Below are positions 1 to 64,000 of a stretch of DNA of 64,000 bases, piece by piece. This DNA comes from Candidatus Yanofskybacteria bacterium CG10_big_fil_rev_8_21_14_0_10_36_16 (GTDB lineage Bacteria > Patescibacteriota > Minisyncoccia > 2-02-FULL-40-12 > IGHO2-01-FULL-4-A), in NCBI GenBank assembly GCA_002794035.1, contig PCXQ01000004.1, positions 97,213-161,212 of the forward strand, read 5' to 3'. The notes beneath the pieces were generated by a model. The model was not told where the DNA came from, made no database searches, and worked only from the letters and a program-made list of their open reading frames with translations. Position numbers and translations under genes: made by a program. Positions within the stretch are counted from its first letter, which is position 1. Each line of letters opens with the position of its first letter.

Positions 1-169
1 AATTGTTTTATAAAAATCAAAGTTTAAATATCCAGGAATAGGTTTAAAACAAGGATCGAAAGGTAGTTTTATAATTATAAAGCCTAGTGTAACCGAAACT
101 ATAATAGTACTTAAAAAACTAACTAGAAATACTTTTTTTCAGTCCACATAAAATTTAATATTTACTTGT

Positions 170-1417
170 TTAATTTTTTGTTGATGCATTTGCTTGTCCT
201 GAAACACTTTTTGGATAACCAACGACCCTAATTGCTTCATCAAGAGTGGTAACACCATTTACAACCTTCTCCATGGCTGAATCCCATAAATTCCATTTCT
301 TTTTTGAACTCACCAGCTTATCTAAGTCAGATAATGACACCTCGTCTATGATTGCAAATCTAATATCATCATCAAATAATGTTATGTCAAAAATACCTGA
401 TCTGCCGAGATATCCTGTGTTGTGACACTTGTCACATCCTTTGCCTCTTGTTAGCTTGGCAGGTATTTTGTTGTGAATACCAATTAACATTTTTTCAGAT
501 TCACTCGGTATATATTCCTCTTTACAGCTTTGACATACTTTTCTAACCAAGCGCGTTAATAAAACACCCCGAATAGTATGAGCAATAACGGAGCGCGGAA
601 TCTTCATCTCAAGCAAACGAATAAGCAAAGCAGGAACATCAAAAGTATGAAATGTAGTAAATGCTAAAATCCCAGACAGCGCAGCTTGAAATACAGCTTG
701 TGCTGTATTATCGTCCACAATCTCGCCAAGCATTATAACATCAGGATCCTGTCTAACCACAGCTCCCATTGCCTTATGAAAATCAAAACCCACAGATTCA
801 CGAATCTGCATCTGTCTTATTCCTGCAATATTATATTCAACCGGATCTTCAACGGTAACTATGCTCCTATCAATGGAATTTAAGCTATTAACTAATGAAT
901 ACAAAAAAGTTGTTTTTCCTGAACCAGTCGGCCCGGTCACAATGACCAAACCGTAAGGACTTTTAGAAATTTGGTTTATCATCTCCATCTGCTCGGGGTT
1001 GGCTCCCAAATCATCATCTTTAAGCATAATTTCTTCTCTCTCTAGCACTCTCATAGTTAAAGATTCTCCGAACTGAGTAGGAACCGTAGATAATCTCACG
1101 TTGTATATTCTATCCCCATGCTTAAACTCCAGATGGCCGCTTTGGGGCATCTGATGTTCTGAGATATTAAGCTGAGCCATTACCTTAAGTCTGGATACCA
1201 AACGTTCCTGGTAATATTTATCTAGAGTTATTTCAGGATGCAGAAAGCCATCGATTCTAAAACGAACATTTAAACTATCCCTTTCGGCATCAACATGAAT
1301 ATCACTAGCCTTTTTATTTACGGCAGATTCCAATATTAAGTTAATTGTACCAACCACATCAGACCCCGCCTCGGGAGATGGAGGAGGAGGCAAGTTTGAG
1401 TTTTTATCGTTTACCAT
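170..1417 (-). CDS. Type II secretion / type IV pilus assembly ATPase (GspE/PilB family), short form lacking N-terminal domains
   Basis: Walker A GPTGSGKTT, Asp/His boxes, Walker B LGEIVD, C-terminal tetracysteine CQSC...CDKC typical of GspE/PilB. Confidence 0.8.
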   Translation of the reverse strand: MVNDKNSNLPPPPSPEAGSDVVGTINLILESAVNKKASDIHVDAERDSLNVRFRIDGFLHPEITLDKYYQERLVSRLKVMAQLNISEHQMPQSGHLEFKHGDRIYNVRLSTVPTQFGESLTMRVLEREEIMLKDDDLGANPEQMEMINQISKSPYGLVIVTGPTGSGKTTFLYSLVNSLNSIDRSIVTVEDPVEYNIAGIRQMQIRESVGFDFHKAMGAVVRQDPDVIMLGEIVDDNTAQAVFQAALSGILAFTTFHTFDVPALLIRLLEMKIPRSVIAHTIRGVLLTRLVRKVCQSCKEEYIPSESEKMLIGIHNKIPAKLTRGKGCDKCHNTGYLGRSGIFDITLFDDDIRFAIIDEVSLSDLDKLVSSKKKWNLWDSAMEKVVNGVTTLDEAIRVVGYPKSVSGQANASTKN

Positions 1418-1456
1418 ATTTTTTATTATAACATGTGTTATTTAAAATCCATCCAC

Positions 1457-2533
1457 CTAAGCCTCGCTGACCACTTCTTTTGATTCTGTTTCCCCTGTTT
1501 TTTCTCCAGCTTCTAAAAGAGTCTGCGTTCTATCAGTCATCAAAGACAAACGTTTTTCTGAGTTGTCGTAAGCACTTCTGGCATCTGATAAATGCTTACC
1601 TAGTTTTTTAAAATCTTCTCCAAGTTTTCTACCATCAACCAAAACTCGATCTAAACGCTTCATAATTTCTTTTGTTTGCTTAGACATTTGAACATCCTTC
1701 AACCAGTGGCGTATTGAGGAAATTGAAAGCATAAAGGTATTAGGTGAAACCAGAATCACCCTCTTGGATTGAGCATATGCTGGAACATCAGCCTCTTTAA
1801 TATTATTCACTATCTCATAATAAACAGTCTCGGCTGGTATATACATCAATACAAAATCAGTCGTACCTTCAGAAGGACGAACATATTTTGAAGCTTCATC
1901 AATTTTTTTCTTTGCATCAGACAAAAACACCTTTCTAAAACCATCTCGGTTAATATCATTATCGGATTCAATCATTTTCTCAAAATTTTCCATAGGAAAT
2001 TTTGAATCAATCGGCAAAATAATATCATTAGGGAGTCTCAAGATGGCATCAACAGCCTCACCGTTTTTAAAATAATACTGCATTTTATATGAGTCACGGG
2101 GAAAATACTGACTCAACGCTGCCTCAAGAGATGCCTCACCCCAAATACCACGAAGCTTTGGCGCTTTAAAAATATTCTGAAATGATGCCACTGTTTTAAC
2201 AGACTCGTGAACCTGCTTTTGTGCTTCTAATATTTGGGTCAATCCTGAGGTAAACTCCTGAACCTGCTTATGAACATTCTGAGATGAACGTTCTACCGAC
2301 TCACGACTATCTTTTAACTGATCATTAACCATTTTTATGGTATTTTGAAGAGCCTGGTCTGATGATTTTTTTGATTCACTAAAATAGCTAGCCATGTCAG
2401 ATAAACGCTGATTAAGCAATTCAAAATGGCGATCAGTTTGACCGCCATTATCTTGTTTTTTCTGGCGCAAAACAAAAAACACAATTACTGCACCCGCTAA
2501 TATTCCTATTAAAATTGGTAAGACTAAGTTCAT
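1457..2533 (-). CDS. rmuC: DNA recombination protein RmuC-like (N-terminal TM, coiled coil, RmuC domain)
   Basis: N-terminal hydrophobic helix, long coiled-coil region, C-terminal motif DFVLMYIPAETVYYE resembling RmuC family. Confidence 0.65.
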   Translation of the reverse strand: MNLVLPILIGILAGAVIVFFVLRQKKQDNGGQTDRHFELLNQRLSDMASYFSESKKSSDQALQNTIKMVNDQLKDSRESVERSSQNVHKQVQEFTSGLTQILEAQKQVHESVKTVASFQNIFKAPKLRGIWGEASLEAALSQYFPRDSYKMQYYFKNGEAVDAILRLPNDIILPIDSKFPMENFEKMIESDNDINRDGFRKVFLSDAKKKIDEASKYVRPSEGTTDFVLMYIPAETVYYEIVNNIKEADVPAYAQSKRVILVSPNTFMLSISSIRHWLKDVQMSKQTKEIMKRLDRVLVDGRKLGEDFKKLGKHLSDARSAYDNSEKRLSLMTDRTQTLLEAGEKTGETESKEVVSEA

Positions 2534-2543
2534 AAATAAAAAA

Positions 2544-3497
2544 TTAATAATTTAATTGGTTCATATACAATTCAAGCGTGTGCCGCGCATTAGGTTCCAT
2601 GGGTAATTCTTGCAAGGCTATGTGTGGAGGAATCCAAATATACTCCTCCGCCTCTTCGTTTAAGCATACATTTTTACTATCAACCCCAACCACCTTATCA
2701 ATAAAAATATGCTGTATGCCTGATTTATAATATCCAGAATTTTTTATCTGATCAAAAGTGCAAATATGTTCCCCTATTTTTGATTTTAAACCAGTCTCTT
2801 CTTTTATTTCACGCACCAAAGCGTCTTCCAATCGTTCGTTCCTTCTAACCTTACCTCCAATAATTGAATACTTATCACCCCATTTATGTGTTTTTACAAG
2901 TAAAATTTCTTTTTCTTTTTTTGGTTTTGCCGGCTGATATTCTATAATACCACCAACGGCCACCACAGAACCCGGAATCATTAAATCTTCCCACAATTTA
3001 TTTATTATCCTGTCTTTTCTTTTAAAATTAGGATTCGGCAATCTCTTATGGCGCAGAATATACTCAGTTAAATTTTCCGGTTTCCACACAGAATTATTAT
3101 GAAAATATGCTGGATGATCAGTAAGAATTTCTGAAAAAAAGTGCCTAATATTTGAAACTTGAGCGATACCTAACTCATATGAAGTACTTTTACCTATATA
3201 CCCCTCGGGGTTAACAAAAAAACTAAAACCATTTTCTCCAAGACGCTTTAGATTATGCAAATAGATAAGTTCTATCATTCTTGGATCTCTTTCTTTATCT
3301 GTTTCCAAAACTGCAAATCCATTTTCAATATATTTAATTTCAGTCATTTCGGGAGCTAGAACCTCTATTCCGGCTTCTGTAAAAATTTTATAGGCTTTCT
3401 TTATTTCACTAAAATGTTTTCTAAAACTGCCATGCAGAACACATCTAAAATTTAATTTTTTGTTTTTTTCACTCATGGCTGTGTTTTTTCTAAACAA
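2544..3497 (-). CDS. Fusion protein: N-terminal nucleoside 2-deoxyribosyltransferase/DNPH1-like domain + C-terminal NUDIX hydrolase
   Basis: N-terminal GKSTSYELGIA resembles NDT/DNPH1 catalytic-Glu motif (DSGTxFExGYA); C-terminal Nudix box GGKVRRNERLEDALVREIKEETGL. Confidence 0.6.
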   Translation of the reverse strand: MFRKNTAMSEKNKKLNFRCVLHGSFRKHFSEIKKAYKIFTEAGIEVLAPEMTEIKYIENGFAVLETDKERDPRMIELIYLHNLKRLGENGFSFFVNPEGYIGKSTSYELGIAQVSNIRHFFSEILTDHPAYFHNNSVWKPENLTEYILRHKRLPNPNFKRKDRIINKLWEDLMIPGSVVAVGGIIEYQPAKPKKEKEILLVKTHKWGDKYSIIGGKVRRNERLEDALVREIKEETGLKSKIGEHICTFDQIKNSGYYKSGIQHIFIDKVVGVDSKNVCLNEEAEEYIWIPPHIALQELPMEPNARHTLELYMNQLNY

Positions 3498-4104
3498 ATT
3501 TGTCAGCTACAATTGATGCTGCATATGATTCCGGCTTAATCCTAGCCGTAAAACCATTGCCTGCCACCATGCCGACAATTTCCTGTATTAATTCTTTGGT
3601 TGGTCCATTGTGGCCAATATCTAAATGAATTTCAAATTCATACAAAAGATCTTTTAATTTATCTCTAAGTTCTGCCATTACCCTATGGGCTAAATCTATT
3701 GAATAATAGGCCTCTTTAACCATTCTATCATGTCGGTCAAAAGTATCCACAGCAGGCATTTTTTTCCAAAAAAACTTTCCTCCCTTGCCTACCCTATGTA
3801 TGGTAACAACACTAACAAAATCAGCAGTGCCCACGCCTTCTTTTTCCTTTCTTGAAACAACACCATTCCCATTTGCCAAAGATCTTAGTTTTGGCTTGCC
3901 TGACGAACTTGCACTAAGTCTAACTGAAGACCCCTTGTATTCAGAATCGGTGCCTACAACTATTGAATACTTTGCATTTGGTTCCTCTGCTATAAAACCT
4001 ATGATATCCGCCATAACTCCCAAAAACATCCTCTTACCTTTTGAAGGATTGTTAAAGTACTCATTTGAATCAATTGTCTTTTTCATCTTTATCCTCCCAT
4101 TCAT
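3490..4104 (-). CDS. DUF458/YkuK-like (predicted RNase H-like fold) protein
   Basis: VVGTDSE ... VVTIHR pattern matching YkuK/DUF458 family; overlaps downstream gene by 8 nt. Confidence 0.45.
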   Translation of the reverse strand: MNGRIKMKKTIDSNEYFNNPSKGKRMFLGVMADIIGFIAEEPNAKYSIVVGTDSEYKGSSVRLSASSSGKPKLRSLANGNGVVSRKEKEGVGTADFVSVVTIHRVGKGGKFFWKKMPAVDTFDRHDRMVKEAYYSIDLAHRVMAELRDKLKDLLYEFEIHLDIGHNGPTKELIQEIVGMVAGNGFTARIKPESYAASIVADKFV

Positions 4105-4134
4105 TATTAATAATTTATCACCAAGTTATAAAAA

Positions 4135-4170
4135 AATCAAAAAAGTCCCGCCTTGACGGGACTAAAAATA
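4135..4170. terminator. Bidirectional rho-independent terminator (hairpin agtcccg-ccttga-cgggact flanked by A/T runs)
   Basis: 7-bp GC-rich stem with A-run upstream and T/A-run downstream between convergent ends of ORFs. Confidence 0.5.
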
Positions 4171-4188
4171 AATCTACCACTTATATTC

Positions 4189-5292
4189 TTATTCGCGAAT
4201 AAGCTTAGGATTTGCAACAGGCAATACAAAGGAACTTTTTTCAGAAGGAACTTGATTCTTTGCAACAACTTCAACCTTCACGTTGCCCAACCCCACAGAG
4301 TCTGGCATTTGTGCATTCACTTGGTACACACCAGCAAATCCGGGCATAAGACCCGCATAAAGTACTTCGACTTTGATACCATTAACTGTCAAAACAAAAT
4401 CATTTACCGTCCTTGCTAGCGGTTCAAATGGTGCAAGGTGACCGCTTTGAACATGCGGTTCCACTTTGCCAAGGCCTGTCATTATCACTACAAAATACTC
4501 ACTTGGGTTCAAAGGATTATCATTGTTAACCAAATTCCAATCATTATCAACAACGACAGGTTTTAAACCATAACCTTCCGAATACATGAAGGTCCTTGGC
4601 GTAGTTGGCAAAGTTTGAAGCGGTGCTTCATCCACAAAATACTTAAGACCATCAGGTCCAGTAATAACAACAGAAACATACCTTACATCTAATTCATATG
4701 CCTCTAGAGGTACCAGAAAATTTATCTGATTGGGCCCAGCATAAAAAAGTCCGACATGGCCATCATCATAAAAAACCTCTACACCTGCAAGCATCTTAGG
4801 TAATATATAAGTACAACACAATGAGTCAGCAGCTTGAATTAAGTTTGAAAAATTTTCACCAAACAAACTAGCGACAGCACCCGGCGATAATGATTCGGGT
4901 TTAAACGAAACGCCACTAACCAATCCTATACCCATAAAACTTGGCATCGGAGAATTGTCAGGCCAATCCTCTAGAGGAACCGCCCTACTACTCAAATATG
5001 GCGCCCCGACTGAAATAAAAGTTGGGATTACATCAACAAAAGGTATCTGAGCAACAGCAAGCTCATCTGATAATATTCGCACTTTATCTGCGGGGATAGT
5101 CCGAGTATTATTACTCATTCGCACCCAGATTTTACCGACAGTAAATCCGCACCCATCCAACAACATCATTTGTTGAGACTCGATTTTTAAAACAGTAGCT
5201 GAAGAAAGGTCAAAAAAATTTTGAGATCCACATTTTCCATAAAGATTTGGCAGCAAGAAAAACACAAAAACCGTTGCAAGAAATATTCTCAT
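4189..5292 (-). CDS. Secreted hypothetical protein (signal peptide)
   Basis: N-terminal MRIFLATVFVFFLLPNLYG signal-like sequence; no recognisable catalytic motif. Confidence 0.45.
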   Translation of the reverse strand: MRIFLATVFVFFLLPNLYGKCGSQNFFDLSSATVLKIESQQMMLLDGCGFTVGKIWVRMSNNTRTIPADKVRILSDELAVAQIPFVDVIPTFISVGAPYLSSRAVPLEDWPDNSPMPSFMGIGLVSGVSFKPESLSPGAVASLFGENFSNLIQAADSLCCTYILPKMLAGVEVFYDDGHVGLFYAGPNQINFLVPLEAYELDVRYVSVVITGPDGLKYFVDEAPLQTLPTTPRTFMYSEGYGLKPVVVDNDWNLVNNDNPLNPSEYFVVIMTGLGKVEPHVQSGHLAPFEPLARTVNDFVLTVNGIKVEVLYAGLMPGFAGVYQVNAQMPDSVGLGNVKVEVVAKNQVPSEKSSFVLPVANPKLIRE

Positions 5293-5403
5293 CTCATGCT
5301 CTCCTTTGTTATTTTAAAAAAACTTTCCCACCAAATATGAGTAAGTGGGTTAAATTATATTTACCACTCATTATTAAATAAGTCAATTTTTAAAAATATT
5401 GCT

Positions 5404-5430
5404 AAAAAAAAGACCGAGCTAGTCTCGGTC
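5404..5430 (-). terminator. Rho-independent terminator (gaccgag-ctagt-ctcggtc + T-run on minus strand)
   Basis: 7-bp stem followed by 8 T on minus strand at stop of ORF 5419..5688. Confidence 0.5.
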
Positions 5431-5688
5431 ATCTGCAAGCCTTCCAGCTCTACACTCTCTTTTAATATATCTAATGCAGTGGTTTTGAAAAATCTTGGCA
5501 GATTGCACCCCTTTATTTCTACCGAGATACAAAGACATGCCGACTATATTTGCTAACTCCTCATCTACCTCATGACACCTTTCATCTCCGTTTTTTATAT
5601 ATGTATTTGCCCATTTTTTAATAGCCTTCCTTAATCTTTCTATCTCTTTACCTCTTTCATCAAAAGTCATTTCTTTGATTGGTTTCAT
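5419..5688 (-). CDS. Hypothetical small protein (89 aa)
   Basis: ORF with strong RBS AAGGAGG 5 nt upstream of ATG; no recognisable domain. Confidence 0.4.
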   Translation of the reverse strand: MKPIKEMTFDERGKEIERLRKAIKKWANTYIKNGDERCHEVDEELANIVGMSLYLGRNKGVQSAKIFQNHCIRYIKRECRAGRLADDRD

Positions 5689-5698
5689 GATGACCTCC

Positions 5699-5750
5699 TT
5701 GCGCTCCCAACCGGATTTGAACCGGTGTTATCCCGCTACAGTGGGACGTC
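5699..5750 (-). other. tRNA 3'-half fragment (exact 32-nt duplicate of T-arm/acceptor 3' strand of the neighbouring tRNA-Glu)
   Basis: ttgcgctcccaaccggatttgaaccggtgtta at 5699-5730 repeated at 5911-5942; no D-arm/5' acceptor partner upstream. Confidence 0.4.
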
Positions 5751-5914
5751 TTTTATTTTTATAATTTTTTGGCACCGCCAACGGCGATTAAAGTGAGCAG
5801 TTTCACTTTAATCCTCAAATTTAGTCCCGCCTTGTGGTGAGTTTACGAAACACGGCGAGGCGCAAAAAATTTGAGCAGAACCCGCAATAGAACAAATGAC
5901 CCCACACAACTTTG

Positions 5915-5987
5915 CGCTCCCAACCGGATTTGAACCGGTGTTACTTGGATGAGAACCAAGCGTCCTAAACCACTAGACGATGGGAGC
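5915..5987 (-). tRNA. tRNA-Glu (anticodon CUC)
   Basis: Manual fold: acceptor GCTCCCA/TGGGAGC, D-arm TCGTCTAGTGGTTTAGGAC, anticodon stem CTTGG/CCAAG loop TTCTCAT, T-arm ACCGG-TTCAAAT-CCGGT, discriminator G. Confidence 0.65.
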
Positions 5988-6001
5988 AAAGCGCAAAGTT
6001 G

Positions 6002-6052
6002 TAAGGGGCAAGGAACCATGTGTCCTAGGCCACTAGACGATGGCGGCATAAA
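6002..6052 (-). other. Degenerate tRNA 5'-half-like fragment (GCCGCCA + Glu/Gln-like D-arm, no T-arm)
   Basis: GCCGCCATCGTCTAGTGGCCTAGGAC resembles 5' half of tRNA-Glu but lacks a foldable anticodon/T-arm. Confidence 0.3.
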
Positions 6053-6114
6053 AAAATTGTAAAAATCAAAAAGTGGGAGCAAGATTAATTAAACAATTTA
6101 ATTTTTAAATAACA

Positions 6115-7419
6115 TTAAATTTTTATTTCGTCAACAATTTCATCCATTTTCATTGAGTGTGACCCTTTTATTAACACGAGGTCATTTCCATCCCCCGCCT
6201 CAATAATTTTCTTCACTTTATCTTTGGCTTCCCTGCTTGTACTAAAACTATAAATATTATCCTTCATTTTTTGGCTCATTGCCGAATCAGCAATAAATTT
6301 TGCTGCGTCACCTACTGTTATAACAATGTCTGCTATTTCACACGCTATATTTCCTATTGATCTGTGGGCTTGTTCTGTATATTTACCAAGCTCTTTCATA
6401 TCTCCAAGCACAGCTATCCTCCTAATTCTCTCTTGGGTAAACCTTTCTGTCGCATCAGCCAAAGATTTTAATGTTTCAAGCGCAGCGTGAACAGCAAGAG
6501 GAGACGCATTATATGTATCATCTATAATTTTGGAATTTTTGATGCCCTCTATAAGTCTCATCCGCCCACCCGGTAATTCCATTTTTTCAAGAGCAACAGA
6601 GGCATCAATAATATTTATTCCAAAATGAAGCCCTACTGCAACTGCTGAAAGCAATGAATAAATTTGGTGAATCCCAACCACGCCCGAGACCTTAAAAGGA
6701 ACAAATGTGCTCTCTTTGTTAACCTTAAAAGATATCCCACCAACATTCTCCCCATCATCAGACACAAAATAAGATATGCCAGATGCCCAAATATCTGCCT
6801 TACTAGAAAGACCCATGGTCAAAACAGGTGCCTTTATTTTGTTTTGCATGTCTAAAACTACCTTATCATCAAAATTCAAAACAGCCAGACTATTCTGATC
6901 CACCAATGCTTCAACAAGCCGTGCTTTTTCTTTAGCAACAGCGCTGGGACTTGGATAATATTCAACGTGAACAGGTATGTCACCAACAGTTGTTACTACG
7001 CCCACTTTTGGACGCGCAATATCAACCAAATAATCAATGTCTCCCGGCTTTGCTGCTGCCATTTCAAGAACTAATATTTCTGGATAATTGGGATCAAAAG
7101 GCCCATATGCACGCCAAAAGGCAGGAAAAAGATTCCACCAAAACTTAAGCAAACGAGGCCAGTTATTCGGCTTAATGTTTGCAGTAGACAAACGAGGATC
7201 AACACCTAAAATAGTAAGGGGTACTCCTATTTCGTTATTAAAATTTTCAGCGTTTTTACGAACCTTAAACTTATGAGACAAAACAGTATAAATGGCCTCC
7301 TTAGCCATTGTCTTACCCGCAGAACCTGTTATGCCAACAACCGTTGGCTTATAACGTTGAATCGTTCGTTTTGCAGCTTTCCTCAAAATAAATTTTAAAA
7401 AATTAAATGATACCGACAT
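6115..7419 (-). CDS. murF: UDP-N-acetylmuramoyl-tripeptide--D-alanyl-D-alanine ligase
   Basis: Mur ligase motifs GITGSAGKT and DDTYNASP; position downstream of ftsI in dcw cluster. Confidence 0.85.
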   Translation of the reverse strand: MSVSFNFLKFILRKAAKRTIQRYKPTVVGITGSAGKTMAKEAIYTVLSHKFKVRKNAENFNNEIGVPLTILGVDPRLSTANIKPNNWPRLLKFWWNLFPAFWRAYGPFDPNYPEILVLEMAAAKPGDIDYLVDIARPKVGVVTTVGDIPVHVEYYPSPSAVAKEKARLVEALVDQNSLAVLNFDDKVVLDMQNKIKAPVLTMGLSSKADIWASGISYFVSDDGENVGGISFKVNKESTFVPFKVSGVVGIHQIYSLLSAVAVGLHFGINIIDASVALEKMELPGGRMRLIEGIKNSKIIDDTYNASPLAVHAALETLKSLADATERFTQERIRRIAVLGDMKELGKYTEQAHRSIGNIACEIADIVITVGDAAKFIADSAMSQKMKDNIYSFSTSREAKDKVKKIIEAGDGNDLVLIKGSHSMKMDEIVDEIKI

Positions 7420-7518
7420 GATAAAATATTTAAGATTAAAATTTAAAAAATAATTGACACTTATGCTATTTTATACTAAAGTTTTATTAGTACATTTAAG
7501 ATCAGCGGAGGTTAACCT

Positions 7519-7734
7519 ATGATTACACTTTTTGTTCTGTGTGGAGCTTTCGCTTTTGCTTTAGCGGCAGTCTTCCCTTTTCCTTTTATGTTATTTTTTG
7601 GATTTATATCTTTGACTACTGACCACACCGAGGGGAAAATGTTAAGCTTTGTAATTGCTTCTTGTTTTGCTGTGGTGTTTTTTGTAACACTTGTTTACTT
7701 AACTCTTCTTTTGTTATTTGTCCCTCTAAGTTAA
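7519..7734 (+). CDS. Small hydrophobic membrane protein (71 aa, 2 predicted TM)
   Basis: GGAGG RBS 8 nt upstream of ATG, sigma70-like TTGACA box at 7454, terminator immediately downstream; antisense to dcw genes. Confidence 0.45.
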   Translation: MITLFVLCGAFAFALAAVFPFPFMLFFGFISLTTDHTEGKMLSFVIASCFAVVFFVTLVYLTLLLLFVPLS

Positions 7735-7758
7735 GCCCGTAAAGGGCTTTTTATTTTT
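7733..7758 (+). terminator. Rho-independent terminator (agccc-gtaaa-gggct + TTTTTATTTTT)
   Basis: Hairpin followed by T-run directly after stop of 7519..7734. Confidence 0.5.
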
Positions 7759-7782
7759 ATTAACTATTACTTATTAATTATG

Positions 7783-9519
7783 TCACCTCGTTGGCGGAAC
7801 ACCGTAATAATTAAATAAAAATTTCATAATATCGGCAAATGCAGGAGATAATGTATTTGATGCAAATTCTTCACCTTTGGGTCTGTCTATCTTTAACAAT
7901 ACCACAAACATGGGATTATATGATGGGGCAAAGCCGACAAAACTATGAATAAAGTCCTCGCCATACTCCCCGTCTTCTGAAATTTGAGCAGTTCCTGTTT
8001 TACCCGCGACATCATAACCTGAAACTCTTGCTTTATCAAATCCATTATCTACTGCGCCGGTGAGCATTGATTTAATAGCCAAAGAAGTTTTTTCCTTTAT
8101 TGGCTGGCCTAATATTTCCGGTTCAGTAACAATACGAGTACCATCAGAATTTATTATTTCCTCTACAATATAAGGCTTCATTAATTTCCCCCCATTAGCC
8201 ATAGCAGAATAAGCATTAATTAATTGAATTGGTGTAACCGCTATACCTTGACCAAAAGAAGCGGTCATGAAATTAATTTTCCTACCTGTATATAAATTAG
8301 AAATATTGCCTATAATTTCTCCCGGCATATCAATTCCTGTCTTCTGGCCAAAACCAAAGGCAACAGCATAGTTCAAGAAGTCATCGTTGCCTAATTTGCC
8401 CTGAGCAAAAATAGTACCGGTATTTAATGATTTTTCAAGAACCTGTCTCATGGTTTGGACACCATGACTCCTTTCATCAAAATTCTTTATAGTAAAGCCA
8501 CTCTCGGTAACAGTACCTGTATCGTTGTAAGTAGTATTGGGTTCAACAACACCCTTATCTAAAGCACCGGCCATTGTAATTGGCTTAAAAGATGAACCGG
8601 GTTCAAACAATTTTTGAGTAACTGGATTTACAAACTCAGAAAGATTAAACTTATCATACTCATTGGGATCATAACCTGGTGAAGCAACCAAAGCTAAAAT
8701 TGCTCCAGTATTGGGGTTTTGAACAATCGCAAGACCCGAAGGAGATTGCCACTTCTCTAGCAAACTGTTTAATTTTGACTCAACAAAATCCTGAATATCC
8801 TTATCTATTGTTAGAACTATATCACTATTATTGCTCTGCTCTTCCTTTTCGGTTTCATTTAACTTTTCTTTGTTGTCTCCACCTACTGCGGATTTAAAAA
8901 ATCCCGCTACTTTAGAATAAGCTGTATTGCCAAACCACTCATTGGAATCCTCTAACCCGCTAAGCACTCTATTATATGTAGACTCAACTCCATATTGACC
9001 AACCCGCCTATATCCCTCAAAACCAACGAACCCTAAAACATATGACGCGGTTTCCCCTTGAGGATAAAATCTTTCCGTCGCAGAACCTATACTAACTCCT
9101 TCAAATTTTTCCTCTTTTATTTTTTTTGCCTGTTCATCACTTATTTTCTCTGCCAGTACTACGTATTCTTTGTTTTTATGACTTAAAAGATCAGCAATGC
9201 GACCACTCTCCTCTCCTAATATATCTGCGAGTGTCTTGGCTGTCCCAGATGGATCTCCCACTTGGGTATTGTCTGAATAAACATAAGTAAAACTTTGATT
9301 CGTTGCAGCTAAATATCCGTTCTTTTCTCCACCCAAAAAATAAATATTGCCTCTATTTTCTAACTGAGATAATGAGTTTTCATATTGTTTTTGAGCATAT
9401 TTAACGTAATTTGAATGCTGCAATACTGTTAGACTAAAAAGGCGGTACACGATACCGCCAGAAGCTATCAAAACAATAACTAGTAATAAATTAATTCTTT
9501 TTGTAGAATCAGTTACCAC
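7783..9519 (-). CDS. ftsI: Penicillin-binding protein 2 / FtsI-type transpeptidase
   Basis: Transpeptidase motifs SSFKP (SxxK), SLNT (SxN), KTGTA; N-terminal TM anchor; dcw context. Confidence 0.85.
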   Translation of the reverse strand: MVTDSTKRINLLLVIVLIASGGIVYRLFSLTVLQHSNYVKYAQKQYENSLSQLENRGNIYFLGGEKNGYLAATNQSFTYVYSDNTQVGDPSGTAKTLADILGEESGRIADLLSHKNKEYVVLAEKISDEQAKKIKEEKFEGVSIGSATERFYPQGETASYVLGFVGFEGYRRVGQYGVESTYNRVLSGLEDSNEWFGNTAYSKVAGFFKSAVGGDNKEKLNETEKEEQSNNSDIVLTIDKDIQDFVESKLNSLLEKWQSPSGLAIVQNPNTGAILALVASPGYDPNEYDKFNLSEFVNPVTQKLFEPGSSFKPITMAGALDKGVVEPNTTYNDTGTVTESGFTIKNFDERSHGVQTMRQVLEKSLNTGTIFAQGKLGNDDFLNYAVAFGFGQKTGIDMPGEIIGNISNLYTGRKINFMTASFGQGIAVTPIQLINAYSAMANGGKLMKPYIVEEIINSDGTRIVTEPEILGQPIKEKTSLAIKSMLTGAVDNGFDKARVSGYDVAGKTGTAQISEDGEYGEDFIHSFVGFAPSYNPMFVVLLKIDRPKGEEFASNTLSPAFADIMKFLFNYYGVPPTR

Positions 9520-9530
9520 ATTTAAATTTT

Positions 9531-9905
9531 TTAATTTTTTGCTAATCCATTTGTCATATAAACCACCTCGCGATCTTCTGCTTCTATCATATTATTACTT
9601 TCTGCAAATAATCTCAACTCATCAAGATCTAAATCTCTGCTCAAGTCCTCCCCAAGAGATGCGGCAACTGTTTTTGACTCATTTATTCCCAACTTAAACG
9701 ACTCCACCCTATATCCGTCTGCAACAATGTTATTAGTAATAAAGATATAAGATATCAAAAACACAACGGTCAAAACGACAAGAGCAAAATTAATCAATAT
9801 CAAATTTTTATTGCTTCCCCAACTTAAAACATTGGGCATTGTAAAAGACATTGGGAAATTCTGTTTTTTGTGACTTAGTGAAAATTGTTTAGTGTATATG
9901 TTCAT
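9531..9905 (-). CDS. Cell division protein FtsL-like (bitopic, positional assignment)
   Basis: 124 aa single-TM protein between rsmH and ftsI. Confidence 0.45.
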   Translation of the reverse strand: MNIYTKQFSLSHKKQNFPMSFTMPNVLSWGSNKNLILINFALVVLTVVFLISYIFITNNIVADGYRVESFKLGINESKTVAASLGEDLSRDLDLDELRLFAESNNMIEAEDREVVYMTNGLAKN

Positions 9906-9912
9906 TATTTTT

Positions 9913-10791
9913 TTAATTAAATTGAATAGCTCTTAATTTTGCACTGCGAGAACGCGGGTTTTCTTTTACCTCTTCTCTATCGGGCACAACTGGTTTTTTA
10001 GTTAAAATTTTTAAAACCCCTTCCTTTTTGTTATCTCTAAAGAAATTTTTTACAATCCTATCCTCACCGGCATGAAATGATATAACAACCAAATGCCCGC
10101 CTGGTTTTAATACTTCAAGGGCTTGGCTTAGTACTTTTTTTAAATTATCAAGTTCGCTATTTATCTCTATTCTTAATGCTTGAAATGTCTTAGTTGCAAA
10201 ATGCAGTCTTCTGTGTGTATACCATGCGGGGACAGCTTCTTTTATTACCTCAACAAGCTCAAAAGTTGTATTTATGGGATTTTCTTTTCTTTTTTCAATA
10301 ATTTTTGATGCAATTCTTTTAGCAAAACTTTCTTCCCCGTACTCCTTTAATATTCTTACTAAATCATCTTCGCTGTATTCATTTATAATCTCTTTTGCTG
10401 TTACACCACTATCTCCCAATCGCATATTTAAATCCTGATCTTTTTGGAAGGTAAAACCCTTATCACTTTCATCAAAATGCCAACTAGAAACTCCGAGATC
10501 TAACAGTATTCCGTCTGCATTCATAAAACCATTTTCTTGGGCTATTTTTTTTAAATTTACAAAGTTATCGTTAACCAAAGATGTGTTTTTCATTTGGTTG
10601 CCAGAAACTGCCAAATCATATAATTCTTTTGTAGCCTCTATGCCTAAAACTTGTCCACTAGGTTTTATTCTCTCGCCGATTTCTCTGCTGTGACCTCCAA
10701 GGCCAAAAGTTCCATCGATAATCTTATCACCCTGCTTGGGCTCTAAATATTCAATTACTTTATTTAATAAAACTGGCTTATGAATTTCCAA
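9913..10791 (-). CDS. rsmH: 16S rRNA (cytosine1402-N4)-methyltransferase RsmH/MraW
   Basis: GTFGLGGHS motif, SAM-MTase fold, follows mraZ. Confidence 0.9.
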   Translation of the reverse strand: MEIHKPVLLNKVIEYLEPKQGDKIIDGTFGLGGHSREIGERIKPSGQVLGIEATKELYDLAVSGNQMKNTSLVNDNFVNLKKIAQENGFMNADGILLDLGVSSWHFDESDKGFTFQKDQDLNMRLGDSGVTAKEIINEYSEDDLVRILKEYGEESFAKRIASKIIEKRKENPINTTFELVEVIKEAVPAWYTHRRLHFATKTFQALRIEINSELDNLKKVLSQALEVLKPGGHLVVISFHAGEDRIVKNFFRDNKKEGVLKILTKKPVVPDREEVKENPRSRSAKLRAIQFN

Positions 10792-10900
10792 TTTTCAATT
10801 CACAATTTTCAATCAATTTTCAGTGAATTAATTACTAAACAAAATTATTAAAAATTGAAAATTAAAAAATTCAATAAAAATTAAAAATTGAAAATTAAAA
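10792..10900. repeat. Intergenic GAAAATTG-rich repeat element, copy C (inverted orientation relative to copies A/B)
   Basis: Reverse complement contains ttttgtttagtaattaattcactgaaaattgattgaaaattgtgaattgaaaa matching 13066-13125 and 14472-14530. Confidence 0.6.
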
Positions 10901-10901
10901 A

Positions 10902-11336
10902 CTAAACAACTCCCAACTCCCCCAACTTCTCGGCTATCTGATCACTATTTTTTTCTAATTTATCTTTATACTCTCCCCATCTCTGATCATCCCAAATTTC
11001 AAGGCGGTTAAATAAGCCGGCTACAATCGCTTTCTTTTTTAACATGCCGTAATCTCTAAGATAATCAGGTATAAGAACTCTTCCGAGTTGATCAACTTCA
11101 ACTTCAACTGCACCCGACAAAAGAAGTCTTACAAAACCCCTTGTGTCTCCCTGACCAAAGGGTAACTTACCCAACTTTTCTGCTAGTTGTTCCCACTCTT
11201 TCATGGGGAAAAGAAACAAACAATTATCTAATCCTCTTGTTAAAACTGTTTTGTCACCAATCTCTCTGCGTAATTTTGCAGGTATTGAAATTCTCTTTTT
11301 TGCATCAATTGTGTGTTTATATTCACCTATTAACAA
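10902..11336 (-). CDS. mraZ: Division/cell wall cluster transcriptional regulator MraZ
   Basis: Double MraZ/SpoVT-AbrB-like halves, 144 aa, first gene of dcw cluster. Confidence 0.9.
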   Translation of the reverse strand: MLIGEYKHTIDAKKRISIPAKLRREIGDKTVLTRGLDNCLFLFPMKEWEQLAEKLGKLPFGQGDTRGFVRLLLSGAVEVEVDQLGRVLIPDYLRDYGMLKKKAIVAGLFNRLEIWDDQRWGEYKDKLEKNSDQIAEKLGELGVV

Positions 11337-11355
11337 TGTTTTAAAGCGTGTTTCA

Positions 11356-11401
11356 GCTGGGCGGTGGATAGCCCATTAATATGAGTTATCCACCGCCCAG
11401 C
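11356..11401. promoter_or_regulatory. Perfect 15-bp inverted repeat / hairpin (gctgggcggtggata ... tatccaccgcccagc, 16-nt loop) 20 nt upstream of mraZ start
   Basis: Exact 15/15 complementarity seen in sequence; GC-rich in AT-rich context. Confidence 0.5.
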
Positions 11402-11491
11402 CATAGTTATTAACACTCTTATCCACTTTTTTACACTTCATAATCATTATATGCCACCTAACCCCCACTCTGCAACACCAGTTATCCCCAG

Positions 11492-11526
11492 AAAAAATTA
11501 AATTAAAACCCCATTTTACTGGGGTT
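11492..11526 (-). terminator. Rho-independent terminator (aacccca-ttttac-tggggtt + T-rich tail on minus strand)
   Basis: Hairpin immediately downstream (minus sense) of stop of 11528..11953. Confidence 0.5.
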
Positions 11527-11527
11527 C

Positions 11528-11953
11528 TTAAATACTTATTCCTAATCTTTTAATGGTTTTTTCTATTTCTTCCGTAACTTTTATTGTGTCTTTTTTAAAA
11601 GTATCTTTTTTTAATCTAGGAATTTCAAATTCAGTATACAATCTTCTCCATGGGCTCATTAAACCAACGTGTACAAGAGTAGGACCACCCACCATTGACC
11701 AAGGATAAGCATCGATAATTAAATCCTTTCCTAAGATAAGCCAAGAATGTTCCCATGCCCCATCACCAAAATGACCATCTACATATTTTAACTGGAAAAA
11801 CTTAGCTAAAGCCCTTGTCACCATGTGGCACGATACCAACCTATCGCTGTCGAGCATAACATCCCCGCAGTTCTGTATCACAGATTCGATTTTATAAAAC
11901 AATTCAAGATCTTTTCTGCGAATTCCAATCGCACGTATGATGTCTGGCGTCAT
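11528..11953 (-). CDS. Hypothetical protein (likely start at internal Met with AGGAG RBS)
   Basis: ORF; RBS gacaggagattttt-ATG at 11953; no recognised domain. Confidence 0.4.
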   Translation of the reverse strand: MTPDIIRAIGIRRKDLELFYKIESVIQNCGDVMLDSDRLVSCHMVTRALAKFFQLKYVDGHFGDGAWEHSWLILGKDLIIDAYPWSMVGGPTLVHVGLMSPWRRLYTEFEIPRLKKDTFKKDTIKVTEEIEKTIKRLGISI

Positions 11954-12038
11954 AAAAATCTCCTGTCTTAAAAAACTGCAACAAAAAATAGCACACAAAA
12001 TGCTATTTTACAAATAAATCAAATTTTATAGATATAAT

Positions 12039-13034
12039 TTATTTTTTACGGCTTACTACTTTCTTTACTGCTTCTTTAATTGCCGGTACATCCAGCCCAA
12101 ATTCTTTCATTAACTCATCAGCGTTACCTGATTCACCAAACCTGTCTTTAACACCGATAAACTCCTGAGGCACAGGATAATGCTGGGCAAGCGTTTCAGC
12201 AACAGCAGAACCAAGACCTCCTATTACTTGGTGTTCCTCAACAGACACCACGGCACCGGATTTTTTAGCTTCACCAACAACTGTTTCAACATCAAACGGC
12301 TTTAATGAAGGTGAATTAACTACACCAACATCTAGGCCTTCTTTTGATAATTCTTCGGCGGCAACCAATGCATCATAAACCAACATACTTGCAGCAACTA
12401 TAGTTGCATCCTTACCCTCCCTAAACACTTGGGCCTTACCTACTTCAAATGGGGTATCCTCTGTTGTAAACACTGGGGAATTATCACGTGCAAATCTAAT
12501 ATAAACCGGCCCAGGCAATTTTGCAGCAGCAAGAGTTGCCTTTTTTGCCTCAACAGCATCGCATGGCACAAGCACGGTCATTCTAGGAATCATTCTCATA
12601 AGCCCCGCATCTTCCAAAGCTTGATGAGTTGCTCCATCGGGTCCAACTGAAATACCAGCATGTGCTCCGCCTATTTTAACCGGTACATTATTCAAAGCCG
12701 CTGTGGTTCTCAATTGTTCATTGTTTCTACCGGGAGAAAATGCTGCATAAGATGATATAAAAGGTATCTTTCCTGCCAAAGCAAGTCCGGCGGCAACTGT
12801 AGCCATATTCTGTTCTGCAACACCCATTTCTATATATCTTTCAGGAAACTTTTCTTTAAACCAATGCGTACGAGTTGATTCAGCAAGGTCGGCGCACAGA
12901 ACAACCACATTTTTATCTTTTTCTCCTGCCTCAATCAAACCCTTCCCATATCCATCACGGGTTGGTGCCATTTCAAGCTTATCCTTATCTGTTAAGTTGT
13001 CTACTAAATGCATTTTTTCGTTAATCATAATCAA
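12039..13034 (-). CDS. Transketolase, C-terminal (pyrimidine-binding) subunit
   Basis: Split transketolase: Pyr-binding and C-terminal domains, paired with N-terminal subunit gene at 13545..14432. Confidence 0.85.
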   Translation of the reverse strand: MIMINEKMHLVDNLTDKDKLEMAPTRDGYGKGLIEAGEKDKNVVVLCADLAESTRTHWFKEKFPERYIEMGVAEQNMATVAAGLALAGKIPFISSYAAFSPGRNNEQLRTTAALNNVPVKIGGAHAGISVGPDGATHQALEDAGLMRMIPRMTVLVPCDAVEAKKATLAAAKLPGPVYIRFARDNSPVFTTEDTPFEVGKAQVFREGKDATIVAASMLVYDALVAAEELSKEGLDVGVVNSPSLKPFDVETVVGEAKKSGAVVSVEEHQVIGGLGSAVAETLAQHYPVPQEFIGVKDRFGESGNADELMKEFGLDVPAIKEAVKKVVSRKK

Positions 13035-13039
13035 TAAAT

Positions 13040-13135
13040 TTTTAATTTGTAATTTTTAATTTTAAAAAAATTTTGTTTAGTAATTAATTCACTGAAAATT
13101 GATTCAAAATTGTGAATTGAAAATTAATGACACAC
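13040..13135. repeat. Intergenic GAAAATTG-rich repeat element, copy A
   Basis: About 95 nt nearly identical to 14440-14545; lies 5-95 nt upstream of transketolase C-subunit start. Confidence 0.6.
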
Positions 13136-13168
13136 CAAAAAGAAAAAACCCTTAACAATCATTATCTT

Positions 13169-13552
13169 CTAAACAGTCCTGTCATATTTTGATGAATGCC
13201 TAGTTTCCCATGGGAATATTATCCAGCCCTTCTTCAAGCGACAGTAAAAACTGGGTAAAAATATGCTTTTTTCATCAAAATAAAGCGTTGCTGTCTTTAT
13301 CCTCCTCTTGCCTATTAATCTTTTGAGCGTCTCGCCACTATCTGCAATATCATCTGCAATCAAAGTTTTAGCTGTTATTTTTTCTTTATCCCATATTAAA
13401 GGCAAGTCTAATTTGTGGGACAACGATACAGCCAATGGCATTCCTCCCCTTGGTACTCCATAAATATTTTTAAAATTTTGTTTGTGCGCCCACCTTGCAA
13501 TTTTCACAACATCCCTATCAAACTGAACCCAGCTATAGAACTTCTTATTCAT
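13169..13552 (-). CDS. Phosphoribosyltransferase-domain protein (type I PRTase motif)
   Basis: PRPP-binding motif LIADDIADSGETL. Confidence 0.55.
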   Translation of the reverse strand: MNKKFYSWVQFDRDVVKIARWAHKQNFKNIYGVPRGGMPLAVSLSHKLDLPLIWDKEKITAKTLIADDIADSGETLKRLIGKRRIKTATLYFDEKSIFLPSFYCRLKKGWIIFPWETRHSSKYDRTV

Positions 13553-14432
13553 GTTCGCTTTTTATTTTTCCGCCCAATGTTCTCAATCGTTTTAACATTT
13601 CTTCTCCTTGTTTATCTTTAGGGAAAACATCTTCAGGTCCTTTGCCCGGAGGATTGCCATGCCATCGATAATCAAACTCTATTTCAGGAATACCCTTTCC
13701 GGGTATTGTGTGCGCGATAATAACCGTGGGTTTTTCATATATGGCTTTTGCCTGCTCAACCGCATCCACTATTTCTTCAAAATTATGACCATTAACTTCT
13801 ACAACGTGCCAATTAAATGCCTCCCATTTTTCTCTAAGCGGTTCAAGGGGCATAATATCTTCGGTAATTCCGTTAATTTGAATATTGTTTCTATCTATCA
13901 AACCTGTGAGATTTGATAACTTGTTCTTACCAGCAAACATAGCAGATTCCCATATATTACCTGCATCAAGTTCTCCATCGGACATTAAACAATATGTTCT
14001 AAATTTTTTGCCATCCATTCTTGCAGCATAAGCTATGCCTGATGCCTGACCCAAACCTGAACCCAACGGACCAGATGTTGATTCAAGAGCTGGCATAATG
14101 TTTCTTTCAGGGTGACCCTGCAAACGAGAGCCGAATTTTCTCAATGTTTTAAGTTCCTCTATAGGAAAATATCCTGCGTGAGCCATAGCTGCATACCGCA
14201 CAGGCACAATGTGGCCATTTGAAAGTATTAATCTATCGCGATCCTCCCACATTGGATTTTTGGGGTCGTGATTTAAAATATGAAAATAAAAGGCCGTAAA
14301 AACATCAGCCATACCCAGAGGTCCAGCCGTATGCCCAGAGCCTGCCTCAATCAATGATTCTATTATTGATTGTCGAACCTGATTCGCCTTTTCTTCTAAT
14401 TCTTTAATTTTGTCATCATGTAAGTGTGCCAT
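13545..14432 (-). CDS. Transketolase, N-terminal (TPP-binding) subunit
   Basis: TPP-binding region GHTAGPLGMADV, GDGELDAG-like motif (SDGELDAGN). Confidence 0.85.
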   Translation of the reverse strand: MAHLHDDKIKELEEKANQVRQSIIESLIEAGSGHTAGPLGMADVFTAFYFHILNHDPKNPMWEDRDRLILSNGHIVPVRYAAMAHAGYFPIEELKTLRKFGSRLQGHPERNIMPALESTSGPLGSGLGQASGIAYAARMDGKKFRTYCLMSDGELDAGNIWESAMFAGKNKLSNLTGLIDRNNIQINGITEDIMPLEPLREKWEAFNWHVVEVNGHNFEEIVDAVEQAKAIYEKPTVIIAHTIPGKGIPEIEFDYRWHGNPPGKGPEDVFPKDKQGEEMLKRLRTLGGKIKSEHE

Positions 14433-14439
14433 CTAAAAA

Positions 14440-14545
14440 ATTTTTAATTTTGTAATTTTTAATTTTAAAAAAATTTTGTTTAGTAATTAATTCACTAAAA
14501 ATTGATTGAAAATTGTGAATTGAAAATTGAAAATTAGAAACATCT
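14440..14545. repeat. Intergenic GAAAATTG-rich repeat element, copy B
   Basis: Near-identical to copy A; upstream of transketolase N-subunit start. Confidence 0.6.
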
Positions 14546-14566
14546 ACATAGCAACCGCCATATTTA

Positions 14567-15580
14567 CTAAAGCAATTGGCTCACTGCCACCACATGCTTC
14601 AGTAACATGCTTGCGTATCCCCATTCGTTATCATACCAAGACAACACTTTTACTAAGTCGCCATCCACAACCCTTGTCATGGACAAATCAACTATTGAGC
14701 CAAATGGCATTCCTAAAATATCCGATGAAACGAGTTGCTCCTCAGTTACACTCAGAACACCAGACCACTCTTCTTTTTTTACCGCTTCACGAAAAATATT
14801 ATTTATCTCTTCAACAGACGTAGACCTTTCAGCAATAAATGTAAAATCAATAATAGATCCAGCAGGTACTGGAACCCTCATGGCAATTCCATCAAACTTA
14901 CCCTTCATACTGGGAATTGCTTTTTCTGTTGCAAGTGCTGCACCAGTAGATGATGGGATTATATTAACCGCTGCTGCACGACCCTTCCTAAAATCATGAC
15001 CCTTAACAGGTCCGTCAACTATTGCCTGGGTAGCTGTATAACCATGAACTGTATTAAGTAAAGCCTTTTTAACTCCAGGGTTTGCACCCATAATAGAAGC
15101 GATGGGAGTTGTGGCATTTGTTGTACAAGATGCATTCGATGTAATTTTATCTAGCTTAAGGTGATCAATGCCCACATTGGGCGTTGAGGTTGGTGTAATT
15201 TCATCTTTAGCCGGAGCAGAAATAATAACCCTCTTTGCGCCAGCATCTAAATGCGGTGCGGCTTTTTCTCGTGATGTAAAAACTCCGGTTGATTCTATGA
15301 CAACATCTATATCCAACTCTTTCCAAGGTAAGTTGCCGGGGTCCTTTTCCTGCAACATTCTTATTTCCTTATCTCCGACTTTCATGTGTCCATCTTTTAC
15401 AGAAACATCTTTGTCAAAACGACCATAAACTGAATCGTACCTAAGGAGATAAGCCAAATTCTCTGTATCTCCAAGATCGTTTATAGCGACTACTTCCACC
15501 TGATCATTAGAAAAAGCTTGGCGGAAAAATACGCGTCCAATTCTACCGAACCCATTTATTGCTATTTTTATTTTTGCCAT
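14567..15580 (-). CDS. gap: Glyceraldehyde-3-phosphate dehydrogenase (type I)
   Basis: NGFGRIGR NAD-binding motif, ASCTTN active-site Cys motif; likely start MAKIKIAING. Confidence 0.9.
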   Translation of the reverse strand: MAKIKIAINGFGRIGRVFFRQAFSNDQVEVVAINDLGDTENLAYLLRYDSVYGRFDKDVSVKDGHMKVGDKEIRMLQEKDPGNLPWKELDIDVVIESTGVFTSREKAAPHLDAGAKRVIISAPAKDEITPTSTPNVGIDHLKLDKITSNASCTTNATTPIASIMGANPGVKKALLNTVHGYTATQAIVDGPVKGHDFRKGRAAAVNIIPSSTGAALATEKAIPSMKGKFDGIAMRVPVPAGSIIDFTFIAERSTSVEEINNIFREAVKKEEWSGVLSVTEEQLVSSDILGMPFGSIVDLSMTRVVDGDLVKVLSWYDNEWGYASMLLKHVVAVSQLL

Positions 15581-15681
15581 ATTGATTTTAATTTTACAGT
15601 AAAACAAAAAAGGTTAAAGCCTATGATGTCCACATGTTAATCAATAATCAGTTAAAAAAATACTATAAGTTCACACTAAAT

Positions 15682-17997
15682 CTAATTTACCGTTTCTCCC
15701 TTTAATGTCCTAATAAATCTGTCGGCCTCCAGTTGATAACTCGAATCTATCTCTGCTGCCTTAAGCGCCTGCTCAATCGCCTCCTCTATTCTGCCTATTC
15801 TGGCATATGCAGCTGCCAAAGATGCATGATACTGCGGATTGTTTGGTTTAAATTCAACGAGTGTTTCATAAAGTATTGCAATTTTTTGATAATCGTTCAG
15901 CGATACGTAAATATTAATCAAACGCAAAATATCACCCTCAGAAAAAACATATCCTAGTTCACGAGCTTTTTGCATCTCTTTAAAACCCTTATCAAATTCT
16001 TTCAAATCAAAATATGTAGCAGCAAGATACCAATGGCTCAAACCAACTTCCGGATGCAAATCCACAGCCTTTTGGAAATATTCAACAGCCTTTTCAAGTT
16101 CACCCTTATTAATATATGCTTGCCCTACCTCGTAATAAGTCCTGACAAATGTCGGAGAAATCTCAAGAGCTTTCATTGAGTTCTCAAGAGCATCATCGTT
16201 GTACTTAGAATTTTTGCCTTCGTCCTTGCCAAGAACAATATTCAAACGCGACACATAAAGATAGGGCAAATAATCTAAGTTTGTTTCTTCGATATTTTTG
16301 TTTACCTGTTCAATAGCAAAAATTAAATCCTGCTTGTCTTTATCACTTAAATCTTTATTGTTTGTCCTTTCTAAAACATATTGGGCAAACCTATTGCGAT
16401 GTTCATACTTGCCTGGTACATTATATGCCAATGCTTCCTTGTATTTCTCTACTGACTCAGCATGTTCACCGGCCCAACTCAATCTAATAGCCCTTGTTAA
16501 AGCATAATTTGCTTTTGATTGAAGAATATTCGTCTGATATATCAAAACCATCGCACCAACCAACAATATAATCATTAAAAGCTGAAGCTTACTACTCAAA
16601 GATGCGGGAAATACTCTGCGAATTGCAGTGTTGTTTTTATTTTTGTCAGATCCCAACTCATAATTTTCAACGACTCCCATCTGCTTTGGCGTTAGCCAAA
16701 CAATAAGTCCGAGTGTTGTGAAAAATACTACAAAGTTCGCCGAGGTATCAAAAATAAATGCGTTGTGTATCATGTAGGCCACAATAAGAGAAATCAAACC
16801 TATTCCAATATTTTTTTTAGATTGATCCTGAGTGTCTTTTATGGCTCGTGTCCAAATCAACCTAAAGGCAACCAGAAACATTGCTATATAAACCAAGAAG
16901 GTAAGCAATCCCATAGTTACCAAAACCTCAACAAACATATTGTGAGCTCGGTCAAATAAAGTCTCCGAACCTAAACCAGCAAAGAACTTAGGATTAAAGT
17001 GAATAGAAAATGGAACATTGAAATTTTCAGGACCCCATCCTAATAAAATTGTCTTTGTAGAATCATTCCAGCCATCAATTCCAGCACTCCACGCCCAAAA
17101 CCTAGTCTGGACTGTGTATGTTTTAAATGAAACATCTGTCATCCTTGTTAAGTAACCTGAATTTTTTACAAAATCGCTATCCTTAAAGGCAAAGACGAAG
17201 AAACCATACAAAACAGCGAGAGCCATTATGGCAGTCAAAATCTTTCTAGCAGCATGGGACCTAAAAACAATAAGGTGAAGAATAGTATAAACTATTAAGC
17301 CAACGCCCAATCCAAGAACAGAACCTCTAACAGCTGTCATTAAAACAGCAATTGAGCTTACAAAGGCAGCGATCAACAAAAAACTTCGCTCACGATTTGA
17401 AACCCAATTTGAAAATGCCAAAGCTCCGGCTAAAAACAGTGTTACCAACTGATAACCAGCAAATAATGCTGCGTTGCCAATTGTACCAAATATTCTAGTC
17501 CTACCACCTGAACCAACAATGAAATCTATATCAGTCTTTTGACCAAAACCGTAAACAGCAGATAAAAATCCAACAAAAATAGTCAAACGCAAAATATTAT
17601 GCCAATCTTTCCTTTCTTTAAATACTGAAATTAAAATTACAAAATATACTAAGTAGTGAACGAAGCTCCAAAGCCCGCCCATCCTTTCAAGAGAGCCCCA
17701 AAAACTTAAATAGGGATTGATACTAGTTGCCGTTGTAAGCACAAATGAGGCAGTCAACAAACCAAACACGACAAGAAGAGGATGTTTTGGTGGTAGCCAG
17801 CTGCGATCTTTCAATACTAAAATCAAATAAAAAACCGCTATCAATTCAACCAACGATCGAAAAACAACTACCTTGCCAAAATGAAACGGTGATACAAATT
17901 CTGAAAAAATTATTAATGGAACAAACGCCGTCAAATAAACCCCCGCCTTCAGGATTTTAACAATCCAATCTTCTCGTTGTGTCTTAAGTCTTACCAT
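15682..17997 (-). CDS. O-antigen ligase/Wzy-like polytopic membrane protein fused to C-terminal TPR repeats
   Basis: At least 10 predicted TM helices followed by about 250 aa TPR-like repeats (AxxYxxxG patterns). Confidence 0.65.
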
Positions 17998-18123
17998 ATA
18001 AATAAAAGTTTAACACAAAAAAATTATGCGGTAAAAAACATATCGCCTTTTTTGTTATTACACTACATTTTTAATGCAAAATATATATTGACATTGCGCT
18101 TTTATGTCGTTATCTTTATAACC

Positions 18124-20128
<2,005 letters not shown>

Positions 20129-20186
20129 AGATAATTAATAAGAAAATCTAGTCAAAACAAAAAACAGCTATCAAGCCGTTTTTTGT

Positions 20187-20516
20187 TTAAATCAATTTAA
20201 TACACTCATTTGGTAAATCTACACAAATATCCCCCACCCACCAATCAGCAATCTCACTCAAAACATTAGTAAATTTTTTATGCTTTGGGTGCCCTCTAAA
20301 CCTCTGGAGAGCATCATCATTTTCAAAAATTGCAACCTCAACCAAATCACACTTTTTTGGATTAAAATTATGATCTACTTTCCAAAACAATACACCAGCT
20401 TCCCTACCGCCACAATCTTTATCAAGTGTTTGCATCATGTCATAAATTTTTTTTCTTGAATCTTCAGAAACATCTTCATTAAATTTTATCAATACAGTAC
20501 GAAAAAGAACATCCAT
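20187..20516 (-). CDS. Stress-responsive alpha/beta-barrel (Dabb) domain protein
   Basis: About 100 aa, pattern consistent with Dabb family; weak. Confidence 0.4.
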   Translation of the reverse strand: MDVLFRTVLIKFNEDVSEDSRKKIYDMMQTLDKDCGGREAGVLFWKVDHNFNPKKCDLVEVAIFENDDALQRFRGHPKHKKFTNVLSEIADWWVGDICVDLPNECIKLI

Positions 20517-20543
20517 GTTAATTTACTTGTTTTATTAATAATT

Positions 20544-20924
20544 TTACCCAGTTTTTAAAAGCAAAAATACTCCGATTATTATAATTACCATCCCCAAAAT
20601 ATGAACGGGCGTTAATGTTTCTTTATATAGAAACCAAGAAGCAATGGCTATCAAAACAATTTGGCTGCTTAAAGCAATCGGGTAAAAAACATTGAGTTGC
20701 ATCTTAGTTAAAAGCCAAACCCACAACACAAAAGCCAAACCAAATGACGCAAGTCCACCAAGAATATATAGATTCCCAAACATCAAGAACACAAAATCAA
20801 ATAGTTCTTTTGGGGGTTTGGGCAATGCCAGTGAATCACCCAAAACAAGTGTGCCTTTTTTTAATAAAAGATTGGCACCGGCAGATAATACAATTGATAA
20901 AAGTAAAATTAAAAAATTAAACAT
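20544..20924 (-). CDS. SMR/EamA-like 4-TM protein, ArnE/ArnF-like candidate flippase subunit
   Basis: 126 aa, 4 TM helices, GANLLLKKG motif; adjacent to DegT aminotransferase. Confidence 0.5.
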   Translation of the reverse strand: MFNFLILLLSIVLSAGANLLLKKGTLVLGDSLALPKPPKELFDFVFLMFGNLYILGGLASFGLAFVLWVWLLTKMQLNVFYPIALSSQIVLIAIASWFLYKETLTPVHILGMVIIIIGVFLLLKTG

Positions 20925-22014
20925 TATTATTAAAAAAAGTTTTTATTTTATCACACACATAATCTATTTGATCCTTGCTTAGGGTCAAAGATGATGGCAA
21001 CCACAAACCTCTTTTGGAAATCTCAGCAGACACAGGGAATTTTTTATTAGTATAACCTTTATACGCTGGCTGAGAATTTATTGATGGATAAAAAGCCCTA
21101 GTTCCTATATTGTTTAACTTGAGATATCCCATTAATTTTTTACGCTTTTCTACAGGAACTAAGATGTCAACAAATAAAGGAGTTGTTTCTGAAAAATCCA
21201 AATTTAAAAACTCAATTTCAGATACCCCAGAAAGATTTTTTTTATAAATTTTATACAGCTCTTTTTTTCTTTTTATGCGCTCTTTAATATTACTAATCTG
21301 AATCAAACCAACAACCGCTTGTAAATCAGAAAATTTAAAATTATATCCAACTGTTTCATGATAATCCATTCCCCCTTCCAGCCTACCAAAGTTTTTTAAC
21401 TTCTTTATCTTATCATATATTTTTTTGTTATTTGTAACAACGATTCCCCCGTTACCAGTACTTATTATTTTATGAAAGGTCAAAGAAAAACATCCGGCAT
21501 CACCAAATGTACCAAGAAACTTGCCTTTGTGCTTTGACCCAAATGACTGACAAGAGTCTTCTATTAAAAATATCCCCCTGTCTTTACACAACTTTCTCAA
21601 CTTTACAATGTCTCCGCTTCGGCCATTTATTGAAACGTATATGATAGCTTTTGTCTTTTTTGTTATTGGCAATATGTTTATATCCATACACATTGTCTCT
21701 GAATCAACATCTACAAAAACTGGCCTTGCCCCAGTAAACAAAATAGAGTTAGGAGTGGCTATCATAGTATAATCAGGAACAATAACTTCATCTCCCCTGC
21801 CAATACCTAGGGCCATAAGACACAACGACAGTGCCACGGTTCCATTGTTTGTGGCTATGGCATATTTTACCCCCAAAAATTCGGCAACGCTTTTTTCAAA
21901 TTCTTCGGTTTTTTCAAATTCTGCCATCCAACCACCCGAATTCAAATAAGCACCGACTGCGCGAGATTCTTTTTCGGTAATCCAAGGCTCAATTTGATTA
22001 ATAAATTTCTTCAT
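20917..22014 (-). CDS. DegT/DnrJ/EryC1/StrS family PLP-dependent sugar aminotransferase
   Basis: Family-typical fold-type I sugar aminotransferase sequence with active-site Lys region FHKIISTGNGG. Confidence 0.8.
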   Translation of the reverse strand: MKKFINQIEPWITEKESRAVGAYLNSGGWMAEFEKTEEFEKSVAEFLGVKYAIATNNGTVALSLCLMALGIGRGDEVIVPDYTMIATPNSILFTGARPVFVDVDSETMCMDINILPITKKTKAIIYVSINGRSGDIVKLRKLCKDRGIFLIEDSCQSFGSKHKGKFLGTFGDAGCFSLTFHKIISTGNGGIVVTNNKKIYDKIKKLKNFGRLEGGMDYHETVGYNFKFSDLQAVVGLIQISNIKERIKRKKELYKIYKKNLSGVSEIEFLNLDFSETTPLFVDILVPVEKRKKLMGYLKLNNIGTRAFYPSINSQPAYKGYTNKKFPVSAEISKRGLWLPSSLTLSKDQIDYVCDKIKTFFNNNV

Positions 22015-22960
22015 AATATTTAATGGTTCTTTTTAGACCATCTTCTAACTTAGTTTTTGGTACCCAACCAAAACTTTTTTTACATTTTGAAACATTAAAA
22101 ACTTTATACGGAGCTCCGTCAGGCTTAGATGTATCGAACACTAACTTACCCTTATATCCTGATTCTTTTTTAATTAACTGGGCCAATTTTTTTATGGAAA
22201 CCCCTTTGCCAGGACCAATATTTATTGGTTCTATTCCTAAACTTGTCCTAAATTTTATTGCTCTCATTATAGCCTCAACCCCGTCATCAACATAAAGCCA
22301 TTCTCTTATCGGATCACCACTGCCCCAAACAACAACCTCTTTCTCATTTTTGTTTTTAGCAGCAACAATTTTTTTAATAAGAGCTCCCAAGGCATGGCTT
22401 CGAACTTCATCAAAATGGTCACCCGGACCATACATGTTTGTAAAAATTAAATTAGCAAAATTCATTCCATATTGTTTATGATATGCCCAAGCATTAACCC
22501 AACTCGCCTTTCTAGACATGCCGTAGCTCAAAACAGATTCGTGAATTGGACCATCCCACCATTGATTCTCTTTGAATGGCTTATCAAGAGCTCCCGGATA
22601 TGTACAATTTGGAAGAATGTTAACAAACAAAGACACGCCAAATTCTTTGGCACATTCAATTAAATTTGCATTTATCAATGTATTATTTAAAAATATCTCA
22701 GCTGGCTTTTCATAACCAAACTGAATCCCTCCAACAAACGCAGCTACATTAACTATAATATTGGGCTTTTCTTTTTTAAAAATCTTTTTTAGATTATTTA
22801 AATCCCTAAAATCAATCCCCCTACTTATAGATGTCGCCACGTAGGGAATTTTATCTTTCCTTAACCTTTCAGCCAAATGTTGCCCCAAAAAACCTGTTCC
22901 TCCAGCAATAAATATTTTGTTTAAACTAAGTTTTGTTGAAATTTTACTTTTTTTAGCCAT
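21998..22960 (-). CDS. NAD-dependent epimerase/dehydratase, GDP-L-fucose-synthase-like paralog
   Basis: IFIAGGTGFLGQH Rossmann; overall similarity to Fcl at 19169..20128. Confidence 0.7.
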   Translation of the reverse strand: MAKKSKISTKLSLNKIFIAGGTGFLGQHLAERLRKDKIPYVATSISRGIDFRDLNNLKKIFKKEKPNIIVNVAAFVGGIQFGYEKPAEIFLNNTLINANLIECAKEFGVSLFVNILPNCTYPGALDKPFKENQWWDGPIHESVLSYGMSRKASWVNAWAYHKQYGMNFANLIFTNMYGPGDHFDEVRSHALGALIKKIVAAKNKNEKEVVVWGSGDPIREWLYVDDGVEAIMRAIKFRTSLGIEPINIGPGKGVSIKKLAQLIKKESGYKGKLVFDTSKPDGAPYKVFNVSKCKKSFGWVPKTKLEDGLKRTIKYYEEIY

Positions 22961-23021
22961 GTTGTATATTCTTAAAATAACTAAACAAATAATATAAATC
23001 TAATTGTAAAAAATATTTTTT

Positions 23022-24260
23022 GTGTTTATAGTCAAATATATGAATACCTGTATAATATGCCAAAACAAAACATTAAGTAAAGTCATTGAACTGGGGCACC
23101 ACCCTATAGCAGACACTTTTTTGAAAAAAGAAAGGATTTTGGAACCCCAAAAACTATACCCCCTGAATTGTCTTCTGTGCAAGAAATGCGGACACATCCA
23201 AAATGAATACGTAGTCCCACCAGAAGAAAGGTATATGGAAAATGATTATAGTTATACTGCCTCTAACTCAAAAATATCCTGCGAACACTGGCAAGAATAT
23301 TGCGATACAGTAAGTAATTACATAAACTTAAAAAAGGGTGACCACATAATTGAGTTTGGCTCCAATGATGGACTATTGTTAAGTTATTTCCAAAAGAAAG
23401 GCGCAAAAGCCACGGGAATTGATCCTTCACCAAACATGGCTAAACTTGCATCAAAACGAAATGTAAACACAATAAGCGGGCTACTGGGCAAAGAAACCCT
23501 TGCTACGGCCATACAAAAAAACAGCAAAGCAAAATTAATCTGTGGAAATAATGTATTCAATCACATATATAACTTAAATGATGTAATGCCTCATGTCATA
23601 GAAGCATTAGATAAAAATGGCTATTTTGTATTTGAGTCCCCATATGGAAAAGACATAATAGACAAATTTTTATTTGATACCATATATCACGAACATGCTT
23701 CTTACTTTTCAATAAAATCAGTTGATTTTCTATTTAAAAAACACGGGCTTTACATTTCAAATATAGAACATAATCTTTACCATGGTGGCTGTATCAGAGT
23801 ATATGCCTTAAAAGACATGTCTAAATACAATAAAAAATTGGTTAGCCGATACATTAAAGACGAAAATAAGAGTGGAATCTTTTCACTCAATACCTACAAA
23901 AAATTTATGGCAAAAATAGAAAAAGATAAGTTTGATACGCTTAGCCTTGTATATTCCCTAAAAAAGAAAAACCAAAAAATTGCTGCCATCGGTGCAGCTA
24001 CCAAAGGAAACACACTGATAAATTATTACAAACTTGATAGAAATGTGCTAGAATTTGTTACGGATACATCAAAACAAAAAATTGGCAAATACACTCCTGG
24101 CTCTCTTTTGCCCATATACCATGACAATAAATTATCATCTAAAAAAATAGATGTCGGATTGATTATTTCATGGAATATTGGCAAATTTTTGGCAAATAAA
24201 ATTAAAAAAATAAACCCCAAAATAAAATTGATAGTTCCGGGAGAAAAGAAGTTATTATAA
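23022..24260 (+). CDS. SAM-dependent methyltransferase with N-terminal zinc-ribbon and C-terminal C-methyltransferase domain (TylC3/NovU-like sugar C-MT family)
   Basis: CIICQN...CLLCKKCGH zinc-binding N-terminus, class I MT core, conserved C-terminal domain; paralog at 29147..30421. Confidence 0.65.
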   Translation: MFIVKYMNTCIICQNKTLSKVIELGHHPIADTFLKKERILEPQKLYPLNCLLCKKCGHIQNEYVVPPEERYMENDYSYTASNSKISCEHWQEYCDTVSNYINLKKGDHIIEFGSNDGLLLSYFQKKGAKATGIDPSPNMAKLASKRNVNTISGLLGKETLATAIQKNSKAKLICGNNVFNHIYNLNDVMPHVIEALDKNGYFVFESPYGKDIIDKFLFDTIYHEHASYFSIKSVDFLFKKHGLYISNIEHNLYHGGCIRVYALKDMSKYNKKLVSRYIKDENKSGIFSLNTYKKFMAKIEKDKFDTLSLVYSLKKKNQKIAAIGAATKGNTLINYYKLDRNVLEFVTDTSKQKIGKYTPGSLLPIYHDNKLSSKKIDVGLIISWNIGKFLANKIKKINPKIKLIVPGEKKLL

Positions 24261-24344
24261 CAAAATGGCAACCGATAGTAATTAATTGTAATTTATTGTG
24301 ACTACACTCAGCTACAACTAAGTACAATTAGTTATCATATAAAT

Positions 24345-24752
24345 TTGAAAAAAGAAAAAATAAAACCAGTCTTCAAAGACAAACGAGGAGACATTGCGGA
24401 TATTTTTTATAAAGAAAATATCAATCATGTTGCGGTTATTAATTCAAAAAAAGGAGCTTTGCGAGGTAATCACTATCACAAAAAAACCACTCAAGCAATG
24501 TTTATGTCTAAGGGCAGCTTAAGATACTACTACAAAGAATATGACAAAAAAAAGAAAGAGTGGGGCAAAACAAAAAGCATAGTAGTAAAGGAAAACGAAA
24601 TGGTAACCACCCCTTCATATGAAATTCATGCCCTTGAGATTTTAGAAAAAAATCAATTTATCGTATTTTCGTGGGGACTTCGTGGTGGTAAAGATTATGA
24701 AAGTGACACCTTTAGAACAAAACCAACACTGATAAAAAACAATAAAAAATGA
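24345..24752 (+). CDS. WxcM/FdtA-like cupin (sugar 3,4-ketoisomerase-like)
   Basis: 135 aa cupin with GNHYHK His motif typical of FdtA/QdtA family. Confidence 0.55.
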   Translation: MKKEKIKPVFKDKRGDIADIFYKENINHVAVINSKKGALRGNHYHKKTTQAMFMSKGSLRYYYKEYDKKKKEWGKTKSIVVKENEMVTTPSYEIHALEILEKNQFIVFSWGLRGGKDYESDTFRTKPTLIKNNKK

Positions 24753-25414
24753 AAACAACATTAATAATACCCGCACTCAACGAAGAGGGTGCCATAGGCA
24801 AAACACTAAAAGAAATACCTAGGAATTTTATTGATGAAATAATTGTTATTGATGGCCACTCAACAGACAATACCTTAAATGAAGCAAGAGAGGCCCTTAG
24901 AAACACCGACAAGGTTATAACCCAAAGAAGAAATGGGTTTGGTGGTGCATTATTTGATGCAGTAGAAATAGCAAACGGTGATGTAATCATGATAATGGAT
25001 GCAGATGGTTCTCATAACCCAAATGACATACCTAAAATTCTTGAAAAATTCACTAACAAAAATGATGTTGTAATGTCTTCTCGATACTCCAAAGGCGCCA
25101 GAAGTGACGACGATACACTGATTCGTTTACTCGGCAACTGGATATTCACTAAACTTACGAACATTATACACAAAACGAATGTATCGGATAGTTTATATTT
25201 TTTCTTTGCAATTTCTAGAGACAACTTCAAAAAATTAAATCTTCAAAATCATGGATTTGGTATATGTATAGAATTTTTAGTTAAAGCAAAGAGAGCTGGT
25301 TTAACCTTTAAAGAAATCCCCGCTATAGAAAGACCGCGACTTGCTGGCAAATCAAAAGTAAATGCCTTGAAAGATGGTTTTAAAATATTGAAGGTTATCC
25401 TTAAAAAGTATTGA
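24749..25414 (+). CDS. GT2 glycosyltransferase, polyprenyl-phosphate sugar synthase (DPM1/ArnC-like)
   Basis: IIPALNEE ... DGHSTDNT ... DADGSHNP GT2 DxD region; 221 aa soluble GT2 typical of Dpm1/ArnC. Confidence 0.8.
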   Translation: MKTTLIIPALNEEGAIGKTLKEIPRNFIDEIIVIDGHSTDNTLNEAREALRNTDKVITQRRNGFGGALFDAVEIANGDVIMIMDADGSHNPNDIPKILEKFTNKNDVVMSSRYSKGARSDDDTLIRLLGNWIFTKLTNIIHKTNVSDSLYFFFAISRDNFKKLNLQNHGFGICIEFLVKAKRAGLTFKEIPAIERPRLAGKSKVNALKDGFKILKVILKKY

Positions 25415-26106
25415 TTATGAAATCAACAAATGAGGAATTTGCTAAAATTTTTGATGGTATAGCTTCTCACTACAATGAGATAAGCAATCCCTATATTGTA
25501 AGCATACGCAAAAACATATTTGCTAATTGGGCAGAAGGAAAATGTATTGAGGTGGGAGCAGGAACCGGAGAAATCTCCAGGTTTTTGTCGCAAAAATACA
25601 AAGTTGTGGCAACAGACATATCACCACAGATGGTAAGTGAAATCAAAAAACGTGGCATTGAAGCATACGTATGCGATGCAGAAAAGCTTCCCTTCCCTAA
25701 TGAATCATTTGATACCGTAATATCCGCGGAAGTTATTTTTTACTTGGATAATCCAGAAAAATTTATATCTGAAGCAAATAGAGTTTTAAAACCTGGCGGG
25801 CGTCTTCTTATTTCTTGTGCAAGCAATTTCCCAGGTAAATTTTATGACAAACTAAGATCGACTCTACGCAACTTAGGAATCGGGGGTATGTACTTTGATG
25901 AAGATACTCTGGGTGAATTTATGTCTGTACCAAAATTAAAAAAAATGATAGTTAAAAATAATTTTAGCATTGTTGAAATTAAAAAATCACCAGTCCTTCC
26001 TATTGCATCACTTACTCGCCTCAATAAATTACTAGAAAAAACTCTCTTGCATCATTTCGGAATATTTATTTTTACCTACGCTCAAAAACCAATTAAAGCC
26101 GAATAA
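25411..26106 (+). CDS. Class I SAM-dependent methyltransferase
   Basis: VGAGTGEIS motif I. Confidence 0.7.
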   Translation: MIMKSTNEEFAKIFDGIASHYNEISNPYIVSIRKNIFANWAEGKCIEVGAGTGEISRFLSQKYKVVATDISPQMVSEIKKRGIEAYVCDAEKLPFPNESFDTVISAEVIFYLDNPEKFISEANRVLKPGGRLLISCASNFPGKFYDKLRSTLRNLGIGGMYFDEDTLGEFMSVPKLKKMIVKNNFSIVEIKKSPVLPIASLTRLNKLLEKTLLHHFGIFIFTYAQKPIKAE

Positions 26107-26111
26107 ATTTA

Positions 26112-26152
26112 AAAATTAAAACGGCCCTCATTGAATGTGGGCCGTTTTTTAA
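26112..26152. terminator. Bidirectional rho-independent terminator (aaacggccc-loop-gggccgttttttt)
   Basis: 9-10 bp stem with A-run upstream and T-run downstream between convergent genes. Confidence 0.55.
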
Positions 26153-26207
26153 TAATATTTGCCTTTCTGTTAACTTATTAATTTATCATTATCAGTCAAA
26201 CATTTCA

Positions 26208-27830
26208 TTATATTTCATCTGCATAATCACCATGAACCCATCCCCATTCGTTGAATCCCTTTTTAATTTTGTACCAGCCATTTTCAACATCAACAAACGT
26301 GTATTCTTCTCCAGGCAAAACTTGTCCCAAAACATCATACCCCGTAGAAGAACCACTTCTTACTCTCAAATATCCTATACCCTGAACAACCCTTAGTTTA
26401 CCGCCAATTCTCATTTGGGCAAATTCTTGTCCTGATATTACCTGCACATCGGCCCAACTATATCCCGCCGCGTTAAATTCTGCTTCAGTCCTAACCCATA
26501 TCAATGTCCCGTCTTCTCCTTGAACGTAAACTTTCGGATCATTTGTTTTCCTAAAGAGCTTGGTCGGCATATCCGATGGGGCAATTTGAAGTGCTGCAAA
26601 TTCCGGTCCTGATATTACCTGCACATCTTCCCATTTGTATCCGGCGGCATTGAAATCTTCCAGCGTACTAACCCAATGAAGCACACCATCACCTTCATCT
26701 ACATAAACTTTGGGATCGGCAACTTTTCTGAACAGTTTAACTGATATTACCGGTGCAGGGGTCGGGCTTGCTGTTACTATGGGTGTCGGAGCCGGACTAA
26801 CCACAGGGGTAGGCGTTGGTGTGGGTGTTGGTGTAGCAAAAGGTGTTCCTCCCCCACCGCCAGCGCTTTTTTTAGAGGCAACAATAGTAACCGTGCTTTG
26901 TGCGTCACTGCCAGTTGTTCGGTCTGTATAGGTTCCTGTTTTAGTATCCAAATCGTAATGTGTTACAGAAGCAGTAGTCTCCGTATCAGCTATTGGAACA
27001 GCACAAAAATAATCCCCATAATTAGCACCAGTTCCAGCTGTACAGCTCGTACCTAAGCTGTCACCTGCCGTAACAATACCTGTGGAAAGATTTGTTGTAC
27101 CGCCGGATACCTGAAGAGTTACCTTAACACCAAAAGATAAGCCCGCTGTATCAATATCAGAATCCTGAGAAGAATCAAAGTCAACGCTTTGTGATGCAGT
27201 TGCTGAAATTGTTAAAGCCGCTGATGTTCCATTAATATAACCATCAGCACCTCCCGCAATAGTCCCACCACTGGTTGACCCTGCAATATATTTCTTACCT
27301 CCACTATATGACTGAGAAGCAACCGTACCACTATAAGTAGCTGAGGCAGTAGTGCCATCCAGAGTCAAGGTGTTGCCAAGTTCATCCTCGATACCATTTA
27401 CAACTATGGAGTAATCCATGCTCGCCAAAGCGCTGAACGGGTCACTGGCCGAGGCCGGAAGCGCGACTGTAAAATCTCTGGTAACCCAGCCATCAAGGGA
27501 AGCTGAACCAGTAATGGTGTCGCTAGTTCCAAAAATACAACCAGCATCGGTCATTTCCTTTGACGCGGAAGCAACCTTAATAATACCATCCGCTGCTTGA
27601 GTGCTTTCTGAGGCCGTATTGTCAGTTATTGTTCCGAGACCGCTACCACATGAAAAGTTTATGGTAACCCCGTTATCATTTAAAACATCTAGTTCTGTAT
27701 CAATTCTAAAAAACACAAACTCACCAGCATCTGCCGCATAAGTTTCTCCCGGAATTAATATTACTGCAAATAAAAAAACAACAAAAACTGCTAATAAATT
27801 AAAACTCCACCTAACTAAACTGCCTTTCAT
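26208..27830 (-). CDS. Secreted surface protein with Thr/Pro-rich linker, tandem 50-aa repeat domain and C-terminal SH3b-like domain
   Basis: Signal peptide; TPFATPTPTPTPTPVVSPAPTP linker; duplicated KLFRK..DPKVYV...FNAAGY..DVQVISG repeat; C-terminal SH3b-like segment. Confidence 0.55.
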   Translation of the reverse strand: MKGSLVRWSFNLLAVFVVFLFAVILIPGETYAADAGEFVFFRIDTELDVLNDNGVTINFSCGSGLGTITDNTASESTQAADGIIKVASASKEMTDAGCIFGTSDTITGSASLDGWVTRDFTVALPASASDPFSALASMDYSIVVNGIEDELGNTLTLDGTTASATYSGTVASQSYSGGKKYIAGSTSGGTIAGGADGYINGTSAALTISATASQSVDFDSSQDSDIDTAGLSFGVKVTLQVSGGTTNLSTGIVTAGDSLGTSCTAGTGANYGDYFCAVPIADTETTASVTHYDLDTKTGTYTDRTTGSDAQSTVTIVASKKSAGGGGGTPFATPTPTPTPTPVVSPAPTPIVTASPTPAPVISVKLFRKVADPKVYVDEGDGVLHWVSTLEDFNAAGYKWEDVQVISGPEFAALQIAPSDMPTKLFRKTNDPKVYVQGEDGTLIWVRTEAEFNAAGYSWADVQVISGQEFAQMRIGGKLRVVQGIGYLRVRSGSSTGYDVLGQVLPGEEYTFVDVENGWYKIKKGFNEWGWVHGDYADEI

Positions 27831-28107
27831 TTGATTTTATCTGATAGAGTTAAAAACAAAAAACCATTGTTTAATTGCCCCGTCCCATACCAGAGTTATT
27901 ATTGATTGTCACTACTTTTATTATACAGCAATCATAATTTTTGCCCCCCCCTACTGTTGATAACCACGATTGTTTGACCTCCCCGCAAACAGGCCAATCA
28001 TATGATCAGTGCACCAACAATACGACTTGAAACTAAAAAACAAAACGTATTGTACAAGACTTTGTGTGAAGTTGAAAAGAAATTCAGGTTTATATAGAGT
28101 AAATATA

Positions 28108-29157
28108 ATGACAATCCTATACTTAAATTTTACTAAAAACATACACGCAAGAGATGCGGTTTATTTAAATGGTCTAAAAGAAAATGGGGTAAAAATAATT
28201 GAATGCATAGATAGCACTCCGGGCTGGGGAAAATACAAAAGATTATACAAGGAAATAAAAAAAAGAAATAATAACTATGATTTTGTAATGGTTGGCTACA
28301 CGGGTCATGTTTTGGTTCCCTTGGCGAAACTGGCATCCCAAAAACCCATAATATTTAACGCACTCGCCTCTCTTTACGAAGGCATCATAATTTCCCGTTC
28401 ACAGGCAAGCAAACTTTCATTTAAATCGCTTTACGTATGGTTAATTGATTTTATTTCTTTTAGGCTATCTAAAATTGTTCTTGTTGAGTCTAATGCTCAA
28501 AGAATATTTTTAAGCAAAAAATTCTTATTACCACCCCAAAAATTCTTAGTTACATGGACTGGCGTTGATGAAAACGAATTTAAATACAACCCGGAAATTA
28601 AAAAAATATCAGATTTTACCGTTTTATTTCGTGGAGGATTTTTACCAGAATCAGGAATTGAATATGCAATTGAAGCAGCCGAAATATTAAAAGGTGAAGA
28701 TGTTAAATTTAGAATATTGGGCTCAGGACAAATGGAAAATCTTGTTAAGCAAAAACTAAATTCATTTGATTCAAAAAATGTTGAGTGGATAAAAGAAAAA
28801 CTACCCATGAAAGAACTTATAACAAAAATGCAGGAATGCCACTTAAGCTTGGGCCAGCTTTCAAATCATGACCGCCTCAAAAGAACCATACCTCATAAAG
28901 CATTTGAGAGTTTAGCTCTTAAACTCCCATACCTAACTGCTCGCAACGAAGGGGTAATGGAACTTCTTGAAGAAAACAAAACCTGCTTAGCTTGCAATCC
29001 AGCAGATCCACACGATCTAGCAAAAAAAATATTGTGGGTAAAAACCCACAAAACAGAAGTTGAAAAAATAACAGAAACAGGTTACGATTTACTTCATATA
29101 AAATTGTCTCCCTGCATATTAGCAAAAAAACTTTTAAATAACCTAGATGTCAAATAA
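28108..29157 (+). CDS. Glycosyltransferase family 1 (GT4-like)
   Basis: GT-B C-terminal domain with EX7E-like region; start at internal ATG 28108 (ORF begins GTG 28009). Confidence 0.7.
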   Translation: MTILYLNFTKNIHARDAVYLNGLKENGVKIIECIDSTPGWGKYKRLYKEIKKRNNNYDFVMVGYTGHVLVPLAKLASQKPIIFNALASLYEGIIISRSQASKLSFKSLYVWLIDFISFRLSKIVLVESNAQRIFLSKKFLLPPQKFLVTWTGVDENEFKYNPEIKKISDFTVLFRGGFLPESGIEYAIEAAEILKGEDVKFRILGSGQMENLVKQKLNSFDSKNVEWIKEKLPMKELITKMQECHLSLGQLSNHDRLKRTIPHKAFESLALKLPYLTARNEGVMELLEENKTCLACNPADPHDLAKKILWVKTHKTEVEKITETGYDLLHIKLSPCILAKKLLNNLDVK

Positions 29158-30421
29158 GAAAACAATTGAAAGAAATACCTGCAGAATATCCGGCGAAAAG
29201 CTGGTTGATTTATTTTCTCTAGGAAAGACCTATGTTTCTGATTTTTTAAAACCAGAAACAAAACCCAAGTTACCCCCTATTGAATTAAAAATGTGCCTAG
29301 CTCCAAAATCAGGGTTAGTTCAATTATCACATACTGCACCAACAGACGAAATGTATAGAGAATATTGGTACAAATCAGGCACCAACGCAACAATGACAAA
29401 AGAACTTGAAGAGATAGCAACAACCGCTCAAAGATTAGCAAAAACAAAAAAGGGCGATGTTTTTGTAGATATTGGTTGCAATGATGGCACTTTATTAAAA
29501 TTTATAGACAAAGATTTAATACGCGTTGGCTTTGACCCTGCTAAAAACGGGTACAAAAAACTATCTTCAAAACACGCTAATTTAATAGTTGAGGATTATT
29601 TTAACTATGAAGCTTTTAAAAAGAGCAGATATGGCAAACAAAAAGCAAAAATAATAACCTCTATTGCGATGTTTTATGATTTAGAAAACCCGGATAAATT
29701 TATAAATGACATAAACAAAACAATGGACAAAAACGGGCTTTGGATAGTCCAAATGAGTTACTTACCTTTAATGCTTGAGCAATTGGCATTTGATAACATA
29801 TGCCATGAACATGTAGAGTACTACAGCTTGACTGCAATGAAATATTTATTAAATAGGCACAACATGAAAATAGTTGATTGCCAGGTAAATGATGTAAACG
29901 GAGGAAGCGCTAGAATATTTATTAGAAAAAAAGATGCTGATAATCATACATTTGCCACTGCTCCTCATAGAGATGTTGCCAACTATAGAGTAGCTTCTAT
30001 ATTAAGCCACGAAAAAACCTTAAACTTAAACAAAAAAACGGTATATCTTAATTTTTATAAAAAATCATTAGAACTCAAAAGAAAAACAGTTAATTTTATA
30101 AAAAAAGAAAAAAACCGTGGCAAAACAATATGGGGTTATGGGGCCTCAACGAAAGGCAACACACTACTCCAATGGTTTGGTCTTGATAATAATTTAATTG
30201 ATGCGATTGCCGAGAGAAACCCTGGAAAATATGGATTAAAAACAGTTGGCACAAACATACCCATAAAATCAGAATTAGAAATGAGAAGGGCTAAGCCAGA
30301 CTATTTGCTTATTTTACCTTGGCATTTTATTCGTGAGTTCAAGGAACGTGAATCTGAATACCTAAAAGGGGGTGGCAAATTTATTGTGCCATGCCCAGAA
30401 TTTGAAATAATAGAAAGTTAA
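29147..30421 (+). CDS. SAM-dependent methyltransferase, TylC3/NovU-like C-methyltransferase family (paralog of 23022..24260)
   Basis: N-terminal Cys-rich zinc-ribbon, MT core DIGCNDG, conserved C-terminal domain. Confidence 0.65.
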   Translation: MSNKKTIERNTCRISGEKLVDLFSLGKTYVSDFLKPETKPKLPPIELKMCLAPKSGLVQLSHTAPTDEMYREYWYKSGTNATMTKELEEIATTAQRLAKTKKGDVFVDIGCNDGTLLKFIDKDLIRVGFDPAKNGYKKLSSKHANLIVEDYFNYEAFKKSRYGKQKAKIITSIAMFYDLENPDKFINDINKTMDKNGLWIVQMSYLPLMLEQLAFDNICHEHVEYYSLTAMKYLLNRHNMKIVDCQVNDVNGGSARIFIRKKDADNHTFATAPHRDVANYRVASILSHEKTLNLNKKTVYLNFYKKSLELKRKTVNFIKKEKNRGKTIWGYGASTKGNTLLQWFGLDNNLIDAIAERNPGKYGLKTVGTNIPIKSELEMRRAKPDYLLILPWHFIREFKERESEYLKGGGKFIVPCPEFEIIES

Positions 30422-31404
30422 CCAATCATCATTTTTATTAAACTGCTTAAATTTGTTTGGGGTTTCCACCCCAATTTTTTATTTATTTTTTTAATATTTG
30501 CAACAATTGGCAACTCATTTTCTCTATAATATTTTCTATTAATTTTCACTACGACATTTTTATGATTATCCAGTCCCACTTCATTAATACCCCCTCCTTG
30601 CCAATTCAATTTTATATTCAAAACTTTTGCAGATATTTCCACAAAATCTCTAACAGAATGCAATTTACCTGTTGCAATAACATAGTCATCAGGTTGAGGC
30701 TGCTGGAGCATGAGCCACATTGCTTTAACATAATCTCCGGCAAAACCCCAGTCTTTTTTAGAATTCAAATTTCCCAACTCTAAAATACCTTTACCAGTCT
30801 TTTTAATTTGTTTAAGTGACTCTACTATTTTTGTAGTTACAAATCTTTTGTCTCGCCTTGGTGATTCGTGATTAAATAAAAATCCTGAACAAATATAATA
30901 ATTCTGTTTTCTATAATTTATTATAAATTCTTTGTGAGCTTTTATTTTTGCTTTTGCATAATTATTTCTATTGCACATGGATGACTTTTCATTTATAGAA
31001 CCGCTTTTTTCACAAAACATCTGAGAAGATCCGGCCTGAAATATTCTAGCTTTTGGATTAACACTAAAAACATTTTTAACCAAATAACCAACGGATCTAT
31101 AATTTAAATCCATGGTTAATTTAGGATTATTTTTTGCTGTTGTTAAATCTGACACACCAGCCAAATTATAAACTTCATCTGGTTGAGATTTTTCAACTGC
31201 TTTTTCTATGTCTTTTTGATTTTTTAAATCCCCTTTTATGAATATTATTTTCTTTGCGAGTCTATTTAAATAAGCACTTTTTTGAGAAGGTTTTTTTTGA
31301 TCAAAACCAAACACTTTATAGTCTTTATCTAATAAAAATTCGGCCAAGTACGATCCGTCTTGACCGAATACCCCCATTATTAAAACATTCTTAGTATTTT
31401 TCAT
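30418..31404 (-). CDS. NDP-sugar 4,6-dehydratase, GDP-mannose 4,6-dehydratase-like paralog
   Basis: [18 protein letters not shown] and FNHESPRR Gmd-type motifs, divergent from gmd at 18124. Confidence 0.7.
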   Translation of the reverse strand: MKNTKNVLIMGVFGQDGSYLAEFLLDKDYKVFGFDQKKPSQKSAYLNRLAKKIIFIKGDLKNQKDIEKAVEKSQPDEVYNLAGVSDLTTAKNNPKLTMDLNYRSVGYLVKNVFSVNPKARIFQAGSSQMFCEKSGSINEKSSMCNRNNYAKAKIKAHKEFIINYRKQNYYICSGFLFNHESPRRDKRFVTTKIVESLKQIKKTGKGILELGNLNSKKDWGFAGDYVKAMWLMLQQPQPDDYVIATGKLHSVRDFVEISAKVLNIKLNWQGGGINEVGLDNHKNVVVKINRKYYRENELPIVANIKKINKKLGWKPQTNLSSLIKMMIG

Positions 31405-31792
31405 ATGACTTTTCTTCTATAATATCTGATTTTAACAATAAGTTTATTTCTTTTTTGATTGCCGATCTTTCATCATTATTTTTAAATGCTCCGCGTGCAA
31501 ATTCTATAAATTCTTTATCAAAATTTTTATCTCTTTCTTTTGATCTCTTTCCATCCTCAATATCCCAGCCTTTAAAACTTAATTTTTTTAATTTTTCAAA
31601 AAGTCTAGCCAATTCTGGTGATGATTTTATGTGCTGTTTCATTGTCTTCTTTAAAATATTAAGCTCATGCTTAACATTTTTTAATTTTTCTTTATCAGAA
31701 ATTTTCTTTATTTTAACTTCAAGAATGGCTATCTTGTCCAATAATTCTGCAGGTGAAATAGGTACCAATATTTCATTTATTTTTTTATTCAT
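31391..31792 (-). CDS. Hypothetical coiled-coil protein
   Basis: Lys/Glu-rich, no domain recognised. Confidence 0.3.
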   Translation of the reverse strand: MNKKINEILVPISPAELLDKIAILEVKIKKISDKEKLKNVKHELNILKKTMKQHIKSSPELARLFEKLKKLSFKGWDIEDGKRSKERDKNFDKEFIEFARGAFKNNDERSAIKKEINLLLKSDIIEEKSYEKY

Positions 31793-31813
31793 ATTTTTTA
31801 TAATTTTATTAAA

Positions 31814-32893
31814 TTATCTATTACTCATTATTGACTCCACCTCCTTGGTTACATCTTCGATAGATATTGAATTTATATCTTTATTTTCAGATGCCACAAC
31901 TCTATTTAACGGACCCGGGGTACGATGATATTCTCTAGGATCTGTAGGACCAACCAAAACAATATTTGGTACATCAAAAGCATCTGCGGTCACCATAGGA
32001 CCTGAATCATTCCCTATTACTAAATGTAATTTTGAAATCGTGGCCTTAAATTCATCAAGCGACTGATTAAGTAAGTTTATTACTTTTATGTCTGAACTTA
32101 AATATTTTAAAATTTCCGATATTGGCCCCTCATCTCTTCCTGCGCCAAGTAATATAATTTTTGCATTATGTTTTCTTTTAAGATATTCTGCCAATTTTGC
32201 AAATCTTTCTGAAGGCCACCAACGTTCAGGCACTGCTCCCCCAGATGCTATACCTACAACAAAATCTTTTTTAATATCTATATTATTTTTATTGAGGATT
32301 TCATTCACATTTTTATCTGCTTCTTCTGAAAAATAAAGGCGAAAATGAACATTACCATTATTGGCATTAATTGGTTCAAGTAATTTTAAATACTGAGGCG
32401 GAACATATTGACCATTATAAAATGATTTACCTATAACATTATTAGACAATAATGAATAAGATATAGATTTTATTGGTTTATCATTAATTGTCGTAAATGC
32501 TGAAATTGATTTAATTCCTGAAAAATAAAGCAACGCCAATCCCTCTGCGCTACCGGCATTAGCGAGACAAGCAAAGTCTATATGCTCTTTCTTTAGGCGC
32601 TTAATCACAGTCCAGAAATTACCATCGTATTGTAAATATTCATCTATATCAGGATTATTTCTTATTACCTCCTCTACCCGACCGGCCCCAACTAAATAAA
32701 GTTTGCTGTTGGGATATTTGTGTTTTATGGCCCCGAACATAGGCGTTATATAAACAACATCCCCTATGTGGGGTTTTGTCCTTAAAATCAGAATTTTGTC
32801 TGGATTGCTGATTATCTGATTTGATTTACCACCAAAAAATGAGTAAAAATAAGCAAAAATCAACAAAAATAAATTTTTAATCTTAGAAAACAT
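31814..32893 (-). CDS. Glycosyltransferase family 9 (ADP-heptose:LPS heptosyltransferase-like)
   Basis: GT9 signature IGNDSGPMVTADAFDVPNIVLVGPTDP. Confidence 0.7.
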   Translation of the reverse strand: MFSKIKNLFLLIFAYFYSFFGGKSNQIISNPDKILILRTKPHIGDVVYITPMFGAIKHKYPNSKLYLVGAGRVEEVIRNNPDIDEYLQYDGNFWTVIKRLKKEHIDFACLANAGSAEGLALLYFSGIKSISAFTTINDKPIKSISYSLLSNNVIGKSFYNGQYVPPQYLKLLEPINANNGNVHFRLYFSEEADKNVNEILNKNNIDIKKDFVVGIASGGAVPERWWPSERFAKLAEYLKRKHNAKIILLGAGRDEGPISEILKYLSSDIKVINLLNQSLDEFKATISKLHLVIGNDSGPMVTADAFDVPNIVLVGPTDPREYHRTPGPLNRVVASENKDINSISIEDVTKEVESIMSNR

Positions 32894-32986
32894 TGTAATA
32901 AAATAATAAACTATTACTTGCAGTATAGCAAATTATGTTATATTATCGTGTTGGTGAACCTTTATAAATAAATAGGAGAAACAAGA

Positions 32987-33187
32987 GTGAGCCTACTGAA
33001 AGGAAACTACAATTTACCAAAAAAGAAAGAAGGTAAAGAAAAGAAAGATAGGGAAAAAGATAAAAGTCTAGAAGAAGAATTTGAAGCAGCAGCACTTAAA
33101 AAACTAGGTGGAAGTATTACTTTTGTTAAAAAGGGCAAAGGTTTTGTACATGGCACAAAAACAAAAGAAAACAAGGGAGAAGAATAA
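32987..33187 (+). CDS. Small Lys/Glu-rich protein (66 aa), GTG start with AGGAG RBS
   Basis: RBS ataggagaaacaagaGTG; stop overlaps start of next gene (ATGA). Confidence 0.3.
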   Translation: MSLLKGNYNLPKKKEGKEKKDREKDKSLEEEFEAAALKKLGGSITFVKKGKGFVHGTKTKENKGEE

Positions 33188-34188
33188 TGTCTCTAGGCAA
33201 AAAACTCTCTCTTAAAATTGGTGAAGCAACGGCCCTTAAAACAGAGTCAATTGGATTAAAAAACGCCAAAAGAAATGCCCCCTATTTCAGTAACACAGTA
33301 GAAGATTTGGCCGTTTCAAATAAAGAAGCGGCCATTGTTATAGTTGGTGGTCCTAGTTTACACAGAAAAAACCCTGTAGAAAAAATATTAAATTCTAATT
33401 TTAAGGGTGATATTGTAACAGCAGATGGTTCTTTAGGCTATTGCTTAAGAAATGGCTTAGTTCCAGATTATGTTTTGTGCTTAGACCCTCATCCATATAG
33501 AATTGTGCGATGGTTTGGAGACCCCGACTTGGAATCAAGACCTGAAGATGATTATTATTCGAGACAAGATTTAGACCCAGAACATTGGAAAGATGAAAAA
33601 AAATGGAATAAAGAACTAATTAAACTTGTAAATCATCACGGCCCAAGAATAAAAGCCATCCTTTCTACTAGCGTAGACACCACGATAACCAAGCGTTGTA
33701 TTGAGGCTGGTATGGAAATATTTTGGTGGAACCCACTCTATGATGATATTGATGAACCAAACAGTGTCGCAAAAAAATTAAATGATGAAACCGGAATTCC
33801 TTGTATGGTAACGGGTGGCAACGTTGGTACCGCCTCTTGGATATTTGCCCACGCAATACTCAATAGAAAGCATGTTGCTTTAGCTGGAATAGATTTAAGC
33901 TATGCTCCGGGAACGCCCCATAGAAATACCCAATATTATTATGAGCTAATTGAACTTTTTGGTGATAGAGCGCCTGAGGCATTTATTGATATTTATAATC
34001 CCTACTTAAATGAAACTTGGTTCACAGATCCAACATATTATTGGTTTAAAAATGTGTTTCTAGAATTAGCCCCAGAAGCCAACTGTACAACATATAATTG
34101 CACGGAAGGTGGTATATTATTTGAAGATCCAATTAAATTTATACCTATGTCCGAATTTCTTTATAAATTTACTGAGAGAGGAGAATAA
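33187..34188 (+). CDS. DUF115/MptE-like (Maf-type motility-accessory-factor family) putative glycosyltransferase
   Basis: IVIVGGPSL ... TADGSLGYCLRNGLVPDYVLCLDPHP matches PF01973 core (GPSL...P-D-y-v-s-l-D). Confidence 0.6.
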   Translation: MSLGKKLSLKIGEATALKTESIGLKNAKRNAPYFSNTVEDLAVSNKEAAIVIVGGPSLHRKNPVEKILNSNFKGDIVTADGSLGYCLRNGLVPDYVLCLDPHPYRIVRWFGDPDLESRPEDDYYSRQDLDPEHWKDEKKWNKELIKLVNHHGPRIKAILSTSVDTTITKRCIEAGMEIFWWNPLYDDIDEPNSVAKKLNDETGIPCMVTGGNVGTASWIFAHAILNRKHVALAGIDLSYAPGTPHRNTQYYYELIELFGDRAPEAFIDIYNPYLNETWFTDPTYYWFKNVFLELAPEANCTTYNCTEGGILFEDPIKFIPMSEFLYKFTERGE

Positions 34189-34189
34189 G

Positions 34190-35812
34190 ATGGCAAAAGT
34201 ACTGTTTGTTAACCCAACTGTAAGACAAGAAGACAACCCCCTGCACATCCCTTATGGAATTGCCCTTTTGGCTGCAATATCTGACAAGAAAGGCCACCAA
34301 GTTCAAATCTTAGATGCAAACGCATGGAGACCTGATGACGACGAACTGCGTGAAGCAATAAAATCAGATAGATGGGATGTAATAGCTATAGGAGGAATTA
34401 CCACGACATATGGATACACTAAAAAAGTTTTAAAATATACAAAAGAAGATTCTCCAAAATCATTGAGAGTTATTGGCGGTGGCATATTAACGAGTATGCC
34501 ACAAGACATGATGAAACTAATCCCAGAAATAGACATTGGGGTTATTGGAGAAGCATTTGTAACTTTCCCTGAAATTCTAGAAAAAATTGATAAAAAAGAA
34601 CAAAACTGGGAATCTGTTTTAGGTATTATATGGAGAGATAAATATGGAAAATCCCACCTGAATCCAGAGAGGGCTCTGATTTCAGATCTTGATCAGCTTC
34701 CCTACCCAGCATGGAACATGCTACCCATGAAAGAGGTGTATTTCAAAAATAGTTCCCTTCTCTACAGCGAAGAGGCATATAGCTCCAAAGTAAGAATGGA
34801 TATAAACGGAAGTTTCGGTTGTCCATTTATATGTCGTTTCTGTTTCCATCTTGGTCTTGCTGGTGATTTGCATTACGACAACCCTAACAATGATCAAGCT
34901 GATACTATTTTTACACACAACAGAATAAACAGAGTCCACAGCCCTCATTATCTAGTAAAAATGGTAAAGTATATGCGAGATAATTATGGAACTGACTTTG
35001 TTTTATTTTTTGATGAGAATCTATTGGCAATGAATGTCTATATGAAAAACCAATGGTTGCCTGAAATCTGCCGTTTGTGGATTGAGGAAGGATTGCAACC
35101 ACAATGCACAAAAGATAACGTCCCACATGATCCTAAAAAATGTAAAGGTGTCCACTGGGGTGGAACAAGTCATGCAACGCTTGCCAACCCTGAACTACTT
35201 GCGCAAATGCATGAAGCTGGCTGCTCTCAACTCTTATATGGTTATGAATCATTTTCTAAAAGGATTCTAAAAAATGTAGGCAAAGGCGCCACTCCACAAA
35301 CCAATGAACGCTCACTTCACATGACCCTAGATGCTGGAATTAGACCAATCCCCAATCAAATGATGGGGTTCCCTGATGAATTTTTTGACAGTTTAATTGA
35401 CTGCGTCAATGCCTGGGAAAGAATGGGCATTGTTGTAAAACCATTTTTTGCCACTCCATATCCTGGTTCCGAATGGTATTATAAGTATAAAGATAAGATT
35501 CTTGAGCAATACGGCTACTCGGGCAATAGAGAATCTGATTACCTTGAAGCTCTAGATGCCTTTTTGATAGATCTTGGTGATGCTACAAAAATTACAGCTA
35601 CAATTTCACAGTACTTTACACCTGTTGAATTGCTGGGCCTTAGAGAGCTCATGGTAAATCGTGCTATTAAAAGAATAAAAGAATATGAAAAACACTGGAG
35701 GAGTCTCCACAACATTCATGGAGAACCCTCTTTTGATGATGTTAAATGGGCTCCAGCCCAACAAAAAAGAAAGGACGCTGGAGCATCTCAATTAGCTAAT
35801 ATAAAGTTATGA
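34190..35812 (+). CDS. B12-binding domain radical SAM protein (class B radical SAM, likely methyltransferase)
   Basis: N-terminal cobalamin-binding-like domain; radical SAM CxxxCxxC as CPFICRFC; start at 34190 after RBS gagagaggag. Confidence 0.8.
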   Translation: MAKVLFVNPTVRQEDNPLHIPYGIALLAAISDKKGHQVQILDANAWRPDDDELREAIKSDRWDVIAIGGITTTYGYTKKVLKYTKEDSPKSLRVIGGGILTSMPQDMMKLIPEIDIGVIGEAFVTFPEILEKIDKKEQNWESVLGIIWRDKYGKSHLNPERALISDLDQLPYPAWNMLPMKEVYFKNSSLLYSEEAYSSKVRMDINGSFGCPFICRFCFHLGLAGDLHYDNPNNDQADTIFTHNRINRVHSPHYLVKMVKYMRDNYGTDFVLFFDENLLAMNVYMKNQWLPEICRLWIEEGLQPQCTKDNVPHDPKKCKGVHWGGTSHATLANPELLAQMHEAGCSQLLYGYESFSKRILKNVGKGATPQTNERSLHMTLDAGIRPIPNQMMGFPDEFFDSLIDCVNAWERMGIVVKPFFATPYPGSEWYYKYKDKILEQYGYSGNRESDYLEALDAFLIDLGDATKITATISQYFTPVELLGLRELMVNRAIKRIKEYEKHWRSLHNIHGEPSFDDVKWAPAQQKRKDAGASQLANIKL

Positions 35813-35817
35813 TAATA

Positions 35818-35845
35818 AATACCCCACAGGGGTATTTTTATTTTT
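35818..35845 (+). terminator. Rho-independent terminator (atacccc-aca-ggggtat + TTTTTATTTTTT)
   Basis: Hairpin + T-run directly after rSAM stop. Confidence 0.55.
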
Positions 35846-37448
35846 TAGCTTTAACAATTATATTCCCGGAATACAAGAGTTTATCATCACCACTCAATAT
35901 TTTGGCCAGTATTTTTTGTAACAAACGTATTGGCATACTTTTTCTGACTCTGTTGGGGTAAACTCTTATTTCAGAAAAGCCAGCTTGACTAAGCAATTGA
36001 ATAATTAATGCTTTTGTATAAGCCCACTCATGAGTTAAATCTGAAAACAAGGTATGAATGCCATGAATACTATCAGCGTTTGGCATCTCTGCCACAAACA
36101 CACCCCCTTTTTCAAGATTTTTAAATATTAAATTCAACAACTCAGGCACGCGTTCTTTTTTTATGTGTTCAACAACATTTATAGCCGTAATAGCGCCGTA
36201 GTTTTCGCTTGAAGCTTTTTTTAAATAATCTATGATATCTCCCGTATTAATATTTTTTAAACCAAATTTATTCTTAGCATAATCTGTAAAATTTTTTACA
36301 ATATCTACACCCTCATAATTTTCATATCCCTGTTTTCGGCAAAAATCTAAAAATAGACCGAATCCACATCCAAGATCAATTATTTTTTTAGATTTATCCT
36401 TGGGCAATAAAGGCAAGATAAGATCATGGTAATCTTTAACTCGGGTTTTAATAAGATTCTCATCAAACATCTCATAAGTACTTTCGTAAACAACAATTTT
36501 TTGAGGTTCACTATATCCTAAATCATCTTTCTCATATTCAATATTTTTTATATCTTCTTTTTTGTTTAGGTTCATTTCATTTGATTGTATATCATGATTC
36601 TTTATAATCGACACACACGCAACAGCAGAAGCCCCTGCTATTTTGTTTAATTTCTCGTGCAAGCCAATATAACCATAAGAAGAATTATCACATTTACCAA
36701 CTTCAGATTTTTGCCAACCATTTTCAAAATATTTAAAGTAAGATACAGAACCCTCGTTATTAAAAGGCTCAATTAATCTATGGACCATTTGTTTATTAAA
36801 TTGTTGGAAAAATCCATGATTTTCATATTTGCCAAAAGGTACAGTAATTAATAATTGCCCTCCGGGTTTTAAAACTCTTTTTAATTCTAAGATTGCTTTT
36901 AAATAATCCTTACTACTGTTTTCATTATATTTATCTCCTGTATTATAAATCTCTGAATTGTCCATACCCACATGTTCGAGTGTTGAAATGCAAGTAATTG
37001 CATCAAAAAGATTATCCCTAAAAGGAAGATCCCGAATATCACCAAAAACATAAGAAACCCCTTTCCGCCAAAAACAATTTGATTCAGGCGCTAAGGTTGT
37101 AATTGTTATTTCTTTATTTTTTAATTTCTGATGATATAACAAAACCTCAAAATTTAAAGCCGAACCAGCATCTAATAATTTGCCAGATTCTTCAGATAAA
37201 TTAGCTAAAATCCATGGGTATTCAACAATTCTTTCATCAACACCCAATCCATAGCCACTAGACAAGTTACCTTTGTAAAATTTTTCCAATAGATCTTTAT
37301 TTTGGATGTTCCCTTTTATTTCTTTCCATTTGTACTCAAAATAACCCTTACTCCAAGGTTTCTTACCTCTTGTTTTATATAAATCAATTACCAACCACGC
37401 CCTGATTTTTTTATAAAATTTTAATAATTTAAAAAATATTTTCTTCAT
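35838..37448 (-). CDS. Fusion of two class I SAM-dependent methyltransferase domains
   Basis: Domain 1 LKPGGQLLITVP; domain 2 IIDLGCGFGLF...GGVFVAEMPN. Confidence 0.7.
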   Translation of the reverse strand: MKKIFFKLLKFYKKIRAWLVIDLYKTRGKKPWSKGYFEYKWKEIKGNIQNKDLLEKFYKGNLSSGYGLGVDERIVEYPWILANLSEESGKLLDAGSALNFEVLLYHQKLKNKEITITTLAPESNCFWRKGVSYVFGDIRDLPFRDNLFDAITCISTLEHVGMDNSEIYNTGDKYNENSSKDYLKAILELKRVLKPGGQLLITVPFGKYENHGFFQQFNKQMVHRLIEPFNNEGSVSYFKYFENGWQKSEVGKCDNSSYGYIGLHEKLNKIAGASAVACVSIIKNHDIQSNEMNLNKKEDIKNIEYEKDDLGYSEPQKIVVYESTYEMFDENLIKTRVKDYHDLILPLLPKDKSKKIIDLGCGFGLFLDFCRKQGYENYEGVDIVKNFTDYAKNKFGLKNINTGDIIDYLKKASSENYGAITAINVVEHIKKERVPELLNLIFKNLEKGGVFVAEMPNADSIHGIHTLFSDLTHEWAYTKALIIQLLSQAGFSEIRVYPNRVRKSMPIRLLQKILAKILSGDDKLLYSGNIIVKAKK

Positions 37449-37474
37449 ATTTAATAAGTCAAAAAAACAAATAA

Positions 37475-38662
37475 CTATCTAAAAAGATAAATCTCGTCAT
37501 ATACATCGTTTACGGGACTCACCAGTCTCCTAATATTTATTCCGCTTTTAATATCATTAAAAAATAATGTCTTATTAAGACCCAGGAGGGGTTCTAATAT
37601 GTTTTTATAAAACCTATTCGCCTTATTAATTTTAAAACTTGCAAGATCTACAAAATCTAAGCTGGCTGTATCAAAATGAAATTTTAGATTCGCATATGTC
37701 ATAAAATTTATTTTTATATTATTTTTAAAATAAGACATCATACAATTTTCAACAAATTCAAAATAACTAAACCCAATCAATATATCAGAAGATTTTACTG
37801 GCAATTTTTTAATTTTATTAGATAATAAAATACTATTTAAAATTGTTTTTGGTTTAAGAGAATAAAAAAATCTTGGTAAAATAATTATTGTATCAAAATA
37901 ATCTCTAATATTTGTTTTGTGTTTCTCAGACCAACGATGATGATTAGAAATTACTAAATTAATCTTTTTAGTATAATCAATTTCTTTCATTAAAATAGCC
38001 AATGCAACAACTGCGGGCACATATCTTGTCTCGGCAACAGACAACCAAACTGAGCCCTTGTTTTTATTAAAAACACCCCTAAGTTTATTTTCCAATATTT
38101 TGTTTTCTTTTATTTCTTTTTGATTATTTACACAGTCAGATCCAATGTTTTTAATAAAAAAATTGTCTGGCATATCCCCAAACCAAAGCTGCATAAAACC
38201 ATAAGTTTGCTCATCAAAACAATTTAAAAACCCCCTAAAAAACACGTGGGAGTTTATCCCGAAATTATAAGAAGATATAGAAGAAGTAGAACAAACAGAA
38301 AAAGTACTATCAATATTTTTTTTATTTTTCCATAAAAAATCCTCTGATGATTCCCCGTTCCTAAAAAAAGTAAAACCATCTAATTTTAACTGTTTAAATT
38401 CATCGGTTTCGTCAGGGTGGGGTTTGTAATACAACTTATGCCCTTTATACTTTTTTTTTATATATTCAAGACATTGATTAGTTTTTTTAACGAATTCTTT
38501 AACATTTAAATTCCTAATATTTTTAAAATCAGCCCCAAAAAAAACAATGCAATTTGGCTCTACTGTGGGAGATTTTTGTTTTTTTTCTAATATATAATAA
38601 GGGTGGGATACCTTAAAAATGTTTTTTTTAGTCCAGTTAACACCACTTTTTTTTAAATACAT
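37475..38662 (-). CDS. Uncharacterised protein family A (paralog of 51373..52575); candidate nonulosonic-acid transferase with HP motif
   Basis: About 40 percent identity to 51373..52575 (shared YKPHPDETDE/YKAHPHETDE, HHRW, RWFYSLKP, SYFKNN, IIEPLLGLN). Confidence 0.45.
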   Translation of the reverse strand: MYLKKSGVNWTKKNIFKVSHPYYILEKKQKSPTVEPNCIVFFGADFKNIRNLNVKEFVKKTNQCLEYIKKKYKGHKLYYKPHPDETDEFKQLKLDGFTFFRNGESSEDFLWKNKKNIDSTFSVCSTSSISSYNFGINSHVFFRGFLNCFDEQTYGFMQLWFGDMPDNFFIKNIGSDCVNNQKEIKENKILENKLRGVFNKNKGSVWLSVAETRYVPAVVALAILMKEIDYTKKINLVISNHHRWSEKHKTNIRDYFDTIIILPRFFYSLKPKTILNSILLSNKIKKLPVKSSDILIGFSYFEFVENCMMSYFKNNIKINFMTYANLKFHFDTASLDFVDLASFKINKANRFYKNILEPLLGLNKTLFFNDIKSGINIRRLVSPVNDVYDEIYLFR

Positions 38663-38670
38663 AATTAAAA

Positions 38671-39663
38671 TTATATAATTTTTTCTATTTTTTTTACATT
38701 TATATTATCGCTGGATGAAAATTTTAAATCTGTGCCAATTTTTTCAAAACCGTCATAAAACCTTGGTGCAAAATCAAGATTGTGAATACTGCTTGTGGGC
38801 ACAAGCACGAACATTTCTTTATTGGACCATATTTCTTTATTCCAATCATTGTCACCAGCAAGATCCTCATGTAATTTATCACCAGCGCGGTCTCCTATAT
38901 ATTTTATTTTTATATTTCCCCTTGGATAATATTTTTTTATAAAAATATTTGCCAAATCACCCATGCTGGCTGATGGCATTTTTAAAATAAATATTTCACC
39001 TCCTTGAGATAATTGTGACGCCTTAAGAATTAATTTAATAGATTGTTGTATAGACATAAAAAATCTAGTAGCGTCTTTGTTGGTTACTTTAATTTTACCG
39101 CCAACTTCTGCCTGCTTCTTCCACATTGTCAAAACTGATCCATCCGACCATGCCACATTACCAAATCTAACACATGAAAGCTTAATCTTGTCTGATAAAT
39201 AAAAATTAGAATTTATAAATAATTTCTCCATCATTAATTTTGAAACACCCAACACATTAAAAGGATTAGCAACCTTATCTGTAGAAATAGCAATTACTTT
39301 TTGTACTCCATTGTGTAAAGCAGCATCTATAATATTATGCGATCCAATAATGTTTGTCTTCATGGCTTCGGATGGATTATATTCACAAAAAGGCACATGC
39401 TTAAGTGCTGCTGTATGAAAAACCACATCAACCCCCTTAAATGCAAGCTGCAATCTATCTCGGTCTCTTATGTCACCAATAAGCATACTTAAATTTTTAG
39501 GATATTTAAGCTTTTCTAAAAGGTTATATTGTCGAGTTTCATTTCTAGATAAAACTCTAACCTGCTTAGGGTTAAACCTTAAAATCTGCATTACTAATTC
39601 TGAACCAACACTACCAGTTCCCCCAGTTACTAAAATTGTTTTCCCAATAAATTCGTTAACCAT
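38671..39663 (-). CDS. UDP-GlcNAc 4,6-dehydratase, PseB/LegB/CapD family
   Basis: ILVTGGTGSVGSEL, HTAALKHVP, ISTDKVANP motifs of PseB/FlaA1 family. Confidence 0.8.
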   Translation of the reverse strand: MVNEFIGKTILVTGGTGSVGSELVMQILRFNPKQVRVLSRNETRQYNLLEKLKYPKNLSMLIGDIRDRDRLQLAFKGVDVVFHTAALKHVPFCEYNPSEAMKTNIIGSHNIIDAALHNGVQKVIAISTDKVANPFNVLGVSKLMMEKLFINSNFYLSDKIKLSCVRFGNVAWSDGSVLTMWKKQAEVGGKIKVTNKDATRFFMSIQQSIKLILKASQLSQGGEIFILKMPSASMGDLANIFIKKYYPRGNIKIKYIGDRAGDKLHEDLAGDNDWNKEIWSNKEMFVLVPTSSIHNLDFAPRFYDGFEKIGTDLKFSSSDNINVKKIEKII

Positions 39664-40771
39664 TTTTTAAAATATTAATTAATTTTTTACTTATAATTTT
39701 TATGTCTTTTTCTTTTAACCCGATATAAAATGGTAAGGCCAAAGAAGAATCACTTACTAATTCTGAAACACTATAATCCCCCTTTTTATAACCAAACATC
39801 TTTTTATAAAAACTAAACAAATGTATAGAAGGCAAATATGGCTTAGTGCTTATTCCAATTTTTGCCAACCTCAACATAATGTTATCCCTCTTTACTCTAG
39901 TATACCCCTTCAATCTAACAACATATACAAACCAAGTATGCTTATTATTAGGTCCCATTTGAGGCAAAATTATCAAATCATCGTGTTTAGATAAATATTT
40001 ATTATAAAGCAATGCTATTTTTTCTCGTTCTCTTAATAAAAAATTGAGTTTGTCTAGCTGGGTCAGACCAAGAGCCGCACTCATTTCATCCATTCTATAA
40101 TTATATCCAAGCCTCTTGTGGTCTAACCAGCGCATATCTTCTGCCCTCCCTTGGTTTCTTAAACTCCTACATGTGTTGTAAATCTTTTTTGAATTTGTAA
40201 CCAACATTCCACCCTCTCCTGTTGTTATTTGTTTGTTTGGGTAAAAAGCAAATACAGCAGATTCTCCGAATGTTCCCGCATTTTTATTTTTATACTTAGC
40301 TCCGATAGACTCACAAGCATCTTCTATAATTTTAAGGTTGTGTTTTTTTGCTATTTTTTTTATTGAGTCCATATCTGCTGTTTGACCAAAAATATGAACT
40401 ACCAAAATAGCTTTTGTATTTTTTGTTATTTTTTCCTCTATTTTTTGAGGATCAATATTGTAAGTTGCAGGATCAATATCTACAAAGACTGGCTTTGCAT
40501 TAACATATAATATGCAGTTTGCTGAAGCAATAAAAGAAAAAGGCGATGTTATTATTTCATCGCCAGATTTTATTTCCGCTGCAATCATGGCCAAGTGTAA
40601 TCCTGCAGTACCACTAGACACAGCACATGCATATTTAACTCCTATAATTTCAGCGAATTTTGACTCAAATTTATTTATAAAAGGTCCGATACTCAAGATA
40701 CCAGAAGTTAAAACATTCTGAATGTTTTTTTTCTCTATATTTGTTATGAAAGGTTTTGCGATTAGATACTT
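39656..40771 (-). CDS. DegT-family PLP-dependent aminotransferase (PseC/LegC-like)
   Basis: DegT fold; likely start MKYLIAKPF at 40771 (ATGA overlap with upstream gene). Confidence 0.75.
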   Translation of the reverse strand, partial: KYLIAKPFITNIEKKNIQNVLTSGILSIGPFINKFESKFAEIIGVKYACAVSSGTAGLHLAMIAAEIKSGDEIITSPFSFIASANCILYVNAKPVFVDIDPATYNIDPQKIEEKITKNTKAILVVHIFGQTADMDSIKKIAKKHNLKIIEDACESIGAKYKNKNAGTFGESAVFAFYPNKQITTGEGGMLVTNSKKIYNTCRSLRNQGRAEDMRWLDHKRLGYNYRMDEMSAALGLTQLDKLNFLLREREKIALLYNKYLSKHDDLIILPQMGPNNKHTWFVYVVRLKGYTRVKRDNIMLRLAKIGISTKPYLPSIHLFSFYKKMFGYKKGDYSVSELVSDSSLALPFYIGLKEKDIKIISKKLINILKNG

Positions 40772-41550
40772 CATCTGTTTAAACGATTGGATAAATATTT
40801 TAAAATCTTTTTGTTTATTAATGTGACTTCTTGATCTCCTATAATTAATTTCGCACCGCAATAAGGCGGAAAGAAAAAAGCTCTTATTTTTCTATCCATC
40901 TCTTCGGCACTGTCTTCGTTTAAATTAATTTCTTTGTTTCTTTCAAGATCTTTTTTGCTCCAATAAACACCCCCTAAATTTGAAGTGGTTATTACTTCAT
41001 CACCTTCAATAAATAGTTGAATTACCTCCTTAAATAATTCCAATAAATAATCTTGCGATTTCTCCTCCAAAGAAAGTGCATTCTCTGTAACGGGGCTTAT
41101 TGGAAATTTCTTGACTTTAATAATCGGGCCAGCATCAAATTCTTCAGAATCAATAAAATGAGCGCTAACTCCATAATCCTCTCTTTTGTCTAATATTGCC
41201 GTATTATACCCTGCACGCCCCTTATAATCTGGCAATGGGGCAGGATGAAAATTAATACACCCTACTTGAGGTAAATTAATTAGAGGGTCTCTTATTCTCT
41301 TCCAATATAGATAAGAAATAACCAAATCAACATTATTAATTGATGTGTCCTTTTGTCTAATTAAATCATAAATATAACCCTCTGTTACAATAGGAATACC
41401 CAATGCTAAAGCAGTATCCTTTAATTTGATTTTGAAAGCCTCATTGGGATCAGCAACCACAAAAGGTACTTCTATACCGTTATTCAACAACCATTTTAAT
41501 GCCATTGAAGCACCAGGTTTTCTCCCCATTAAAATAACTTTTTTAATCAT
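40771..41550 (-). CDS. Formyltransferase-domain protein (putative sugar N-formyltransferase)
   Basis: N-terminal formyl_transf domain with INFHPAPLPDYKGRAG (HxSLLPxxRG-type) motif. Confidence 0.65.
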   Translation of the reverse strand: MIKKVILMGRKPGASMALKWLLNNGIEVPFVVADPNEAFKIKLKDTALALGIPIVTEGYIYDLIRQKDTSINNVDLVISYLYWKRIRDPLINLPQVGCINFHPAPLPDYKGRAGYNTAILDKREDYGVSAHFIDSEEFDAGPIIKVKKFPISPVTENALSLEEKSQDYLLELFKEVIQLFIEGDEVITTSNLGGVYWSKKDLERNKEINLNEDSAEEMDRKIRAFFFPPYCGAKLIIGDQEVTLINKKILKYLSNRLNR

Positions 41551-41628
41551 AGTGTCATCTCCTTTTTCCTTTTAAATTAACTACTTTCATTAAGATATAA
41601 TTAAACAACCCTAAAGTCAACAGCAACC

Positions 41629-42783
41629 CTAAATCTTAGCATGGGTAAATTTTTTATAAAATAAATTGTTTTTATTAATATTTTTTTCTAAAATTTTAAC
41701 AATCTTTTTGCTGGCAGTACCGTCACCATAAGGATTTTTAGACTTAGAAATAATTTGTTTAAAATCCCTGGACAAAGCTATGGAAATTGCTTTTTTAATA
41801 TTTTTAAAAGTATAATCACAATTTACAACATTTTCGGCATGTTCCCTGCCCAGCTGTCTATTACCAACATTTACCACCGGAAGTTTAAAAAAACTTGATT
41901 CCATGATTCCCGAGCTTGAATTTCCAATCATAATGTCAGCATGCTTCATAACATTAAGGTAAATTTCTCTATCTAAATTTTTAAATATATGAAATTCTTT
42001 ATTTCCTCTGTATTTATTTATTTCACTTATTATAATATCCTTACCAGTATCTGAATTTGGATAAATTATAATTTTTTCTCCATCCTCCTTTTCAATAGCT
42101 TTCAAAAGTGGCTCAATTTGATTAACAAATGAAATATTATCAAGCGGTGTAGGATGCTGAATCATTAAAAACCACTTTTTATTAACTTTTAAACCCAGTT
42201 TAGTAGCCAATGTTTTTTTTGGCACATATTTTAAAACCCTGGCTTCATCAAGACCTGGAGCCCCCACCAAGAAAACCCTATTTTTTTCCTCTCCCAAAAG
42301 AATAATTCTTTTGTAGCTTTTTGGAGTTGCAGCAAAATGCAAATGGGCAAATTTTGTAATAGAATGTCTTATATACTCATCAACAACATGCCCAGTAACA
42401 TCCCCTCCGTGTATATGCCCAATGGGTATTCTTAAATGAGAACCTACGATGGCACCGGCAAATTGCTCGCCCCTATCACCCAAAACAAGTATCATATCAG
42501 GTCTATTTTTCATGCAATATTTCTTTATACCTATTACATCATTAGATAAGGCATCCATCATATCACTATTATAAGGTGTGTTTATAATACACTTTATAGG
42601 AAACCCATCTTTTTTTATATCATTTATTGTAAACCCAAATTTTTTTTGAGTATGCATTCCAGTAACCAACAATTCTGGCTCTAATTTGTTGCTAATTTTA
42701 ATTTCCTTAATAACTGGCCTAAACAAGCCATAATCAGCTCTTGTTCCTGTAATTATTAAAATTCTTTTTTTATGTTTAGACAT
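41629..42783 (-). CDS. UDP-N-acetylglucosamine 2-epimerase (hydrolysing), NeuC/LegG family
   Basis: GDRGEQFAGAIVGSHLRIPIGHIHGGDVTG NeuC-type motif. Confidence 0.8.
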   Translation of the reverse strand: MSKHKKRILIITGTRADYGLFRPVIKEIKISNKLEPELLVTGMHTQKKFGFTINDIKKDGFPIKCIINTPYNSDMMDALSNDVIGIKKYCMKNRPDMILVLGDRGEQFAGAIVGSHLRIPIGHIHGGDVTGHVVDEYIRHSITKFAHLHFAATPKSYKRIILLGEEKNRVFLVGAPGLDEARVLKYVPKKTLATKLGLKVNKKWFLMIQHPTPLDNISFVNQIEPLLKAIEKEDGEKIIIYPNSDTGKDIIISEINKYRGNKEFHIFKNLDREIYLNVMKHADIMIGNSSSGIMESSFFKLPVVNVGNRQLGREHAENVVNCDYTFKNIKKAISIALSRDFKQIISKSKNPYGDGTASKKIVKILEKNINKNNLFYKKFTHAKI

Positions 42784-43858
42784 AGTGTGCTTTCTTAATC
42801 AAAGTATCTTTTTTTATGTACTTAGTAGATTTTTTACCCAAAATTAAATTAAAATATTTTGGCGGAAGTCCATTGCCGGGTCTTTTCACGCCAATATTTT
42901 TTTCAGAAAACAAGTCTCCCTTTTTAATATCTTTTGTAGCTACTACACTTTTTGCTGCAGCTTTTATAATTGTTTTTTCGTTGAATGTTAAAGTTTTTTC
43001 TCCAGAACCCAATGCTTGTTCTATGTTTCTAATCGCCTCCACTAATCTTTTTAGCTCATCCGGTTCCAAAGATGCCTTATGATCAGGACCTGGCAAATTT
43101 CTATCGAGAGTAAAATGTTTTTCTATTACACAAGCCCCCAAAGAAACTGCCGCAACAGCGGCCTCTATACCAAGGGTATGATCTGAATACCCAAAAAGTA
43201 CATCGTTTTTATTCCCGAGCGTTACCATGGCTCGTATATTAGCTTGGTCAAAAGGACATGGATAACTTGTTGTACACTGGAGTACAACAAGTTTATTATT
43301 CCCGGTTTTCCTAATAGCTTCTATAGACTCTGCAACAGAGTTTAAATCCTGCATCCCAGTAGAAAGGATTACGGGCAATTGCCATTCAGCCATCTTAGAT
43401 AAATATGGAATATTGTTTGCATCAGAAGAACCAACTTTTATTGCCTTAACCTTAATAGACTTTAAAAAAAATGCATCATCTAACGAAAAAGGCGTAGATA
43501 AAAAAAACAATCCTTTATCTTCAGCATATTTTTTAAGTTTCCTGTGCCATGACCTGGGTAACATTAATTTTTTTAGCATTTGATAATGGCTTTCTTTGCC
43601 TATATTTTTACTCTGATATTTTGCTTTGGGAGCATTTTTGATAATTAATGTTTCTGGATTAAATGTTTGAAATTTAATAGCATCTGCTCCGGATTTAGAA
43701 GCTATACTTATTAATTTTTTAGCCATCTTAAAATTACCATTATGATTAACTCCTGCCTCGGCTATTATGAAAGCTTTATGTCCTGGGCCAATTTTTATGT
43801 TCCCTATTTTTATAAATTTATTAAATTTTTCCATGTTAGATTGTCCAACCACCATCAA
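42776..43858 (-). CDS. Nonulosonic acid synthase (NeuB/LegI/PseI family)
   Basis: IAEAGVNHNGNFKMAKKLISIASKSGADAIKFQTF NeuB signature plus C-terminal SAF domain. Confidence 0.85.
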   Translation of the reverse strand: MMVVGQSNMEKFNKFIKIGNIKIGPGHKAFIIAEAGVNHNGNFKMAKKLISIASKSGADAIKFQTFNPETLIIKNAPKAKYQSKNIGKESHYQMLKKLMLPRSWHRKLKKYAEDKGLFFLSTPFSLDDAFFLKSIKVKAIKVGSSDANNIPYLSKMAEWQLPVILSTGMQDLNSVAESIEAIRKTGNNKLVVLQCTTSYPCPFDQANIRAMVTLGNKNDVLFGYSDHTLGIEAAVAAVSLGACVIEKHFTLDRNLPGPDHKASLEPDELKRLVEAIRNIEQALGSGEKTLTFNEKTIIKAAAKSVVATKDIKKGDLFSEKNIGVKRPGNGLPPKYFNLILGKKSTKYIKKDTLIKKAHYV

Positions 43859-44594
43859 TGACTAAATTGTGACCTGTTATATAGCCAGAATCATCTGATG
43901 ATAAAAATAAAAATGCTCCAACTAAATCACTCGGTCGAGCCATTCGATTGCCTAATAAAACTTTTTTAGAATAATTTTTTATAAATTTTTGGGGTTGATT
44001 ATTAAAAACCCCCCCAGGAGACAAAGAATTAACCCTTATATTATATTCACCTAAATAACTGGCTAGGTATTTTGTTAAATTTATAATAGCTCCCTTAACA
44101 GCAACGTATTCTACTGTTGTCCCCATGGCCATGTTCACACCTTTATAAATATCGAATCTTGGAGCAGAAAAACCATAAATAGATGCGACATTAATTATGT
44201 TCCCACTTCTTTGTTTTTTCATTATTTTAGCAACCTCCTTGGAAGTTAAAAAATAGCCACCAAGATGCATCCCCACATTTTCACAAAAATCATCATAAGT
44301 TACATCTTCCATTTTTCTACCATAATTTTTATTTTTTGGATAAGCACTATTTACCAAGACATCGATTTTGCCAAATTTTTGAACAATTTTTTGAAAAGAT
44401 TCTGAAACTGATTTTTCATTTGTTATGTCACATTTTAAAAACAATACTTTTTTAGCAAAAGTTTCCTCAGTCATATCCAAAACTGCAACATTCGCACCAT
44501 TTTCAATAGCTGCATTTACAAAAGCCCCCCCAATAAGACCTGCTCCCCCTGTTATAACAACTACTTTATTTTTTAATCTTAATTTTGGTTTCAT
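43836..44594 (-). CDS. Short-chain dehydrogenase/reductase (PtmA-like)
   Basis: VVITGGAGLIGGA Rossmann and YxxxK catalytic region. Confidence 0.7.
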   Translation of the reverse strand: MKPKLRLKNKVVVITGGAGLIGGAFVNAAIENGANVAVLDMTEETFAKKVLFLKCDITNEKSVSESFQKIVQKFGKIDVLVNSAYPKNKNYGRKMEDVTYDDFCENVGMHLGGYFLTSKEVAKIMKKQRSGNIINVASIYGFSAPRFDIYKGVNMAMGTTVEYVAVKGAIINLTKYLASYLGEYNIRVNSLSPGGVFNNQPQKFIKNYSKKVLLGNRMARPSDLVGAFLFLSSDDSGYITGHNLVIDGGWTI

Positions 44595-45861
44595 TTTTTT
44601 TAGTAAAAAATTCTATTGCTTTCTTTAAAGCATTAACTTGTTTTTTCATATCTTTTTCTATGCCCTGATTAGTCGTAAACTGCATAAGCTGTGGTTGTAT
44701 TTTTTCAGTATTAGGACATTTTATATTATTAGCAAAACCAATTAATTCTTTATCTTTTAAATTAAACCCTGGGAAATATTTTCCGCTACGATTAAGCATC
44801 TTAATAACTGGCTCCTTGTAAAGAGGCACCCAAGAAGCATAAATGCCATCCCCGCCAAATTCCATAAACTTTTTCCTGAAATCATACCAACTCACACCCA
44901 GCTTTTCTTCTCCTTCATATCTTATAGCTAAGGTCCAATAAGAATTATTATATCCTTTTGGTACTTTTTGTGGGATCAACCAATCGCACTTAGTCTCTTT
45001 TATTGCTTTAAGATATTTTTGTGCTATCTCCCGTCTTTTGCTTACAAGATAATCAATTTTTTCAAGTTGAGCTAACCCAACAGCTGCTGCAACCTCTGGC
45101 AATCTATGATTCCAACCCAAAGAATCATGGCGTTCATACTTGGGATCCTGAAATGAATCTTTTCCTTTTCTAACCTGCCCATTAACAGCTTTTACATTTT
45201 TATACCCAAGACAACCAAACTTTCTCATTCTTTCAGCAAATTTTTCATTGTTTGTAATCAAAATACCACCATCACCAGTTGAAAGATGTTTCGAATTTTC
45301 AAAACTAAAACTTCCAACATCTCCGATTGTGCCGCCTATTCTACCTTTTTCATCAGTACCCAAATAACACTGCGCGCAATCCTCCAGCACATAAAGATTG
45401 TATTTTTTTGCAATCTTCATAATTGCATCCATATCACAAACCTGCCCGTAAAGATGTACTGGCATTATTGCTTTTGTTTTTTTTGTAATTTTTCTTTCAA
45501 CATCTTTTGGGTCCATTAAAAAAGTATCGGGGTCAACATCAGCAAACACCGGCTTAGCTCTGTTATATAAAACAGCAAAAGCACATGAAACAACGGTAAT
45601 TGATGGGACAATTACTTCATCTCCAGGACCAACACCAAAAGCAGTAAGTGCTTGATTCAATGTTGTGGTGCCCGAAGTAGATGTTATTGCATATTTAACT
45701 CCAAAACGTTTGGTAAACTCTGATTCTAGACGTTGGTTCATGTTGCCACTAGTTGAACTACCGAAACCAGAATCCAAAACCTCTTTTACATATCTCAATT
45801 CGTTACCTCGAAACCTCCAACTGCGACTACTTTTTTTAAATTTTATTTTATTTTTTTTCAT
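44566..45861 (-). CDS. DegT-family PLP-dependent aminotransferase (second copy in module 1)
   Basis: DegT-fold sequence, 431 aa with N-terminal extension. Confidence 0.7.
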   Translation of the reverse strand: MKKNKIKFKKSSRSWRFRGNELRYVKEVLDSGFGSSTSGNMNQRLESEFTKRFGVKYAITSTSGTTTLNQALTAFGVGPGDEVIVPSITVVSCAFAVLYNRAKPVFADVDPDTFLMDPKDVERKITKKTKAIMPVHLYGQVCDMDAIMKIAKKYNLYVLEDCAQCYLGTDEKGRIGGTIGDVGSFSFENSKHLSTGDGGILITNNEKFAERMRKFGCLGYKNVKAVNGQVRKGKDSFQDPKYERHDSLGWNHRLPEVAAAVGLAQLEKIDYLVSKRREIAQKYLKAIKETKCDWLIPQKVPKGYNNSYWTLAIRYEGEEKLGVSWYDFRKKFMEFGGDGIYASWVPLYKEPVIKMLNRSGKYFPGFNLKDKELIGFANNIKCPNTEKIQPQLMQFTTNQGIEKDMKKQVNALKKAIEFFTKKNETKIKIKK

Positions 45862-46585
45862 TTTTTTTGTGTCTCATTATGGCGCGAACAACTTTTAAAT
45901 CATAAATGTCATCCACTTCATAATTTTGCCACCTTTCAATAAAATAAGGCATTATCCTTTTGGGATAAAAAGTTCTTTCTTTTTGTAAGGTTTTAGTCTT
46001 ACAAAGGTAAACTACGCCATATGGGAAATATGTCCTAGGCAAATCTTGCCTTCTCATAGTTAATCTTGAAATATTAATAAGAGATTTAATAAATCCCTTT
46101 TCGATTTTTTTAGCATAAAATGGACTTTCTAAATTAATCTCACCAACACTAACAACGGCATCGGTTTTATTCCAGTTATTAATCAATATTTTTATCGCAT
46201 TATCTATGTCTTGTGTTTTTCGTAACGGTGAAGTGGGCTCTAGCAAGGCTACTGCGTCATATTTTTCTTCGTCCTTACTTAACTGATCCAGTGTATATAG
46301 AACAGCGTCGATTGTTGGCGATTTATCAGTTGCTAATTCTTGTGGTCTTAAAAATGGAACATCTGCTCCATATTTATTCGCAACCCTAACAATCTTTTTA
46401 TGATCAGTTGACACTATTATTCTTGTAATTAGCTTTGATTTTTGAGCAGAGTTAATTGAATGAGCAATAAGGGGCAACCCTCCGATATTAATAATATTTT
46501 TACCAGGAAGACCTTTTGAGCCACCTCGAGCTGGAATAAACGCCAATATCTTTTTAGTTTTATTTTTAATTATTGTTTTAATCAT
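45848..46585 (-). CDS. Acylneuraminate cytidylyltransferase-like (CMP-nonulosonic acid synthetase, NeuA/LegF family)
   Basis: ILAFIPARGGSKGLPGKN CTP_transf_3 motif. Confidence 0.8.
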   Translation of the reverse strand: MIKTIIKNKTKKILAFIPARGGSKGLPGKNIINIGGLPLIAHSINSAQKSKLITRIIVSTDHKKIVRVANKYGADVPFLRPQELATDKSPTIDAVLYTLDQLSKDEEKYDAVALLEPTSPLRKTQDIDNAIKILINNWNKTDAVVSVGEINLESPFYAKKIEKGFIKSLINISRLTMRRQDLPRTYFPYGVVYLCKTKTLQKERTFYPKRIMPYFIERWQNYEVDDIYDLKVVRAIMRHKKNEKK

Positions 46586-46655
46586 TGATAAAATTGACTA
46601 ATTCATTATATAATCACAAAAATAGCTATTTTACAACAAAATAAGGAGTCTAAAT

Positions 46656-47629
46656 ATGACCAATACTACTTCATATCTGGGTCTTTGCTACCATTATATA
46701 AGATCTCGGCAATCACAAAAAGATTTTCCTAGAATTCTAGGAAGCAGCCAAGAAGAATTCATTAAACACGTAGAAGCGTTAAAAAAACAATTCAGGATAA
46801 TCGATCCAAAAGAATTGATAGATTTACATTATGGAAAACACACTCTACAAGACGCAAGACCTGGTATTCTAGTTACATTTGATGATGGCCTGTCAGATCA
46901 CTATCTTGCAGCACAAATTTTAAATTCTTTAGGAATAAATGCATTATTTTTTGTGCCGACATGCGTGTTTTCAGAAAACCTTCCAGCAAATCCAATAATT
47001 ATTCACTACGGTATTGCCATTTTTGGAGTAAAATATTTCCTTGAAGTTTACAATCATATAGTTAGTAATGAAAATTTAAGCGAACACCAAATATTATACA
47101 ACAACCGATTAGATCCTTGGGAAATAATAAAAAGATTAAATCAAAGTTTAAATATGAATTACATCACGTTGCATCTAGAAAAATACTCTTGGAAATATAC
47201 GACTTACTATTACTCAAGAATGCACACGACATAATGAATGTAATGCACTTAAACCATGGCCAACTAAAAGCAATGATAAAAATGGGTCACAGTATAGGCG
47301 TTCACACCCACACACATGTTTCTGTTGCAGCGTCTAAATTAAATCACACAGAAGCTTACAAAGAATTAGTATGGCCCAAAATATATCTAGAAGACCAATT
47401 TAGCTGTAATGTATTTGCATTTAGCTATCCTTTTGGAGAAAGACAGGACTGTCTTAACACAAGCCAATTCTTAGAAAAAACCGGTGATTATAAATTGGCT
47501 TTTACGATTGAGGAAATTGTAAACAACAAAGAAACTCCCCCGCTTGAACTTGGTAGATATATGCCAACAAGCCATGATACAGATAAAAGTTTGCTACAAA
47601 AACTAAATCAAATCTTGGGAGGTGCATAA
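46656..47629 (+). pseudogene. Polysaccharide deacetylase (NodB-type) split by a frameshift into two overlapping ORFs (46656..47234 and 47117..47629)
   Basis: NodB motif 1 TFDDGLSDHY in first ORF, His motif HSIGVHTHTH in second ORF in a different frame. Confidence 0.5.
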
Positions 47630-48436
47630 ATGCGCCTAGCAATTCTTACCAACAGTTCAATACGCCACAAGTATTTAGCAAATGAATTATATAAAAGCAT
47701 ACTAAGTTTTGATCCTGGTAGCAGCGTTGTTGTGACCTCAGAATTAGCTCCTGACAGCAATAAACCTCGGGTTGAATTATCGCCATTAATCGAAGATCAC
47801 TTTAAACTAAGGTATGCAACAGAAGCAGAAATGTTTGATTATAATGACTTTTTTTTAGCACCCGTTCTCCCCCTCCCTTATCGTGAACTTAATTCAGAAT
47901 ATGTTTGTGAAGTTTTGGAAAAGTTTAACCCTGAAGTTGTTGTAGTGTTTGGTTCATCAATAATTAAAAAGCCACTTCTTTCTCTTTTGCCAGCTGGTAA
48001 AACATTTAATTTGCACCTGGGATTATCTCCGTATTATCGGGGAAGCGGAACAAATTTTTGGCCTTTTGTTAACAAAGAGCTTGAATATGTAGGATCAACA
48101 ATAATCTATTTAGATGCAGGCGTAGACACAGGTGACATCCTGTGCCACGTAACACCTGAAATAGAAATTGGAGACAACGTACATACAGTTGGTTGTAAAG
48201 TTATCAAATCAAGCGTAAACACCCTAAAGGAAATAATAAAAACCACCATGTTAGGCAAAACCCTACCACGCACAAAACAGTGGACACCAACAAGCCCTAG
48301 GTATTATAAAAGCAAAGATTTTAATGAACTTGCCCTAAAACAATATTATAGAAACCTCAAAGAAGGCTTAATAACAAATTACCTAAAGAACAATCCAAAA
48401 CCAAAGAAAATTATAAATTTTGATTTAAATTTATAA
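47630..48436 (+). CDS. Formyltransferase-like protein (second putative sugar N-formyltransferase)
   Basis: VVVFGSSII...FNLHLGLSPYYRGSGTNFWP matching formyl_transf N-domain motif. Confidence 0.55.
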   Translation: MRLAILTNSSIRHKYLANELYKSILSFDPGSSVVVTSELAPDSNKPRVELSPLIEDHFKLRYATEAEMFDYNDFFLAPVLPLPYRELNSEYVCEVLEKFNPEVVVVFGSSIIKKPLLSLLPAGKTFNLHLGLSPYYRGSGTNFWPFVNKELEYVGSTIIYLDAGVDTGDILCHVTPEIEIGDNVHTVGCKVIKSSVNTLKEIIKTTMLGKTLPRTKQWTPTSPRYYKSKDFNELALKQYYRNLKEGLITNYLKNNPKPKKIINFDLNL

Positions 48437-48449
48437 TTCCTGCTCGCAA

Positions 48450-49163
48450 TTAGCGGGCTTTTTTCTTTCTTTGCTTCAAAATTTTTCTAAATTCCAAAAG
48501 CTCTTCTTTGTAATTGATATCCATGCTGGCATGAGCTGGCATAATATATGGGATCGTTTCCTGTGTAAACATGCTTTTCCTTTTTATAAATTCTTTTGTG
48601 CTAATTATGTAAATTGATCCATCGGGCCAAAATACATCAGGCAACTCATGTCTATTAGCAAAAGGAAATTTATCATCAACGGCTCCCTTTAAAAAACCTC
48701 TTTCATTAACCAAGAAAATTTTAAGATAATTAGAGCTCATTTTTCTAACGCTTATTAAAGACTTGGCGTTACTTTTTAAAAATGATGCGATTGATTTATC
48801 TATATCTATACGCCTCCTCAAGGGAGATGTTGGCTGCAACAGAATAATTAAATCTGGATTATAATTTTCATTTTCTTTTAAATAATCTAATGCGTGCATT
48901 ATAGCATGCTCAAACCTAGAGTTATCTCTTGCTAAATGTTCTGGTCTTTTTATAACCTGAGCTCCATATTTTTTTGATATATTTAAAATTTTATCATCGT
49001 CAGACGAAACAACAACTTTGTCTATATAAGAAGACTCGAGTGCCGGCCTAATTGAATACGCAATCAAGGGCATACCTCCAGCCATTGCAATATTTTTACC
49101 AGGAAGACCTTTTGAGCCACCCCTAGCTCCTATAAATGCTAAAATTTTATATTTTTTACTCAT
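48450..49163 (-). CDS. Acylneuraminate cytidylyltransferase-like (CMP-nonulosonic acid synthetase), module 2
   Basis: ILAFIGARGGSKGLPGKN motif; overlaps upstream neuC-like by 4 nt. Confidence 0.8.
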   Translation of the reverse strand: MSKKYKILAFIGARGGSKGLPGKNIAMAGGMPLIAYSIRPALESSYIDKVVVSSDDDKILNISKKYGAQVIKRPEHLARDNSRFEHAIMHALDYLKENENYNPDLIILLQPTSPLRRRIDIDKSIASFLKSNAKSLISVRKMSSNYLKIFLVNERGFLKGAVDDKFPFANRHELPDVFWPDGSIYIISTKEFIKRKSMFTQETIPYIMPAHASMDINYKEELLEFRKILKQRKKKAR

Positions 49164-50332
49164 ATATTTTCTAATTTCAAATCTTTAAATTGTTTTTGGA
49201 TTGTTTTATTCCACACACTTCGAGTTTTTAGTATTTTTAAAAATTTTTTATGGCTATCACCCTTGCCAAACATCTTTACTGATTTAAACCTTATCTTTTT
49301 TGAAGAAAACTTATTTATACAACCCAAGATTTCACTCTCTTTATAATTACAATTAAACACACCCTTTGTTGCCTTTATCCTATTATTTTGCCTACTTCCT
49401 ATGTTTATAGCAGGCACACCACAATAAGGCGCTTCTCTAACCCCGGCACTTGAATTACCAATAATAAAGTTTGCATTTTTCATCAAGGTCAAAAAATATT
49501 CAAACCTTATTGACTGAAATATTTTAAATCTAGAGTTACCCATTAAATTTGTATTATATTCATTACTTATCATATCAGTTCCTGGATCATTATTTGGATA
49601 TATTACGATATAATTCATATCTGAATTAAGCAATGTATTAACAAGGGTTTTTATGTATTTTTTAGTTAAATCAATTTCTGAAGTAACTGAATGATAAATC
49701 AAAATTGCGTATTTATTAAATTTGATTCCATACCTTTTTTTAACAATTTCTAGAGAAGGCAATTTTTTAGAATTCAAAACGTCTATATCGGGAGATCCTA
49801 TAACATGAATACTGCTGGAATCTTCACCCATCTGCAAAAGTCGCGTCTTAGCCTCTTGATTTGCCACAAAATGTATATGTGACATTTTGCTTATAGCGTG
49901 CCTAATATGTTCATCAATTGTACCGGATACTTCCCCTCCCTCTATGTGAGCAACAAGAATATTATTTAAAGACCCCGCCAAAGCACCTGCCAAAGCCTCC
50001 ACTCTATCGCCATGAACAACAACCATGTCAGGTTTAAATTCTTTAAAATAATTACCAAGCCCAGATATAGTATTAGCTAAAATACTTTCCATGGATGTAT
50101 TTTCTGTATGATTAATATATTTATAAATATTAGGGAAGCCATGTTTTTCAATTTCATGAACTGTATGCCCGTAACTAGCAAGCATGTGCATACCCGTAGC
50201 AAAAATATGAACATCGAATATCTTGGAATCAAAAAGGGCCTTGATTAAGGTTTTAATTTTACCGAAATCAGCCCTTGTCCCGGTTATAAAAACAATCCTT
50301 TTTTTATTTATATTTTTGTTATATGTAGCCAT
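49160..50332 (-). CDS. UDP-N-acetylglucosamine 2-epimerase (hydrolysing), NeuC family, module 2
   Basis: NeuC-type GDRVEALAGALAGSLNNILVAHIEGGEVSG motif. Confidence 0.8.
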   Translation of the reverse strand: MATYNKNINKKRIVFITGTRADFGKIKTLIKALFDSKIFDVHIFATGMHMLASYGHTVHEIEKHGFPNIYKYINHTENTSMESILANTISGLGNYFKEFKPDMVVVHGDRVEALAGALAGSLNNILVAHIEGGEVSGTIDEHIRHAISKMSHIHFVANQEAKTRLLQMGEDSSSIHVIGSPDIDVLNSKKLPSLEIVKKRYGIKFNKYAILIYHSVTSEIDLTKKYIKTLVNTLLNSDMNYIVIYPNNDPGTDMISNEYNTNLMGNSRFKIFQSIRFEYFLTLMKNANFIIGNSSAGVREAPYCGVPAINIGSRQNNRIKATKGVFNCNYKESEILGCINKFSSKKIRFKSVKMFGKGDSHKKFLKILKTRSVWNKTIQKQFKDLKLENI

Positions 50333-51372
50333 TTTAACTGTTGGTTATTGGCAATATTACACTTAGCTTTTTTACCCAAAAGTTTTTCAAAATTTACAGC
50401 TTTTATCTCGCCTGTACCTGGCCTTTTAACCCAAATATTATTCATCGTTAATTTTTCGCCTTTCTTTATATCTCTAATAGCAACAACGCAGGCATATGCA
50501 AAATCAATCGTTGGTTTCTCTTCTTTGAGAACTGACTTAGTGCCACCCCTGGCCTCATATACAGCTCGGGTTCCCACTATTAACTCAGAAAGCTCTTTGG
50601 GATCAATTGATATAGAAACATCTGGTCCTGGCCATTTTTTATTTGAAGTAAAATGCTTTTCTATTATTGATGCCCCAAGAGCAATAGCGGCAAAAGATGT
50701 GTAATTACCAAGAGAATGATCACTTAACCCAACAACTGCTCTTGGAAATGCTTTTTTAATCTGCTCAATTGCACCGAGATGGACCTTATTATAAGGAGTG
50801 GGATACATTGAGGTACAATGCAAAATTGCATGAGGAACCTTAGCTTGTTCTAAAATCTTAACAGCTGGTTTAAGTGAAGCAATATTATTCATGCCAGAGC
50901 TTAGAATAACTGGTTTACCGAATGAAGCGATATGCTTAACAAGAGGATAATTATTGCATTCACCAGAACCTATCTTAAATGCCTTGACCTTCATACGATT
51001 AAGACGATCTGCTGCTGCTCTTGAAAATGGGGTTGAAAGATAAATCATGCCTAAACTTTCAACATATTTTTTAATCTCTCTATCTTCCTTTTCACTCAAA
51101 GCACATCGAGACATTATATTCCAAATTGACTCTTTGGCATTTCCGGGAATTACCTTTTTGGCCTCTGGGATCATTTCATCATCAATTACATGGGCCTGAA
51201 ACTTAACGCACTCGGCACCACTTTTGTAAGCATCGAAAACCATTTTCTTGGCCTTTTTAACACTACCCTCGTGGTTTATACCAATTTCAGCAATAACAAG
51301 TGGAGGATGATTTGGCCCTATTTCTCTTTTTCCTATTTTGAAATTAATATCATTCATATTTTTATAAAACAA
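50308..51372 (-). CDS. Nonulosonic acid synthase (NeuB family), module 2
   Basis: IAEIGINHEGSVKKAKKMVFDAYKSGAECVKFQAH plus SAF domain. Confidence 0.85.
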   Translation of the reverse strand: MFYKNMNDINFKIGKREIGPNHPPLVIAEIGINHEGSVKKAKKMVFDAYKSGAECVKFQAHVIDDEMIPEAKKVIPGNAKESIWNIMSRCALSEKEDREIKKYVESLGMIYLSTPFSRAAADRLNRMKVKAFKIGSGECNNYPLVKHIASFGKPVILSSGMNNIASLKPAVKILEQAKVPHAILHCTSMYPTPYNKVHLGAIEQIKKAFPRAVVGLSDHSLGNYTSFAAIALGASIIEKHFTSNKKWPGPDVSISIDPKELSELIVGTRAVYEARGGTKSVLKEEKPTIDFAYACVVAIRDIKKGEKLTMNNIWVKRPGTGEIKAVNFEKLLGKKAKCNIANNQQLKWLHITKI

Positions 51373-52575
51373 TTAATGCACATAAACTTGATCATAAATA
51401 TCATTAATTGGCTTTAAATATCTGTCGAAATTTGAAACTCTTACTGGGTCTTCATAAAAAATCACCCTGTTAAGACCCAGCAATGGCTCTATAATTTTTG
51501 AATTAAAAGTAACTCCCTTACGAGTAAAATATTTTTTAAAAAATGAATCTTCTTTAGGACCATAGTTAAATTCCAAAACTTCTTTTTTTATAAACGCAAT
51601 TTTAAAATTGTTTTTAAAATAAGACAAAAAACAATTCTCTGTAAAGGAAGTAAAGTTAAAACCTATTATAATATCTCCTGGTTTTATTGGTGCCTTTTTG
51701 ATATTAAGAGCTGTTCTTATCCTACCGTAAATTCTCGCGGGCTTAAGAGAATAAAACCACCTTGGATATTCAAGCAAACAATCGAAATAATCACCAACCT
51801 CTTTAATGTCCATTACATCCCATCTGTGGTGCTTTTCTATAATTAACCCCACTTTATGTTGTAGTGATATTTTTTTTATTGCTCTAGCTAAAACTATTAT
51901 ATTAGGCAAAAGACCTGGATCACCAACAATAAACCAAGCAGTGCCAGCATATTTTGATAAAACATCTAAAAATTTTTCGGAAAAAACGGAATCCAATTGA
52001 TTTGATATATGTGCCCTACTTGCTTTTACCTCATTTTTTAAATCGGAAATGAAAAATTCTTTAGGCATTCCTTCAAAATAACGCCACAATCCTTTTCTCT
52101 TTTCAATAGTATAAGCAGATTCAATAACCGGTAAAAAAATATGAGCATCTATACCCATTTTATGAGCAGTCATGGATGCGCTTGATGCAGTAGAAAAAAT
52201 ATGTTTTATCCTGTCGTAATTTTTCATAATAACAAACTCGGCGACAGTTTTCTCTTTTAAAACATTGAAACCTCTAAGATCTAGAAGCGATGCCTCATCT
52301 GTTTCATGAGGATGAGCCTTGTACACTAATTTATAACCTGGATATTGCTTTCTTATATAATCAAGGCAAAGATTTGTTTTTTTAATAATTTCTTCCTCAC
52401 CTGAATAAATACTGGGTAAATTTTTAAAAGTAACACCCCAAAACATTACCAAATCTTTGGATTGTTGTTTTTTTTGTAAATCATCCCCGAACTGTTGCAA
52501 TAAATAATAAGGGATTGATATATTGAAAATATTTTTTTTGTCTGTATTAACCCCTGGTGGCAAATTTATTTTCAT
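51373..52575 (-). CDS. Uncharacterised protein family A (paralog of 37475..38662); candidate nonulosonic-acid transferase
   Basis: Shared motifs with 37475..38662; immediately upstream of and contiguous with neuB-like. Confidence 0.45.
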   Translation of the reverse strand: MKINLPPGVNTDKKNIFNISIPYYLLQQFGDDLQKKQQSKDLVMFWGVTFKNLPSIYSGEEEIIKKTNLCLDYIRKQYPGYKLVYKAHPHETDEASLLDLRGFNVLKEKTVAEFVIMKNYDRIKHIFSTASSASMTAHKMGIDAHIFLPVIESAYTIEKRKGLWRYFEGMPKEFFISDLKNEVKASRAHISNQLDSVFSEKFLDVLSKYAGTAWFIVGDPGLLPNIIVLARAIKKISLQHKVGLIIEKHHRWDVMDIKEVGDYFDCLLEYPRWFYSLKPARIYGRIRTALNIKKAPIKPGDIIIGFNFTSFTENCFLSYFKNNFKIAFIKKEVLEFNYGPKEDSFFKKYFTRKGVTFNSKIIEPLLGLNRVIFYEDPVRVSNFDRYLKPINDIYDQVYVH

Positions 52576-52579
52576 AAAA

Positions 52580-53575
52580 CTATACCTCCTTTATCTTTTT
52601 AAATACTATCCTCATATGGTTACTCAATTTTTGATTATCAATTATTGCTTGCATTACAGGTATAAATTCTTTCATCTTTGCAGGATAATTAAACTTATCA
52701 TCATATTGTTTCATAAATAGATAATCCATTAAATCCAGCCCATAATAATCAATTGAAGCAACTTCAAACCCTGTTTTTTTAGCTAAATAATCTAAAGATC
52801 TATTATCATAAAAACAAAGATGTAAAAAAGGTCTTAGCAAATTCTGCCTCTCACCCATTAGCATAAACGCCACGGAATGTATGTTCGGAGTATATGCTAA
52901 AACATAACCCCTTTTATCTAGCTTGGCATTTAATGTTTTGAAAAAAGAAACTGGATTTTCTAAATGTTCTATGACATCAAATAAGGTAATCGCATTGTAA
53001 TAATTTTCTGGCTCTTCTGAAAGATCATTACTGTCAGCATTTAAACCCATTTCTTTGCACATGCCCACCAAAAAATCAGAAACTTCCAACCCTTTATTTA
53101 TAATCTTTTTATCTTTTAGATGACTAATAAAATAACCTGGGCCACAACCCACATCTAAAACCTTAGCATCAGTCTTTGAAAGACCAGTTTTTTCCAATAA
53201 ATAGTTCAACCTTTCTGTTGCATAATTTTTCTTCCTGTAATCATAGGTTGCATAAACCTGTTTTTTTATATTGTCGTTTGCTTTCTCGTCATCATTAAGC
53301 TCTGCCATGTCTATTTTTGAAAAATCAATACTTGGACAAACAGCTCCGCATTTTTTACATTCCAAAAGTTCATATGTTTTTTTATAGATAAGGAATTTAT
53401 CTCCTTTTGTGTTGCCACAAAGAAAACATTTAAATTGGCTCGGCGTTAAAATTGCCTTTTTAAATTTATTAAAAACATGTGTATCATAATCCACAGTTTT
53501 TTTATAAAAATTTTTAGACCTAAGTTTTATGGGGTCTAAATTAAATATTTTGTAATTTTTTAATATATTTCTCAT
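52580..53575 (-). CDS. Class I SAM-dependent methyltransferase with N-terminal Cys cluster
   Basis: VLDVGCGPGYF motif I; CFLCGN...CKKCG zinc-ribbon-like N-terminus. Confidence 0.7.
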   Translation of the reverse strand: MRNILKNYKIFNLDPIKLRSKNFYKKTVDYDTHVFNKFKKAILTPSQFKCFLCGNTKGDKFLIYKKTYELLECKKCGAVCPSIDFSKIDMAELNDDEKANDNIKKQVYATYDYRKKNYATERLNYLLEKTGLSKTDAKVLDVGCGPGYFISHLKDKKIINKGLEVSDFLVGMCKEMGLNADSNDLSEEPENYYNAITLFDVIEHLENPVSFFKTLNAKLDKRGYVLAYTPNIHSVAFMLMGERQNLLRPFLHLCFYDNRSLDYLAKKTGFEVASIDYYGLDLMDYLFMKQYDDKFNYPAKMKEFIPVMQAIIDNQKLSNHMRIVFKKIKEV

Positions 53576-53697
53576 GTTTTATGTTATTTTTTTAACTAAT
53601 TAAAATTTGATTAAAAATTTTCTTATTTTCAAAACCCATCTAAGATTAAATTAAATTTATTTTATATAAATATACACTTAAAAACATCATGAAAATA

Positions 53698-55488
53698 CTA
53701 ATTTCTTATATTATAAAGTTTATAAAAATGAGAATCTTTATCTGATAAAAGCTTATCAGGAGTTCCCTGTTCAACTATTTTACCTTTTTCCAAAACTATA
53801 AGCTTGTCTGAATTTTTAACAGTTGACAGTCGGTGAGCAATAGCAAGAACAGTAACTCTCCCCTTAAGATTTTCTATGGCTTTTTGAATAGCTATTTCCG
53901 ATTTAGCATCTAGAGAACTAGTTGCCTCATCTAATATCAAAATTTCTGGCTGCCTTGCTAAGGTTCTTGCCAAAGCAATTCTTTGTCTTTGACCACCCGA
54001 AAGTTTTAAACCTCTTTCACCAATATTTGTATCATATCCCTCTGGAAGCTTTTTTATAAAATCGTGAATATTTGATAATTTAGCTGCATGTTCAACATCT
54101 TGATTTGTTATTGTTGAATCATAAAATTTTATATTATTTTTTATAGTATCATTCATCATAAAAACATCTTGTGGCACATAACCAATTTTTCTTCTCCAAC
54201 TTTTAATATTAAATTCTGAGATATTTTTCCCATCTACCAAAATTTCTCCGGATGAAGGATAGAACAATCTTAAAATTAAATCTGCTATGGTGGTTTTACC
54301 AGCACCAGACACACCAACCAAGCCTACCATTTCTCCCTTTTTTATTTCAAAATTAACATTTGATATAACCTTTGTAGAATCTTCGTAAGCAAAAGAAATA
54401 TCTTTTAGTTCTATCTTGTCTTTAAATTCAAAATTAACAGATCCTGAGTATTCTTCTTTGTTTGATGTAGCCAAGGACCTAAAATCAATAACGGTTTGAA
54501 CATAAGGAGACATCTCGCTTATTCTATGAATGCTACCCTGAGCTGCCTGAATGAAAGAAAACATTTTTTGAATCAAATACACAACAGCACCAAATGATAT
54601 AACACTAAAGCTTGGAGAATTTAAATAAAAACCAAACAATATAGCCACAAAAACAAAACCCACCGGCTCAAATATGGAACCGACGGAATGCACATAAATA
54701 GAAACTTGCACCCTAGCCTTTTTTAAATTTTCAAAATAACCCAAGCTTTTATTAGTTACTCTATCTTCTGCAGAAGATGTTTTAACTATTTTAGATCCCA
54801 AAATACTCTCGCTTACATGATGCGTTACTAATTTTTCGGTATCGGCAAGTTCTTTTGACTTAGATCTTGTCTTGTAAAAAATTGGCTTAAACACAAACAG
54901 CAAAAATAAACCAAACACCATCGTAACAATGGTAATAACGGCAGATATATTAAACGCAACAATTGCGTACATGAAAAAACTAGTTGTAAATATAATCAAC
55001 GTACTTAAATGCACAAACATTCTGGAACTAATCGTAACATCATTCATTAAAACTCGCTCAACATATCCAAGACGTTGATTAATTAAATAAGGCCACCTTG
55101 AATGCATAACCTTATTGAAAAGATCAGCCCTTACCTCCTCTTCATATTCTGCCGCTGTTTTATCATTTATATATTTATACAAAAAATTAATTACCCCTTT
55201 AATTATAAACATTACTGTTATAAAAAAGACTACAGACATCAAACTGAATGGAATATGCAAAAATTCAAAAACACTTTTTAGTAATTCTGTGATCGCATTA
55301 CCTTCCTCTACCAAATCCCCTGCGACAATTGAAAAAAGAGGTATTATAGCTCCAACACCAAAACCACCCGACAAACCGGACAAAACCCCCAAAACAAAAA
55401 TAAGCAATAATCTTTTTCTATACCTCCTAAACCCCCTAAAAGCCAGTCTTATTATTCGTTTTATTTTTTTGCTATTAATTAAAAACAT
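53698..55488 (-). CDS. ABC transporter, fused permease/ATPase exporter (MsbA-like)
   Basis: 6-TM domain + Walker A GVSGAGKTT, signature LSGGQRQRIALAR, Walker B ILILDEATS. Confidence 0.85.
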   Translation of the reverse strand: MFLINSKKIKRIIRLAFRGFRRYRKRLLLIFVLGVLSGLSGGFGVGAIIPLFSIVAGDLVEEGNAITELLKSVFEFLHIPFSLMSVVFFITVMFIIKGVINFLYKYINDKTAAEYEEEVRADLFNKVMHSRWPYLINQRLGYVERVLMNDVTISSRMFVHLSTLIIFTTSFFMYAIVAFNISAVITIVTMVFGLFLLFVFKPIFYKTRSKSKELADTEKLVTHHVSESILGSKIVKTSSAEDRVTNKSLGYFENLKKARVQVSIYVHSVGSIFEPVGFVFVAILFGFYLNSPSFSVISFGAVVYLIQKMFSFIQAAQGSIHRISEMSPYVQTVIDFRSLATSNKEEYSGSVNFEFKDKIELKDISFAYEDSTKVISNVNFEIKKGEMVGLVGVSGAGKTTIADLILRLFYPSSGEILVDGKNISEFNIKSWRRKIGYVPQDVFMMNDTIKNNIKFYDSTITNQDVEHAAKLSNIHDFIKKLPEGYDTNIGERGLKLSGGQRQRIALARTLARQPEILILDEATSSLDAKSEIAIQKAIENLKGRVTVLAIAHRLSTVKNSDKLIVLEKGKIVEQGTPDKLLSDKDSHFYKLYNIRN

Positions 55489-55511
55489 ATGAAATTTATT
55501 AAATTAGATAA

Positions 55512-55793
55512 TTACCAATCTTTAATATTATTTTTAATATTTTTTTTAAAATCTTGATAACTTGCTACTGCCTTTCTCTCAACAGAAGGAGACAAAACAC
55601 GCAAAAGTTCTTTACCCATTATTCGATATTGTCCACCAACCTTATTTGCCCTAATTATTCCAGTTTTTAATAATCTTTTTATGGTACTCTCGCTTATCTT
55701 AAGCAACCCCCTAGCTTCGGAGGTTGTATATACTTCATTATGATTAATTTCTTTGTTAGAATTCTCGATCATATACATATTAAAACGTATCAA
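55512..55793 (-). CDS. Small HTH DNA-binding protein (HTH_17/excisionase-MerR-like)
   Basis: YTTSEARGLLKISESTIKRLLKTGIIRANKVGGQYRI resembles HTH_17. Confidence 0.5.
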   Translation of the reverse strand: MIRFNMYMIENSNKEINHNEVYTTSEARGLLKISESTIKRLLKTGIIRANKVGGQYRIMGKELLRVLSPSVERKAVASYQDFKKNIKNNIKDW

Positions 55794-55828
55794 AAAGGGT
55801 CAAAAAGTTCAATATTGACACTGTATTT

Positions 55829-55855
55829 AAAAAGCGGCCTTGTACCGCTTTTTTA
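55829..55855. terminator. Bidirectional hairpin terminator (agcgg-ccttgta-ccgct flanked by A/T runs)
   Basis: Hairpin + T-run on both strands at stop of GT-C gene. Confidence 0.5.
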
Positions 55856-57529
55856 CTCTACCATCGCCTCTTCTGATTTTTTACAATCATATATTATAGC
55901 TGGGATGTGGCCTGAGTATTTTTGGTAGATTATTTTGCAGGAATCAAAATATTTTGTGTACATACTATCTTCTTCTATTTTTGGAATGTTTATAACAAGA
56001 TAATGGCCGTGAAAACTATTTAGTAAATCTGCATGTACTTTTTCATTTTTTGGTATAGCATAAATTCTTTTTTCATATTTACCAATATTAGTTAGCTCTG
56101 TCCCGCCAATATCACGGTAAGTTATTATGCTTTTAATTTCATCATTATCTTCTATATATCTCACGGCATTATTTAAAAGTGCATAAGAATCACCGTTAAA
56201 TTTACCGAATAAATACTCTTCAACAAAAATAAAATTGTACAGAGCACCCACCACTAATACTGCAATTAAAACGCCCTGCCTCAACTTTCTTTTTGCAAAA
56301 TACAATACAACTAGCGTTGCTGTTAAAATCCATACAACTCCAATAAATAACCACGAAACATAAAAACCAAGAGGACCAGAACCACCCGTAAAAGGAAACA
56401 AGAAGTTCCAATCAAAACTTAAAATTCTGCCAAACCATTCCTCTTTTGGATACTGTGGAGGTGCAACATGGGGCAAGAAATTTATAAACAACAAAACAGC
56501 TCCGGCATATAAAGCCCAAAAAACACTTAATTTATTTTTTAACACCTGCCTTATACCTCCTGCCCCTTTTAAAAAATCTGAAATAGCAACACCTGATATC
56601 ACAGAAAGAGGTACGACAATCAAAGCCAGGTATTTATCCAGTGCTGCACGGGAAAAATCAAATAAAACCACATAAAAAAGAAAACTTAAAATAAAAAATA
56701 TTATAAAAATCCTTATTTCAGCCAATCGTTTTCTGGTGATAAAAAACGGAATTGCAATAAGCAATGGAGATGCATAAAAAATAGCTTTTGAAACTTGTAT
56801 TAATATCTGTAGATAGCTTCTCCCTGAAATATTTGAAAAATCACGAGCATAATTAATTGCCTTCAATACGCCACCGTCTTGTAAGATTGATTCGGCCCTA
56901 AAAAATAAAAATCCCCCAACAGCCAAAATACCCAAAACCAAAAAAGTAGTACCTCTAATAAGCTTCTTTGAAAACAGGTGCCTTTTCTCAAATATGAAGT
57001 CCGTAATTATTGCACCAATTAATATAATAAAGCTTAGCTTAGTAAAAAATCCTAAGGCTAATGAAACTAAAAGCGCTATCCCCCATTTATAACTATCCAC
57101 CTCTCTAAATTTAAAATAATAAACTAAGGACAACAAAAAGGAAAATGGTAAAACAGCCCCATCCAAATCAACAGTATGAGAAGCTAAAACACTATAGAAA
57201 GATATTGAAAAAAATAAAGATGACCATAATGCTGCCTTTATGCCAAACCAGCGTTTTACAAGATAATAAAGTAAAAATAAATTAGCGATACTAAAAATAA
57301 ACGGAGTAAATCTAAAATTATCATTGCCAAAAACTGTTGCCGTTAAGCTCCACAAAAACTCCCCAATGGGCGGATGAGGTGTATCAATCATCTCCCCGCT
57401 GCCAAACGGGCCAACCCCGGCATATTTACGTTCATCCTGAAAGTAAGAAAAATCCAATCCCCAAACGCGAATTAAAATAAAAATTGCCAAAATTATGGCA
57501 AGAATAATAATTTCTTTCTTTCTATTCAT
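55853..57529 (-). CDS. GT-C fold polytopic membrane glycosyltransferase (ArnT/PMT-like, GT39/83-type)
   Basis: About 12 TM helices, DE-containing first extracytoplasmic loop (YFQDERKY), C-terminal soluble domain. Confidence 0.55.
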   Translation of the reverse strand: MNRKKEIIILAIILAIFILIRVWGLDFSYFQDERKYAGVGPFGSGEMIDTPHPPIGEFLWSLTATVFGNDNFRFTPFIFSIANLFLLYYLVKRWFGIKAALWSSLFFSISFYSVLASHTVDLDGAVLPFSFLLSLVYYFKFREVDSYKWGIALLVSLALGFFTKLSFIILIGAIITDFIFEKRHLFSKKLIRGTTFLVLGILAVGGFLFFRAESILQDGGVLKAINYARDFSNISGRSYLQILIQVSKAIFYASPLLIAIPFFITRKRLAEIRIFIIFFILSFLFYVVLFDFSRAALDKYLALIVVPLSVISGVAISDFLKGAGGIRQVLKNKLSVFWALYAGAVLLFINFLPHVAPPQYPKEEWFGRILSFDWNFLFPFTGGSGPLGFYVSWLFIGVVWILTATLVVLYFAKRKLRQGVLIAVLVVGALYNFIFVEEYLFGKFNGDSYALLNNAVRYIEDNDEIKSIITYRDIGGTELTNIGKYEKRIYAIPKNEKVHADLLNSFHGHYLVINIPKIEEDSMYTKYFDSCKIIYQKYSGHIPAIIYDCKKSEEAMVE

Positions 57530-57551
57530 TATTTAACATCTCTTTATGCAT

Positions 57552-57590
57552 TACACACATCCTTAAATTCTCAAGTTTTTCAGTATGTAT
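57552..57590. promoter_or_regulatory. Conserved upstream motif copy 1 (acacatccttaaattctcaagttttt...), candidate operator
   Basis: 28-nt exact match to 58821-58848; 22-60 nt upstream of GT-C start. Confidence 0.55.
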
Positions 57591-57622
57591 TTTGTGTGGT
57601 GTAATACTTTATAATTTATATT

Positions 57623-58795
57623 TTAGAATTTAAAACTTCCAAAAAATTCATAAAATTTCTGGGCAATCACACTGTTTGAGTAATGATTAATAACATAATT
57701 GCGCCCAGCTTCGCCAAAACGTTTTTTTAATTCTTTATCCTTAGCCAATCTTAACATAGCCTCAGCCAGTTGGGCTTGGTTATTCTCCTCAACTAAAATA
57801 CCGGTTATCTCATCTACTACCACATCTTCTATCGAACCTGATTTTGTAGCAATAACAGGCAATTCGCAAAGCGACGCTTCTGCCATGGAATAACCAAACT
57901 GTTCAGCCCATCCCTTATTACTAATACTAGGGTATAAAAATATATCAGATGATGCCAAGAGTTCCGGAAGTTCTTCATGACTAAGCCAAGGAATTCTTAT
58001 AACATATTTTTTAATTTTTAAGTCACCAATCAATTCATCAATCTCTTTTTCATATTCTCCTGATCCTGCAATAATAAAACAAGTGTCGGGTAAATTCTTT
58101 TTTATTTCAGCAAAGGATTTAAGGGCTACATGTACTCCCTTTCTATATCCTATGGCACCAGCAAAAGCAAATACTATTTTATTTTCTAATTTATGTTTTT
58201 TTATAAAACCAGATGCATTACTTGGTTTAAATTTAAATTCATCTAGTCCGGCAATAGGAATAACATCAAGTGGCTTATCAGTGAGGCCCAAAAATATTTC
58301 CTTACATTTTTTGTTGCCACAAACCACTCCGTCAACGAACTTTATATTAAGCTTTAAAATTAATTTCAAAACAAAACCTTTTGGACCCTTAAATTTTTCA
58401 TCAAAAGGAATATTTTCCCAACTGAATACGACGTGCTTTAGTCCAAATATTTTTGCCCAAATTCCATTCCAAAGCGTTGAAAGCAAAACTGGTTCTAAAG
58501 CACTATAAAGCATTTTTACATCTTTTGTTTTTGCCAGCGCCAAATGAAAAGGCAAAAACGGCATCCAGCCCTTAAGAGTTCCCCCGATAAGCGGATAATT
58601 TGAATGATAAAAAAGAGTAGTTGTTTTGCGTATCTTTAAATAATTGTTTTTGGGCGGTCTGTATTCTACTTTACCCCCTTTTGCCTTCCATAGTCTTGGC
58701 AACAAAAAAACCAAATCCTCAGGCTTGGGATATTTTTCAAACGTCTTTATATATGACTCTTTGATATACGGATAACCCGTAACTAATATCTTCAT
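57623..58795 (-). CDS. Glycosyltransferase family 1 (GT4)
   Basis: GT-B C-terminal domain with EX7E motif (EQFGYSMAEASLCELPVIAT). Confidence 0.8.
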   Translation of the reverse strand: MKILVTGYPYIKESYIKTFEKYPKPEDLVFLLPRLWKAKGGKVEYRPPKNNYLKIRKTTTLFYHSNYPLIGGTLKGWMPFLPFHLALAKTKDVKMLYSALEPVLLSTLWNGIWAKIFGLKHVVFSWENIPFDEKFKGPKGFVLKLILKLNIKFVDGVVCGNKKCKEIFLGLTDKPLDVIPIAGLDEFKFKPSNASGFIKKHKLENKIVFAFAGAIGYRKGVHVALKSFAEIKKNLPDTCFIIAGSGEYEKEIDELIGDLKIKKYVIRIPWLSHEELPELLASSDIFLYPSISNKGWAEQFGYSMAEASLCELPVIATKSGSIEDVVVDEITGILVEENNQAQLAEAMLRLAKDKELKKRFGEAGRNYVINHYSNSVIAQKFYEFFGSFKF

Positions 58796-58818
58796 TCATA
58801 CCCCCACTCCTTTATCTA

Positions 58819-58852
58819 TACACATCCTTAAATTCTCAAGTTTTTAAGGATG
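58819..58852. promoter_or_regulatory. Conserved upstream motif copy 2 with perfect 10-bp inverted repeat catccttaaa-N10-tttaaggatg
   Basis: Perfect IR seen in sequence; 24-57 nt upstream of GT4 start. Confidence 0.6.
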
Positions 58853-58900
58853 TAATTTGATTTTGTGGGTTTATAAATTAAAAAATGGATTTTTACTTTA

Positions 58901-59188
58901 TTATTGTTCCAATTGAAATGCTTTTAAAAACTTAACAAACCTTTTACCATACGGGGAGAGGGTGTGTTCAACAAAATGATCGCGATATTTTTTATTAAGT
59001 AACCCTGCCGTAAAAAGTCGTCTAGTGTGCTCACCAATTGTTTTCTCATTTGCTTTTAGTGTTTTGGCTATTTTTTCTAAAGTTATTTTTGGACTATCTG
59101 CTACGAGCAGAAGAATCTCTATACGATAATGGTTGGCTATTCCTTTTAGGTGCCTCTCCATTTGTTTTGCTGTTTTGGTTTTATTCAT
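58901..59188 (-). CDS. ArsR/SmtB-like winged-helix transcriptional regulator
   Basis: HLKGIANHYRIEILLLV resembles ArsR HTH; likely start MNKTKTAKQ at 59188. Confidence 0.5.
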   Translation of the reverse strand: MNKTKTAKQMERHLKGIANHYRIEILLLVADSPKITLEKIAKTLKANEKTIGEHTRRLFTAGLLNKKYRDHFVEHTLSPYGKRFVKFLKAFQLEQ

Positions 59189-59202
59189 AATGTTTCTAGT
59201 AT

Positions 59203-59239
59203 ACACAGCATACTTAAATTCTTAAGTTTTTAAGGATAT
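59203..59239. promoter_or_regulatory. Conserved upstream motif copy 3 (acacagcatacttaaattcttaagtttttaaggata)
   Basis: Degenerate copy of the motif, 15-51 nt upstream of the ArsR-like gene. Confidence 0.5.
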
Positions 59240-59255
59240 ATTTTTGTTGGTGTTT

Positions 59256-60284
59256 TCATTTTATAATCTTTGTTATTTTATCTATTAATTTGTCTACGGA
59301 ATGATTATCTGTTACATATTGCCTTAATTCGTTACCGTAATCTCTGTCTTTAACTTCCATAATTTTTTTAGCTAAATAATCAGGGTTATCTTCTCTAAGT
59401 ATCAATTCCTCAGGCAAAAATTCACGAGCAGAATCATTGGAGCTTAACACGATACACCCAGAAGCCATTGCCTCCAAAATAGTTTTATCTAAACTCCCTG
59501 TCTGGCTTAAATTTATATAAATACGATGAGAGCTGTAATATTCGGGCAAATCTTTATTGGCTATTTTGCCAATAAATTTAACACTACTCTCTAAACCAAA
59601 ATCTTCAACCTTTTCTTTAAGTTCTCGCTCATATTCTTTCTCTTCTTCATAAACCGGTGCGCCAATAATATCAAGCTCAAAATCTATACCTTTGTCTCTA
59701 ATAATTTTCATAGCCTCAACAAGATTGTTGTAATTTTTAATCCTAGAAATCCTCCCCACGCTTAGTATTTTTAATTTAGAATTTTGGGTTTTGAAGTTTG
59801 GATTTGGTACAAAAAGCGATGTGTCTATACCTTGCCCCACGATATTAAGCTTTGGGGTCTTTAAACGAAAACCTTGAGGCGTTGATGCAAAAATCCCATC
59901 AACAAATTTTTCAGCAACCCGATGTTTCCATGTTATGGTTTTATGTGCATACCAAAGATAAACATCCTTGCCAAGAAAACTCCACAACCACGCCCCCACC
60001 ACGACATAAATAGCACTCATGTGAACAAAGACCGATTGATACTCCTTCCTGCACTCCCATGACATTTTATAAAGATTCAACAGCCACAAAATTTTAGGCA
60101 AACCCCTATCTTTGCCTAAGCTATAAACTTTAACATTGTCCGGTAAATTAAAATTGCCTTTTTCAAGACATAAAATATTTATCTTTTCGTATTTTTTAGC
60201 AAATTCTTTTATCCAGCTAATAAAAAACCCCAGTAACTGGTCATCGTCGTCTATACTTTTTGTAATTATTAGTAAGCCCCTCAT
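59256..60284 (-). CDS. Glycosyltransferase family 1 (GT4)
   Basis: GT-B C-terminal domain ILEAMASGCIVLSSN. Confidence 0.8.
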   Translation of the reverse strand: MRGLLIITKSIDDDDQLLGFFISWIKEFAKKYEKINILCLEKGNFNLPDNVKVYSLGKDRGLPKILWLLNLYKMSWECRKEYQSVFVHMSAIYVVVGAWLWSFLGKDVYLWYAHKTITWKHRVAEKFVDGIFASTPQGFRLKTPKLNIVGQGIDTSLFVPNPNFKTQNSKLKILSVGRISRIKNYNNLVEAMKIIRDKGIDFELDIIGAPVYEEEKEYERELKEKVEDFGLESSVKFIGKIANKDLPEYYSSHRIYINLSQTGSLDKTILEAMASGCIVLSSNDSAREFLPEELILREDNPDYLAKKIMEVKDRDYGNELRQYVTDNHSVDKLIDKITKIIK

Positions 60285-60299
60285 TTAAATCTTTTATTA

Positions 60300-60475
60300 G
60301 GTTAATAACTCGTACGTTTGCCCAAGTTCGAGACAAAATGGTTGAGGAATGATGAGGCGTACTGTAGCTACGTCGAATTATTCCGAAACCATTTTAACAA
60401 AGAAATTGGGTAAACCTTCTTAGGCTTGAGCAGGATAAGCCCGTTTGGTTAGGGCTTCCTGCGAAAGCGTGCGAG
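60300..60475. other. GC-enriched structured intergenic element (nested stems aatggtt/aaccatt, ggaat/attcc), related to element at 61676..61770
   Basis: Compositional island in AT-rich background; nested complementarity; partial similarity to reverse complement of 61690-61765. Confidence 0.35.
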
Positions 60476-61675
60476 TTATAAAGAATTTAAAATTTCCATA
60501 TGACCAGCAACCACCTTATCCCATGTTTGCTCTATCATAATAGTATTAAGTTCACTTTTTGCATTTTTATAAAAGTCATCCTTAAGAAAGTTTCTCATTG
60601 TTTCTTCAAGTTCCTCTTCATTCTTTGCTGAAAACTGCCAACTATTGGGCAATTTTATGGTAAGGCCATTTTCACGGCTTAATATTGCCGGCACACCAAA
60701 TGACAAGCATTCTAAAATAAAATTGGGGTTAAATTCAGTAAGCGCCGGTCCTATGCAAACAGAGGAGTTTTTTATGTGATCAAATAAATCTTCTTGTGGC
60801 ATTGAGGGCAGAATCGTTATTTTATCCCGGGAGCTAAGGCCTCTGATAATATTTCTTAACTTTTCTTCATCAGGCCCCTTCCCAATTAATTTTAATCTTG
60901 CCCTGCCATCATCTTTACTTATTTTATCAAAAACCTTAAGTACTAATTCTAGGTTCTTATATGAAACAAATCTACCTGCAAAAAGAAAAGTAAATTCATC
61001 ATCAGTATTATTTTCTAAAAATTCTCTTCTAAAAACTGGGTTATAAATTATCTTAATTCTTTCCGCTGAAACCCCATAATATTTTTCATAAAATTTCTGC
61101 CAAAAATCAGAATAAAGAACAATTACGTCTGTATGATTAAGCATGTAACGAATAACCCTAAAAAGATTTGGATTATCCTTCATATAATATCCGTCTTTAT
61201 AATACTCCAGTATTGATAAAAATCTTTTATTGTACTCAACAACCCTTTCCCAAATAGGATCGCCGCCAAATCTTGAAACAATTTTCTTTCCTAGTATTTT
61301 GGCGGATAAAAAAGCAGGGATACCTGAACTTGTTAGATTAAAATAATAAACAATGTCTGAGCCTAAAGTTTGCCTAAATACAGCAAAAAAATACTTTATC
61401 ATTTTAATTGGCAATGGCTGGCTTCTTGGTATCCGAATTACCCTAAAATCAAAATCATCCTCTCCATCATAATCACTATAAGTCACCACAGAAACTCTCC
61501 AGCCATGTTTCACTAAGGCTTCTGAGATTTTTCTAACATGAATAGCCGGCCCACCAAGGTCAGGATAGAATATTCCCGTTGCTAGTACTACATTTTTCAT
61601 AAGACTTGTTCGCAAAATAATGGAGCCCTTATTTTTTTGGGGCTTTCCATTATTTTGCCCTACGGGTTTGCTCAA
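60476..61675 (-). CDS. Glycosyltransferase family 1 (GT4)
   Basis: GT-B C-terminal domain ILECLSFGVPAILSRENG. Confidence 0.8.
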   Translation of the reverse strand: MSKPVGQNNGKPQKNKGSIILRTSLMKNVVLATGIFYPDLGGPAIHVRKISEALVKHGWRVSVVTYSDYDGEDDFDFRVIRIPRSQPLPIKMIKYFFAVFRQTLGSDIVYYFNLTSSGIPAFLSAKILGKKIVSRFGGDPIWERVVEYNKRFLSILEYYKDGYYMKDNPNLFRVIRYMLNHTDVIVLYSDFWQKFYEKYYGVSAERIKIIYNPVFRREFLENNTDDEFTFLFAGRFVSYKNLELVLKVFDKISKDDGRARLKLIGKGPDEEKLRNIIRGLSSRDKITILPSMPQEDLFDHIKNSSVCIGPALTEFNPNFILECLSFGVPAILSRENGLTIKLPNSWQFSAKNEEELEETMRNFLKDDFYKNAKSELNTIMIEQTWDKVVAGHMEILNSL

Positions 61676-61811
61676 TTTCTTTGTTGGCCACTCCGGTGCT
61701 CCCTCAACGTACTTTTAGTACGACTCGGTTCGCTCCTCATGCCCACCTTGAAATTGAACAAACGCACTGCGTCTTTACTAACTAATAAATTTATTTTATT
61801 CTTTAATTGCT
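61676..61811. other. GC-enriched structured intergenic element (hairpin cgtac-tttta-gtacg and others)
   Basis: Local hairpins; shares cgtttg..caa..ttc...atgagg...cgtact...tacg blocks in inverted orientation with 60300-60380. Confidence 0.35.
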
Positions 61812-62705
61812 ATGAAAAATAAAACAAAAATCGCGATAATCGGTATTGGACGTTGGGGTAAAAATCTTGCCCGTGAATTTGGAAAAAATGCTGACATTAA
61901 GGCCTTTTGCCATACAGAAAAAAACGAAAACATAGATTGGTTAAATAAAAATTTCCCCAAAATCCCTTCTAAGAATTACGATAGCATATTAAAAGACGAA
62001 GACATAGAGGCAGTTATTATTGCCACACCCATAAATACACACCATAAACTTGCAAAACAAGCTCTTTTGGCAGGCAAACATGTATTCGTTGAAAAGCCGA
62101 TATCAGAAACTGTTAAGCAAGCGGAAGAACTTACACGGCTAGCCTCAAAAAAACAACTAATTTTATTTGTGGGCCATATTTTTTCATATCACCCCATTCT
62201 TGCAAAAGTAAAATCAATCACCAAGCGTGAAAAAATCAAAAAAGCCATATTTTCGTGGCATAAGCTAGGAACTTTTAAGGAAGACTTGGTGTTGAATCTT
62301 GGCTCACATGACATAGCAATAGCACTGGAACTTTTCAAAAAACCAACCAATATTAAAATAACTAAGAAAATAAAATCTGTAACAAGGTGCGACATTATTA
62401 ATCTCGATCTAAAATTCAAGGGCAACACAACATGTTCAATATATTTAAACCGAATTTCAAATCAAAAAAACAAAACAGCAACATTTATTGCGGATAAAAA
62501 TGTTTATCTATGGGAAAATAACAGCTTGTTTAAATTGAACAAAACAAAAAATGAGTTCTCGCTTATTTTTGAATCTAAAACAACACCTCTTGAAATTGAA
62601 GTTAAAGAATTTATTAATTGTATTCAAAATAAAAAAACACCATTAACTAATGGCGAATTCGGGACAGAAGTAGTTAAGGTTTTAGAAAAAATTAAGCATC
62701 AATAA
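61812..62705 (+). CDS. Gfo/Idh/MocA family NAD(P)-dependent oxidoreductase (sugar dehydrogenase-like)
   Basis: KIAIIGIGRWGKN Rossmann, EKP motif HVFVEKP. Confidence 0.8.
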   Translation: MKNKTKIAIIGIGRWGKNLAREFGKNADIKAFCHTEKNENIDWLNKNFPKIPSKNYDSILKDEDIEAVIIATPINTHHKLAKQALLAGKHVFVEKPISETVKQAEELTRLASKKQLILFVGHIFSYHPILAKVKSITKREKIKKAIFSWHKLGTFKEDLVLNLGSHDIAIALELFKKPTNIKITKKIKSVTRCDIINLDLKFKGNTTCSIYLNRISNQKNKTATFIADKNVYLWENNSLFKLNKTKNEFSLIFESKTTPLEIEVKEFINCIQNKKTPLTNGEFGTEVVKVLEKIKHQ

Positions 62706-63741
62706 TTTTCTCTACCTCGTCGGCCGCCAAAATACAATTTGCTACCTTGCCCGAGAAAACGGAAATTACTTTGTCATTTATTTTTGTAACCAAGGTGGGG
62801 CGAGAATCAGTTTTTTCATTATGTGCCAAAACAGTACGTATCGTAAACATGGAGCCAACATGTTTCGCCTTTTTGAGTGCCGGTACAAATTCAGAACCCG
62901 ACTCAATAAATTTTTTAAAATTAGTAACTGAAGGATTTTTAACCATCCCCTTATTAAGAAGGGGCTTTAATTTGGCACTAATTCTTGGATAATAGCCAAG
63001 ATTTGACTGATGGATAGAGTGTTTTACATTGCCTAACACAAAATGATCTGATTTACCAAAATGATCCAGGCACATAAATGGCCCGTCTACCACAACTACG
63101 CTTTTTTTAAGCAATTCCTTGGGTAGCTTTGCTACTGGTTTTTCAGCAACCTTGAATTGATACTTCCGTCTTTTTTCCGGCCATTTTTTTAGCAGACTAT
63201 TTGTGTCTGCATACGCGCAAATCACAACCTTGTCATAGTTTTTAAAATCCTTATCTTTAAATTCTGTATTTAATAAAAGTTTTATCTTGTGCTTTTTAAT
63301 TTTTAAATAGCACAGTTTTTTAAGAGTAGATACATCAAATAATTGCTCTTTCACGCTAAAACATCCCTCAACATTTTTATGATTAACAAATTTGGGGCTA
63401 ATTGGACGTGATTCGATATTTAATGCTTTGCAAAATCTTGAATGCTCCTCTGCTGTTGTTAAACTACCTTCCTTTGCCACAACATAATGATGTTTTATGC
63501 CGGGCACTACAACGCCTGGATATTCTTTTAAAAATAAAGGTAGGGCCCTCAGTGACTCCCTCCCAGTTTCCTTGCTCCTTGGATAGTGATACCCGCGATG
63601 TAATCTAAACTGATTTATACCAGAAGCTGCACTTAAAATGTCTCGGTTTTTCTCAAATAAAAAAATATCATGGCGTTTTTGGGCCAATCTTACAGCAACG
63701 GTTATTCCAAATATCCCACCTCCAATAACTGCTATTTTCAT
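62692..63741 (-). CDS. FAD/NAD(P)-binding oxidoreductase
   Basis: N-terminal KIAVIGGGIFGITVA dinucleotide-binding motif. Confidence 0.55.
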   Translation of the reverse strand: MKIAVIGGGIFGITVAVRLAQKRHDIFLFEKNRDILSAASGINQFRLHRGYHYPRSKETGRESLRALPLFLKEYPGVVVPGIKHHYVVAKEGSLTTAEEHSRFCKALNIESRPISPKFVNHKNVEGCFSVKEQLFDVSTLKKLCYLKIKKHKIKLLLNTEFKDKDFKNYDKVVICAYADTNSLLKKWPEKRRKYQFKVAEKPVAKLPKELLKKSVVVVDGPFMCLDHFGKSDHFVLGNVKHSIHQSNLGYYPRISAKLKPLLNKGMVKNPSVTNFKKFIESGSEFVPALKKAKHVGSMFTIRTVLAHNEKTDSRPTLVTKINDKVISVFSGKVANCILAADEVEKIIDA

Positions 63742-63751
63742 ATTTAATACT

Positions 63752-63967
63752 CTACCAGAAAAAACTTTCTAAATTCAAGAAGTTATCCTCAGCCTCTTTG
63801 AAACTAAATCCTGTTTTATTAGCTAAGGCAAAATTACCTATTTTATAATTTGCATATGCGAAAAGAACCCTTGCCGACTCATCTGTCGGATTGTCGCCAT
63901 AATATTTGGTTATAACATTTATAGCTTTTTGATAATTATGGGCTCTTATTTGGCTAATGACATACAA
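63752..63967 (-). CDS. Hypothetical protein, probably truncated by window end
   Basis: ORF only. Confidence 0.2.
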   Translation of the reverse strand: MYVISQIRAHNYQKAINVITKYYGDNPTDESARVLFAYANYKIGNFALANKTGFSFKEAEDNFLNLESFFW

Positions 63968-64000
63968 AATCTTGTTGCCTTCACCGCTGTAATTTAAGAC

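Follow-up and report, generated by a model that had tools for sequence, protein, structure and literature searches.

Genes for a putative three-component extracytoplasmic glycosylation system in a Candidatus Yanofskybacteria glycan island

Gene content and organization of the locus

We have analyzed a 64,000-nt stretch of Candidatus Yanofskybacteria DNA (PCXQ01000004.1, a 288-kb contig, positions 97,213-161,212; assembly GCA_002794035.1), hereafter the window. A glycan island occupies 15.6-64 kb of the window, and its relevant features are summarized in Table 1. A first-pass annotation had described four of the ORFs, encoding a DegT-family aminotransferase, a 4-TM protein, a GT2 and a GT-C glycosyltransferase, as an Arn-like pathway assembled from dispersed genes. 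All four ORFs are present where that annotation had placed them. Dispersal holds only for the GT-C gene, ~30 kb away; the flippase-like 4-TM gene, the DegT gene and the GT2 gene are confined to 4.9 kb and belong to two divergent and translationally coupled operons. The 4-TM gene, in the operon divergent from that of the GT2, is 3.8 kb from the GT2 gene, and its first 8 nt overlap the end of the DegT gene. On the plus strand, the end of the cupin gene and the start of the GT2 gene overlap by 4 nt.

Table 1. Predicted features of the window discussed in the text
Position	Strand	Predicted product	Family matches and remarks
15682..17997	-	Wzy_C (O-antigen-ligase-like) + TPR membrane protein	Pfam Wzy_C, TPR
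18124..19167	+	GDP-mannose 4,6-dehydratase (Gmd)	TIGR01472 gmd; Pfam GDP_Man_Dehyd
19133..20128	+	GDP-L-fucose-synthase-like epimerase/reductase	NCBIfam GDPFucSynFcl
20544..20924	-	ArnE-like 4-TM SMR/EamA-type protein, putative polyprenyl-phosphate-sugar flippase	Pfam EamA
20917..22014	-	PLP-dependent sugar aminotransferase, DegT family	Pfam DegT_DnrJ_EryC1
21998..22960	-	Second GDP-fucose-synthase-like SDR (epimerase/reductase)	Pfam Epimerase; NCBIfam Fcl
23022..24260	+	NDP-hexose 3-C-methyltransferase, zinc-ribbon + MT13/14 type	Pfam Methyltransf_13, _14, _23
24345..24752	+	Small cupin	Pfam Polysacc_synt_C, FdtA
24749..25414	+	DPM1/DPMS-like GT2, putative polyprenyl-phosphate amino-deoxyhexose synthase	221 aa
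25411..26106	+	Class I SAM methyltransferase, GT2-coupled	Pfam Methyltransf_11, _25
26208..27830	-	Secreted Ser/Thr/Gly-rich protein, Pro-Thr linker, SH3_3 domain	Pfam SH3_3
28009-29157		Glycosyltransferase	Orthologue of the L091 GT4 that follows the GT2-methyltransferase pair
40771-41550, 47630-48436		Formyltransferase-like genes	Inside nonulosonic-acid clusters
46656-47629		NodB deacetylase, frameshifted	Inside nonulosonic-acid clusters
53698..55488	-	PglK/MsbA/HepA-type ABC half-transporter, adjoining the GT-C	Pfam ABC_membrane, ABC_tran
55853..57529	-	GT-C fold glycosyltransferase, PMT_2 superfamily	558 aa; Pfam PMT_2; multi-spanning
57623..61675	-	Three GT4 glycosyltransferases, upstream of the GT-C	Pfam Glycos_transf_1
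63755..64000	-	C-terminal end of a second GT-C (PMT_2 + TPR, 582 aa), cut by the window edge	Match to L001 18442-20196

Gene neighbourhoods were compared among 26 loci anchored on orthologues of the GT2 gene, with 47 glycan loci as controls. This synteny check, which the first-pass annotation had proposed, supports the module: in 20 of the 26 loci the GT2 orthologue has a DegT gene next to it.

Sugar nucleotide and tailoring genes

The Gmd assignment is firm, at 508.8 bits to TIGR01472 (cut-off 415) and 445 bits to Pfam GDP_Man_Dehyd, and 17 of the 26 related loci have a Gmd orthologue together with the GT2. As a bona fide Gmd it would provide a GDP-4-keto-6-deoxymannose precursor. Its mechanical ORF begins at 17977, as against the gene start used here. 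The DegT protein (328 bits to its Pfam family) has QdtB, perosamine synthases and others as its top relatives in the PDB, with ArnB about 24th, and probably acts on the 4-keto group of a GDP-6-deoxyhexose. The 3-C-methyltransferase is related to MtmC (4rv9, E 8.6e-65) and TcaB9 in the PDB. The small cupin, weakly matching RmlC-type epimerases and the Cap5F cupin domain, is probably a keto-sugar epimerase or isomerase; it is kept upstream of the GT2 in L001, L004, L006, L007, L019, L090 and L091.

Two GDP-fucose-synthase-like reductases are also encoded at the locus, and they fit poorly with a simple 4-amination route. The first scores 284 bits to GDPFucSynFcl, under the cut-off of 500, and may represent a side branch or an alternative tailoring step. 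The second, with 241 bits to Fcl (likewise under the cut-off), opens the minus-strand operon and occupies the same place in L007 and L091.

The GT2 and its coupled methyltransferase

The GT2 at 24749 is the only one in the window. It lacks a membrane domain, with no predicted TM segments, and its nearest relative of solved structure is the Pyrococcus furiosus DPMS. The two enzymes share the full-length catalytic domain, with the metal-binding DxD and the helices on the acceptor side, and the family profile matches DPMS (1.6e-30) and ArnC (5.5e-13) across this domain. The top NCBIfam matches are all polyprenyl-phosphate glycosyltransferases. The protein, described as a soluble DPM1/ArnC-type enzyme in the first-pass annotation, groups with polyprenyl-phosphate glycosyltransferases, where that annotation had taken membership of another kind of GT2 as evidence against its pathway. 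The dehydratase, aminotransferase and C-methyltransferase genes are tightly linked to the GT2 gene, and the transferred sugar is therefore almost certainly not mannose; we infer that the donor is a modified GDP-6-deoxyhexose instead.

Most related loci have an orthologue of the methyltransferase at 25411 immediately 3' of their GT2 gene. The PDB relatives of this enzyme are generic, including phospho-base and phospholipid N-methyltransferases, and its probable function is N- or O-methylation of the sugar, while bound to the nucleotide or to the lipid.

The ArnE-like 4-TM protein

The only ORF of this kind in the window encodes 126 aa with four predicted hydrophobic segments. Its top NCBIfam matches, ArnE (35 bits, cut-off 92) and ArnF (34 bits, cut-off 99), rank above every drug-SMR model; identity to E. 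coli ArnE is 30% over 122 aa, and the family profile matches E. coli ArnE with an hhalign probability of 96% and ArnF with 72%. These results corroborate the earlier label of an ArnE/F-like 4-TM SMR protein. Proton-coupled drug SMRs need a Glu in TM1, and TM1 of this protein has none. The K+R bias between the two faces is 5 versus 2, which speaks against the dual topology expected of an antiparallel homodimer.

The 4-TM gene is present in 11 of the 26 GT2-anchored loci as compared with 2 of the 47 control glycan loci (Fisher p = 1e-4), an association with the GT2 beyond chance. A GT-C gene lies within 10 kb of the GT2 in 15 of the 26. Among compact operons, L009 has the order Gmd-cupin-DegT-GT2-methyltransferase-4TM-GT-C and L024 the order DegT-GT2-4TM-GT-C; the 4-TM homologue immediately precedes a GT-C gene in L001, L002, L008-L010, L012, L014, L024 and L097.

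These associations bear on the reading that the genes are functionally unlinked members of a big surface-glycan island, the GT2 adding a sugar in the cytoplasm to a growing glycan or to a soluble or protein acceptor, and the 4-TM protein being a small metabolite or drug exporter or a GacJ/DPM3-like anchor or activator of the GT2. We regard this as very improbable, given the recurrent adjacency of GT2, 4-TM and GT-C genes across CPR lineages, the low rank of the drug-SMR models, and the full-length match of the GT2 to DPMS, which clearly outranks the other matches and extends to the acceptor-side helices.

The GT-C protein and its gene block

Apart from the protein encoded at 55853, the window has no complete PMT_2-type GT-C. 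The AF2 model of this protein (pLDDT 90) has a GT-C fold with a small alpha/beta C-terminal domain, and an invariant Asp-Glu motif occupies positions 32-33. It had been called ArnT/PMT-like. Membership of the ArnT family (GT83) does not stand, the hhalign probability of its family profile to E. coli ArnT being 14%. Protein O-mannosyltransferases of the PMT family (GT39) combine a loop-1 Asp-Glu motif with a luminal MIR domain. Pfam matches of the window protein are to PMT_2 only, both PMT (PF02366) and MIR being absent; some orthologues match PF02366 weakly. STT3 and AglB are near structural neighbours. An STT3/PglB/AglB-type oligosaccharyltransferase, an assignment that the first-pass annotation had counted among those refuting its proposal, is rejected by the absence of a WWDxG (WWD) motif and of an STT3 Pfam match.

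The GT-C gene belongs to a conserved DAO/GFO/GT4/GT-C/ABC block, also found in L086 and L173, which includes the three GT4 genes; GT4-GT-C fusion proteins are known as well (P0216, P0224). The ABC half-transporter is a conserved neighbour of the GT-C orthogroup and matches HepA, MsbA and PglK, in each case under the cut-off. The GT4 enzymes probably build an acceptor glycan, and the transporter probably exports a lipid-linked glycan that could be this acceptor.

The pairing of this GT-C with the module, as proposed in the first-pass annotation, is uncertain; L001, and in part L097, are the only loci that tie the orthogroup to a 4-TM gene or the module. L001 has the orthologues of all four window genes in one uninterrupted run: ABC, HTH, GT-C, 4TM and DegT genes lie on one strand, the GT-C directly 3' of the 4-TM gene, and the C-methyltransferase, cupin, GT2 and methyltransferase genes on the other. 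In L097 the 4-TM gene abuts the GT-C orthologue. In most relatives the GT-Cs right after the 4-TM gene have no detectable BLASTP similarity to the window GT-C, and those of L002, L008-L010, L012, L014 and L024 come from other subfamilies. About 47 loci place the GT-C orthogroup in blocks of GT4, another DPM1-like ('L087a-type') GT2, GT-C and ABC genes, without the window-type GT2, DegT and MT11 methyltransferase. Being flanked by such DPM1-like GT2s, the orthogroup appears generally to use a polyprenyl-phosphate-monosaccharide donor; one orthologue is a fusion with GtrA.

A second GT-C gene, with PMT_2 and TPR domains, reaches the right edge of the window and had been missed in the first-pass annotation. 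Its counterpart in L001 (18442-20196) fits the GT-C profile at E 8e-71, and L173 has the gene in full (995-2743), with a weak PMT_2 match and TPR. This protein is an alternative transferase candidate.

It is possible, if rather unlikely, that the donor system (Gmd, tailoring enzymes, GT2, methyltransferase and 4-TM protein) is genuine and that another GT-C performs the transfer, either this second protein or one encoded elsewhere in the genome, the GT-C at 55853 serving a separate GT4/ABC-exporter pathway with a donor from another DPM1-like GT2. The ~47 loci lacking the window-type module point this way, as do the type-B modules and L091, where the module is paired with other PMT_2 subfamilies, and the position of the second gene, which adjoins the block both in this genome and in L001. 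However, the window holds no L087a-type GT2 that could serve such a pathway, and the same-strand 4TM-GT-C arrangement of L001 argues for a direct connection. Overall, the GT-C at 55853 leads the candidates for the transferase that acts outside the membrane, although this role is unproven.

An archaeal-style lipid-monophosphate glycan pathway must also be weighed. Here the GT2 would be an AglJ-like initiator, whose polyprenyl-monophosphate sugar is extended by GT4s in the cytoplasm, exported by the PglK/MsbA-like ABC transporter and moved en bloc by a GT-C or the Wzy_C-TPR ligase. AglJ is the first NCBIfam match of the GT2, but at 133 bits it is far under the cut-off of 325. Among the ORFs of the 15.6-64 kb island we found no initiating phosphoglycosyltransferase, of either the Bac_transf or the WecA/MraY type, and GT4 genes come straight after the GT2-methyltransferase pair in L090 and L091, the one in L091 being orthologous to the window gene at 28009; the structural proximity of STT3 and AglB to the GT-C is also consistent with this scheme. 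The Wzy_C-TPR protein is 33% identical (E 3e-110) to one encoded in the GT2 operon of L091 (8921-11101). Such a pathway nevertheless seems improbable to us: the compact operons of L009 and L024 contain no further glycosyltransferases, a 4-TM SMR-type flippase fits a lipid-linked monosaccharide and not an oligosaccharide, and the GT-C has neither the WWDxG motif nor an STT3 domain.

Proposed pathway

We give about an even chance to the reading that the genes at 18.1-26.1 kb specify the cytoplasmic and flipping components of a three-component (Gtr/Arn-type) system for extracytoplasmic glycosylation, with the GT-C at 55853-57529 as the most likely third part. The steps below are predictions from families, homology and gene context. 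Gmd, whose family assignment exceeds the curated cut-off, would convert GDP-mannose to GDP-4-keto-6-deoxymannose. The 3-C-methyltransferase, the cupin epimerase/isomerase and the DegT enzyme may then yield a perosamine-type 4-amino-4,6-dideoxyhexose, probably 3-C-methyl-branched, as their families suggest. From structural and sequence similarity and the gene neighbourhood, we infer that the DPMS-like GT2 loads this sugar on polyprenyl phosphate at the inner membrane face. The GT2-coupled methyltransferase would methylate the sugar, a dimer of the ArnE-like protein would flip the lipid-linked monosaccharide, and the GT-C would consume it outside the membrane. Speculatively, the acceptor could be a GT4-built glycan exported by the PglK/MsbA-like transporter or a Ser/Thr-rich surface protein. 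A speculative acceptor glycoprotein of the latter kind is encoded at 26208; the local GC of this gene is 42%, compared to ~33% around it, and its L001 orthologue (47% identity) lies close to the module.

Comparison with known systems

The general logic of the Arn proposal, loading on polyprenyl phosphate, flipping and transfer outside by a GT-C, is supported by the family assignments and by the gene order kept in relatives. As in the Arn system of E. coli and Salmonella (PmrHFIJKLM), a 4-keto sugar nucleotide would be transaminated by a DegT-family enzyme and loaded by a GT2, DegT and GT2 genes are neighbours in most relatives (compare arnB-arnC), the 4-TM protein is of ArnE type, and the N-terminal Asp-Glu motif of the GT-C resembles the 'DETRYAE' of ArnT. 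However, the precursor here is GDP-mannose via Gmd where Arn uses UDP-glucuronate via ArnA, the module is not accompanied by a formyltransferase or a deformylase, a single flippase gene replaces the ArnE/ArnF pair, the GT2 lacks the membrane helices of ArnC and is closer to DPMS, and the GT-C profile does not match ArnT. Membership of the Arn pathway itself (ArnBCADTEF) is rejected, since the equivalog scores are far under the cut-offs (ArnB 183/631, ArnC 33/529, ArnE 35/92, ArnF 34/99), there is one flippase gene, no ArnA- or ArnD-type genes occur in the module or its relatives, and the precursor is GDP-mannose. The host, a CPR bacterium, is not known to have lipid A.

In mycobacteria the short GT2 PpgS makes a polyprenyl-phosphate amino sugar, and the GT-C Rv3779 decorates a wall glycan. 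The combination of a short GT2 for such a donor with a GT-C is shared, but the mycobacterial sugar (galactosamine on arabinogalactan) and nucleotide are different, that module has no SMR-type flippase gene, and the window GT2 scores only 49 bits to PpgS, far under the cut-off of 370. Compared with PfDPMS (5mlz), DPM1 and actinobacterial Ppm1, which work with PMT or ALG GT-Cs, the sugar is almost certainly other than mannose; the GT2 also lacks the membrane domain of PfDPMS, and the GT-C the MIR domain of PMT enzymes.

The streptococcal GacL decorates an ABC-exported rhamnan, and the window GT-C, adjoining GT4 genes and an ABC exporter, resembles this case; GacI and the window GT2 both lack a membrane domain. 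Systems of the Gtr type (GtrA/GtrB/GtrX; CsbB/GtcA/YfhO; GacI/GacJ/GacK/GacL; PMC8035078) share with the locus a polyprenyl-phosphate-sugar synthase GT2, a small flippase and an outside-acting GT-C. Unlike in these systems, the flippase is SMR/ArnE-like and not GtrA- or Wzx-like, the donor would be a tailored amino-deoxyhexose from a GDP-sugar in place of Glc or GlcNAc from a UDP-sugar, and the GT2 has a dedicated methyltransferase coupled to it.

There is documented precedent for a 4-TM EmrE/ArnE-like flippase in three-component systems (PMC11127046; PMC8035078). In Citrobacter youngae O1/O2 a four-helix EmrE/ArnE-like flippase occurs together with a GT-C, as here, and serves the post-polymerisation decoration of an ABC-exported glycan, although the sugar there is a pentofuranose, a phosphoribosyltransferase in place of a GT2 makes the lipid donor from PRPP, and the GT-C founds family GT136 (PMC11127046). 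The locus most likely represents a fresh case of the known three-component scheme, from a lineage that is unexplored, and not a new kind of system.

Layout of the surface-glycan island

GC content is about 33% in this CPR/Parcubacteria genome, and housekeeping genes fill the window from 1 to 15.6 kb: a fragment of the dcw cluster, GAPDH and a split transketolase. A single large surface-glycan island begins at 15.6 kb and takes up the remainder of the window. From left to right it contains a Wzy_C-TPR protein; Gmd and Fcl-like genes with the module analyzed here; a second C-methyltransferase/dehydratase set; a GT9, a Maf/PseD-like gene and a B12-radical-SAM gene; two nonulosonic-acid clusters; and a block of an ABC exporter, a GT-C, three GT4 genes, GFO and DAO.

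Coordinates of the features discussed, with locations in relatives where named
Feature	Position (strand)	Description
Transketolase	12039-14432 (-)	separate N- and C-terminal genes
Small ORF	13169-13552	phosphoribosyltransferase domain; between the transketolase genes
Wzy_C-TPR protein	15682-17997 (-)	771 aa; O-antigen-ligase-like (Wzy_C), C-terminal TPR repeats
4TM	20544-20924 (-)	126 aa; four hydrophobic segments
DegT	20917-22014 (-)	typical PLP sugar aminotransferase
GT2	24749-25414 (+)	DPM1/DPMS-like
Methyltransferase	25411-26106 (+)	coupled to GT2
Secreted protein	26208-27830 (-)	540 aa; Ser/Thr/Gly-rich N-terminal part, PTPTPTP linker, two repeats, SH3_3 domain
Second branched-sugar gene set	28009-31404	GT4, C-methyltransferase, Gmd-like dehydratase
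C-methyltransferase of this set	29147-30421	
Gmd-like dehydratase of this set	30418-31404	scores under the gmd cut-off
Unannotatable protein	37475-38662	395 aa
First nonulosonic-acid cluster	38671-46585 (-)	NeuB, 2-epimerase, CMP-transferase; also PseB/LegB-like dehydratase, two DegT, formyltransferase, SDR
NodB ORF 1	46656-47234 (+)	VTFDDGLSDHY
NodB ORF 2	47117-47629 (+)	HTHTHVS; Pfam Polysacc_deac_1 match
Formyltransferase-like gene	47630-48436 (+)	directly 3' of NodB ORF 2
Second nonulosonic-acid cluster	48450-51372 (-)	NeuB, 2-epimerase, CMP-transferase
Unannotatable protein	51373-52575	400 aa
Conserved block	53698-63741	DAO-like flavoprotein, GFO/IDH/MocA oxidoreductase, three GT4, GT-C, small HTH_17 protein, PglK/MsbA-like ABC exporter
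GT-C	55853-57529 (-)	PMT_2 superfamily
Second GT-C, C-terminus	63755-64000 (-)	582 aa in full, PMT_2 and C-terminal TPR repeats
Second GT-C, full gene	L173 995-2743	
Ortholog of second GT-C	L001 18442-20196	near the module
Second three-part set in L002	L002 1870-5280	WbqC and PIG-L-type deacetylase with DPM1-like GT2 and PMT_2 GT-C

The first-pass annotation had proposed an Arn-like pathway assembled from four dispersed genes, encoding DegT, 4TM, GT2 and GT-C. All four ORFs are where it placed them, but they are less dispersed than proposed: 4TM, DegT and GT2 are grouped in two divergent operons separated by a 62-bp spacer. The minus-strand operon reads Fcl-like, DegT, 4TM, with overlaps of 17 and 8 nt, and the plus-strand operon reads 3-C-methyltransferase, cupin, GT2, methyltransferase, with 4-nt overlaps. 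A further Fcl-like gene and a bona fide Gmd sit just upstream.

Genes flanking the module also recur in a relative, L091. An ortholog of the Wzy_C-TPR protein (33% identity), a candidate en-bloc glycan ligase or protein O-oligosaccharyltransferase, shares an operon with GT2 there, and the GT4 of the second branched-sugar set is orthologous to part of a GT4-GT4 fusion that follows the module.

The two nonulosonic-acid clusters are separate and share one island in a genome that is very small. The unannotatable proteins beside them may be transferases. Between the clusters lie the formyltransferase-like gene and a NodB-type polysaccharide deacetylase whose two overlapping ORFs appear to have been separated by a frameshift; the gene may be a pseudogene, or the frameshift may be programmed or an error of sequencing.

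Families of the module proteins

Gmd passes its curated cut-off (TIGR01472, 509 bits against 415). The solved structures nearest to DegT are QdtB, perosamine synthases and similar enzymes, with ArnB well below these. For 4TM the top family matches are ArnE and ArnF, above every drug-SMR model and far under the equivalog cut-offs. E. coli ArnE is 30% identical to it over the full length, and a profile of the 14-sequence 4TM family matches ArnE with an hhalign probability of 96% and ArnF with 72%. The observation made in the first-pass annotation, including the likeness to ArnE, is therefore confirmed. As 4TM has no family matches other than ArnE, ArnF and SMR models, a role as a GacJ/DPM3-like anchor was judged unlikely. 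The C-methyltransferase falls in the NDP-hexose 3-C-methyltransferase family (MtmC, 8.6e-65; TcaB9), and the cupin is weakly similar to epimerases of the RmlC and Cap5F types.

Homologs of GT2 number in the hundreds at 53-71% identity, the closest from a cultured organism being in Arthrobacter (~36%). Neither GT-C nor GT2 fell outside the expected classes: GT-C did not classify as an oligosaccharyltransferase or an unrelated GT-C family, nor GT2 as a non-polyprenyl enzyme. Sequence comparison of GT-C with the PDB gave no match, either with the single sequence or with a 55-sequence profile, and a fold search was the only informative structural comparison.

No initiating phosphoglycosyltransferase of the Bac_transf or WecA/MraY type was detected in the 48-kb island (window 15600-64000), which still holds at least six glycosyltransferases, an ABC exporter and a ligase-like protein. 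This absence, together with AglJ being the top match of GT2, prompts an alternative in which GT2 is an AglJ-like initiator and the lipid-monophosphate sugar is extended, passes out through the ABC transporter and undergoes en-bloc transfer. We consider this improbable overall; the reading developed below is that the lipid-linked monosaccharide itself is flipped and transferred.

Conservation of gene order around GT2

Loci anchored on GT2 were collected by contig look-ups, a scan of species-representative genomes and profile searches of six-frame ORFs. The comparison set comprises 26 distinct loci with orthologs of at least 41% identity, from CPR lineages, Nitrospirota, Elusimicrobia and some proteobacterial MAGs. 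Homologs of 4TM were located with the family's own profile on six-frame ORFs of the fetched loci; a word-indexed search returned 5.

DegT adjoins the GT2 ortholog in 20 of the 26 loci, a Gmd ortholog is found in 17, and a methyltransferase lies directly 3' of GT2 in most. Within the fetched flanks, 15 loci have a GT-C of the PMT_2 type. In eight loci 4TM is followed by a GT-C, directly or with one methyltransferase gene between them, as in the orders Gmd-cupin-DegT-GT2-MT-4TM-GT-C (L009) and DegT-GT2-4TM-GT-C (L024). The exact divergent layout of the window is common to L007 and L091. A 4TM homolog is found in 11 of the 26 loci, as against 2 of 47 control glycan loci (Fisher p = 1e-4), and the family is specific to the GT2 context. 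In L002 and L004, the genes of 126/127 aa between the dehydratase and DegT were considered as 4TM orthologs and rejected; on alignment they are soluble cupins, weakly WbuC-like.

These associations are strong indirect evidence that GT2, 4TM and a GT-C act together. That the genes are unlinked, and GT2 not directed at a polyprenyl carrier, is very improbable.

The candidate partner GT-C

Which GT-C completes the module is less clear. In L001, whose GT2 is 69% identical to that of the window, the genes are contiguous: ABC, HTH, GT-C, 4TM and DegT on the minus strand, and C-methyltransferase, cupin, GT2 and methyltransferase on the plus strand. The GT-C in this locus is a full-length ortholog of the window enzyme (38% identity, E 3e-117). 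The DAO-to-ABC-exporter block around GT-C recurs in related Parcubacteria (L086, L173, L001), and L001 has the amino-sugar module inserted into this block. Inside the window, 55853 is the sole complete PMT_2-type GT-C, 20544 the sole SMR-like ORF and 24749 the sole GT2. In another locus, L097, a 4TM gene abuts a GT-C ortholog.

The closest orthologs of GT-C (46-57% identity) lie in a conserved GT4 / GT-C / HTH / ABC exporter block beside nonulosonic-acid genes. Among ~47 metagenomic GT-C-ortholog loci of at least 9 kb, none contained the window-type GT2, DegT or methyltransferase. Most have a different short DPM1/AglJ-like GT2 directly upstream of GT-C, with only 22-27% identity to that of the window. 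This usual neighbor is missing in the window, where the 24749 module is the only candidate within 64 kb. Fusions of GT-C to a GtrA-family flippase domain (one ortholog, 705 aa) and to a GT4 domain (two orthologs, about 906 aa), in the set P0220, P0216 and P0224, are Rosetta-stone hints of functional partners. The orthogroup thus appears to use a flipped polyprenyl-P-monosaccharide, and its donor synthase varies between lineages.

A 17-kb assembly carrying GT-C revealed a second GT-C gene with TPR repeats, which starts just outside the window beside the DAO gene. Its architecture resembles that of eukaryotic TMTC protein O-mannosyltransferases. The GT-Cs found 3' of 4TM in other relatives have no BLASTP similarity to 55853. 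That the module is genuine and its partner is another GT-C is unlikely, yet it is the most serious of the alternatives. Synteny in the relatives supports a linkage of GT2, DegT, 4TM and a GT-C; the link to 55853 holds in L001 and fails in the ~47 loci, and the chances that 55853 is paired specifically with the GT2 module are roughly even.

Predicted pathway and acceptors

The conserved core of Gmd and DegT resembles the GDP-perosamine route and points to a 4-amino-4,6-dideoxyhexose as donor, 3-C-methylated in the window's subtype. Gmd, assigned by a curated threshold, would produce GDP-4-keto-6-deoxymannose; the remaining steps are predicted from homology and context. Methylation at C-3, epimerization and 4-transamination would give a branched perosamine-like GDP-sugar, which GT2, a DPMS-like peripheral membrane enzyme, would move to polyprenyl phosphate. 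The coupled methyltransferase may N- or O-methylate the sugar, before or after this transfer. The ArnE-like 4TM protein would then flip the lipid-linked sugar, and a GT-C would attach it outside the membrane.

Two kinds of acceptor are plausible. One is a glycan that the three GT4 enzymes would assemble and that the PglK/MsbA/HepA-like ABC transporter next to GT-C would export; this would be analogous to streptococci, in which GacL decorates an ABC-exported rhamnan. The other is a surface protein rich in Ser, Thr and Pro, such as the secreted protein at 26208-27830, possibly a glycoprotein acceptor or a wall-binding protein. Its gene has a local GC content of 42% against the 33% background and breaks a methyltransferase-to-GT4 run that is otherwise conserved (compare L091); L001 has a 47%-identical ortholog close to the module.

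Comparison with known systems

Many CPR lineages, as well as MAGs of Nitrospirota and Elusimicrobia, carry the conserved core of Gmd, DegT, DPMS-like GT2 and methyltransferase, to which an ArnE-like 4TM and a GT-C are often added. Tentatively, this core may represent a previously undescribed, widespread pathway to a perosamine-type 4-amino-4,6-dideoxyhexose linked to polyprenyl phosphate, in this genome 3-C-methyl-branched and methylated. Such a pathway would be a hexose counterpart of the aminoarabinose system: in bacteria that lack LPS, the envelope or surface proteins would receive an amino sugar that is cationic or methylated, which might tune surface charge or host attachment in episymbionts. 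The surface glycans of CPR/Patescibacteria are essentially uncharted, and glycosylation in Saccharibacteria has been termed 'unexplored' (PMC11623550). The way of life of CPR bacteria is attachment to other microbes, so host recognition is probably governed by the chemistry of their surface. The locus offers a concrete gene set for a lipid-linked amino-sugar donor beyond the LPS world, and the conserved module could improve the annotation of hundreds of metagenomic genomes.

The module resembles Arn in handling a 4-amino sugar, in the adjacency of DegT and GT2 and in its ArnE-like protein. Membership of the Arn pathway nevertheless failed every test. The equivalog scores are far under the Arn cut-offs, the module has a single flippase gene and no equivalent of ArnA or ArnD, it starts from GDP-mannose, and no match to E. 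coli ArnT was obtained with the family profile of GT-C. The formyltransferase-like genes and the NodB deacetylase (46656-48436, 40771-41550) were considered as analogs of ArnA-N and ArnD and rejected, since their place is within the nonulosonic-acid clusters and genes of this kind are absent next to the module in the relatives. A second three-part set in L002 suggests a lipid-linked N-acetyl-amino sugar that is then deacetylated, and comes closer than the window's module to the logic of Arn, Bordetella or Francisella. The interpretation in the first-pass annotation is partly supported: the general logic of a lipid-linked amino sugar stands, the module is not a member of the Arn pathway, and the chances of the pairing with 55853 are about even.

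The module would work instead like three-component glycosylation systems (reviewed in PMC8035078), and a Citrobacter system of this kind provides a precedent for a 4-helix EmrE/ArnE-like flippase (PMC11127046). Three-component glycosylation is well established in Gram-negative and Gram-positive bacteria, and no new mechanism or principle is revealed here; the value of the locus lies in the unexplored lineage, the unusual donor sugar predicted for it and the breadth of the conserved module.

Follow-up and report, generated by a model that had tools for sequence, protein, structure and literature searches.

We find that a small unannotated protein, a stripped-down Maf-like putative sugar transferase (hereafter mini-Maf) and a B12-type radical SAM (rSAM) protein, encoded as a three-gene operon in Candidatus Yanofskybacteria (CPR), form a previously undescribed cassette that is kept together beside legionaminic acid-type sugar pathways in bacteria from more than a dozen phyla and that may tailor or hand on that sugar. 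We analysed a 64,000-nt stretch of this genome (the window), in which the initial annotation had noted an operon of a Lys-rich ORF, a Maf-like DUF115 protein and a B12-binding radical SAM enzyme about 2 kb from a legionaminic-like module. This observation is confirmed, with all three ORFs on the + strand (Table 1), although several details required correction. The first junction is TAATG, a 1-nt overlap of the stop codon TAA with ATG, rather than the ATGA overlap originally described, whereas the second is indeed a 1-nt gap (TAA-g-ATG); the nonulosonate module begins about 2.9 kb from the rSAM stop codon, with two genes in between; and the Lys-richness describes only the variable linker of the small protein in this AT-rich genome. 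The biologically sensible start of the rSAM gene is the ATG given in Table 1 rather than the GTG at 34109 obtained by mechanical ORF calling. A scan for promoters returned nothing above shuffle expectation, so the promoter in the divergent intergenic region is inferred.

Table 1. Coordinates within the window of the cassette and of its neighbouring features.
Coordinates	Strand	Feature	Description
170-1417		T2SSE-type ATPase	Only pilus-related gene seen among the ORFs annotated
31814-32893	-	GT9 gene	Divergent from the cassette
32894-32986		Intergenic region	SD-like AGGAGA at 32974-32979, 7 nt upstream of the small ORF
32987-33187	+	Small protein	66 aa, GTG start, N-terminus MSLLKGNY
33187-34188	+	Mini-Maf (PF01973/DUF115)	333 aa, GGPSL nucleotide-sugar motif
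34190-35812	+	Class B-type radical SAM protein	540 aa, N-terminal B12-binding domain, radical SAM core with CPFICRFC
35817-35837		Terminator-like hairpin	AAATACCCCACAGGGGTATTT plus a T-run, shared with the convergent gene
35838-37448	-	Convergent protein	536 aa, two class I SAM-methyltransferase domains
37475-38662	-	Protein with no family match	395 aa
38671-46585	-	Nonulosonate operon	PseB/LegB-like dehydratase, PseC/LegC-like aminotransferase, formyltransferase, NeuC-type hydrolysing 2-epimerase, NeuB synthase, PtmA-like SDR, second aminotransferase, CMP-sugar synthetase

Comparison with related loci (denoted L, followed by a number) showed that the same three genes occur in the same order in 85 other loci, an arrangement far beyond chance. 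In 83 loci examined for gene order, DUF115 is followed by the rSAM in 82, the exception being a contig end, and the small ORF lies directly upstream in every locus that retains that flank; its motif occurs exactly once, directly upstream, in 84 of 86 sequences, of which one of the remaining two lacks the upstream flank and the other carries a variant motif. Spacing is tight, as the small ORF and DUF115 overlap or lie at most 30 nt apart in 56 of 79 loci and DUF115 and the rSAM lie at most 60 nt apart in 75 of 80, and family sizes match at 1,471 DUF115 and 1,462 rSAM clusters. One clade (proteins P0002, P0004 and P0006) fuses the small protein to DUF115, a natural in-frame fusion found on two independent contigs and followed on each by the rSAM; a whole-library search with the fused protein found only its own clade, and a further candidate, P0448, looks like a frameshift artefact. 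The three proteins are 40-77% identical across phyla with different envelopes. Carriers include CPR bacteria, Dehalococcoidia, Planctomycetota, Nitrospirota, Methylomirabilota, Elusimicrobiota, many Proteobacteria and a Pelagibacteraceae genome; among the cultured carriers is Paramagnetospirillum caucaseum SO-1 (NZ_AONQ01000016.1, locus L061). An apparent archaeal occurrence, the 'Nitrosotalea' contig L031, has 70% GC and a Methylomirabilota-like cassette and is probably misbinned, and a search of a plasmid collection returned no rSAM homolog at an E value of 1e-40 or better.

The small ORF is not an incidental Lys-rich peptide but an obligatory, conserved third component belonging to an unannotated family of 2,807 clusters without a Pfam match. 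Family members are 55-70 aa long and combine an N-terminal motif, hLKGN[YF], with a variable charged linker and a C-terminal motif, FExxALxKLGGS[IM]x[FY]VxK...W, in which H replaces the W in the window; the N-terminus of the window protein, MSLLKGNY, matches the family N-terminus. In the family, one helix and a short hydrophobic segment are predicted, and no PDB match was found. This prediction is of low confidence: MAFFT scattered the small proteins over the DUF115 columns whenever more than a few DUF115-only rows were present in a block alignment of fused, stand-alone small and DUF115-only proteins, and the AlphaFold model of the fused protein was therefore run with only three sequences covering the small domain, which came out unreliable (pLDDT below 50).

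The DUF115 protein matches PF01973 (E 4.5e-13, 49.8 bits against a cut-off of 34.6), although only residues 27-103 align, to profile positions 3-80 of 171, and it contains no other Pfam domain. Its predicted fold is that of the central domain of Maf (GT42-sialyltransferase-like), and it shares with the Maf flagellin nonulosonate glycosyltransferases (Magnetospirillum magneticum Maf, PDB 5mu5; PseD/PseE; CbMaf) a GxGPSL-type motif and a location beside a Pse/Leg-type pathway. The match to the NCBIfam PseD model (NF050051) is partial, at 40.5 bits against a cut-off of 670, with residues 208-316 matching model positions 344-454. Maf proteins consist of an N-terminal Rossmann-like domain, PF01973 and a C-terminal helical or TPR acceptor-binding domain, about 600-900 aa in all (PMC11339370), whereas the mini-Maf lacks both terminal domains, is half the size (333 against about 630-900 aa), is always paired with a small protein and a B12-rSAM, and is not found in flagellar loci as a rule: a flagellin probe gave a hit in 1 of 86 sequences and none in the window. 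Many residues are invariant in the family, including the acidic residues D236, E276, D281 and E307, which are candidates only; an attempt to map the Maf catalytic residues (E324 and D415 of 5mu5) through an intermediate classical Maf did not succeed, as the long hits of the representative search are intein-containing or otherwise extended DUF115 proteins rather than classical Mafs and do not reach 5mu5 by sequence.

The third protein matches PF02310 (B12-binding, 60.4 bits against 32.1, profile positions 12-120 of 121) and PF04055 (Radical_SAM, 52.2 bits against 29.5), and the cysteines of its CxxxCxxC motif, C211, C215 and C218, are invariant in 47 homologs. It shares an N-terminal Rossmann-type B12-binding domain and a radical SAM core with the class B (cobalamin-dependent) enzymes TsrM, TokK, CysS, MgmA and OxsB, and its predicted fold matches TsrM, TokK and CysS, yet its nearest fold is AprD4, a sugar diol dehydratase that uses no cobalamin. 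It falls into a new subfamily and, unlike the known class B enzymes, is always encoded after a mini-Maf; all 16 matches to curated NCBIfam models (ApyD, BchE, HpnJ, HpnR, PhpK, KedN5, MgmA and others) lie far below their cut-offs, the best being ApyD at 89 bits against 750, and PDB sequence hits have E values of 6e-6 or weaker. Contextual support for B12 dependence comes from the Pelagibacteraceae locus (L083), in which an AdoCbl-II riboswitch (82.5 bits), a B12-type TonB receptor and a membrane protein lie beside the cassette, although a search for cobalamin riboswitches near the cassette in 11 other loci found none.

The interpretation offered in the initial annotation, in which the DUF115 protein transfers a nonulosonic acid onto a pilin, S-layer or other surface protein and the rSAM methylates the glycan or the protein, is partly supported. 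The domain assignments, the operon structure and the link to a legionaminic-type pathway hold, and the conditions set beforehand, profile confirmation of DUF115 and conservation of the genes together in relatives, are satisfied. The pathway link generalises to dozens of phylogenetically distant loci: the CMP-nonulosonate synthetase is the commonest neighbour, often directly flanking the trio, and NeuB, NeuC-type epimerase, PtmE-, PtmF- and PtmA-like genes, LegB/C-like genes and a PglD-like acetyltransferase follow. Terminal transfer onto a pilin or S-layer protein, by contrast, has no support. In two loci of presumably flagellated bacteria, L040 and L018, a canonical full-length Maf-TPR sits immediately downstream of the cassette; in L040 the order is CMP-synthetase, small ORF, mini-Maf, rSAM, canonical Maf (908 aa, with Maf_flag10_N, PF01973 at E 4.6e-41 and TPR) and flagellin, which argues that the cassette does something other than the final transfer. 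However, canonical Maf neighbours were seen in only 3 of 86 sequences, and flagellar islands often hold several Mafs, so that a second transfer reaction by the mini-Maf is not excluded.

We tentatively favour the view, held with less than even confidence, that the three genes encode a self-contained module acting on the CMP-activated legionaminic-type nonulosonic acid made by the neighbouring pathway. In this view, the mini-Maf would recognise the CMP-sugar and possibly transfer it; the rSAM would perform a radical tailoring step, most likely C-methylation, on the sugar or on the sugar while held by its partners; and the small protein would be an obligate third subunit, either an adaptor that takes the place of the acceptor-binding domains of classical Maf or a transient carrier or acceptor through its invariant Ser. 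Other transferases, namely the many GTs of this 45-kb glycan island or a classical Maf-TPR in the flagellin-linked loci, would then place the tailored sugar on whatever surface glycoconjugate the host makes. Our analysis establishes the gene order, co-inheritance, gene fusion, predicted folds and pathway context, whereas complex formation, the CMP-sugar as substrate, cobalamin binding, methylation chemistry and the exact role of the small protein are inferred, without a biochemical datum for any member. The conservation across phyla with different envelopes fits an invariant small-molecule or cassette-internal substrate, although this model leaves unexplained why a glycosyltransferase-like protein would be needed merely to present a CMP-sugar, and the AprD4 match means that methylation is not established. 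A precedent exists in the tripartite flagellin glycosylation system in which Maf-2 needs the small cis-encoded adaptor GlfM, and in which such adaptors interconvert with fused domains (Unay, Kint and Viollier, bioRxiv 10.1101/2023.12.03.569772). The cassette likewise encodes a small conserved protein in cis next to a Maf-type protein lacking an acceptor-binding domain, and it too occurs in separate and fused forms; GlfM is an 89-aa four-helix bundle that resembles FliS/FliT and bridges to flagellin, whereas flagellin is absent from nearly all loci of the cassette, and the third partner here is a radical SAM enzyme. The class B rSAM Fom3 of fosfomycin biosynthesis methylates a CMP-linked substrate made by an adjacent cytidylyltransferase, the same logic, though with a different substrate class and no known Maf-like or small-protein partner; Fom3 did not appear among the family matches, and related phosphonate/phosphinate P-methyltransferase models (Sden_1168 family, PhpK family) gave only weak matches far below their cut-offs.

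Alternative explanations appear less likely. The mini-Maf could O-glycosylate the small protein itself with the nonulosonic acid at the invariant Ser of LGGS, Ser43, with the rSAM then methylating the peptide or its glycan to give a small glycoprotein or RiPP-like glycopeptide. The small protein is the only candidate acceptor that is always co-inherited, its predicted helix followed by an invariant Ser resembles the minimal helix-plus-loop acceptor of CbMaf (PMC11339370), the mini-Maf lacks any acceptor-binding domain, and LGG resembles a double-glycine leader end. Yet a consumed substrate fused to its enzyme would give a single-turnover protein, both ends of the small protein, including the region after GG, are conserved while only the linker and extreme tail vary, and no protease or exporter family recurs with the cassette, an ABC exporter appearing in 9 loci only. 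A search for an attenuator or stabiliser hairpin that would raise precursor levels, in the 23 loci with spacers of at least 35 nt between the small ORF and DUF115, found no consistent structure, with z-scores mostly near zero, and presence inside surface-sugar operons of streamlined genomes (CPR, Pelagibacteraceae) fits a pathway step better than a secondary metabolite. We consider this reading unlikely.

We regard as still more doubtful the terminal transferase model of the initial annotation, here with the small protein as a GlfM-like specificity adaptor: the Maf-like fold, the nonulosonate context, the GlfM precedent and the presence in the window of a T2SSE ATPase but no flagellin favour it, but adaptor and enzyme are 40-67% identical across phyla whose surface proteins are unrelated, whereas a lineage-specific acceptor should drive divergence and GlfM orthologs are mostly not interchangeable between species. 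Moreover, no candidate acceptor gene is conserved near the cassette, and in L040 and L018, where a full Maf-TPR follows the cassette, the flagellin transferase appears to be a separate protein. Least likely is that the DUF115 protein is an MptE- or thiamine-pyrophosphokinase-like phospho- or pyrophosphotransferase that would activate a hydroxyl of the sugar or of a precursor for radical elimination or rearrangement by an AprD4-like rSAM, giving a deoxygenated or rearranged sugar, because Maf is clearly the better match (over 274 residues against 196), the C-terminal half matches the PseD model at the sequence level, the B12-binding domain scores well above threshold and a B12 uptake locus sits by the cassette in L083.

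A more speculative possibility, which we consider improbable, is that the small protein is a dedicated glycosyl carrier, onto whose invariant Ser the mini-Maf would load the CMP-activated nonulosonic acid and on which the rSAM would C-methylate or otherwise rearrange the sugar, yielding a previously unknown nonulosonic acid derivative or a small glycoprotein. This would be protein-templated sugar tailoring, analogous in logic to ACP- or LysW-borne biosynthesis, spread across more than 12 bacterial phyla and creating a cobalamin requirement in lineages such as SAR11 relatives and CPR.

Nonulosonic acids (Leg, Pse, sialic acids) decorate the surfaces of very many environmental and pathogenic bacteria, and the enzymes that tailor and transfer them outside Campylobacter-type flagellar systems are largely unknown. 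Our literature search found no paper combining DUF115/MptE-like proteins with radical SAM enzymes, or nonulosonic acid with B12 radical SAM enzymes. The cassette defines a new small-protein family, a minimal Maf scaffold and a new class B radical SAM subfamily, and, if it tailors the sugar, it predicts a widespread, undescribed nonulosonate derivative and a hidden cobalamin demand tied to cell-surface chemistry. In the Pelagibacteraceae locus a B12 riboswitch-controlled receptor lies next to it.

Within the nonulosonate operon of the window, which was assigned with Pfam and NCBIfam models, the NeuC_NnaA and NeuB_NnaB matches score above cut-off. Homologs of the 395-aa protein lie next to the cassette in other CPR loci, with tblastn hits in L004 and L007, and a 405-aa protein with no Pfam hit lies beside the cassette in L085. 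Class I methyltransferases such as the convergent 536-aa protein recur next to, or inside, the cassette in relatives, as seen in L001, L026 and L072.

We found that the 64-kb window, which is about 33% G+C, carries a three-gene operon encoding a small protein, a DUF115 protein and a radical SAM (rSAM) protein, and the latter two are 100% identical to proteins of a Candidatus Yanofskybacteria (CPR/Patescibacteria) metagenome-assembled genome. The arrangement described in the initial annotation was thus confirmed, with minor corrections. The small ORF begins with GTG, preceded by AGGAGA 7 nt upstream, and its junction with the DUF115 gene is TAATG, a 1-nt overlap, rather than the ATGA overlap previously stated; the second junction is a 1-nt gap, and the sensible start of the rSAM gene is an ATG. 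Because a 93-nt divergent intergenic region lies upstream, and a hairpin plus T-run shared with a convergent gene follows the last stop, we conclude that the three genes form an operon. Profile searches placed PF01973 (MptE-like/DUF115) above threshold in the second protein and both PF02310 (B12-binding) and PF04055 (Radical_SAM) above threshold in the third, whereas the small protein matched nothing in Pfam or NCBIfam.

Coordinates of the cassette, its surroundings and related features in other loci (L-numbers denote loci carrying homologs of the cassette)
Sequence	Position	Strand	Feature
Window	170-1417		T2SSE ATPase
Window	roughly 15.6-61.7 kb		Glycan island of about 45 kb
Window	24345-24752	+	135-aa ORF matching only Polysacc_synt_C
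Window	26208-27830	-	540-aa protein with a C-terminal SH3_3 domain
Window	32987-33187	+	Small protein, 66 aa
Window	33149-33151	+	Codon 55 of the small ORF, His
Window	33187-34188	+	DUF115 protein, 333 aa
Window	34190-35812	+	B12-binding rSAM protein, 540 aa
Window	35817-35837		Hairpin plus T-run
Window	35838-37448	-	Double class I methyltransferase
Window	37475-38662	-	395-aa protein without a family match
Window	38671-46585	-	Nonulosonate module
L018 (Nitrospirae)	8466-11114		Canonical Maf immediately downstream of the cassette
L026	6900-8920		Two ORFs inserted between the DUF115 and rSAM genes
L040	8552-12290		Canonical Maf immediately downstream of the cassette, followed by a flagellin gene
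L072	7166-8026		Class I methyltransferase inserted between the DUF115 and rSAM genes
L083 (Pelagibacteraceae single-cell genome AG-895-B08)	9327-12065		AdoCbl-II riboswitch, TonB-dependent receptor and DUF6580 membrane protein
L083	11974-12065	-	AdoCbl-II riboswitch
L084 (CPR, fused gene)	1-1319		Second, shorter B12-binding rSAM
L085 (CPR, fused gene)	4861-6297		Second, shorter B12-binding rSAM

The operon lies in a glycan island that holds many GT4, GT2 and GT9 genes, sugar dehydratases, C- and O-methyltransferases, a Wzy_C/TPR protein, an ABC exporter and a PMT_2 protein. Convergent with it is a long minus-strand operon that ends with the double class I methyltransferase and the 395-aa protein, and that contains a nonulosonate module encoding a PseB/LegB-like 4,6-dehydratase, a PseC/LegC-like aminotransferase, a formyltransferase, a NeuC-type hydrolysing 2-epimerase and a NeuB-type synthase (both above NCBIfam cut-offs), a PtmA-like SDR, a second aminotransferase and a CMP-sugar synthetase. 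The co-occurrence of a NeuC-type epimerase with a 4,6-dehydratase and an aminotransferase indicates a legionaminic-type 5,7-diamino sugar rather than pseudaminic acid, an inference that rests on the established Leg and Pse pathways. The 395-aa protein, which has no Pfam or NCBIfam match and lies between the cassette and the nonulosonate operon, has homologs beside the cassette in two other CPR loci (L004 and L007), and the CPR locus L085 has a similar-sized protein with no Pfam hit; the window protein is a candidate for the actual nonulosonate transferase. The T2SSE ATPase is the only pilus-related gene seen among the ORFs annotated, and no flagellin is detectable in the window. Elsewhere in the window, the protein with the SH3_3 domain sits in a patch of 42% G+C inside a region of about 33%, and the 135-aa ORF, which matches only the C-terminal domain of polysaccharide flippases, is possibly a gene remnant or a mis-started gene.

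Our comparative analysis revealed that the three genes are a conserved cassette. The DUF115 protein has 1,471 homolog clusters, typically 50-68% identical and about 335 aa long, and a scan of one genome per species returned 80 loci from CPR, Elusimicrobiota, Dehalococcoidia and other Chloroflexota, Methylomirabilota/Rokubacteria, Planctomycetota, Nitrospirota, Omnitrophota, Latescibacterota, Myxococcota/Deltaproteobacteria, Alpha-, Beta- and Gammaproteobacteria, Spirochaetales and Pelagibacteraceae, including the cultured Paramagnetospirillum caucaseum SO-1. An rSAM homolog (47-74% identical) follows the DUF115 gene in 82 of 83 loci, the single exception being a contig end. A homolog of the small ORF was found upstream by tblastn in most loci, and inspection of the remaining ones showed it there as well; a motif regular expression finds it exactly once, directly upstream of DUF115, in 84 of 86 sequences, and of the other two, one lacks the upstream flank and one has a one-residue variant. 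Family sizes are similar for the two enzymes, with 1,462 rSAM clusters matching the DUF115 count, while the small protein family comprises 2,807 clusters, all of 57-89 aa, all annotated as hypothetical and none with a Pfam domain. Spacing is tight, with an overlap or at most 30 nt between the small ORF and DUF115 in 56 of 79 loci and at most 60 nt between DUF115 and the rSAM in 75 of 80. In three loci extra genes are inserted between DUF115 and the rSAM: a class I SAM methyltransferase in L072, and, as read by eye, a methyltransferase-like and a polysaccharide-deacetylase-like ORF in L026, with an insert of the same size in L030.

An alignment of 25 members of the small protein family shows an N-terminal motif M-x-x-h-L-K-G-N-[YF], a linker of about 15-25 residues that varies in sequence and is highly charged, and a C-terminal motif [EQ]xxFExxALxKLGGS[IM]x[FY]VxK...[FLV]xW, followed by a short, usually acidic tail. 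G6, N7, G42 and S43 are invariant, whereas the otherwise nearly invariant Trp of the C-terminal motif is His in the window copy (FVHG instead of FVWxG). The lysine-richness noted in the initial annotation belongs to the linker and reflects the AT-rich genome, and the importance of this ORF was underestimated there. In one clade (homologs P0002, P0004 and P0006; 410-415 aa) the small protein is fused in frame to the N-terminus of DUF115, as verified on two independent contigs, each followed by the rSAM, and a search of 1.8 billion representative sequences with the fused protein found no further convincing fusion. In the two CPR loci with the fused gene, L084 and L085, a second, shorter B12-binding rSAM (477-478 aa) lies close to the cassette, and L084 also has an rSAM-SPASM protein nearby.

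The DUF115 protein, which we refer to as a mini-Maf, shows about 70 invariant positions in the family alignment, including GPSLH (the GxGPSL-type nucleotide-sugar motif of sialyltransferases and Maf), RWFGD, WWN, PCMxGGNxG, GxDxxYxPG, TQY and NCTEGG. At the sequence level its C-terminal half matches the PseD model (E 1.4e-10), though far below the full-length cut-off, and the only PDB sequence hit is MptE. The protein therefore belongs to the Maf branch of the superfamily, but it lacks Maf's N-terminal Rossmann-like domain and its C-terminal helical or TPR domain (PMC11339370). A DUF115 homolog from the search of representatives (P0395, 834 aa) carries an intein-like insertion exactly inside the invariant GGNxG motif, which underlines the importance of that motif, as inteins favour conserved functional sites; P0395 and a second homolog, P0384, also have a different N-terminal extension in place of a separate small protein.

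Forty-seven rSAM homologs are 58-77% identical to the window protein, and the CxxxCxxC cysteines (C211, C215 and C218) are invariant, as are further conserved Cys and His residues. Matches to NCBIfam models for ApyD, BchE, HpnJ, RiPP C-methylases, P-methylases and MgmA are all far below cut-off, PDB sequence matches are marginal, and the AlphaFold model (pLDDT 88.8) predicts a generic class B fold with no assignable substrate. In the Pelagibacteraceae locus L083 the cassette is embedded in a Leg-type operon encoding HisF, a SIS isomerase, a PglD-like acetyltransferase, NeuB, NeuC and PtmE, followed by the cassette, with a convergent CMP-synthetase. Immediately next to it, an AdoCbl-II riboswitch (82.5 bits) precedes a TonB-dependent receptor whose best match is the B12 receptor, and a DUF6580 membrane protein follows. 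This is contextual support that the enzyme uses cobalamin, and it suggests a cobalamin requirement tied to surface-sugar chemistry in a SAR11 relative. Eleven other loci had no riboswitch.

To identify the pathway to which the cassette belongs, we clustered the ORFs of all loci and searched the loci with tblastn. The commonest neighbour is the CMP-nonulosonate synthetase, which lies within 6 kb in roughly two thirds of loci and often directly before the small ORF or directly after the rSAM, and the other common neighbours are a family of about 330 aa provisionally taken for a PtmF-like oxidoreductase, a PtmE-like CBS-nucleotidyltransferase, NeuB, DegT aminotransferases, a NeuC-type epimerase, a hexapeptide acetyltransferase, a LegB/PseB-like dehydratase and, in a subset, HisH/HisF plus an amidotransferase (the acetimidoyl branch). 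This is the Campylobacter-type legionaminic acid gene set, with the family names read from representative sequences and confirmed with Pfam only for L083 and the window. No protease, exporter or candidate acceptor protein recurs among these neighbours.

A flagellin probe, for which we used the E. coli FliC N-terminus, validated by a hit at 47% identity, hits only one of 86 sequences. That locus, L040, reads CMP-synthetase, small ORF, mini-Maf, rSAM, then a canonical 908-aa Maf (Maf_flag10_N, full PF01973 at E 4.6e-41 and C-terminal TPR) and then flagellin; L018 has the same canonical Maf right after the rSAM, and a further locus, L070, has two extra Maf-like genes. Where a flagellin lies nearby, a classical Maf-TPR is therefore present in addition to the cassette, and Maf-1-type enzymes of this kind are sufficient for flagellin glycosylation (bioRxiv 10.1101/2023.12.03.569772). 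The cassette sits between sugar activation and transfer. Together with the strong conservation of the three proteins across phyla with unrelated envelopes and the absence of an acceptor-binding domain in the mini-Maf, these observations make a role as lineage-specific terminal protein transferase unlikely and favour an invariant substrate, either the CMP-activated sugar or the small protein itself.

We tentatively propose, with less than even confidence, that the cassette encodes a three-protein module acting on the CMP-activated sugar, in which the mini-Maf would recognise the CMP-sugar, the rSAM would carry out a cobalamin-dependent radical step, most plausibly C-methylation, and the small protein would be the obligate third subunit. 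Whereas our analysis establishes the gene order, the co-inheritance, the fusion and the pathway context, the recognition of the CMP-sugar, the use of cobalamin, the methylation chemistry and the role of the small protein are inferred. Two short conserved motifs separated by a variable linker, together with a fusion to the mini-Maf, look like a tether or adaptor, and there is experimental precedent for a small cis-encoded adaptor of a Maf that interconverts with fused domains, namely GlfM with Maf-2 as against the TPR of Maf-1, although the small protein here is not demonstrably a GlfM homolog.

Other explanations remain possible but appear less likely. In an acceptor or RiPP-like model, which we consider unlikely, the invariant Ser after a predicted helix would be the acceptor and the end product would be a small glycoprotein or glycopeptide, but the fusion, the absence of a protease or exporter, the conserved "core" and the absence of an attenuator argue against it. 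Less likely still is the model of the initial annotation, in which the DUF115 protein transfers the sugar onto a surface protein, and a reading as a kinase plus an AprD4-like dehydratase is the least likely of these alternatives. The earlier interpretation is thus partly supported: the Maf-like nature of the second protein, the B12-rSAM assignment and the link to nonulosonate biosynthesis are correct, while the proposed surface-protein target is unsupported.

The individual parts belong to known superfamilies, the Maf branch of PF01973 and the class B radical SAM enzymes, and the cassette can be placed among nonulosonate tailoring and transfer systems. We found no paper describing the combination of a minimal Maf, a new small-protein family and a new rSAM subfamily, with strict co-inheritance across at least a dozen phyla in Leg-type pathways, and there is a real chance that it represents new chemistry. 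The one apparent archaeal member, in a contig labelled Nitrosotalea sp. (L031), has 70% G+C and a cassette nearly identical in type to those of Methylomirabilota/Rokubacteria loci, and is probably a misbinned bacterial contig in an archaeal metagenome-assembled genome.

Follow-up and report, generated by a model that had tools for sequence, protein, structure and literature searches.

The B12-binding-domain radical SAM enzyme encoded in the 64-kb stretch of DNA analysed here (the window) is the third product of a three-gene cassette, not described before, that about 70 uncultivated species carry within operons for sialic-acid-like surface sugars (Table 1). We favour, at roughly even confidence, a reading in which this class B enzyme is the catalytic third member of a three-protein module for nonulosonic-acid (legionaminic- or sialic-acid-like) glycoconjugates. 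The source is a member of the CPR bacteria, as had been guessed from the sequence, and a 100% identical protein, on a 288-kb contig of a Candidatus Yanofskybacteria MAG, and both neighbouring proteins, under Candidatus Yanofskybacteria CG10_big_fil_rev_8, are on record. Our literature search found no paper that connects Maf-like or nonulosonic-acid genes with a B12 radical SAM enzyme, and nothing describing the three-gene cassette.

Table 1. Features of the cassette and of the surrounding sugar island, in window positions.
Feature	Coordinates	Strand	Remarks
TylC3-type C-methyltransferase	23022..24260		PF08421, PF13489, PF08484
TylC3-type C-methyltransferase	29147..30421		PF08421, PF13489, PF08484
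Small conserved protein, 66 aa	32987..33187	+	First gene of the cassette; GTG start
Maf-like / MptE-like (DUF115, MAF_flag10) protein, 333 aa	33187..34188	+	Second gene of the cassette
B12-binding-domain radical SAM enzyme, 540 aa	34190..35812	+	Third gene of the cassette
N-terminal Rossmann-type cobalamin-binding-like domain	34190..34669	+	Residues 1–160; five strands and a beta-hairpin
Radical SAM core	34805..35401	+	Residues 206–404; PF04055 and fold matches
CxxxCxxC motif CPFICRFC	34820..34843	+	Residues 211–218; radical SAM [4Fe-4S] cluster site
GC-rich hairpin followed by a T-run	35817..35837	.	Likely terminator; 9-bp stem AAATACCCC...GGGGTATTT plus TTATTTTTT
Nonulosonic-acid biosynthesis set 1	38671..46585	-	Homologues within 6 kb of the cassette in 27–55 of about 74 loci
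Nonulosonic-acid set 2	48450..51372	-	CMP-sugar synthetase, NeuC-like epimerase, NeuB-like synthase

The three genes (32987..35812) form a translationally coupled operon bounded by opposite-strand genes. An AGGAG ribosome-binding site lies 8 nt 5' of the start of the 66-aa gene, the stop codon of this gene overlaps the start of the Maf-like gene (TAATG), and a gap of 1 nt separates the Maf-like gene from the radical SAM gene. The latter runs on the + strand from an ATG at 34190, preceded at 8 nt by a GGAG ribosome-binding site, to a stop codon at 35810–35812, and encodes 540 aa. We place the start at 34190 because the alternative, a longer GTG start at 34109, would overlap the upstream gene, and because all aligned homologues begin with MAK or MAR. 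The hairpin that starts 5 nt after the stop codon is likely a terminator common to the radical SAM gene and the convergent gene at 35838..37448.

Pfam matches to PF02310 (B12-binding; residues 19–129, E = 1.9e-16, 60.4 bits, cutoff 32.1) and PF04055 (Radical_SAM; residues 206–404, E = 1e-13, 52.2 bits, cutoff 29.5), together with the motif at residues 211–218, confirm the B12-binding domain and CPFICRFC cluster of the original prediction. The 32 homologues compared all keep the cysteines C211, C215 and C218, and both the CxxxCxxC motif and the partial TIM-barrel core fold of the radical SAM superfamily are present. The predicted fold is nearest to TsrM, AprD4, MgmA, CysS, TokK and OxsB, with strands at residues 3–8, 37–42, 64–68, 92–96 and 116–118, a hairpin at 146–149/155–157 and helices spanning 448–507. 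Class 1 cobalamin radical SAM enzymes are laid out as a Rossmann domain, a beta-hairpin, the core and C-terminal helices (PMC13331322), and the model of our enzyme has this class B or 'class 1' (OxsB, TsrM, TokK type) architecture, so the class assignment made at the outset is upheld by domains and fold alike. Within that class, the enzyme reached no characterised-family threshold among the NCBIfam models compared (ApyD, BchE, HpnJ, HpnR, PhpK, KedN5, BzaD, MCR Gln methylase, AprD4 and others); the best scores, in bits against the cutoff, were 89/750 for ApyD, 83/481 for BchE and 79.7/577.6 for HpnJ, followed by 65/282, 51/575 and 49/700. Sequence searches of the PDB, whether started from the single protein or from the family profile, yielded marginal matches only, and a search with the N-terminal domain alone returned nothing useful.

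In canonical base-off/His-on domains (MetH, mutases), a DxHxxG motif supplies the histidine lower ligand of cobalamin, and the original prediction had treated absence of a motif of this kind as a refutation of cobalamin dependence. The motif is absent, and the equivalent loop reads E14-D15-N-P17-L-H19-I-P21-Y22-G23, with His19 invariant. This does not refute cobalamin dependence, because the solved cobalamin-dependent radical SAM enzymes are all base-off and none is His-on (PMC13331322, PMC12931638), so that the motif is not required. Nor does the PF02310 match prove binding, since AprD4 has the same fold without binding cobalamin (PMC12931638). The N-terminal domain is extremely conserved exactly in the cofactor-binding loops and keeps an SxL-like (GGITT) and a GG-like (GGG) motif; these motifs and the invariant loop residues lend indirect support to the view that the enzyme binds cobalamin.

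The second gene encodes a putative CMP-nonulosonate-dependent transferase core. The protein matches PF01973 (E = 4.5e-13) and, weakly, NCBIfam PseD over residues 208–316, and its family profile retrieves archaeal MptE (8sd5, 1.4e-9) and Maf (5mu5, 2e-3) from the PDB. When a fused homologue of 68% identity was modelled with AF2, the blocks of the MptE-like domain had pLDDT values of mostly about 75–98. With the Maf-like model, the sole Foldseek match at E ≤ 1e-3 was the Maf glycosyltransferase 5mu5 (5.9e-8, 319 columns), the next being MptE HPPK and ST8SiaIII; the predicted structure has a central MAF_flag10/MptE-like domain of GT-A-like fold. The nonulosonic acids that Maf proteins transfer come from CMP donors, and the catalytic residues of Maf are Asp324 and Glu415 (bioRxiv 10.1101/2020.06.03.131540). 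There is no flagellin gene among the annotated ORFs of the window.

The 66-aa protein has no Pfam or NCBIfam match. An LKGNY motif lies at its N-terminus and an EFExxALxxLGGSIxFVxK...W module at its C-terminus, with a variable, charged linker between them, and a homologue was detected by motif in 63 related loci. Among 1.84 billion proteins the family has 133 representatives at 50% identity, nearly all of them 45–120 aa long and carrying the motif from residue 1, and the gene has a dN/dS of 0.06–0.27 among 8 Nitrospira loci. In three natural fusions (P0142, P0144 and P0146) the small protein and the MptE-like enzyme form one chain. The AF2 model of P0142 does not place the small module with confidence; pLDDT is below 50 at residues 1–22 and 40–78, because only three fused sequences cover this part. 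The strict conservation of the N-terminal motif looks more substrate-like than adaptor-like and counts against our main model.

The trio recurs in 72 species genomes from about 10 phyla, drawn from 185,579 species genomes, and is complete in all three long metagenome contigs. Across these 72 loci the Maf-like gene is absent only where the upstream DNA is absent. The neighbours of the radical SAM gene include the Maf-like gene in 70 of about 74 loci and, within 6 kb, genes for CMP-nonulosonate synthetase in 55, NeuB in 45 and NeuC in 27. The cassette usually sits between the CMP-nonulosonate synthetase and NeuB genes, as in Nitrospira and Methylomirabilota operons; in a few loci the gene order is permuted, which argues that the linkage is functional and goes beyond inherited synteny. 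Some loci (L003, L004 and L009) have no NeuB or CMP-synthetase gene within 6–8 kb, which counts against our main model. In some Methylomirabilota and Elusimicrobia loci a methyltransferase gene, another ORF and an oxidoreductase-like ORF lie between the Maf-like and radical SAM genes, and these insertions are not conserved.

Annotation of the neighbouring genes in the window supports the earlier placement of the radical SAM gene in a large sugar-biosynthesis island. Set 1 of the nonulosonic-acid genes encodes a PseB-like dehydratase, a DegT aminotransferase, a formyltransferase, a NeuC-type 2-epimerase, a NeuB-type synthase, a PtmA-like SDR, a LegC-like aminotransferase and a CMP-sugar synthetase (CTP_transf_3). 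The two TylC3-type C-methyltransferases named in the original prediction are real, each with three Pfam domains (Table 1). By contrast, the functional link that it drew between them and the radical SAM enzyme did not hold, since just 1 of the roughly 74 loci compared has TylC3-type homologues near the radical SAM gene. It had taken these enzymes together to point to heavily C-methylated sugars, whereas the co-conserved genes are those for nonulosonic acids (Maf-like, CMP-synthetase and NeuB in 70, 55 and 45 loci). We therefore assign the pathway to a nonulosonic acid and not to a C-methylated deoxyhexose.

In the mechanism that we propose, the island would first make a CMP-activated nonulosonic acid, which the Maf-like protein would attach from the CMP donor to an acceptor. 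The helix-hairpin module at the C-terminus of the 66-aa protein would dock on the Maf-like protein, so that the LKGNY tail stays free at the end of a flexible linker. The radical SAM enzyme would then reductively cleave SAM at its C211/C215/C218 [4Fe-4S] cluster and abstract a hydrogen from an unactivated carbon, either in the nonulosonic acid residue itself or in its N-acyl group, with the small-protein tail as a less likely site. Most probably, a methyl group would pass from methylcobalamin to this carbon, with a second SAM re-methylating the cobalamin. C-methylation is the probable chemistry of the enzyme; it is only the most common outcome in this group, because the relatives OxsB, HpnJ and BchE perform ring contraction or cyclisation.

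The conservation of the small protein gives weight to a different reading, doubtful but far from negligible, in which the 66-aa protein is itself the substrate. The radical SAM enzyme would C-methylate or cross-link a residue of the L-K-G-N-Y/F motif, for example at the beta-carbon of Tyr/Phe or Asn, much as B12 radical SAM enzymes act on bottromycin-like RiPPs, which have a C-terminal follower domain. The Maf-like protein would attach a nonulosonic acid to this protein by O-glycosylation, for instance at the invariant Ser of LGGS. The cassette starts with a small, strongly conserved and translationally coupled ORF whose motif lies at a fixed distance from Met1, ahead of a charged linker that varies and a module that is conserved, and both the Tyr/Phe interchange and the invariant Gly-Asn fit chemistry on a side-chain carbon. 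The demonstrated activity of Maf is Ser/Thr O-glycosylation of flagellin (bioRxiv 10.1101/2020.06.03.131540), and the protein glutamine C-methylase MgmA is among the top fold matches. The top NCBIfam match is to a RiPP enzyme, ApyD, and TIGR03975 also scores; however, ApyD, BchE and HpnJ score much alike, each far short of its cutoff. We saw no conserved protease or exporter at the cassette loci, no RiPP recognition element in the radical SAM model and, among the best 120 matches, no sequence in which the small protein is joined to the radical SAM enzyme. The three fusions to the Maf-like enzyme speak against a released or exported peptide; with no conserved protease or exporter seen, they led us to down-weight the exported-RiPP version. 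A further reading, in which the trio is a previously unrecognised post-translational or glycan-priming machine, strikes us as unlikely: the 66-aa protein, in some cases fused to the Maf-like enzyme, would be a tethered arm whose LKGNY tail is loaded with nonulosonic acid by that enzyme and then radical-alkylated, and the radical SAM enzyme might use a MetH-like His-on cobalamin through His19, unlike every solved member. His19 is invariant, and the positions that are Trp, Arg and Asn in TokK, TsrM and OxsB are taken by small residues.

The sugar could also be altered without methylation, by a rearrangement, ring contraction, dehydration or C–C bond formation on the nonulosonic acid or a precursor, with or without use of cobalamin. 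HpnJ (with the glycosyltransferase HpnI and the deacetylase HpnK), OxsB and AprD4 are precedents. We judge this distinctly unlikely: most characterised B12-domain radical SAM enzymes are methyltransferases, and the extreme conservation of the cofactor loops, with GGITT and GGG kept, would be unexpected for a vestigial domain. Two reviews stress methylations among several reaction types of B12 radical SAM enzymes. Least probable by a wide measure is the originally predicted role, a GenK/Fom3-like C-methyltransferase working with the two TylC3-type enzymes on deoxyhexose or aminosugar intermediates. The island does encode those two enzymes and many deoxysugar genes, and GenK and GenD1 are precedents for sugar C-methylation by B12 radical SAM enzymes. 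Against it stand the single locus with a TylC3-type gene, compared with 45–70 for Maf-like and nonulosonate genes, the confinement of the radical SAM gene to its own three-gene operon with opposite-strand genes on its flanks, and the lack of family-level similarity to characterised sugar methylases in NCBIfam.

Nonulosonic acids (sialic, legionaminic and pseudaminic acids) coat bacterial surfaces and influence how hosts, phages and partner cells recognise the bacteria. CPR bacteria live attached to other cells, and their surface has a central place in their biology. A radical SAM step in nonulosonic-acid chemistry was not described in the literature that we searched, and a nonulosonic acid that is C-methylated or rearranged would, if confirmed, add a reaction to those known for B12 radical SAM enzymes and open a new class of sugar modification. 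If the glycan-priming reading holds, CPR bacteria, Nitrospira, Methylomirabilota and further uncultivated bacteria would bear a new kind of modified sialic-acid-like sugar or glycopeptide on their surface. The cassette is a compact three-gene target for heterologous reconstitution. We found no cob, cbi or btu genes within the window. The cassette occurs in several CPR lineages at 68–77% identity, which suggests that the reduced CPR genomes carrying it keep a cobamide-requiring enzyme; if so, cobamide acquisition by CPR bacteria becomes directly testable. A groundwater study counts cobalamin among the few vitamin modules that were not absent from the majority of Patescibacteria MAGs (PMC8672522).

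TsrM, the thiostrepton tryptophan C2-methyltransferase (PDB 6wte), shares 15–16% identity with the radical SAM enzyme (profile E = 3.9e-6); it methylates free tryptophan by a non-radical route and has Arg69 under the cobalt, whereas the cassette family has the small residues G68/G69/I70/T72 in this loop and the invariant His19 in the strand-1 loop. TokK, CysS and ThnK are iterative C-methylases of carrier-linked small molecules, without a Maf-like or small-protein partner, and Trp76 under the cobalt of TokK aligns with the invariant Thr72 here. The second-best structural match, the apramycin 1,2-diol dehydratase AprD4 (PDB 6fd2), has the same architecture at 16–18% identity; it binds no cobalamin and is not a methylase (PMC12931638), which counts against our main model.

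GenK, GenD1 and Fom3 are class B radical SAM C-methylases of unactivated carbons, two of them acting on sugars. In a comparison without a dedicated GenK or Fom3 model or sequence, no specific tie to these enzymes, named as examples at the outset, came to light: the NCBIfam matches lie far below cutoff, sequence similarity in the PDB is marginal, and this group showed no specific similarity and was never nearest. Their gene context is unrelated to that of the cassette. Maf (5mu5) and the second cassette protein share the MAF_flag10/MptE-like domain, and the CMP-nonulosonate genes beside the latter match those of flagellin glycosylation islands. The cassette protein, at 333 aa, is the core domain alone, whereas Maf has about 600–670 aa with flanking domains (632–666 for 5mu5); unlike Maf, it carries an insertion specific to its family, with many invariant acidic and aromatic residues, and pairs with the 66-aa protein and the radical SAM enzyme. 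An analogy in logic is offered by HpnJ with HpnI and HpnK in hopanoid cyclitol ether formation, where a glycosyltransferase and a B12-domain radical SAM enzyme remodel an attached sugar; there the setting is a hopanoid with a GT2 partner, and in the cassette it is a nonulosonic acid with a Maf-like partner.

The ORF encoding the radical SAM (rSAM) enzyme is real, with a 540-aa product. Its ATG lies 8 nt downstream of a GGAG ribosome-binding site, and all homologues in a 32-homologue alignment share an identical MAK/MAR start; a longer alternative from GTG 34109 was therefore discarded. As originally predicted, the protein combines a B12-binding domain (PF02310, residues 19–129, E = 1.9e-16) with a radical SAM domain (PF04055, residues 206–404, E = 1e-13), both over the curated Pfam cutoffs, and the three cysteines of its CPFICRFC cluster motif are invariant among the 32 homologues. 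The guess of a CPR-type genome was also correct: a database entry from a Candidatus Yanofskybacteria MAG, on a 288-kb contig, is 100% identical to the protein, and its two neighbours are listed as hypothetical proteins COV29_02090 and COV29_02095 of Candidatus Yanofskybacteria CG10_big_fil_rev_8. An AlphaFold2 model built on the 32 homologues was confident (pLDDT 84.7, pTM 0.86) and showed a five-stranded Rossmann domain and a beta-hairpin ahead of the radical SAM core, with a helical region at the C terminus, the 'class 1' layout known from OxsB, TsrM and TokK (PMC13331322). In sequence, the protein is distant from all characterised ones: identity to these structures was 14–18%, the family profile matched CysS (E = 1.8e-6) and TsrM (E = 3.9e-6) best, and all 16 NCBIfam matches fell far under their cutoffs. 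Thus, the enzyme is a B12-domain radical SAM protein whose subfamily has no characterised member. Outside CxxxCxxC, residues C306, H313, C318, H322, H328 and C345 are invariant or near-invariant in the family. They could make up an additional metal site, something that class B methylases are not known to have.

In the window, the rSAM gene closes a translationally coupled three-gene cassette that is bordered on both sides by opposite-strand genes. The trio recurred in all three long metagenome contigs looked up. Scanning 185,579 species genomes yielded 72 rSAM family loci, all from MAGs, in Methylomirabilota/Rokubacteria (~24), Nitrospirota (~16), Chloroflexota (~7), Alphaproteobacteria (~5) and, in smaller numbers, Planctomycetota, Elusimicrobia, Acidobacteria, Omnitrophota, Yanofskybacteria and others. 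One contig titled Nitrosotalea sp., an archaeon (L059), has the gene order and high GC of Methylomirabilota/Limnocylindria loci L051, L064 and L075 and is probably mis-binned, so we do not count archaea among the carriers. The MptE-like gene accompanies the rSAM gene wherever upstream DNA exists, the small ORF was found by motif in 63 loci, and database matches were nearly equal (at least 1,473 for the rSAM family among the best 8,000 candidates scored, versus 1,471 for the MptE-like protein). Because L016, L024, L058 and L068 have permuted gene orders and extra genes interrupt the cassette in several Methylomirabilota loci, the association is functional rather than frozen synteny. Several Methylomirabilota loci carry two ORFs, one methyltransferase-like, between the Maf-like and rSAM genes, and one Elusimicrobia locus instead carries an opposite-strand ORF that is oxidoreductase-like by eye; these may be accessory tailoring genes.

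Coordinates of features in the window and of inserts in two other cassette loci
Feature	Position	Strand	Remark
PilB-type T2SSE ATPase, tRNA-Glu(CTC), Mur ligase, class B penicillin-binding protein	170..1417, 5914..5987, 6115..9519	-	left flank
ORF	4189..5292	-	367 aa, no Pfam match
Wzy_C (O-antigen-ligase-like) protein	15682..17997	-	TPR repeats; left island border
TylC3-type C-methyltransferases	23022, 29147		
SH3_3 protein	26208..27830	-	540 aa
Small protein gene	32987..33187	+	66 aa, first of cassette, good ribosome-binding site
MptE-like/DUF115 gene	33187..34188	+	333 aa, second of cassette
rSAM gene	34190..35812	+	540 aa, third of cassette
CPFICRFC motif	34820-34843	+	residues 211-218
Hairpin terminator	35817-35837		after rSAM gene
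Double-methyltransferase-domain protein	35838..37448	-	536 aa
ORF	37475..38662	-	395 aa, no Pfam match
Nonulosonic-acid gene set	38671..46585	-	
Formyltransferase-like gene	40771..41550		
ORF	46656..47234	+	192 aa, no Pfam match
Formyltransferase-like gene	47630..48436		
Nonulosonic-acid gene set	48450..51372	-	
ORF	51373..52575	-	400 aa, no Pfam match
ABC_membrane+ABC_tran exporter	53698..55488	-	near right island border
PMT_2 glycosyltransferase	55853..57529	-	near right island border
Insert between Maf-like and rSAM genes, L050	3922..6008		
Insert between Maf-like and rSAM genes, L048	4483..5679		

The small protein gene is real, as judged by a low dN/dS (0.06–0.27, Nitrospira loci), 133 family representatives at 50% identity among 1.84 billion proteins and a conserved layout of M-x3-L-K-G-N-Y/F, a variable charged linker and EFExxALxxLGGSIxFVxK...W. 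Nearly all representatives are 45–120 aa long, and the motif begins at residue 1. In three independent metagenome homologues (P0142, P0144 and P0146; 410–415 aa) it is naturally fused in frame to the N terminus of the MptE-like enzyme, and so the two proteins work together physically; a fusion model gave no confident placement of the small module. For the MptE-like domain, a model of a 68%-identical homologue (pLDDT mostly ~75–98) had the Maf glycosyltransferase 5mu5 as its sole PDB fold match at E ≤ 1e-3 (5.9e-8), followed by archaeal MptE and then a sialyltransferase. Maf enzymes move nonulosonic acids from CMP donors onto flagellin Ser/Thr (bioRxiv 10.1101/2020.06.03.131540). The MptE-like cassette protein consists of the Maf core domain only, plus a family-specific insertion with many invariant acidic and aromatic residues.

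Counting homologues of window genes within 6 kb of the cassette in ~74 loci, we found a CMP-sugar synthetase in 55, a NeuB-type synthase in 45 and a NeuC-type epimerase in 27. The gene orders in Nitrospira (HTH-GFO-DegT-CMPsyn-[small-MptE-rSAM]-NeuB-NeuC-SDR-SDR) and Methylomirabilota (HTH-[small-MptE-rSAM]-GFO-CMPsyn-Hexapep-GT1-NeuB) are those of a legionaminic-acid-type nonulosonate pathway, and the window itself holds two nonulosonic-acid gene sets. Together, these data place the rSAM enzyme in nonulosonic acid chemistry. Each set has its own NeuB-type synthase, NeuC-type epimerase and CMP-sugar synthetase; with the formyltransferase-like genes, this points to two distinct nonulosonates, or to variants that are N-formylated.

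The glycan island extends over roughly 15.7–58.8 kb and contains three of the four Pfam-less ORFs; the left flank is ordinary housekeeping. The SH3_3 protein, with this C-terminal domain as its only recognisable one, lies within a mid-island GC peak (0.42 versus ~0.33 around). Convergent to the rSAM gene, whose terminator hairpin it shares, lies the gene for a product with two class I SAM-methyltransferase domains; no homologue was found near the cassette in the other loci.

No cob, cbi or btu genes were present among annotated ORFs of the 64-kb window, and a groundwater study found most vitamin pathways missing in Patescibacteria MAGs 'except cobalamin and thiamin' (PMC8672522), so cobalamin auxotrophy is plausible, not established. 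The window enzyme keeps all family-invariant residues and has relatives of 68–77% identity in other CPR genomes, which argues that it is functional there. The enzyme class is already known, and as a B12 radical SAM enzyme in a glycan island this one is ordinary; the searched literature contained no description of the subfamily, of its obligate Maf-like/66-aa pairing or of its nonulosonate-operon place. The cassette offers a compact, testable way into new chemistry of sialic-acid-like sugars and into the use of cobamides by CPR bacteria.

In the best-supported reading, to which we give an even chance, the Maf-like enzyme and its small partner would use a CMP-nonulosonate, and the rSAM enzyme would alter an unactivated carbon, either in the sugar or in its acceptor; the most probable reaction is methyl transfer by way of cobalamin. 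The domains, cluster motif, fold, operon, gene linkage, fusions and taxon were established directly, whereas cobalamin binding, the reaction and the substrate are inferred. The small protein's conserved N-terminal motif could itself be the rSAM substrate, in a protein or RiPP-like modification; we consider this possible though doubtful. Radical chemistry other than methylation, as in HpnJ, OxsB or AprD4, is unlikely. The originally proposed link to C-methylated deoxysugars is very improbable: both TylC3-type C-methyltransferases are real, but such a gene lies near the cassette in only 1 of ~74 loci, versus 27–55 for nonulosonate genes.

Absence of DxHxxG had been proposed as grounds for rejecting cobalamin dependence. 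The motif is indeed absent from the enzyme; the conclusion does not follow, because in all solved cobalamin radical SAM enzymes the cofactor is bound base-off and has no His as ligand (PMC13331322; PMC12931638). Nor is the Pfam B12 match proof of binding, since AprD4 has the same fold and does not bind cobalamin (PMC12931638). The predicted cofactor loops are very strongly conserved in the 32 homologues: E14-D15-x-P17-x-H19-x-P21-Y22-G23 after strand 1, the SxL-like G68-G69-I70-T-T72 after strand 3 and the GG-like G96-G97-G98 after strand 4. In the solved enzymes, the residue beneath the cobalt comes from the post-strand-3 loop (OxsB Asn186, TsrM Arg69, TokK Trp76; PMC13331322; PMC12931638). 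TokK Trp76 aligns with the invariant Thr72, so that no bulky residue is predicted to fill the space under the cobalt; the loop supplying the ligand in MetH here contains the invariant His19, and a MetH-like, His-on mode of cobalamin binding may apply.
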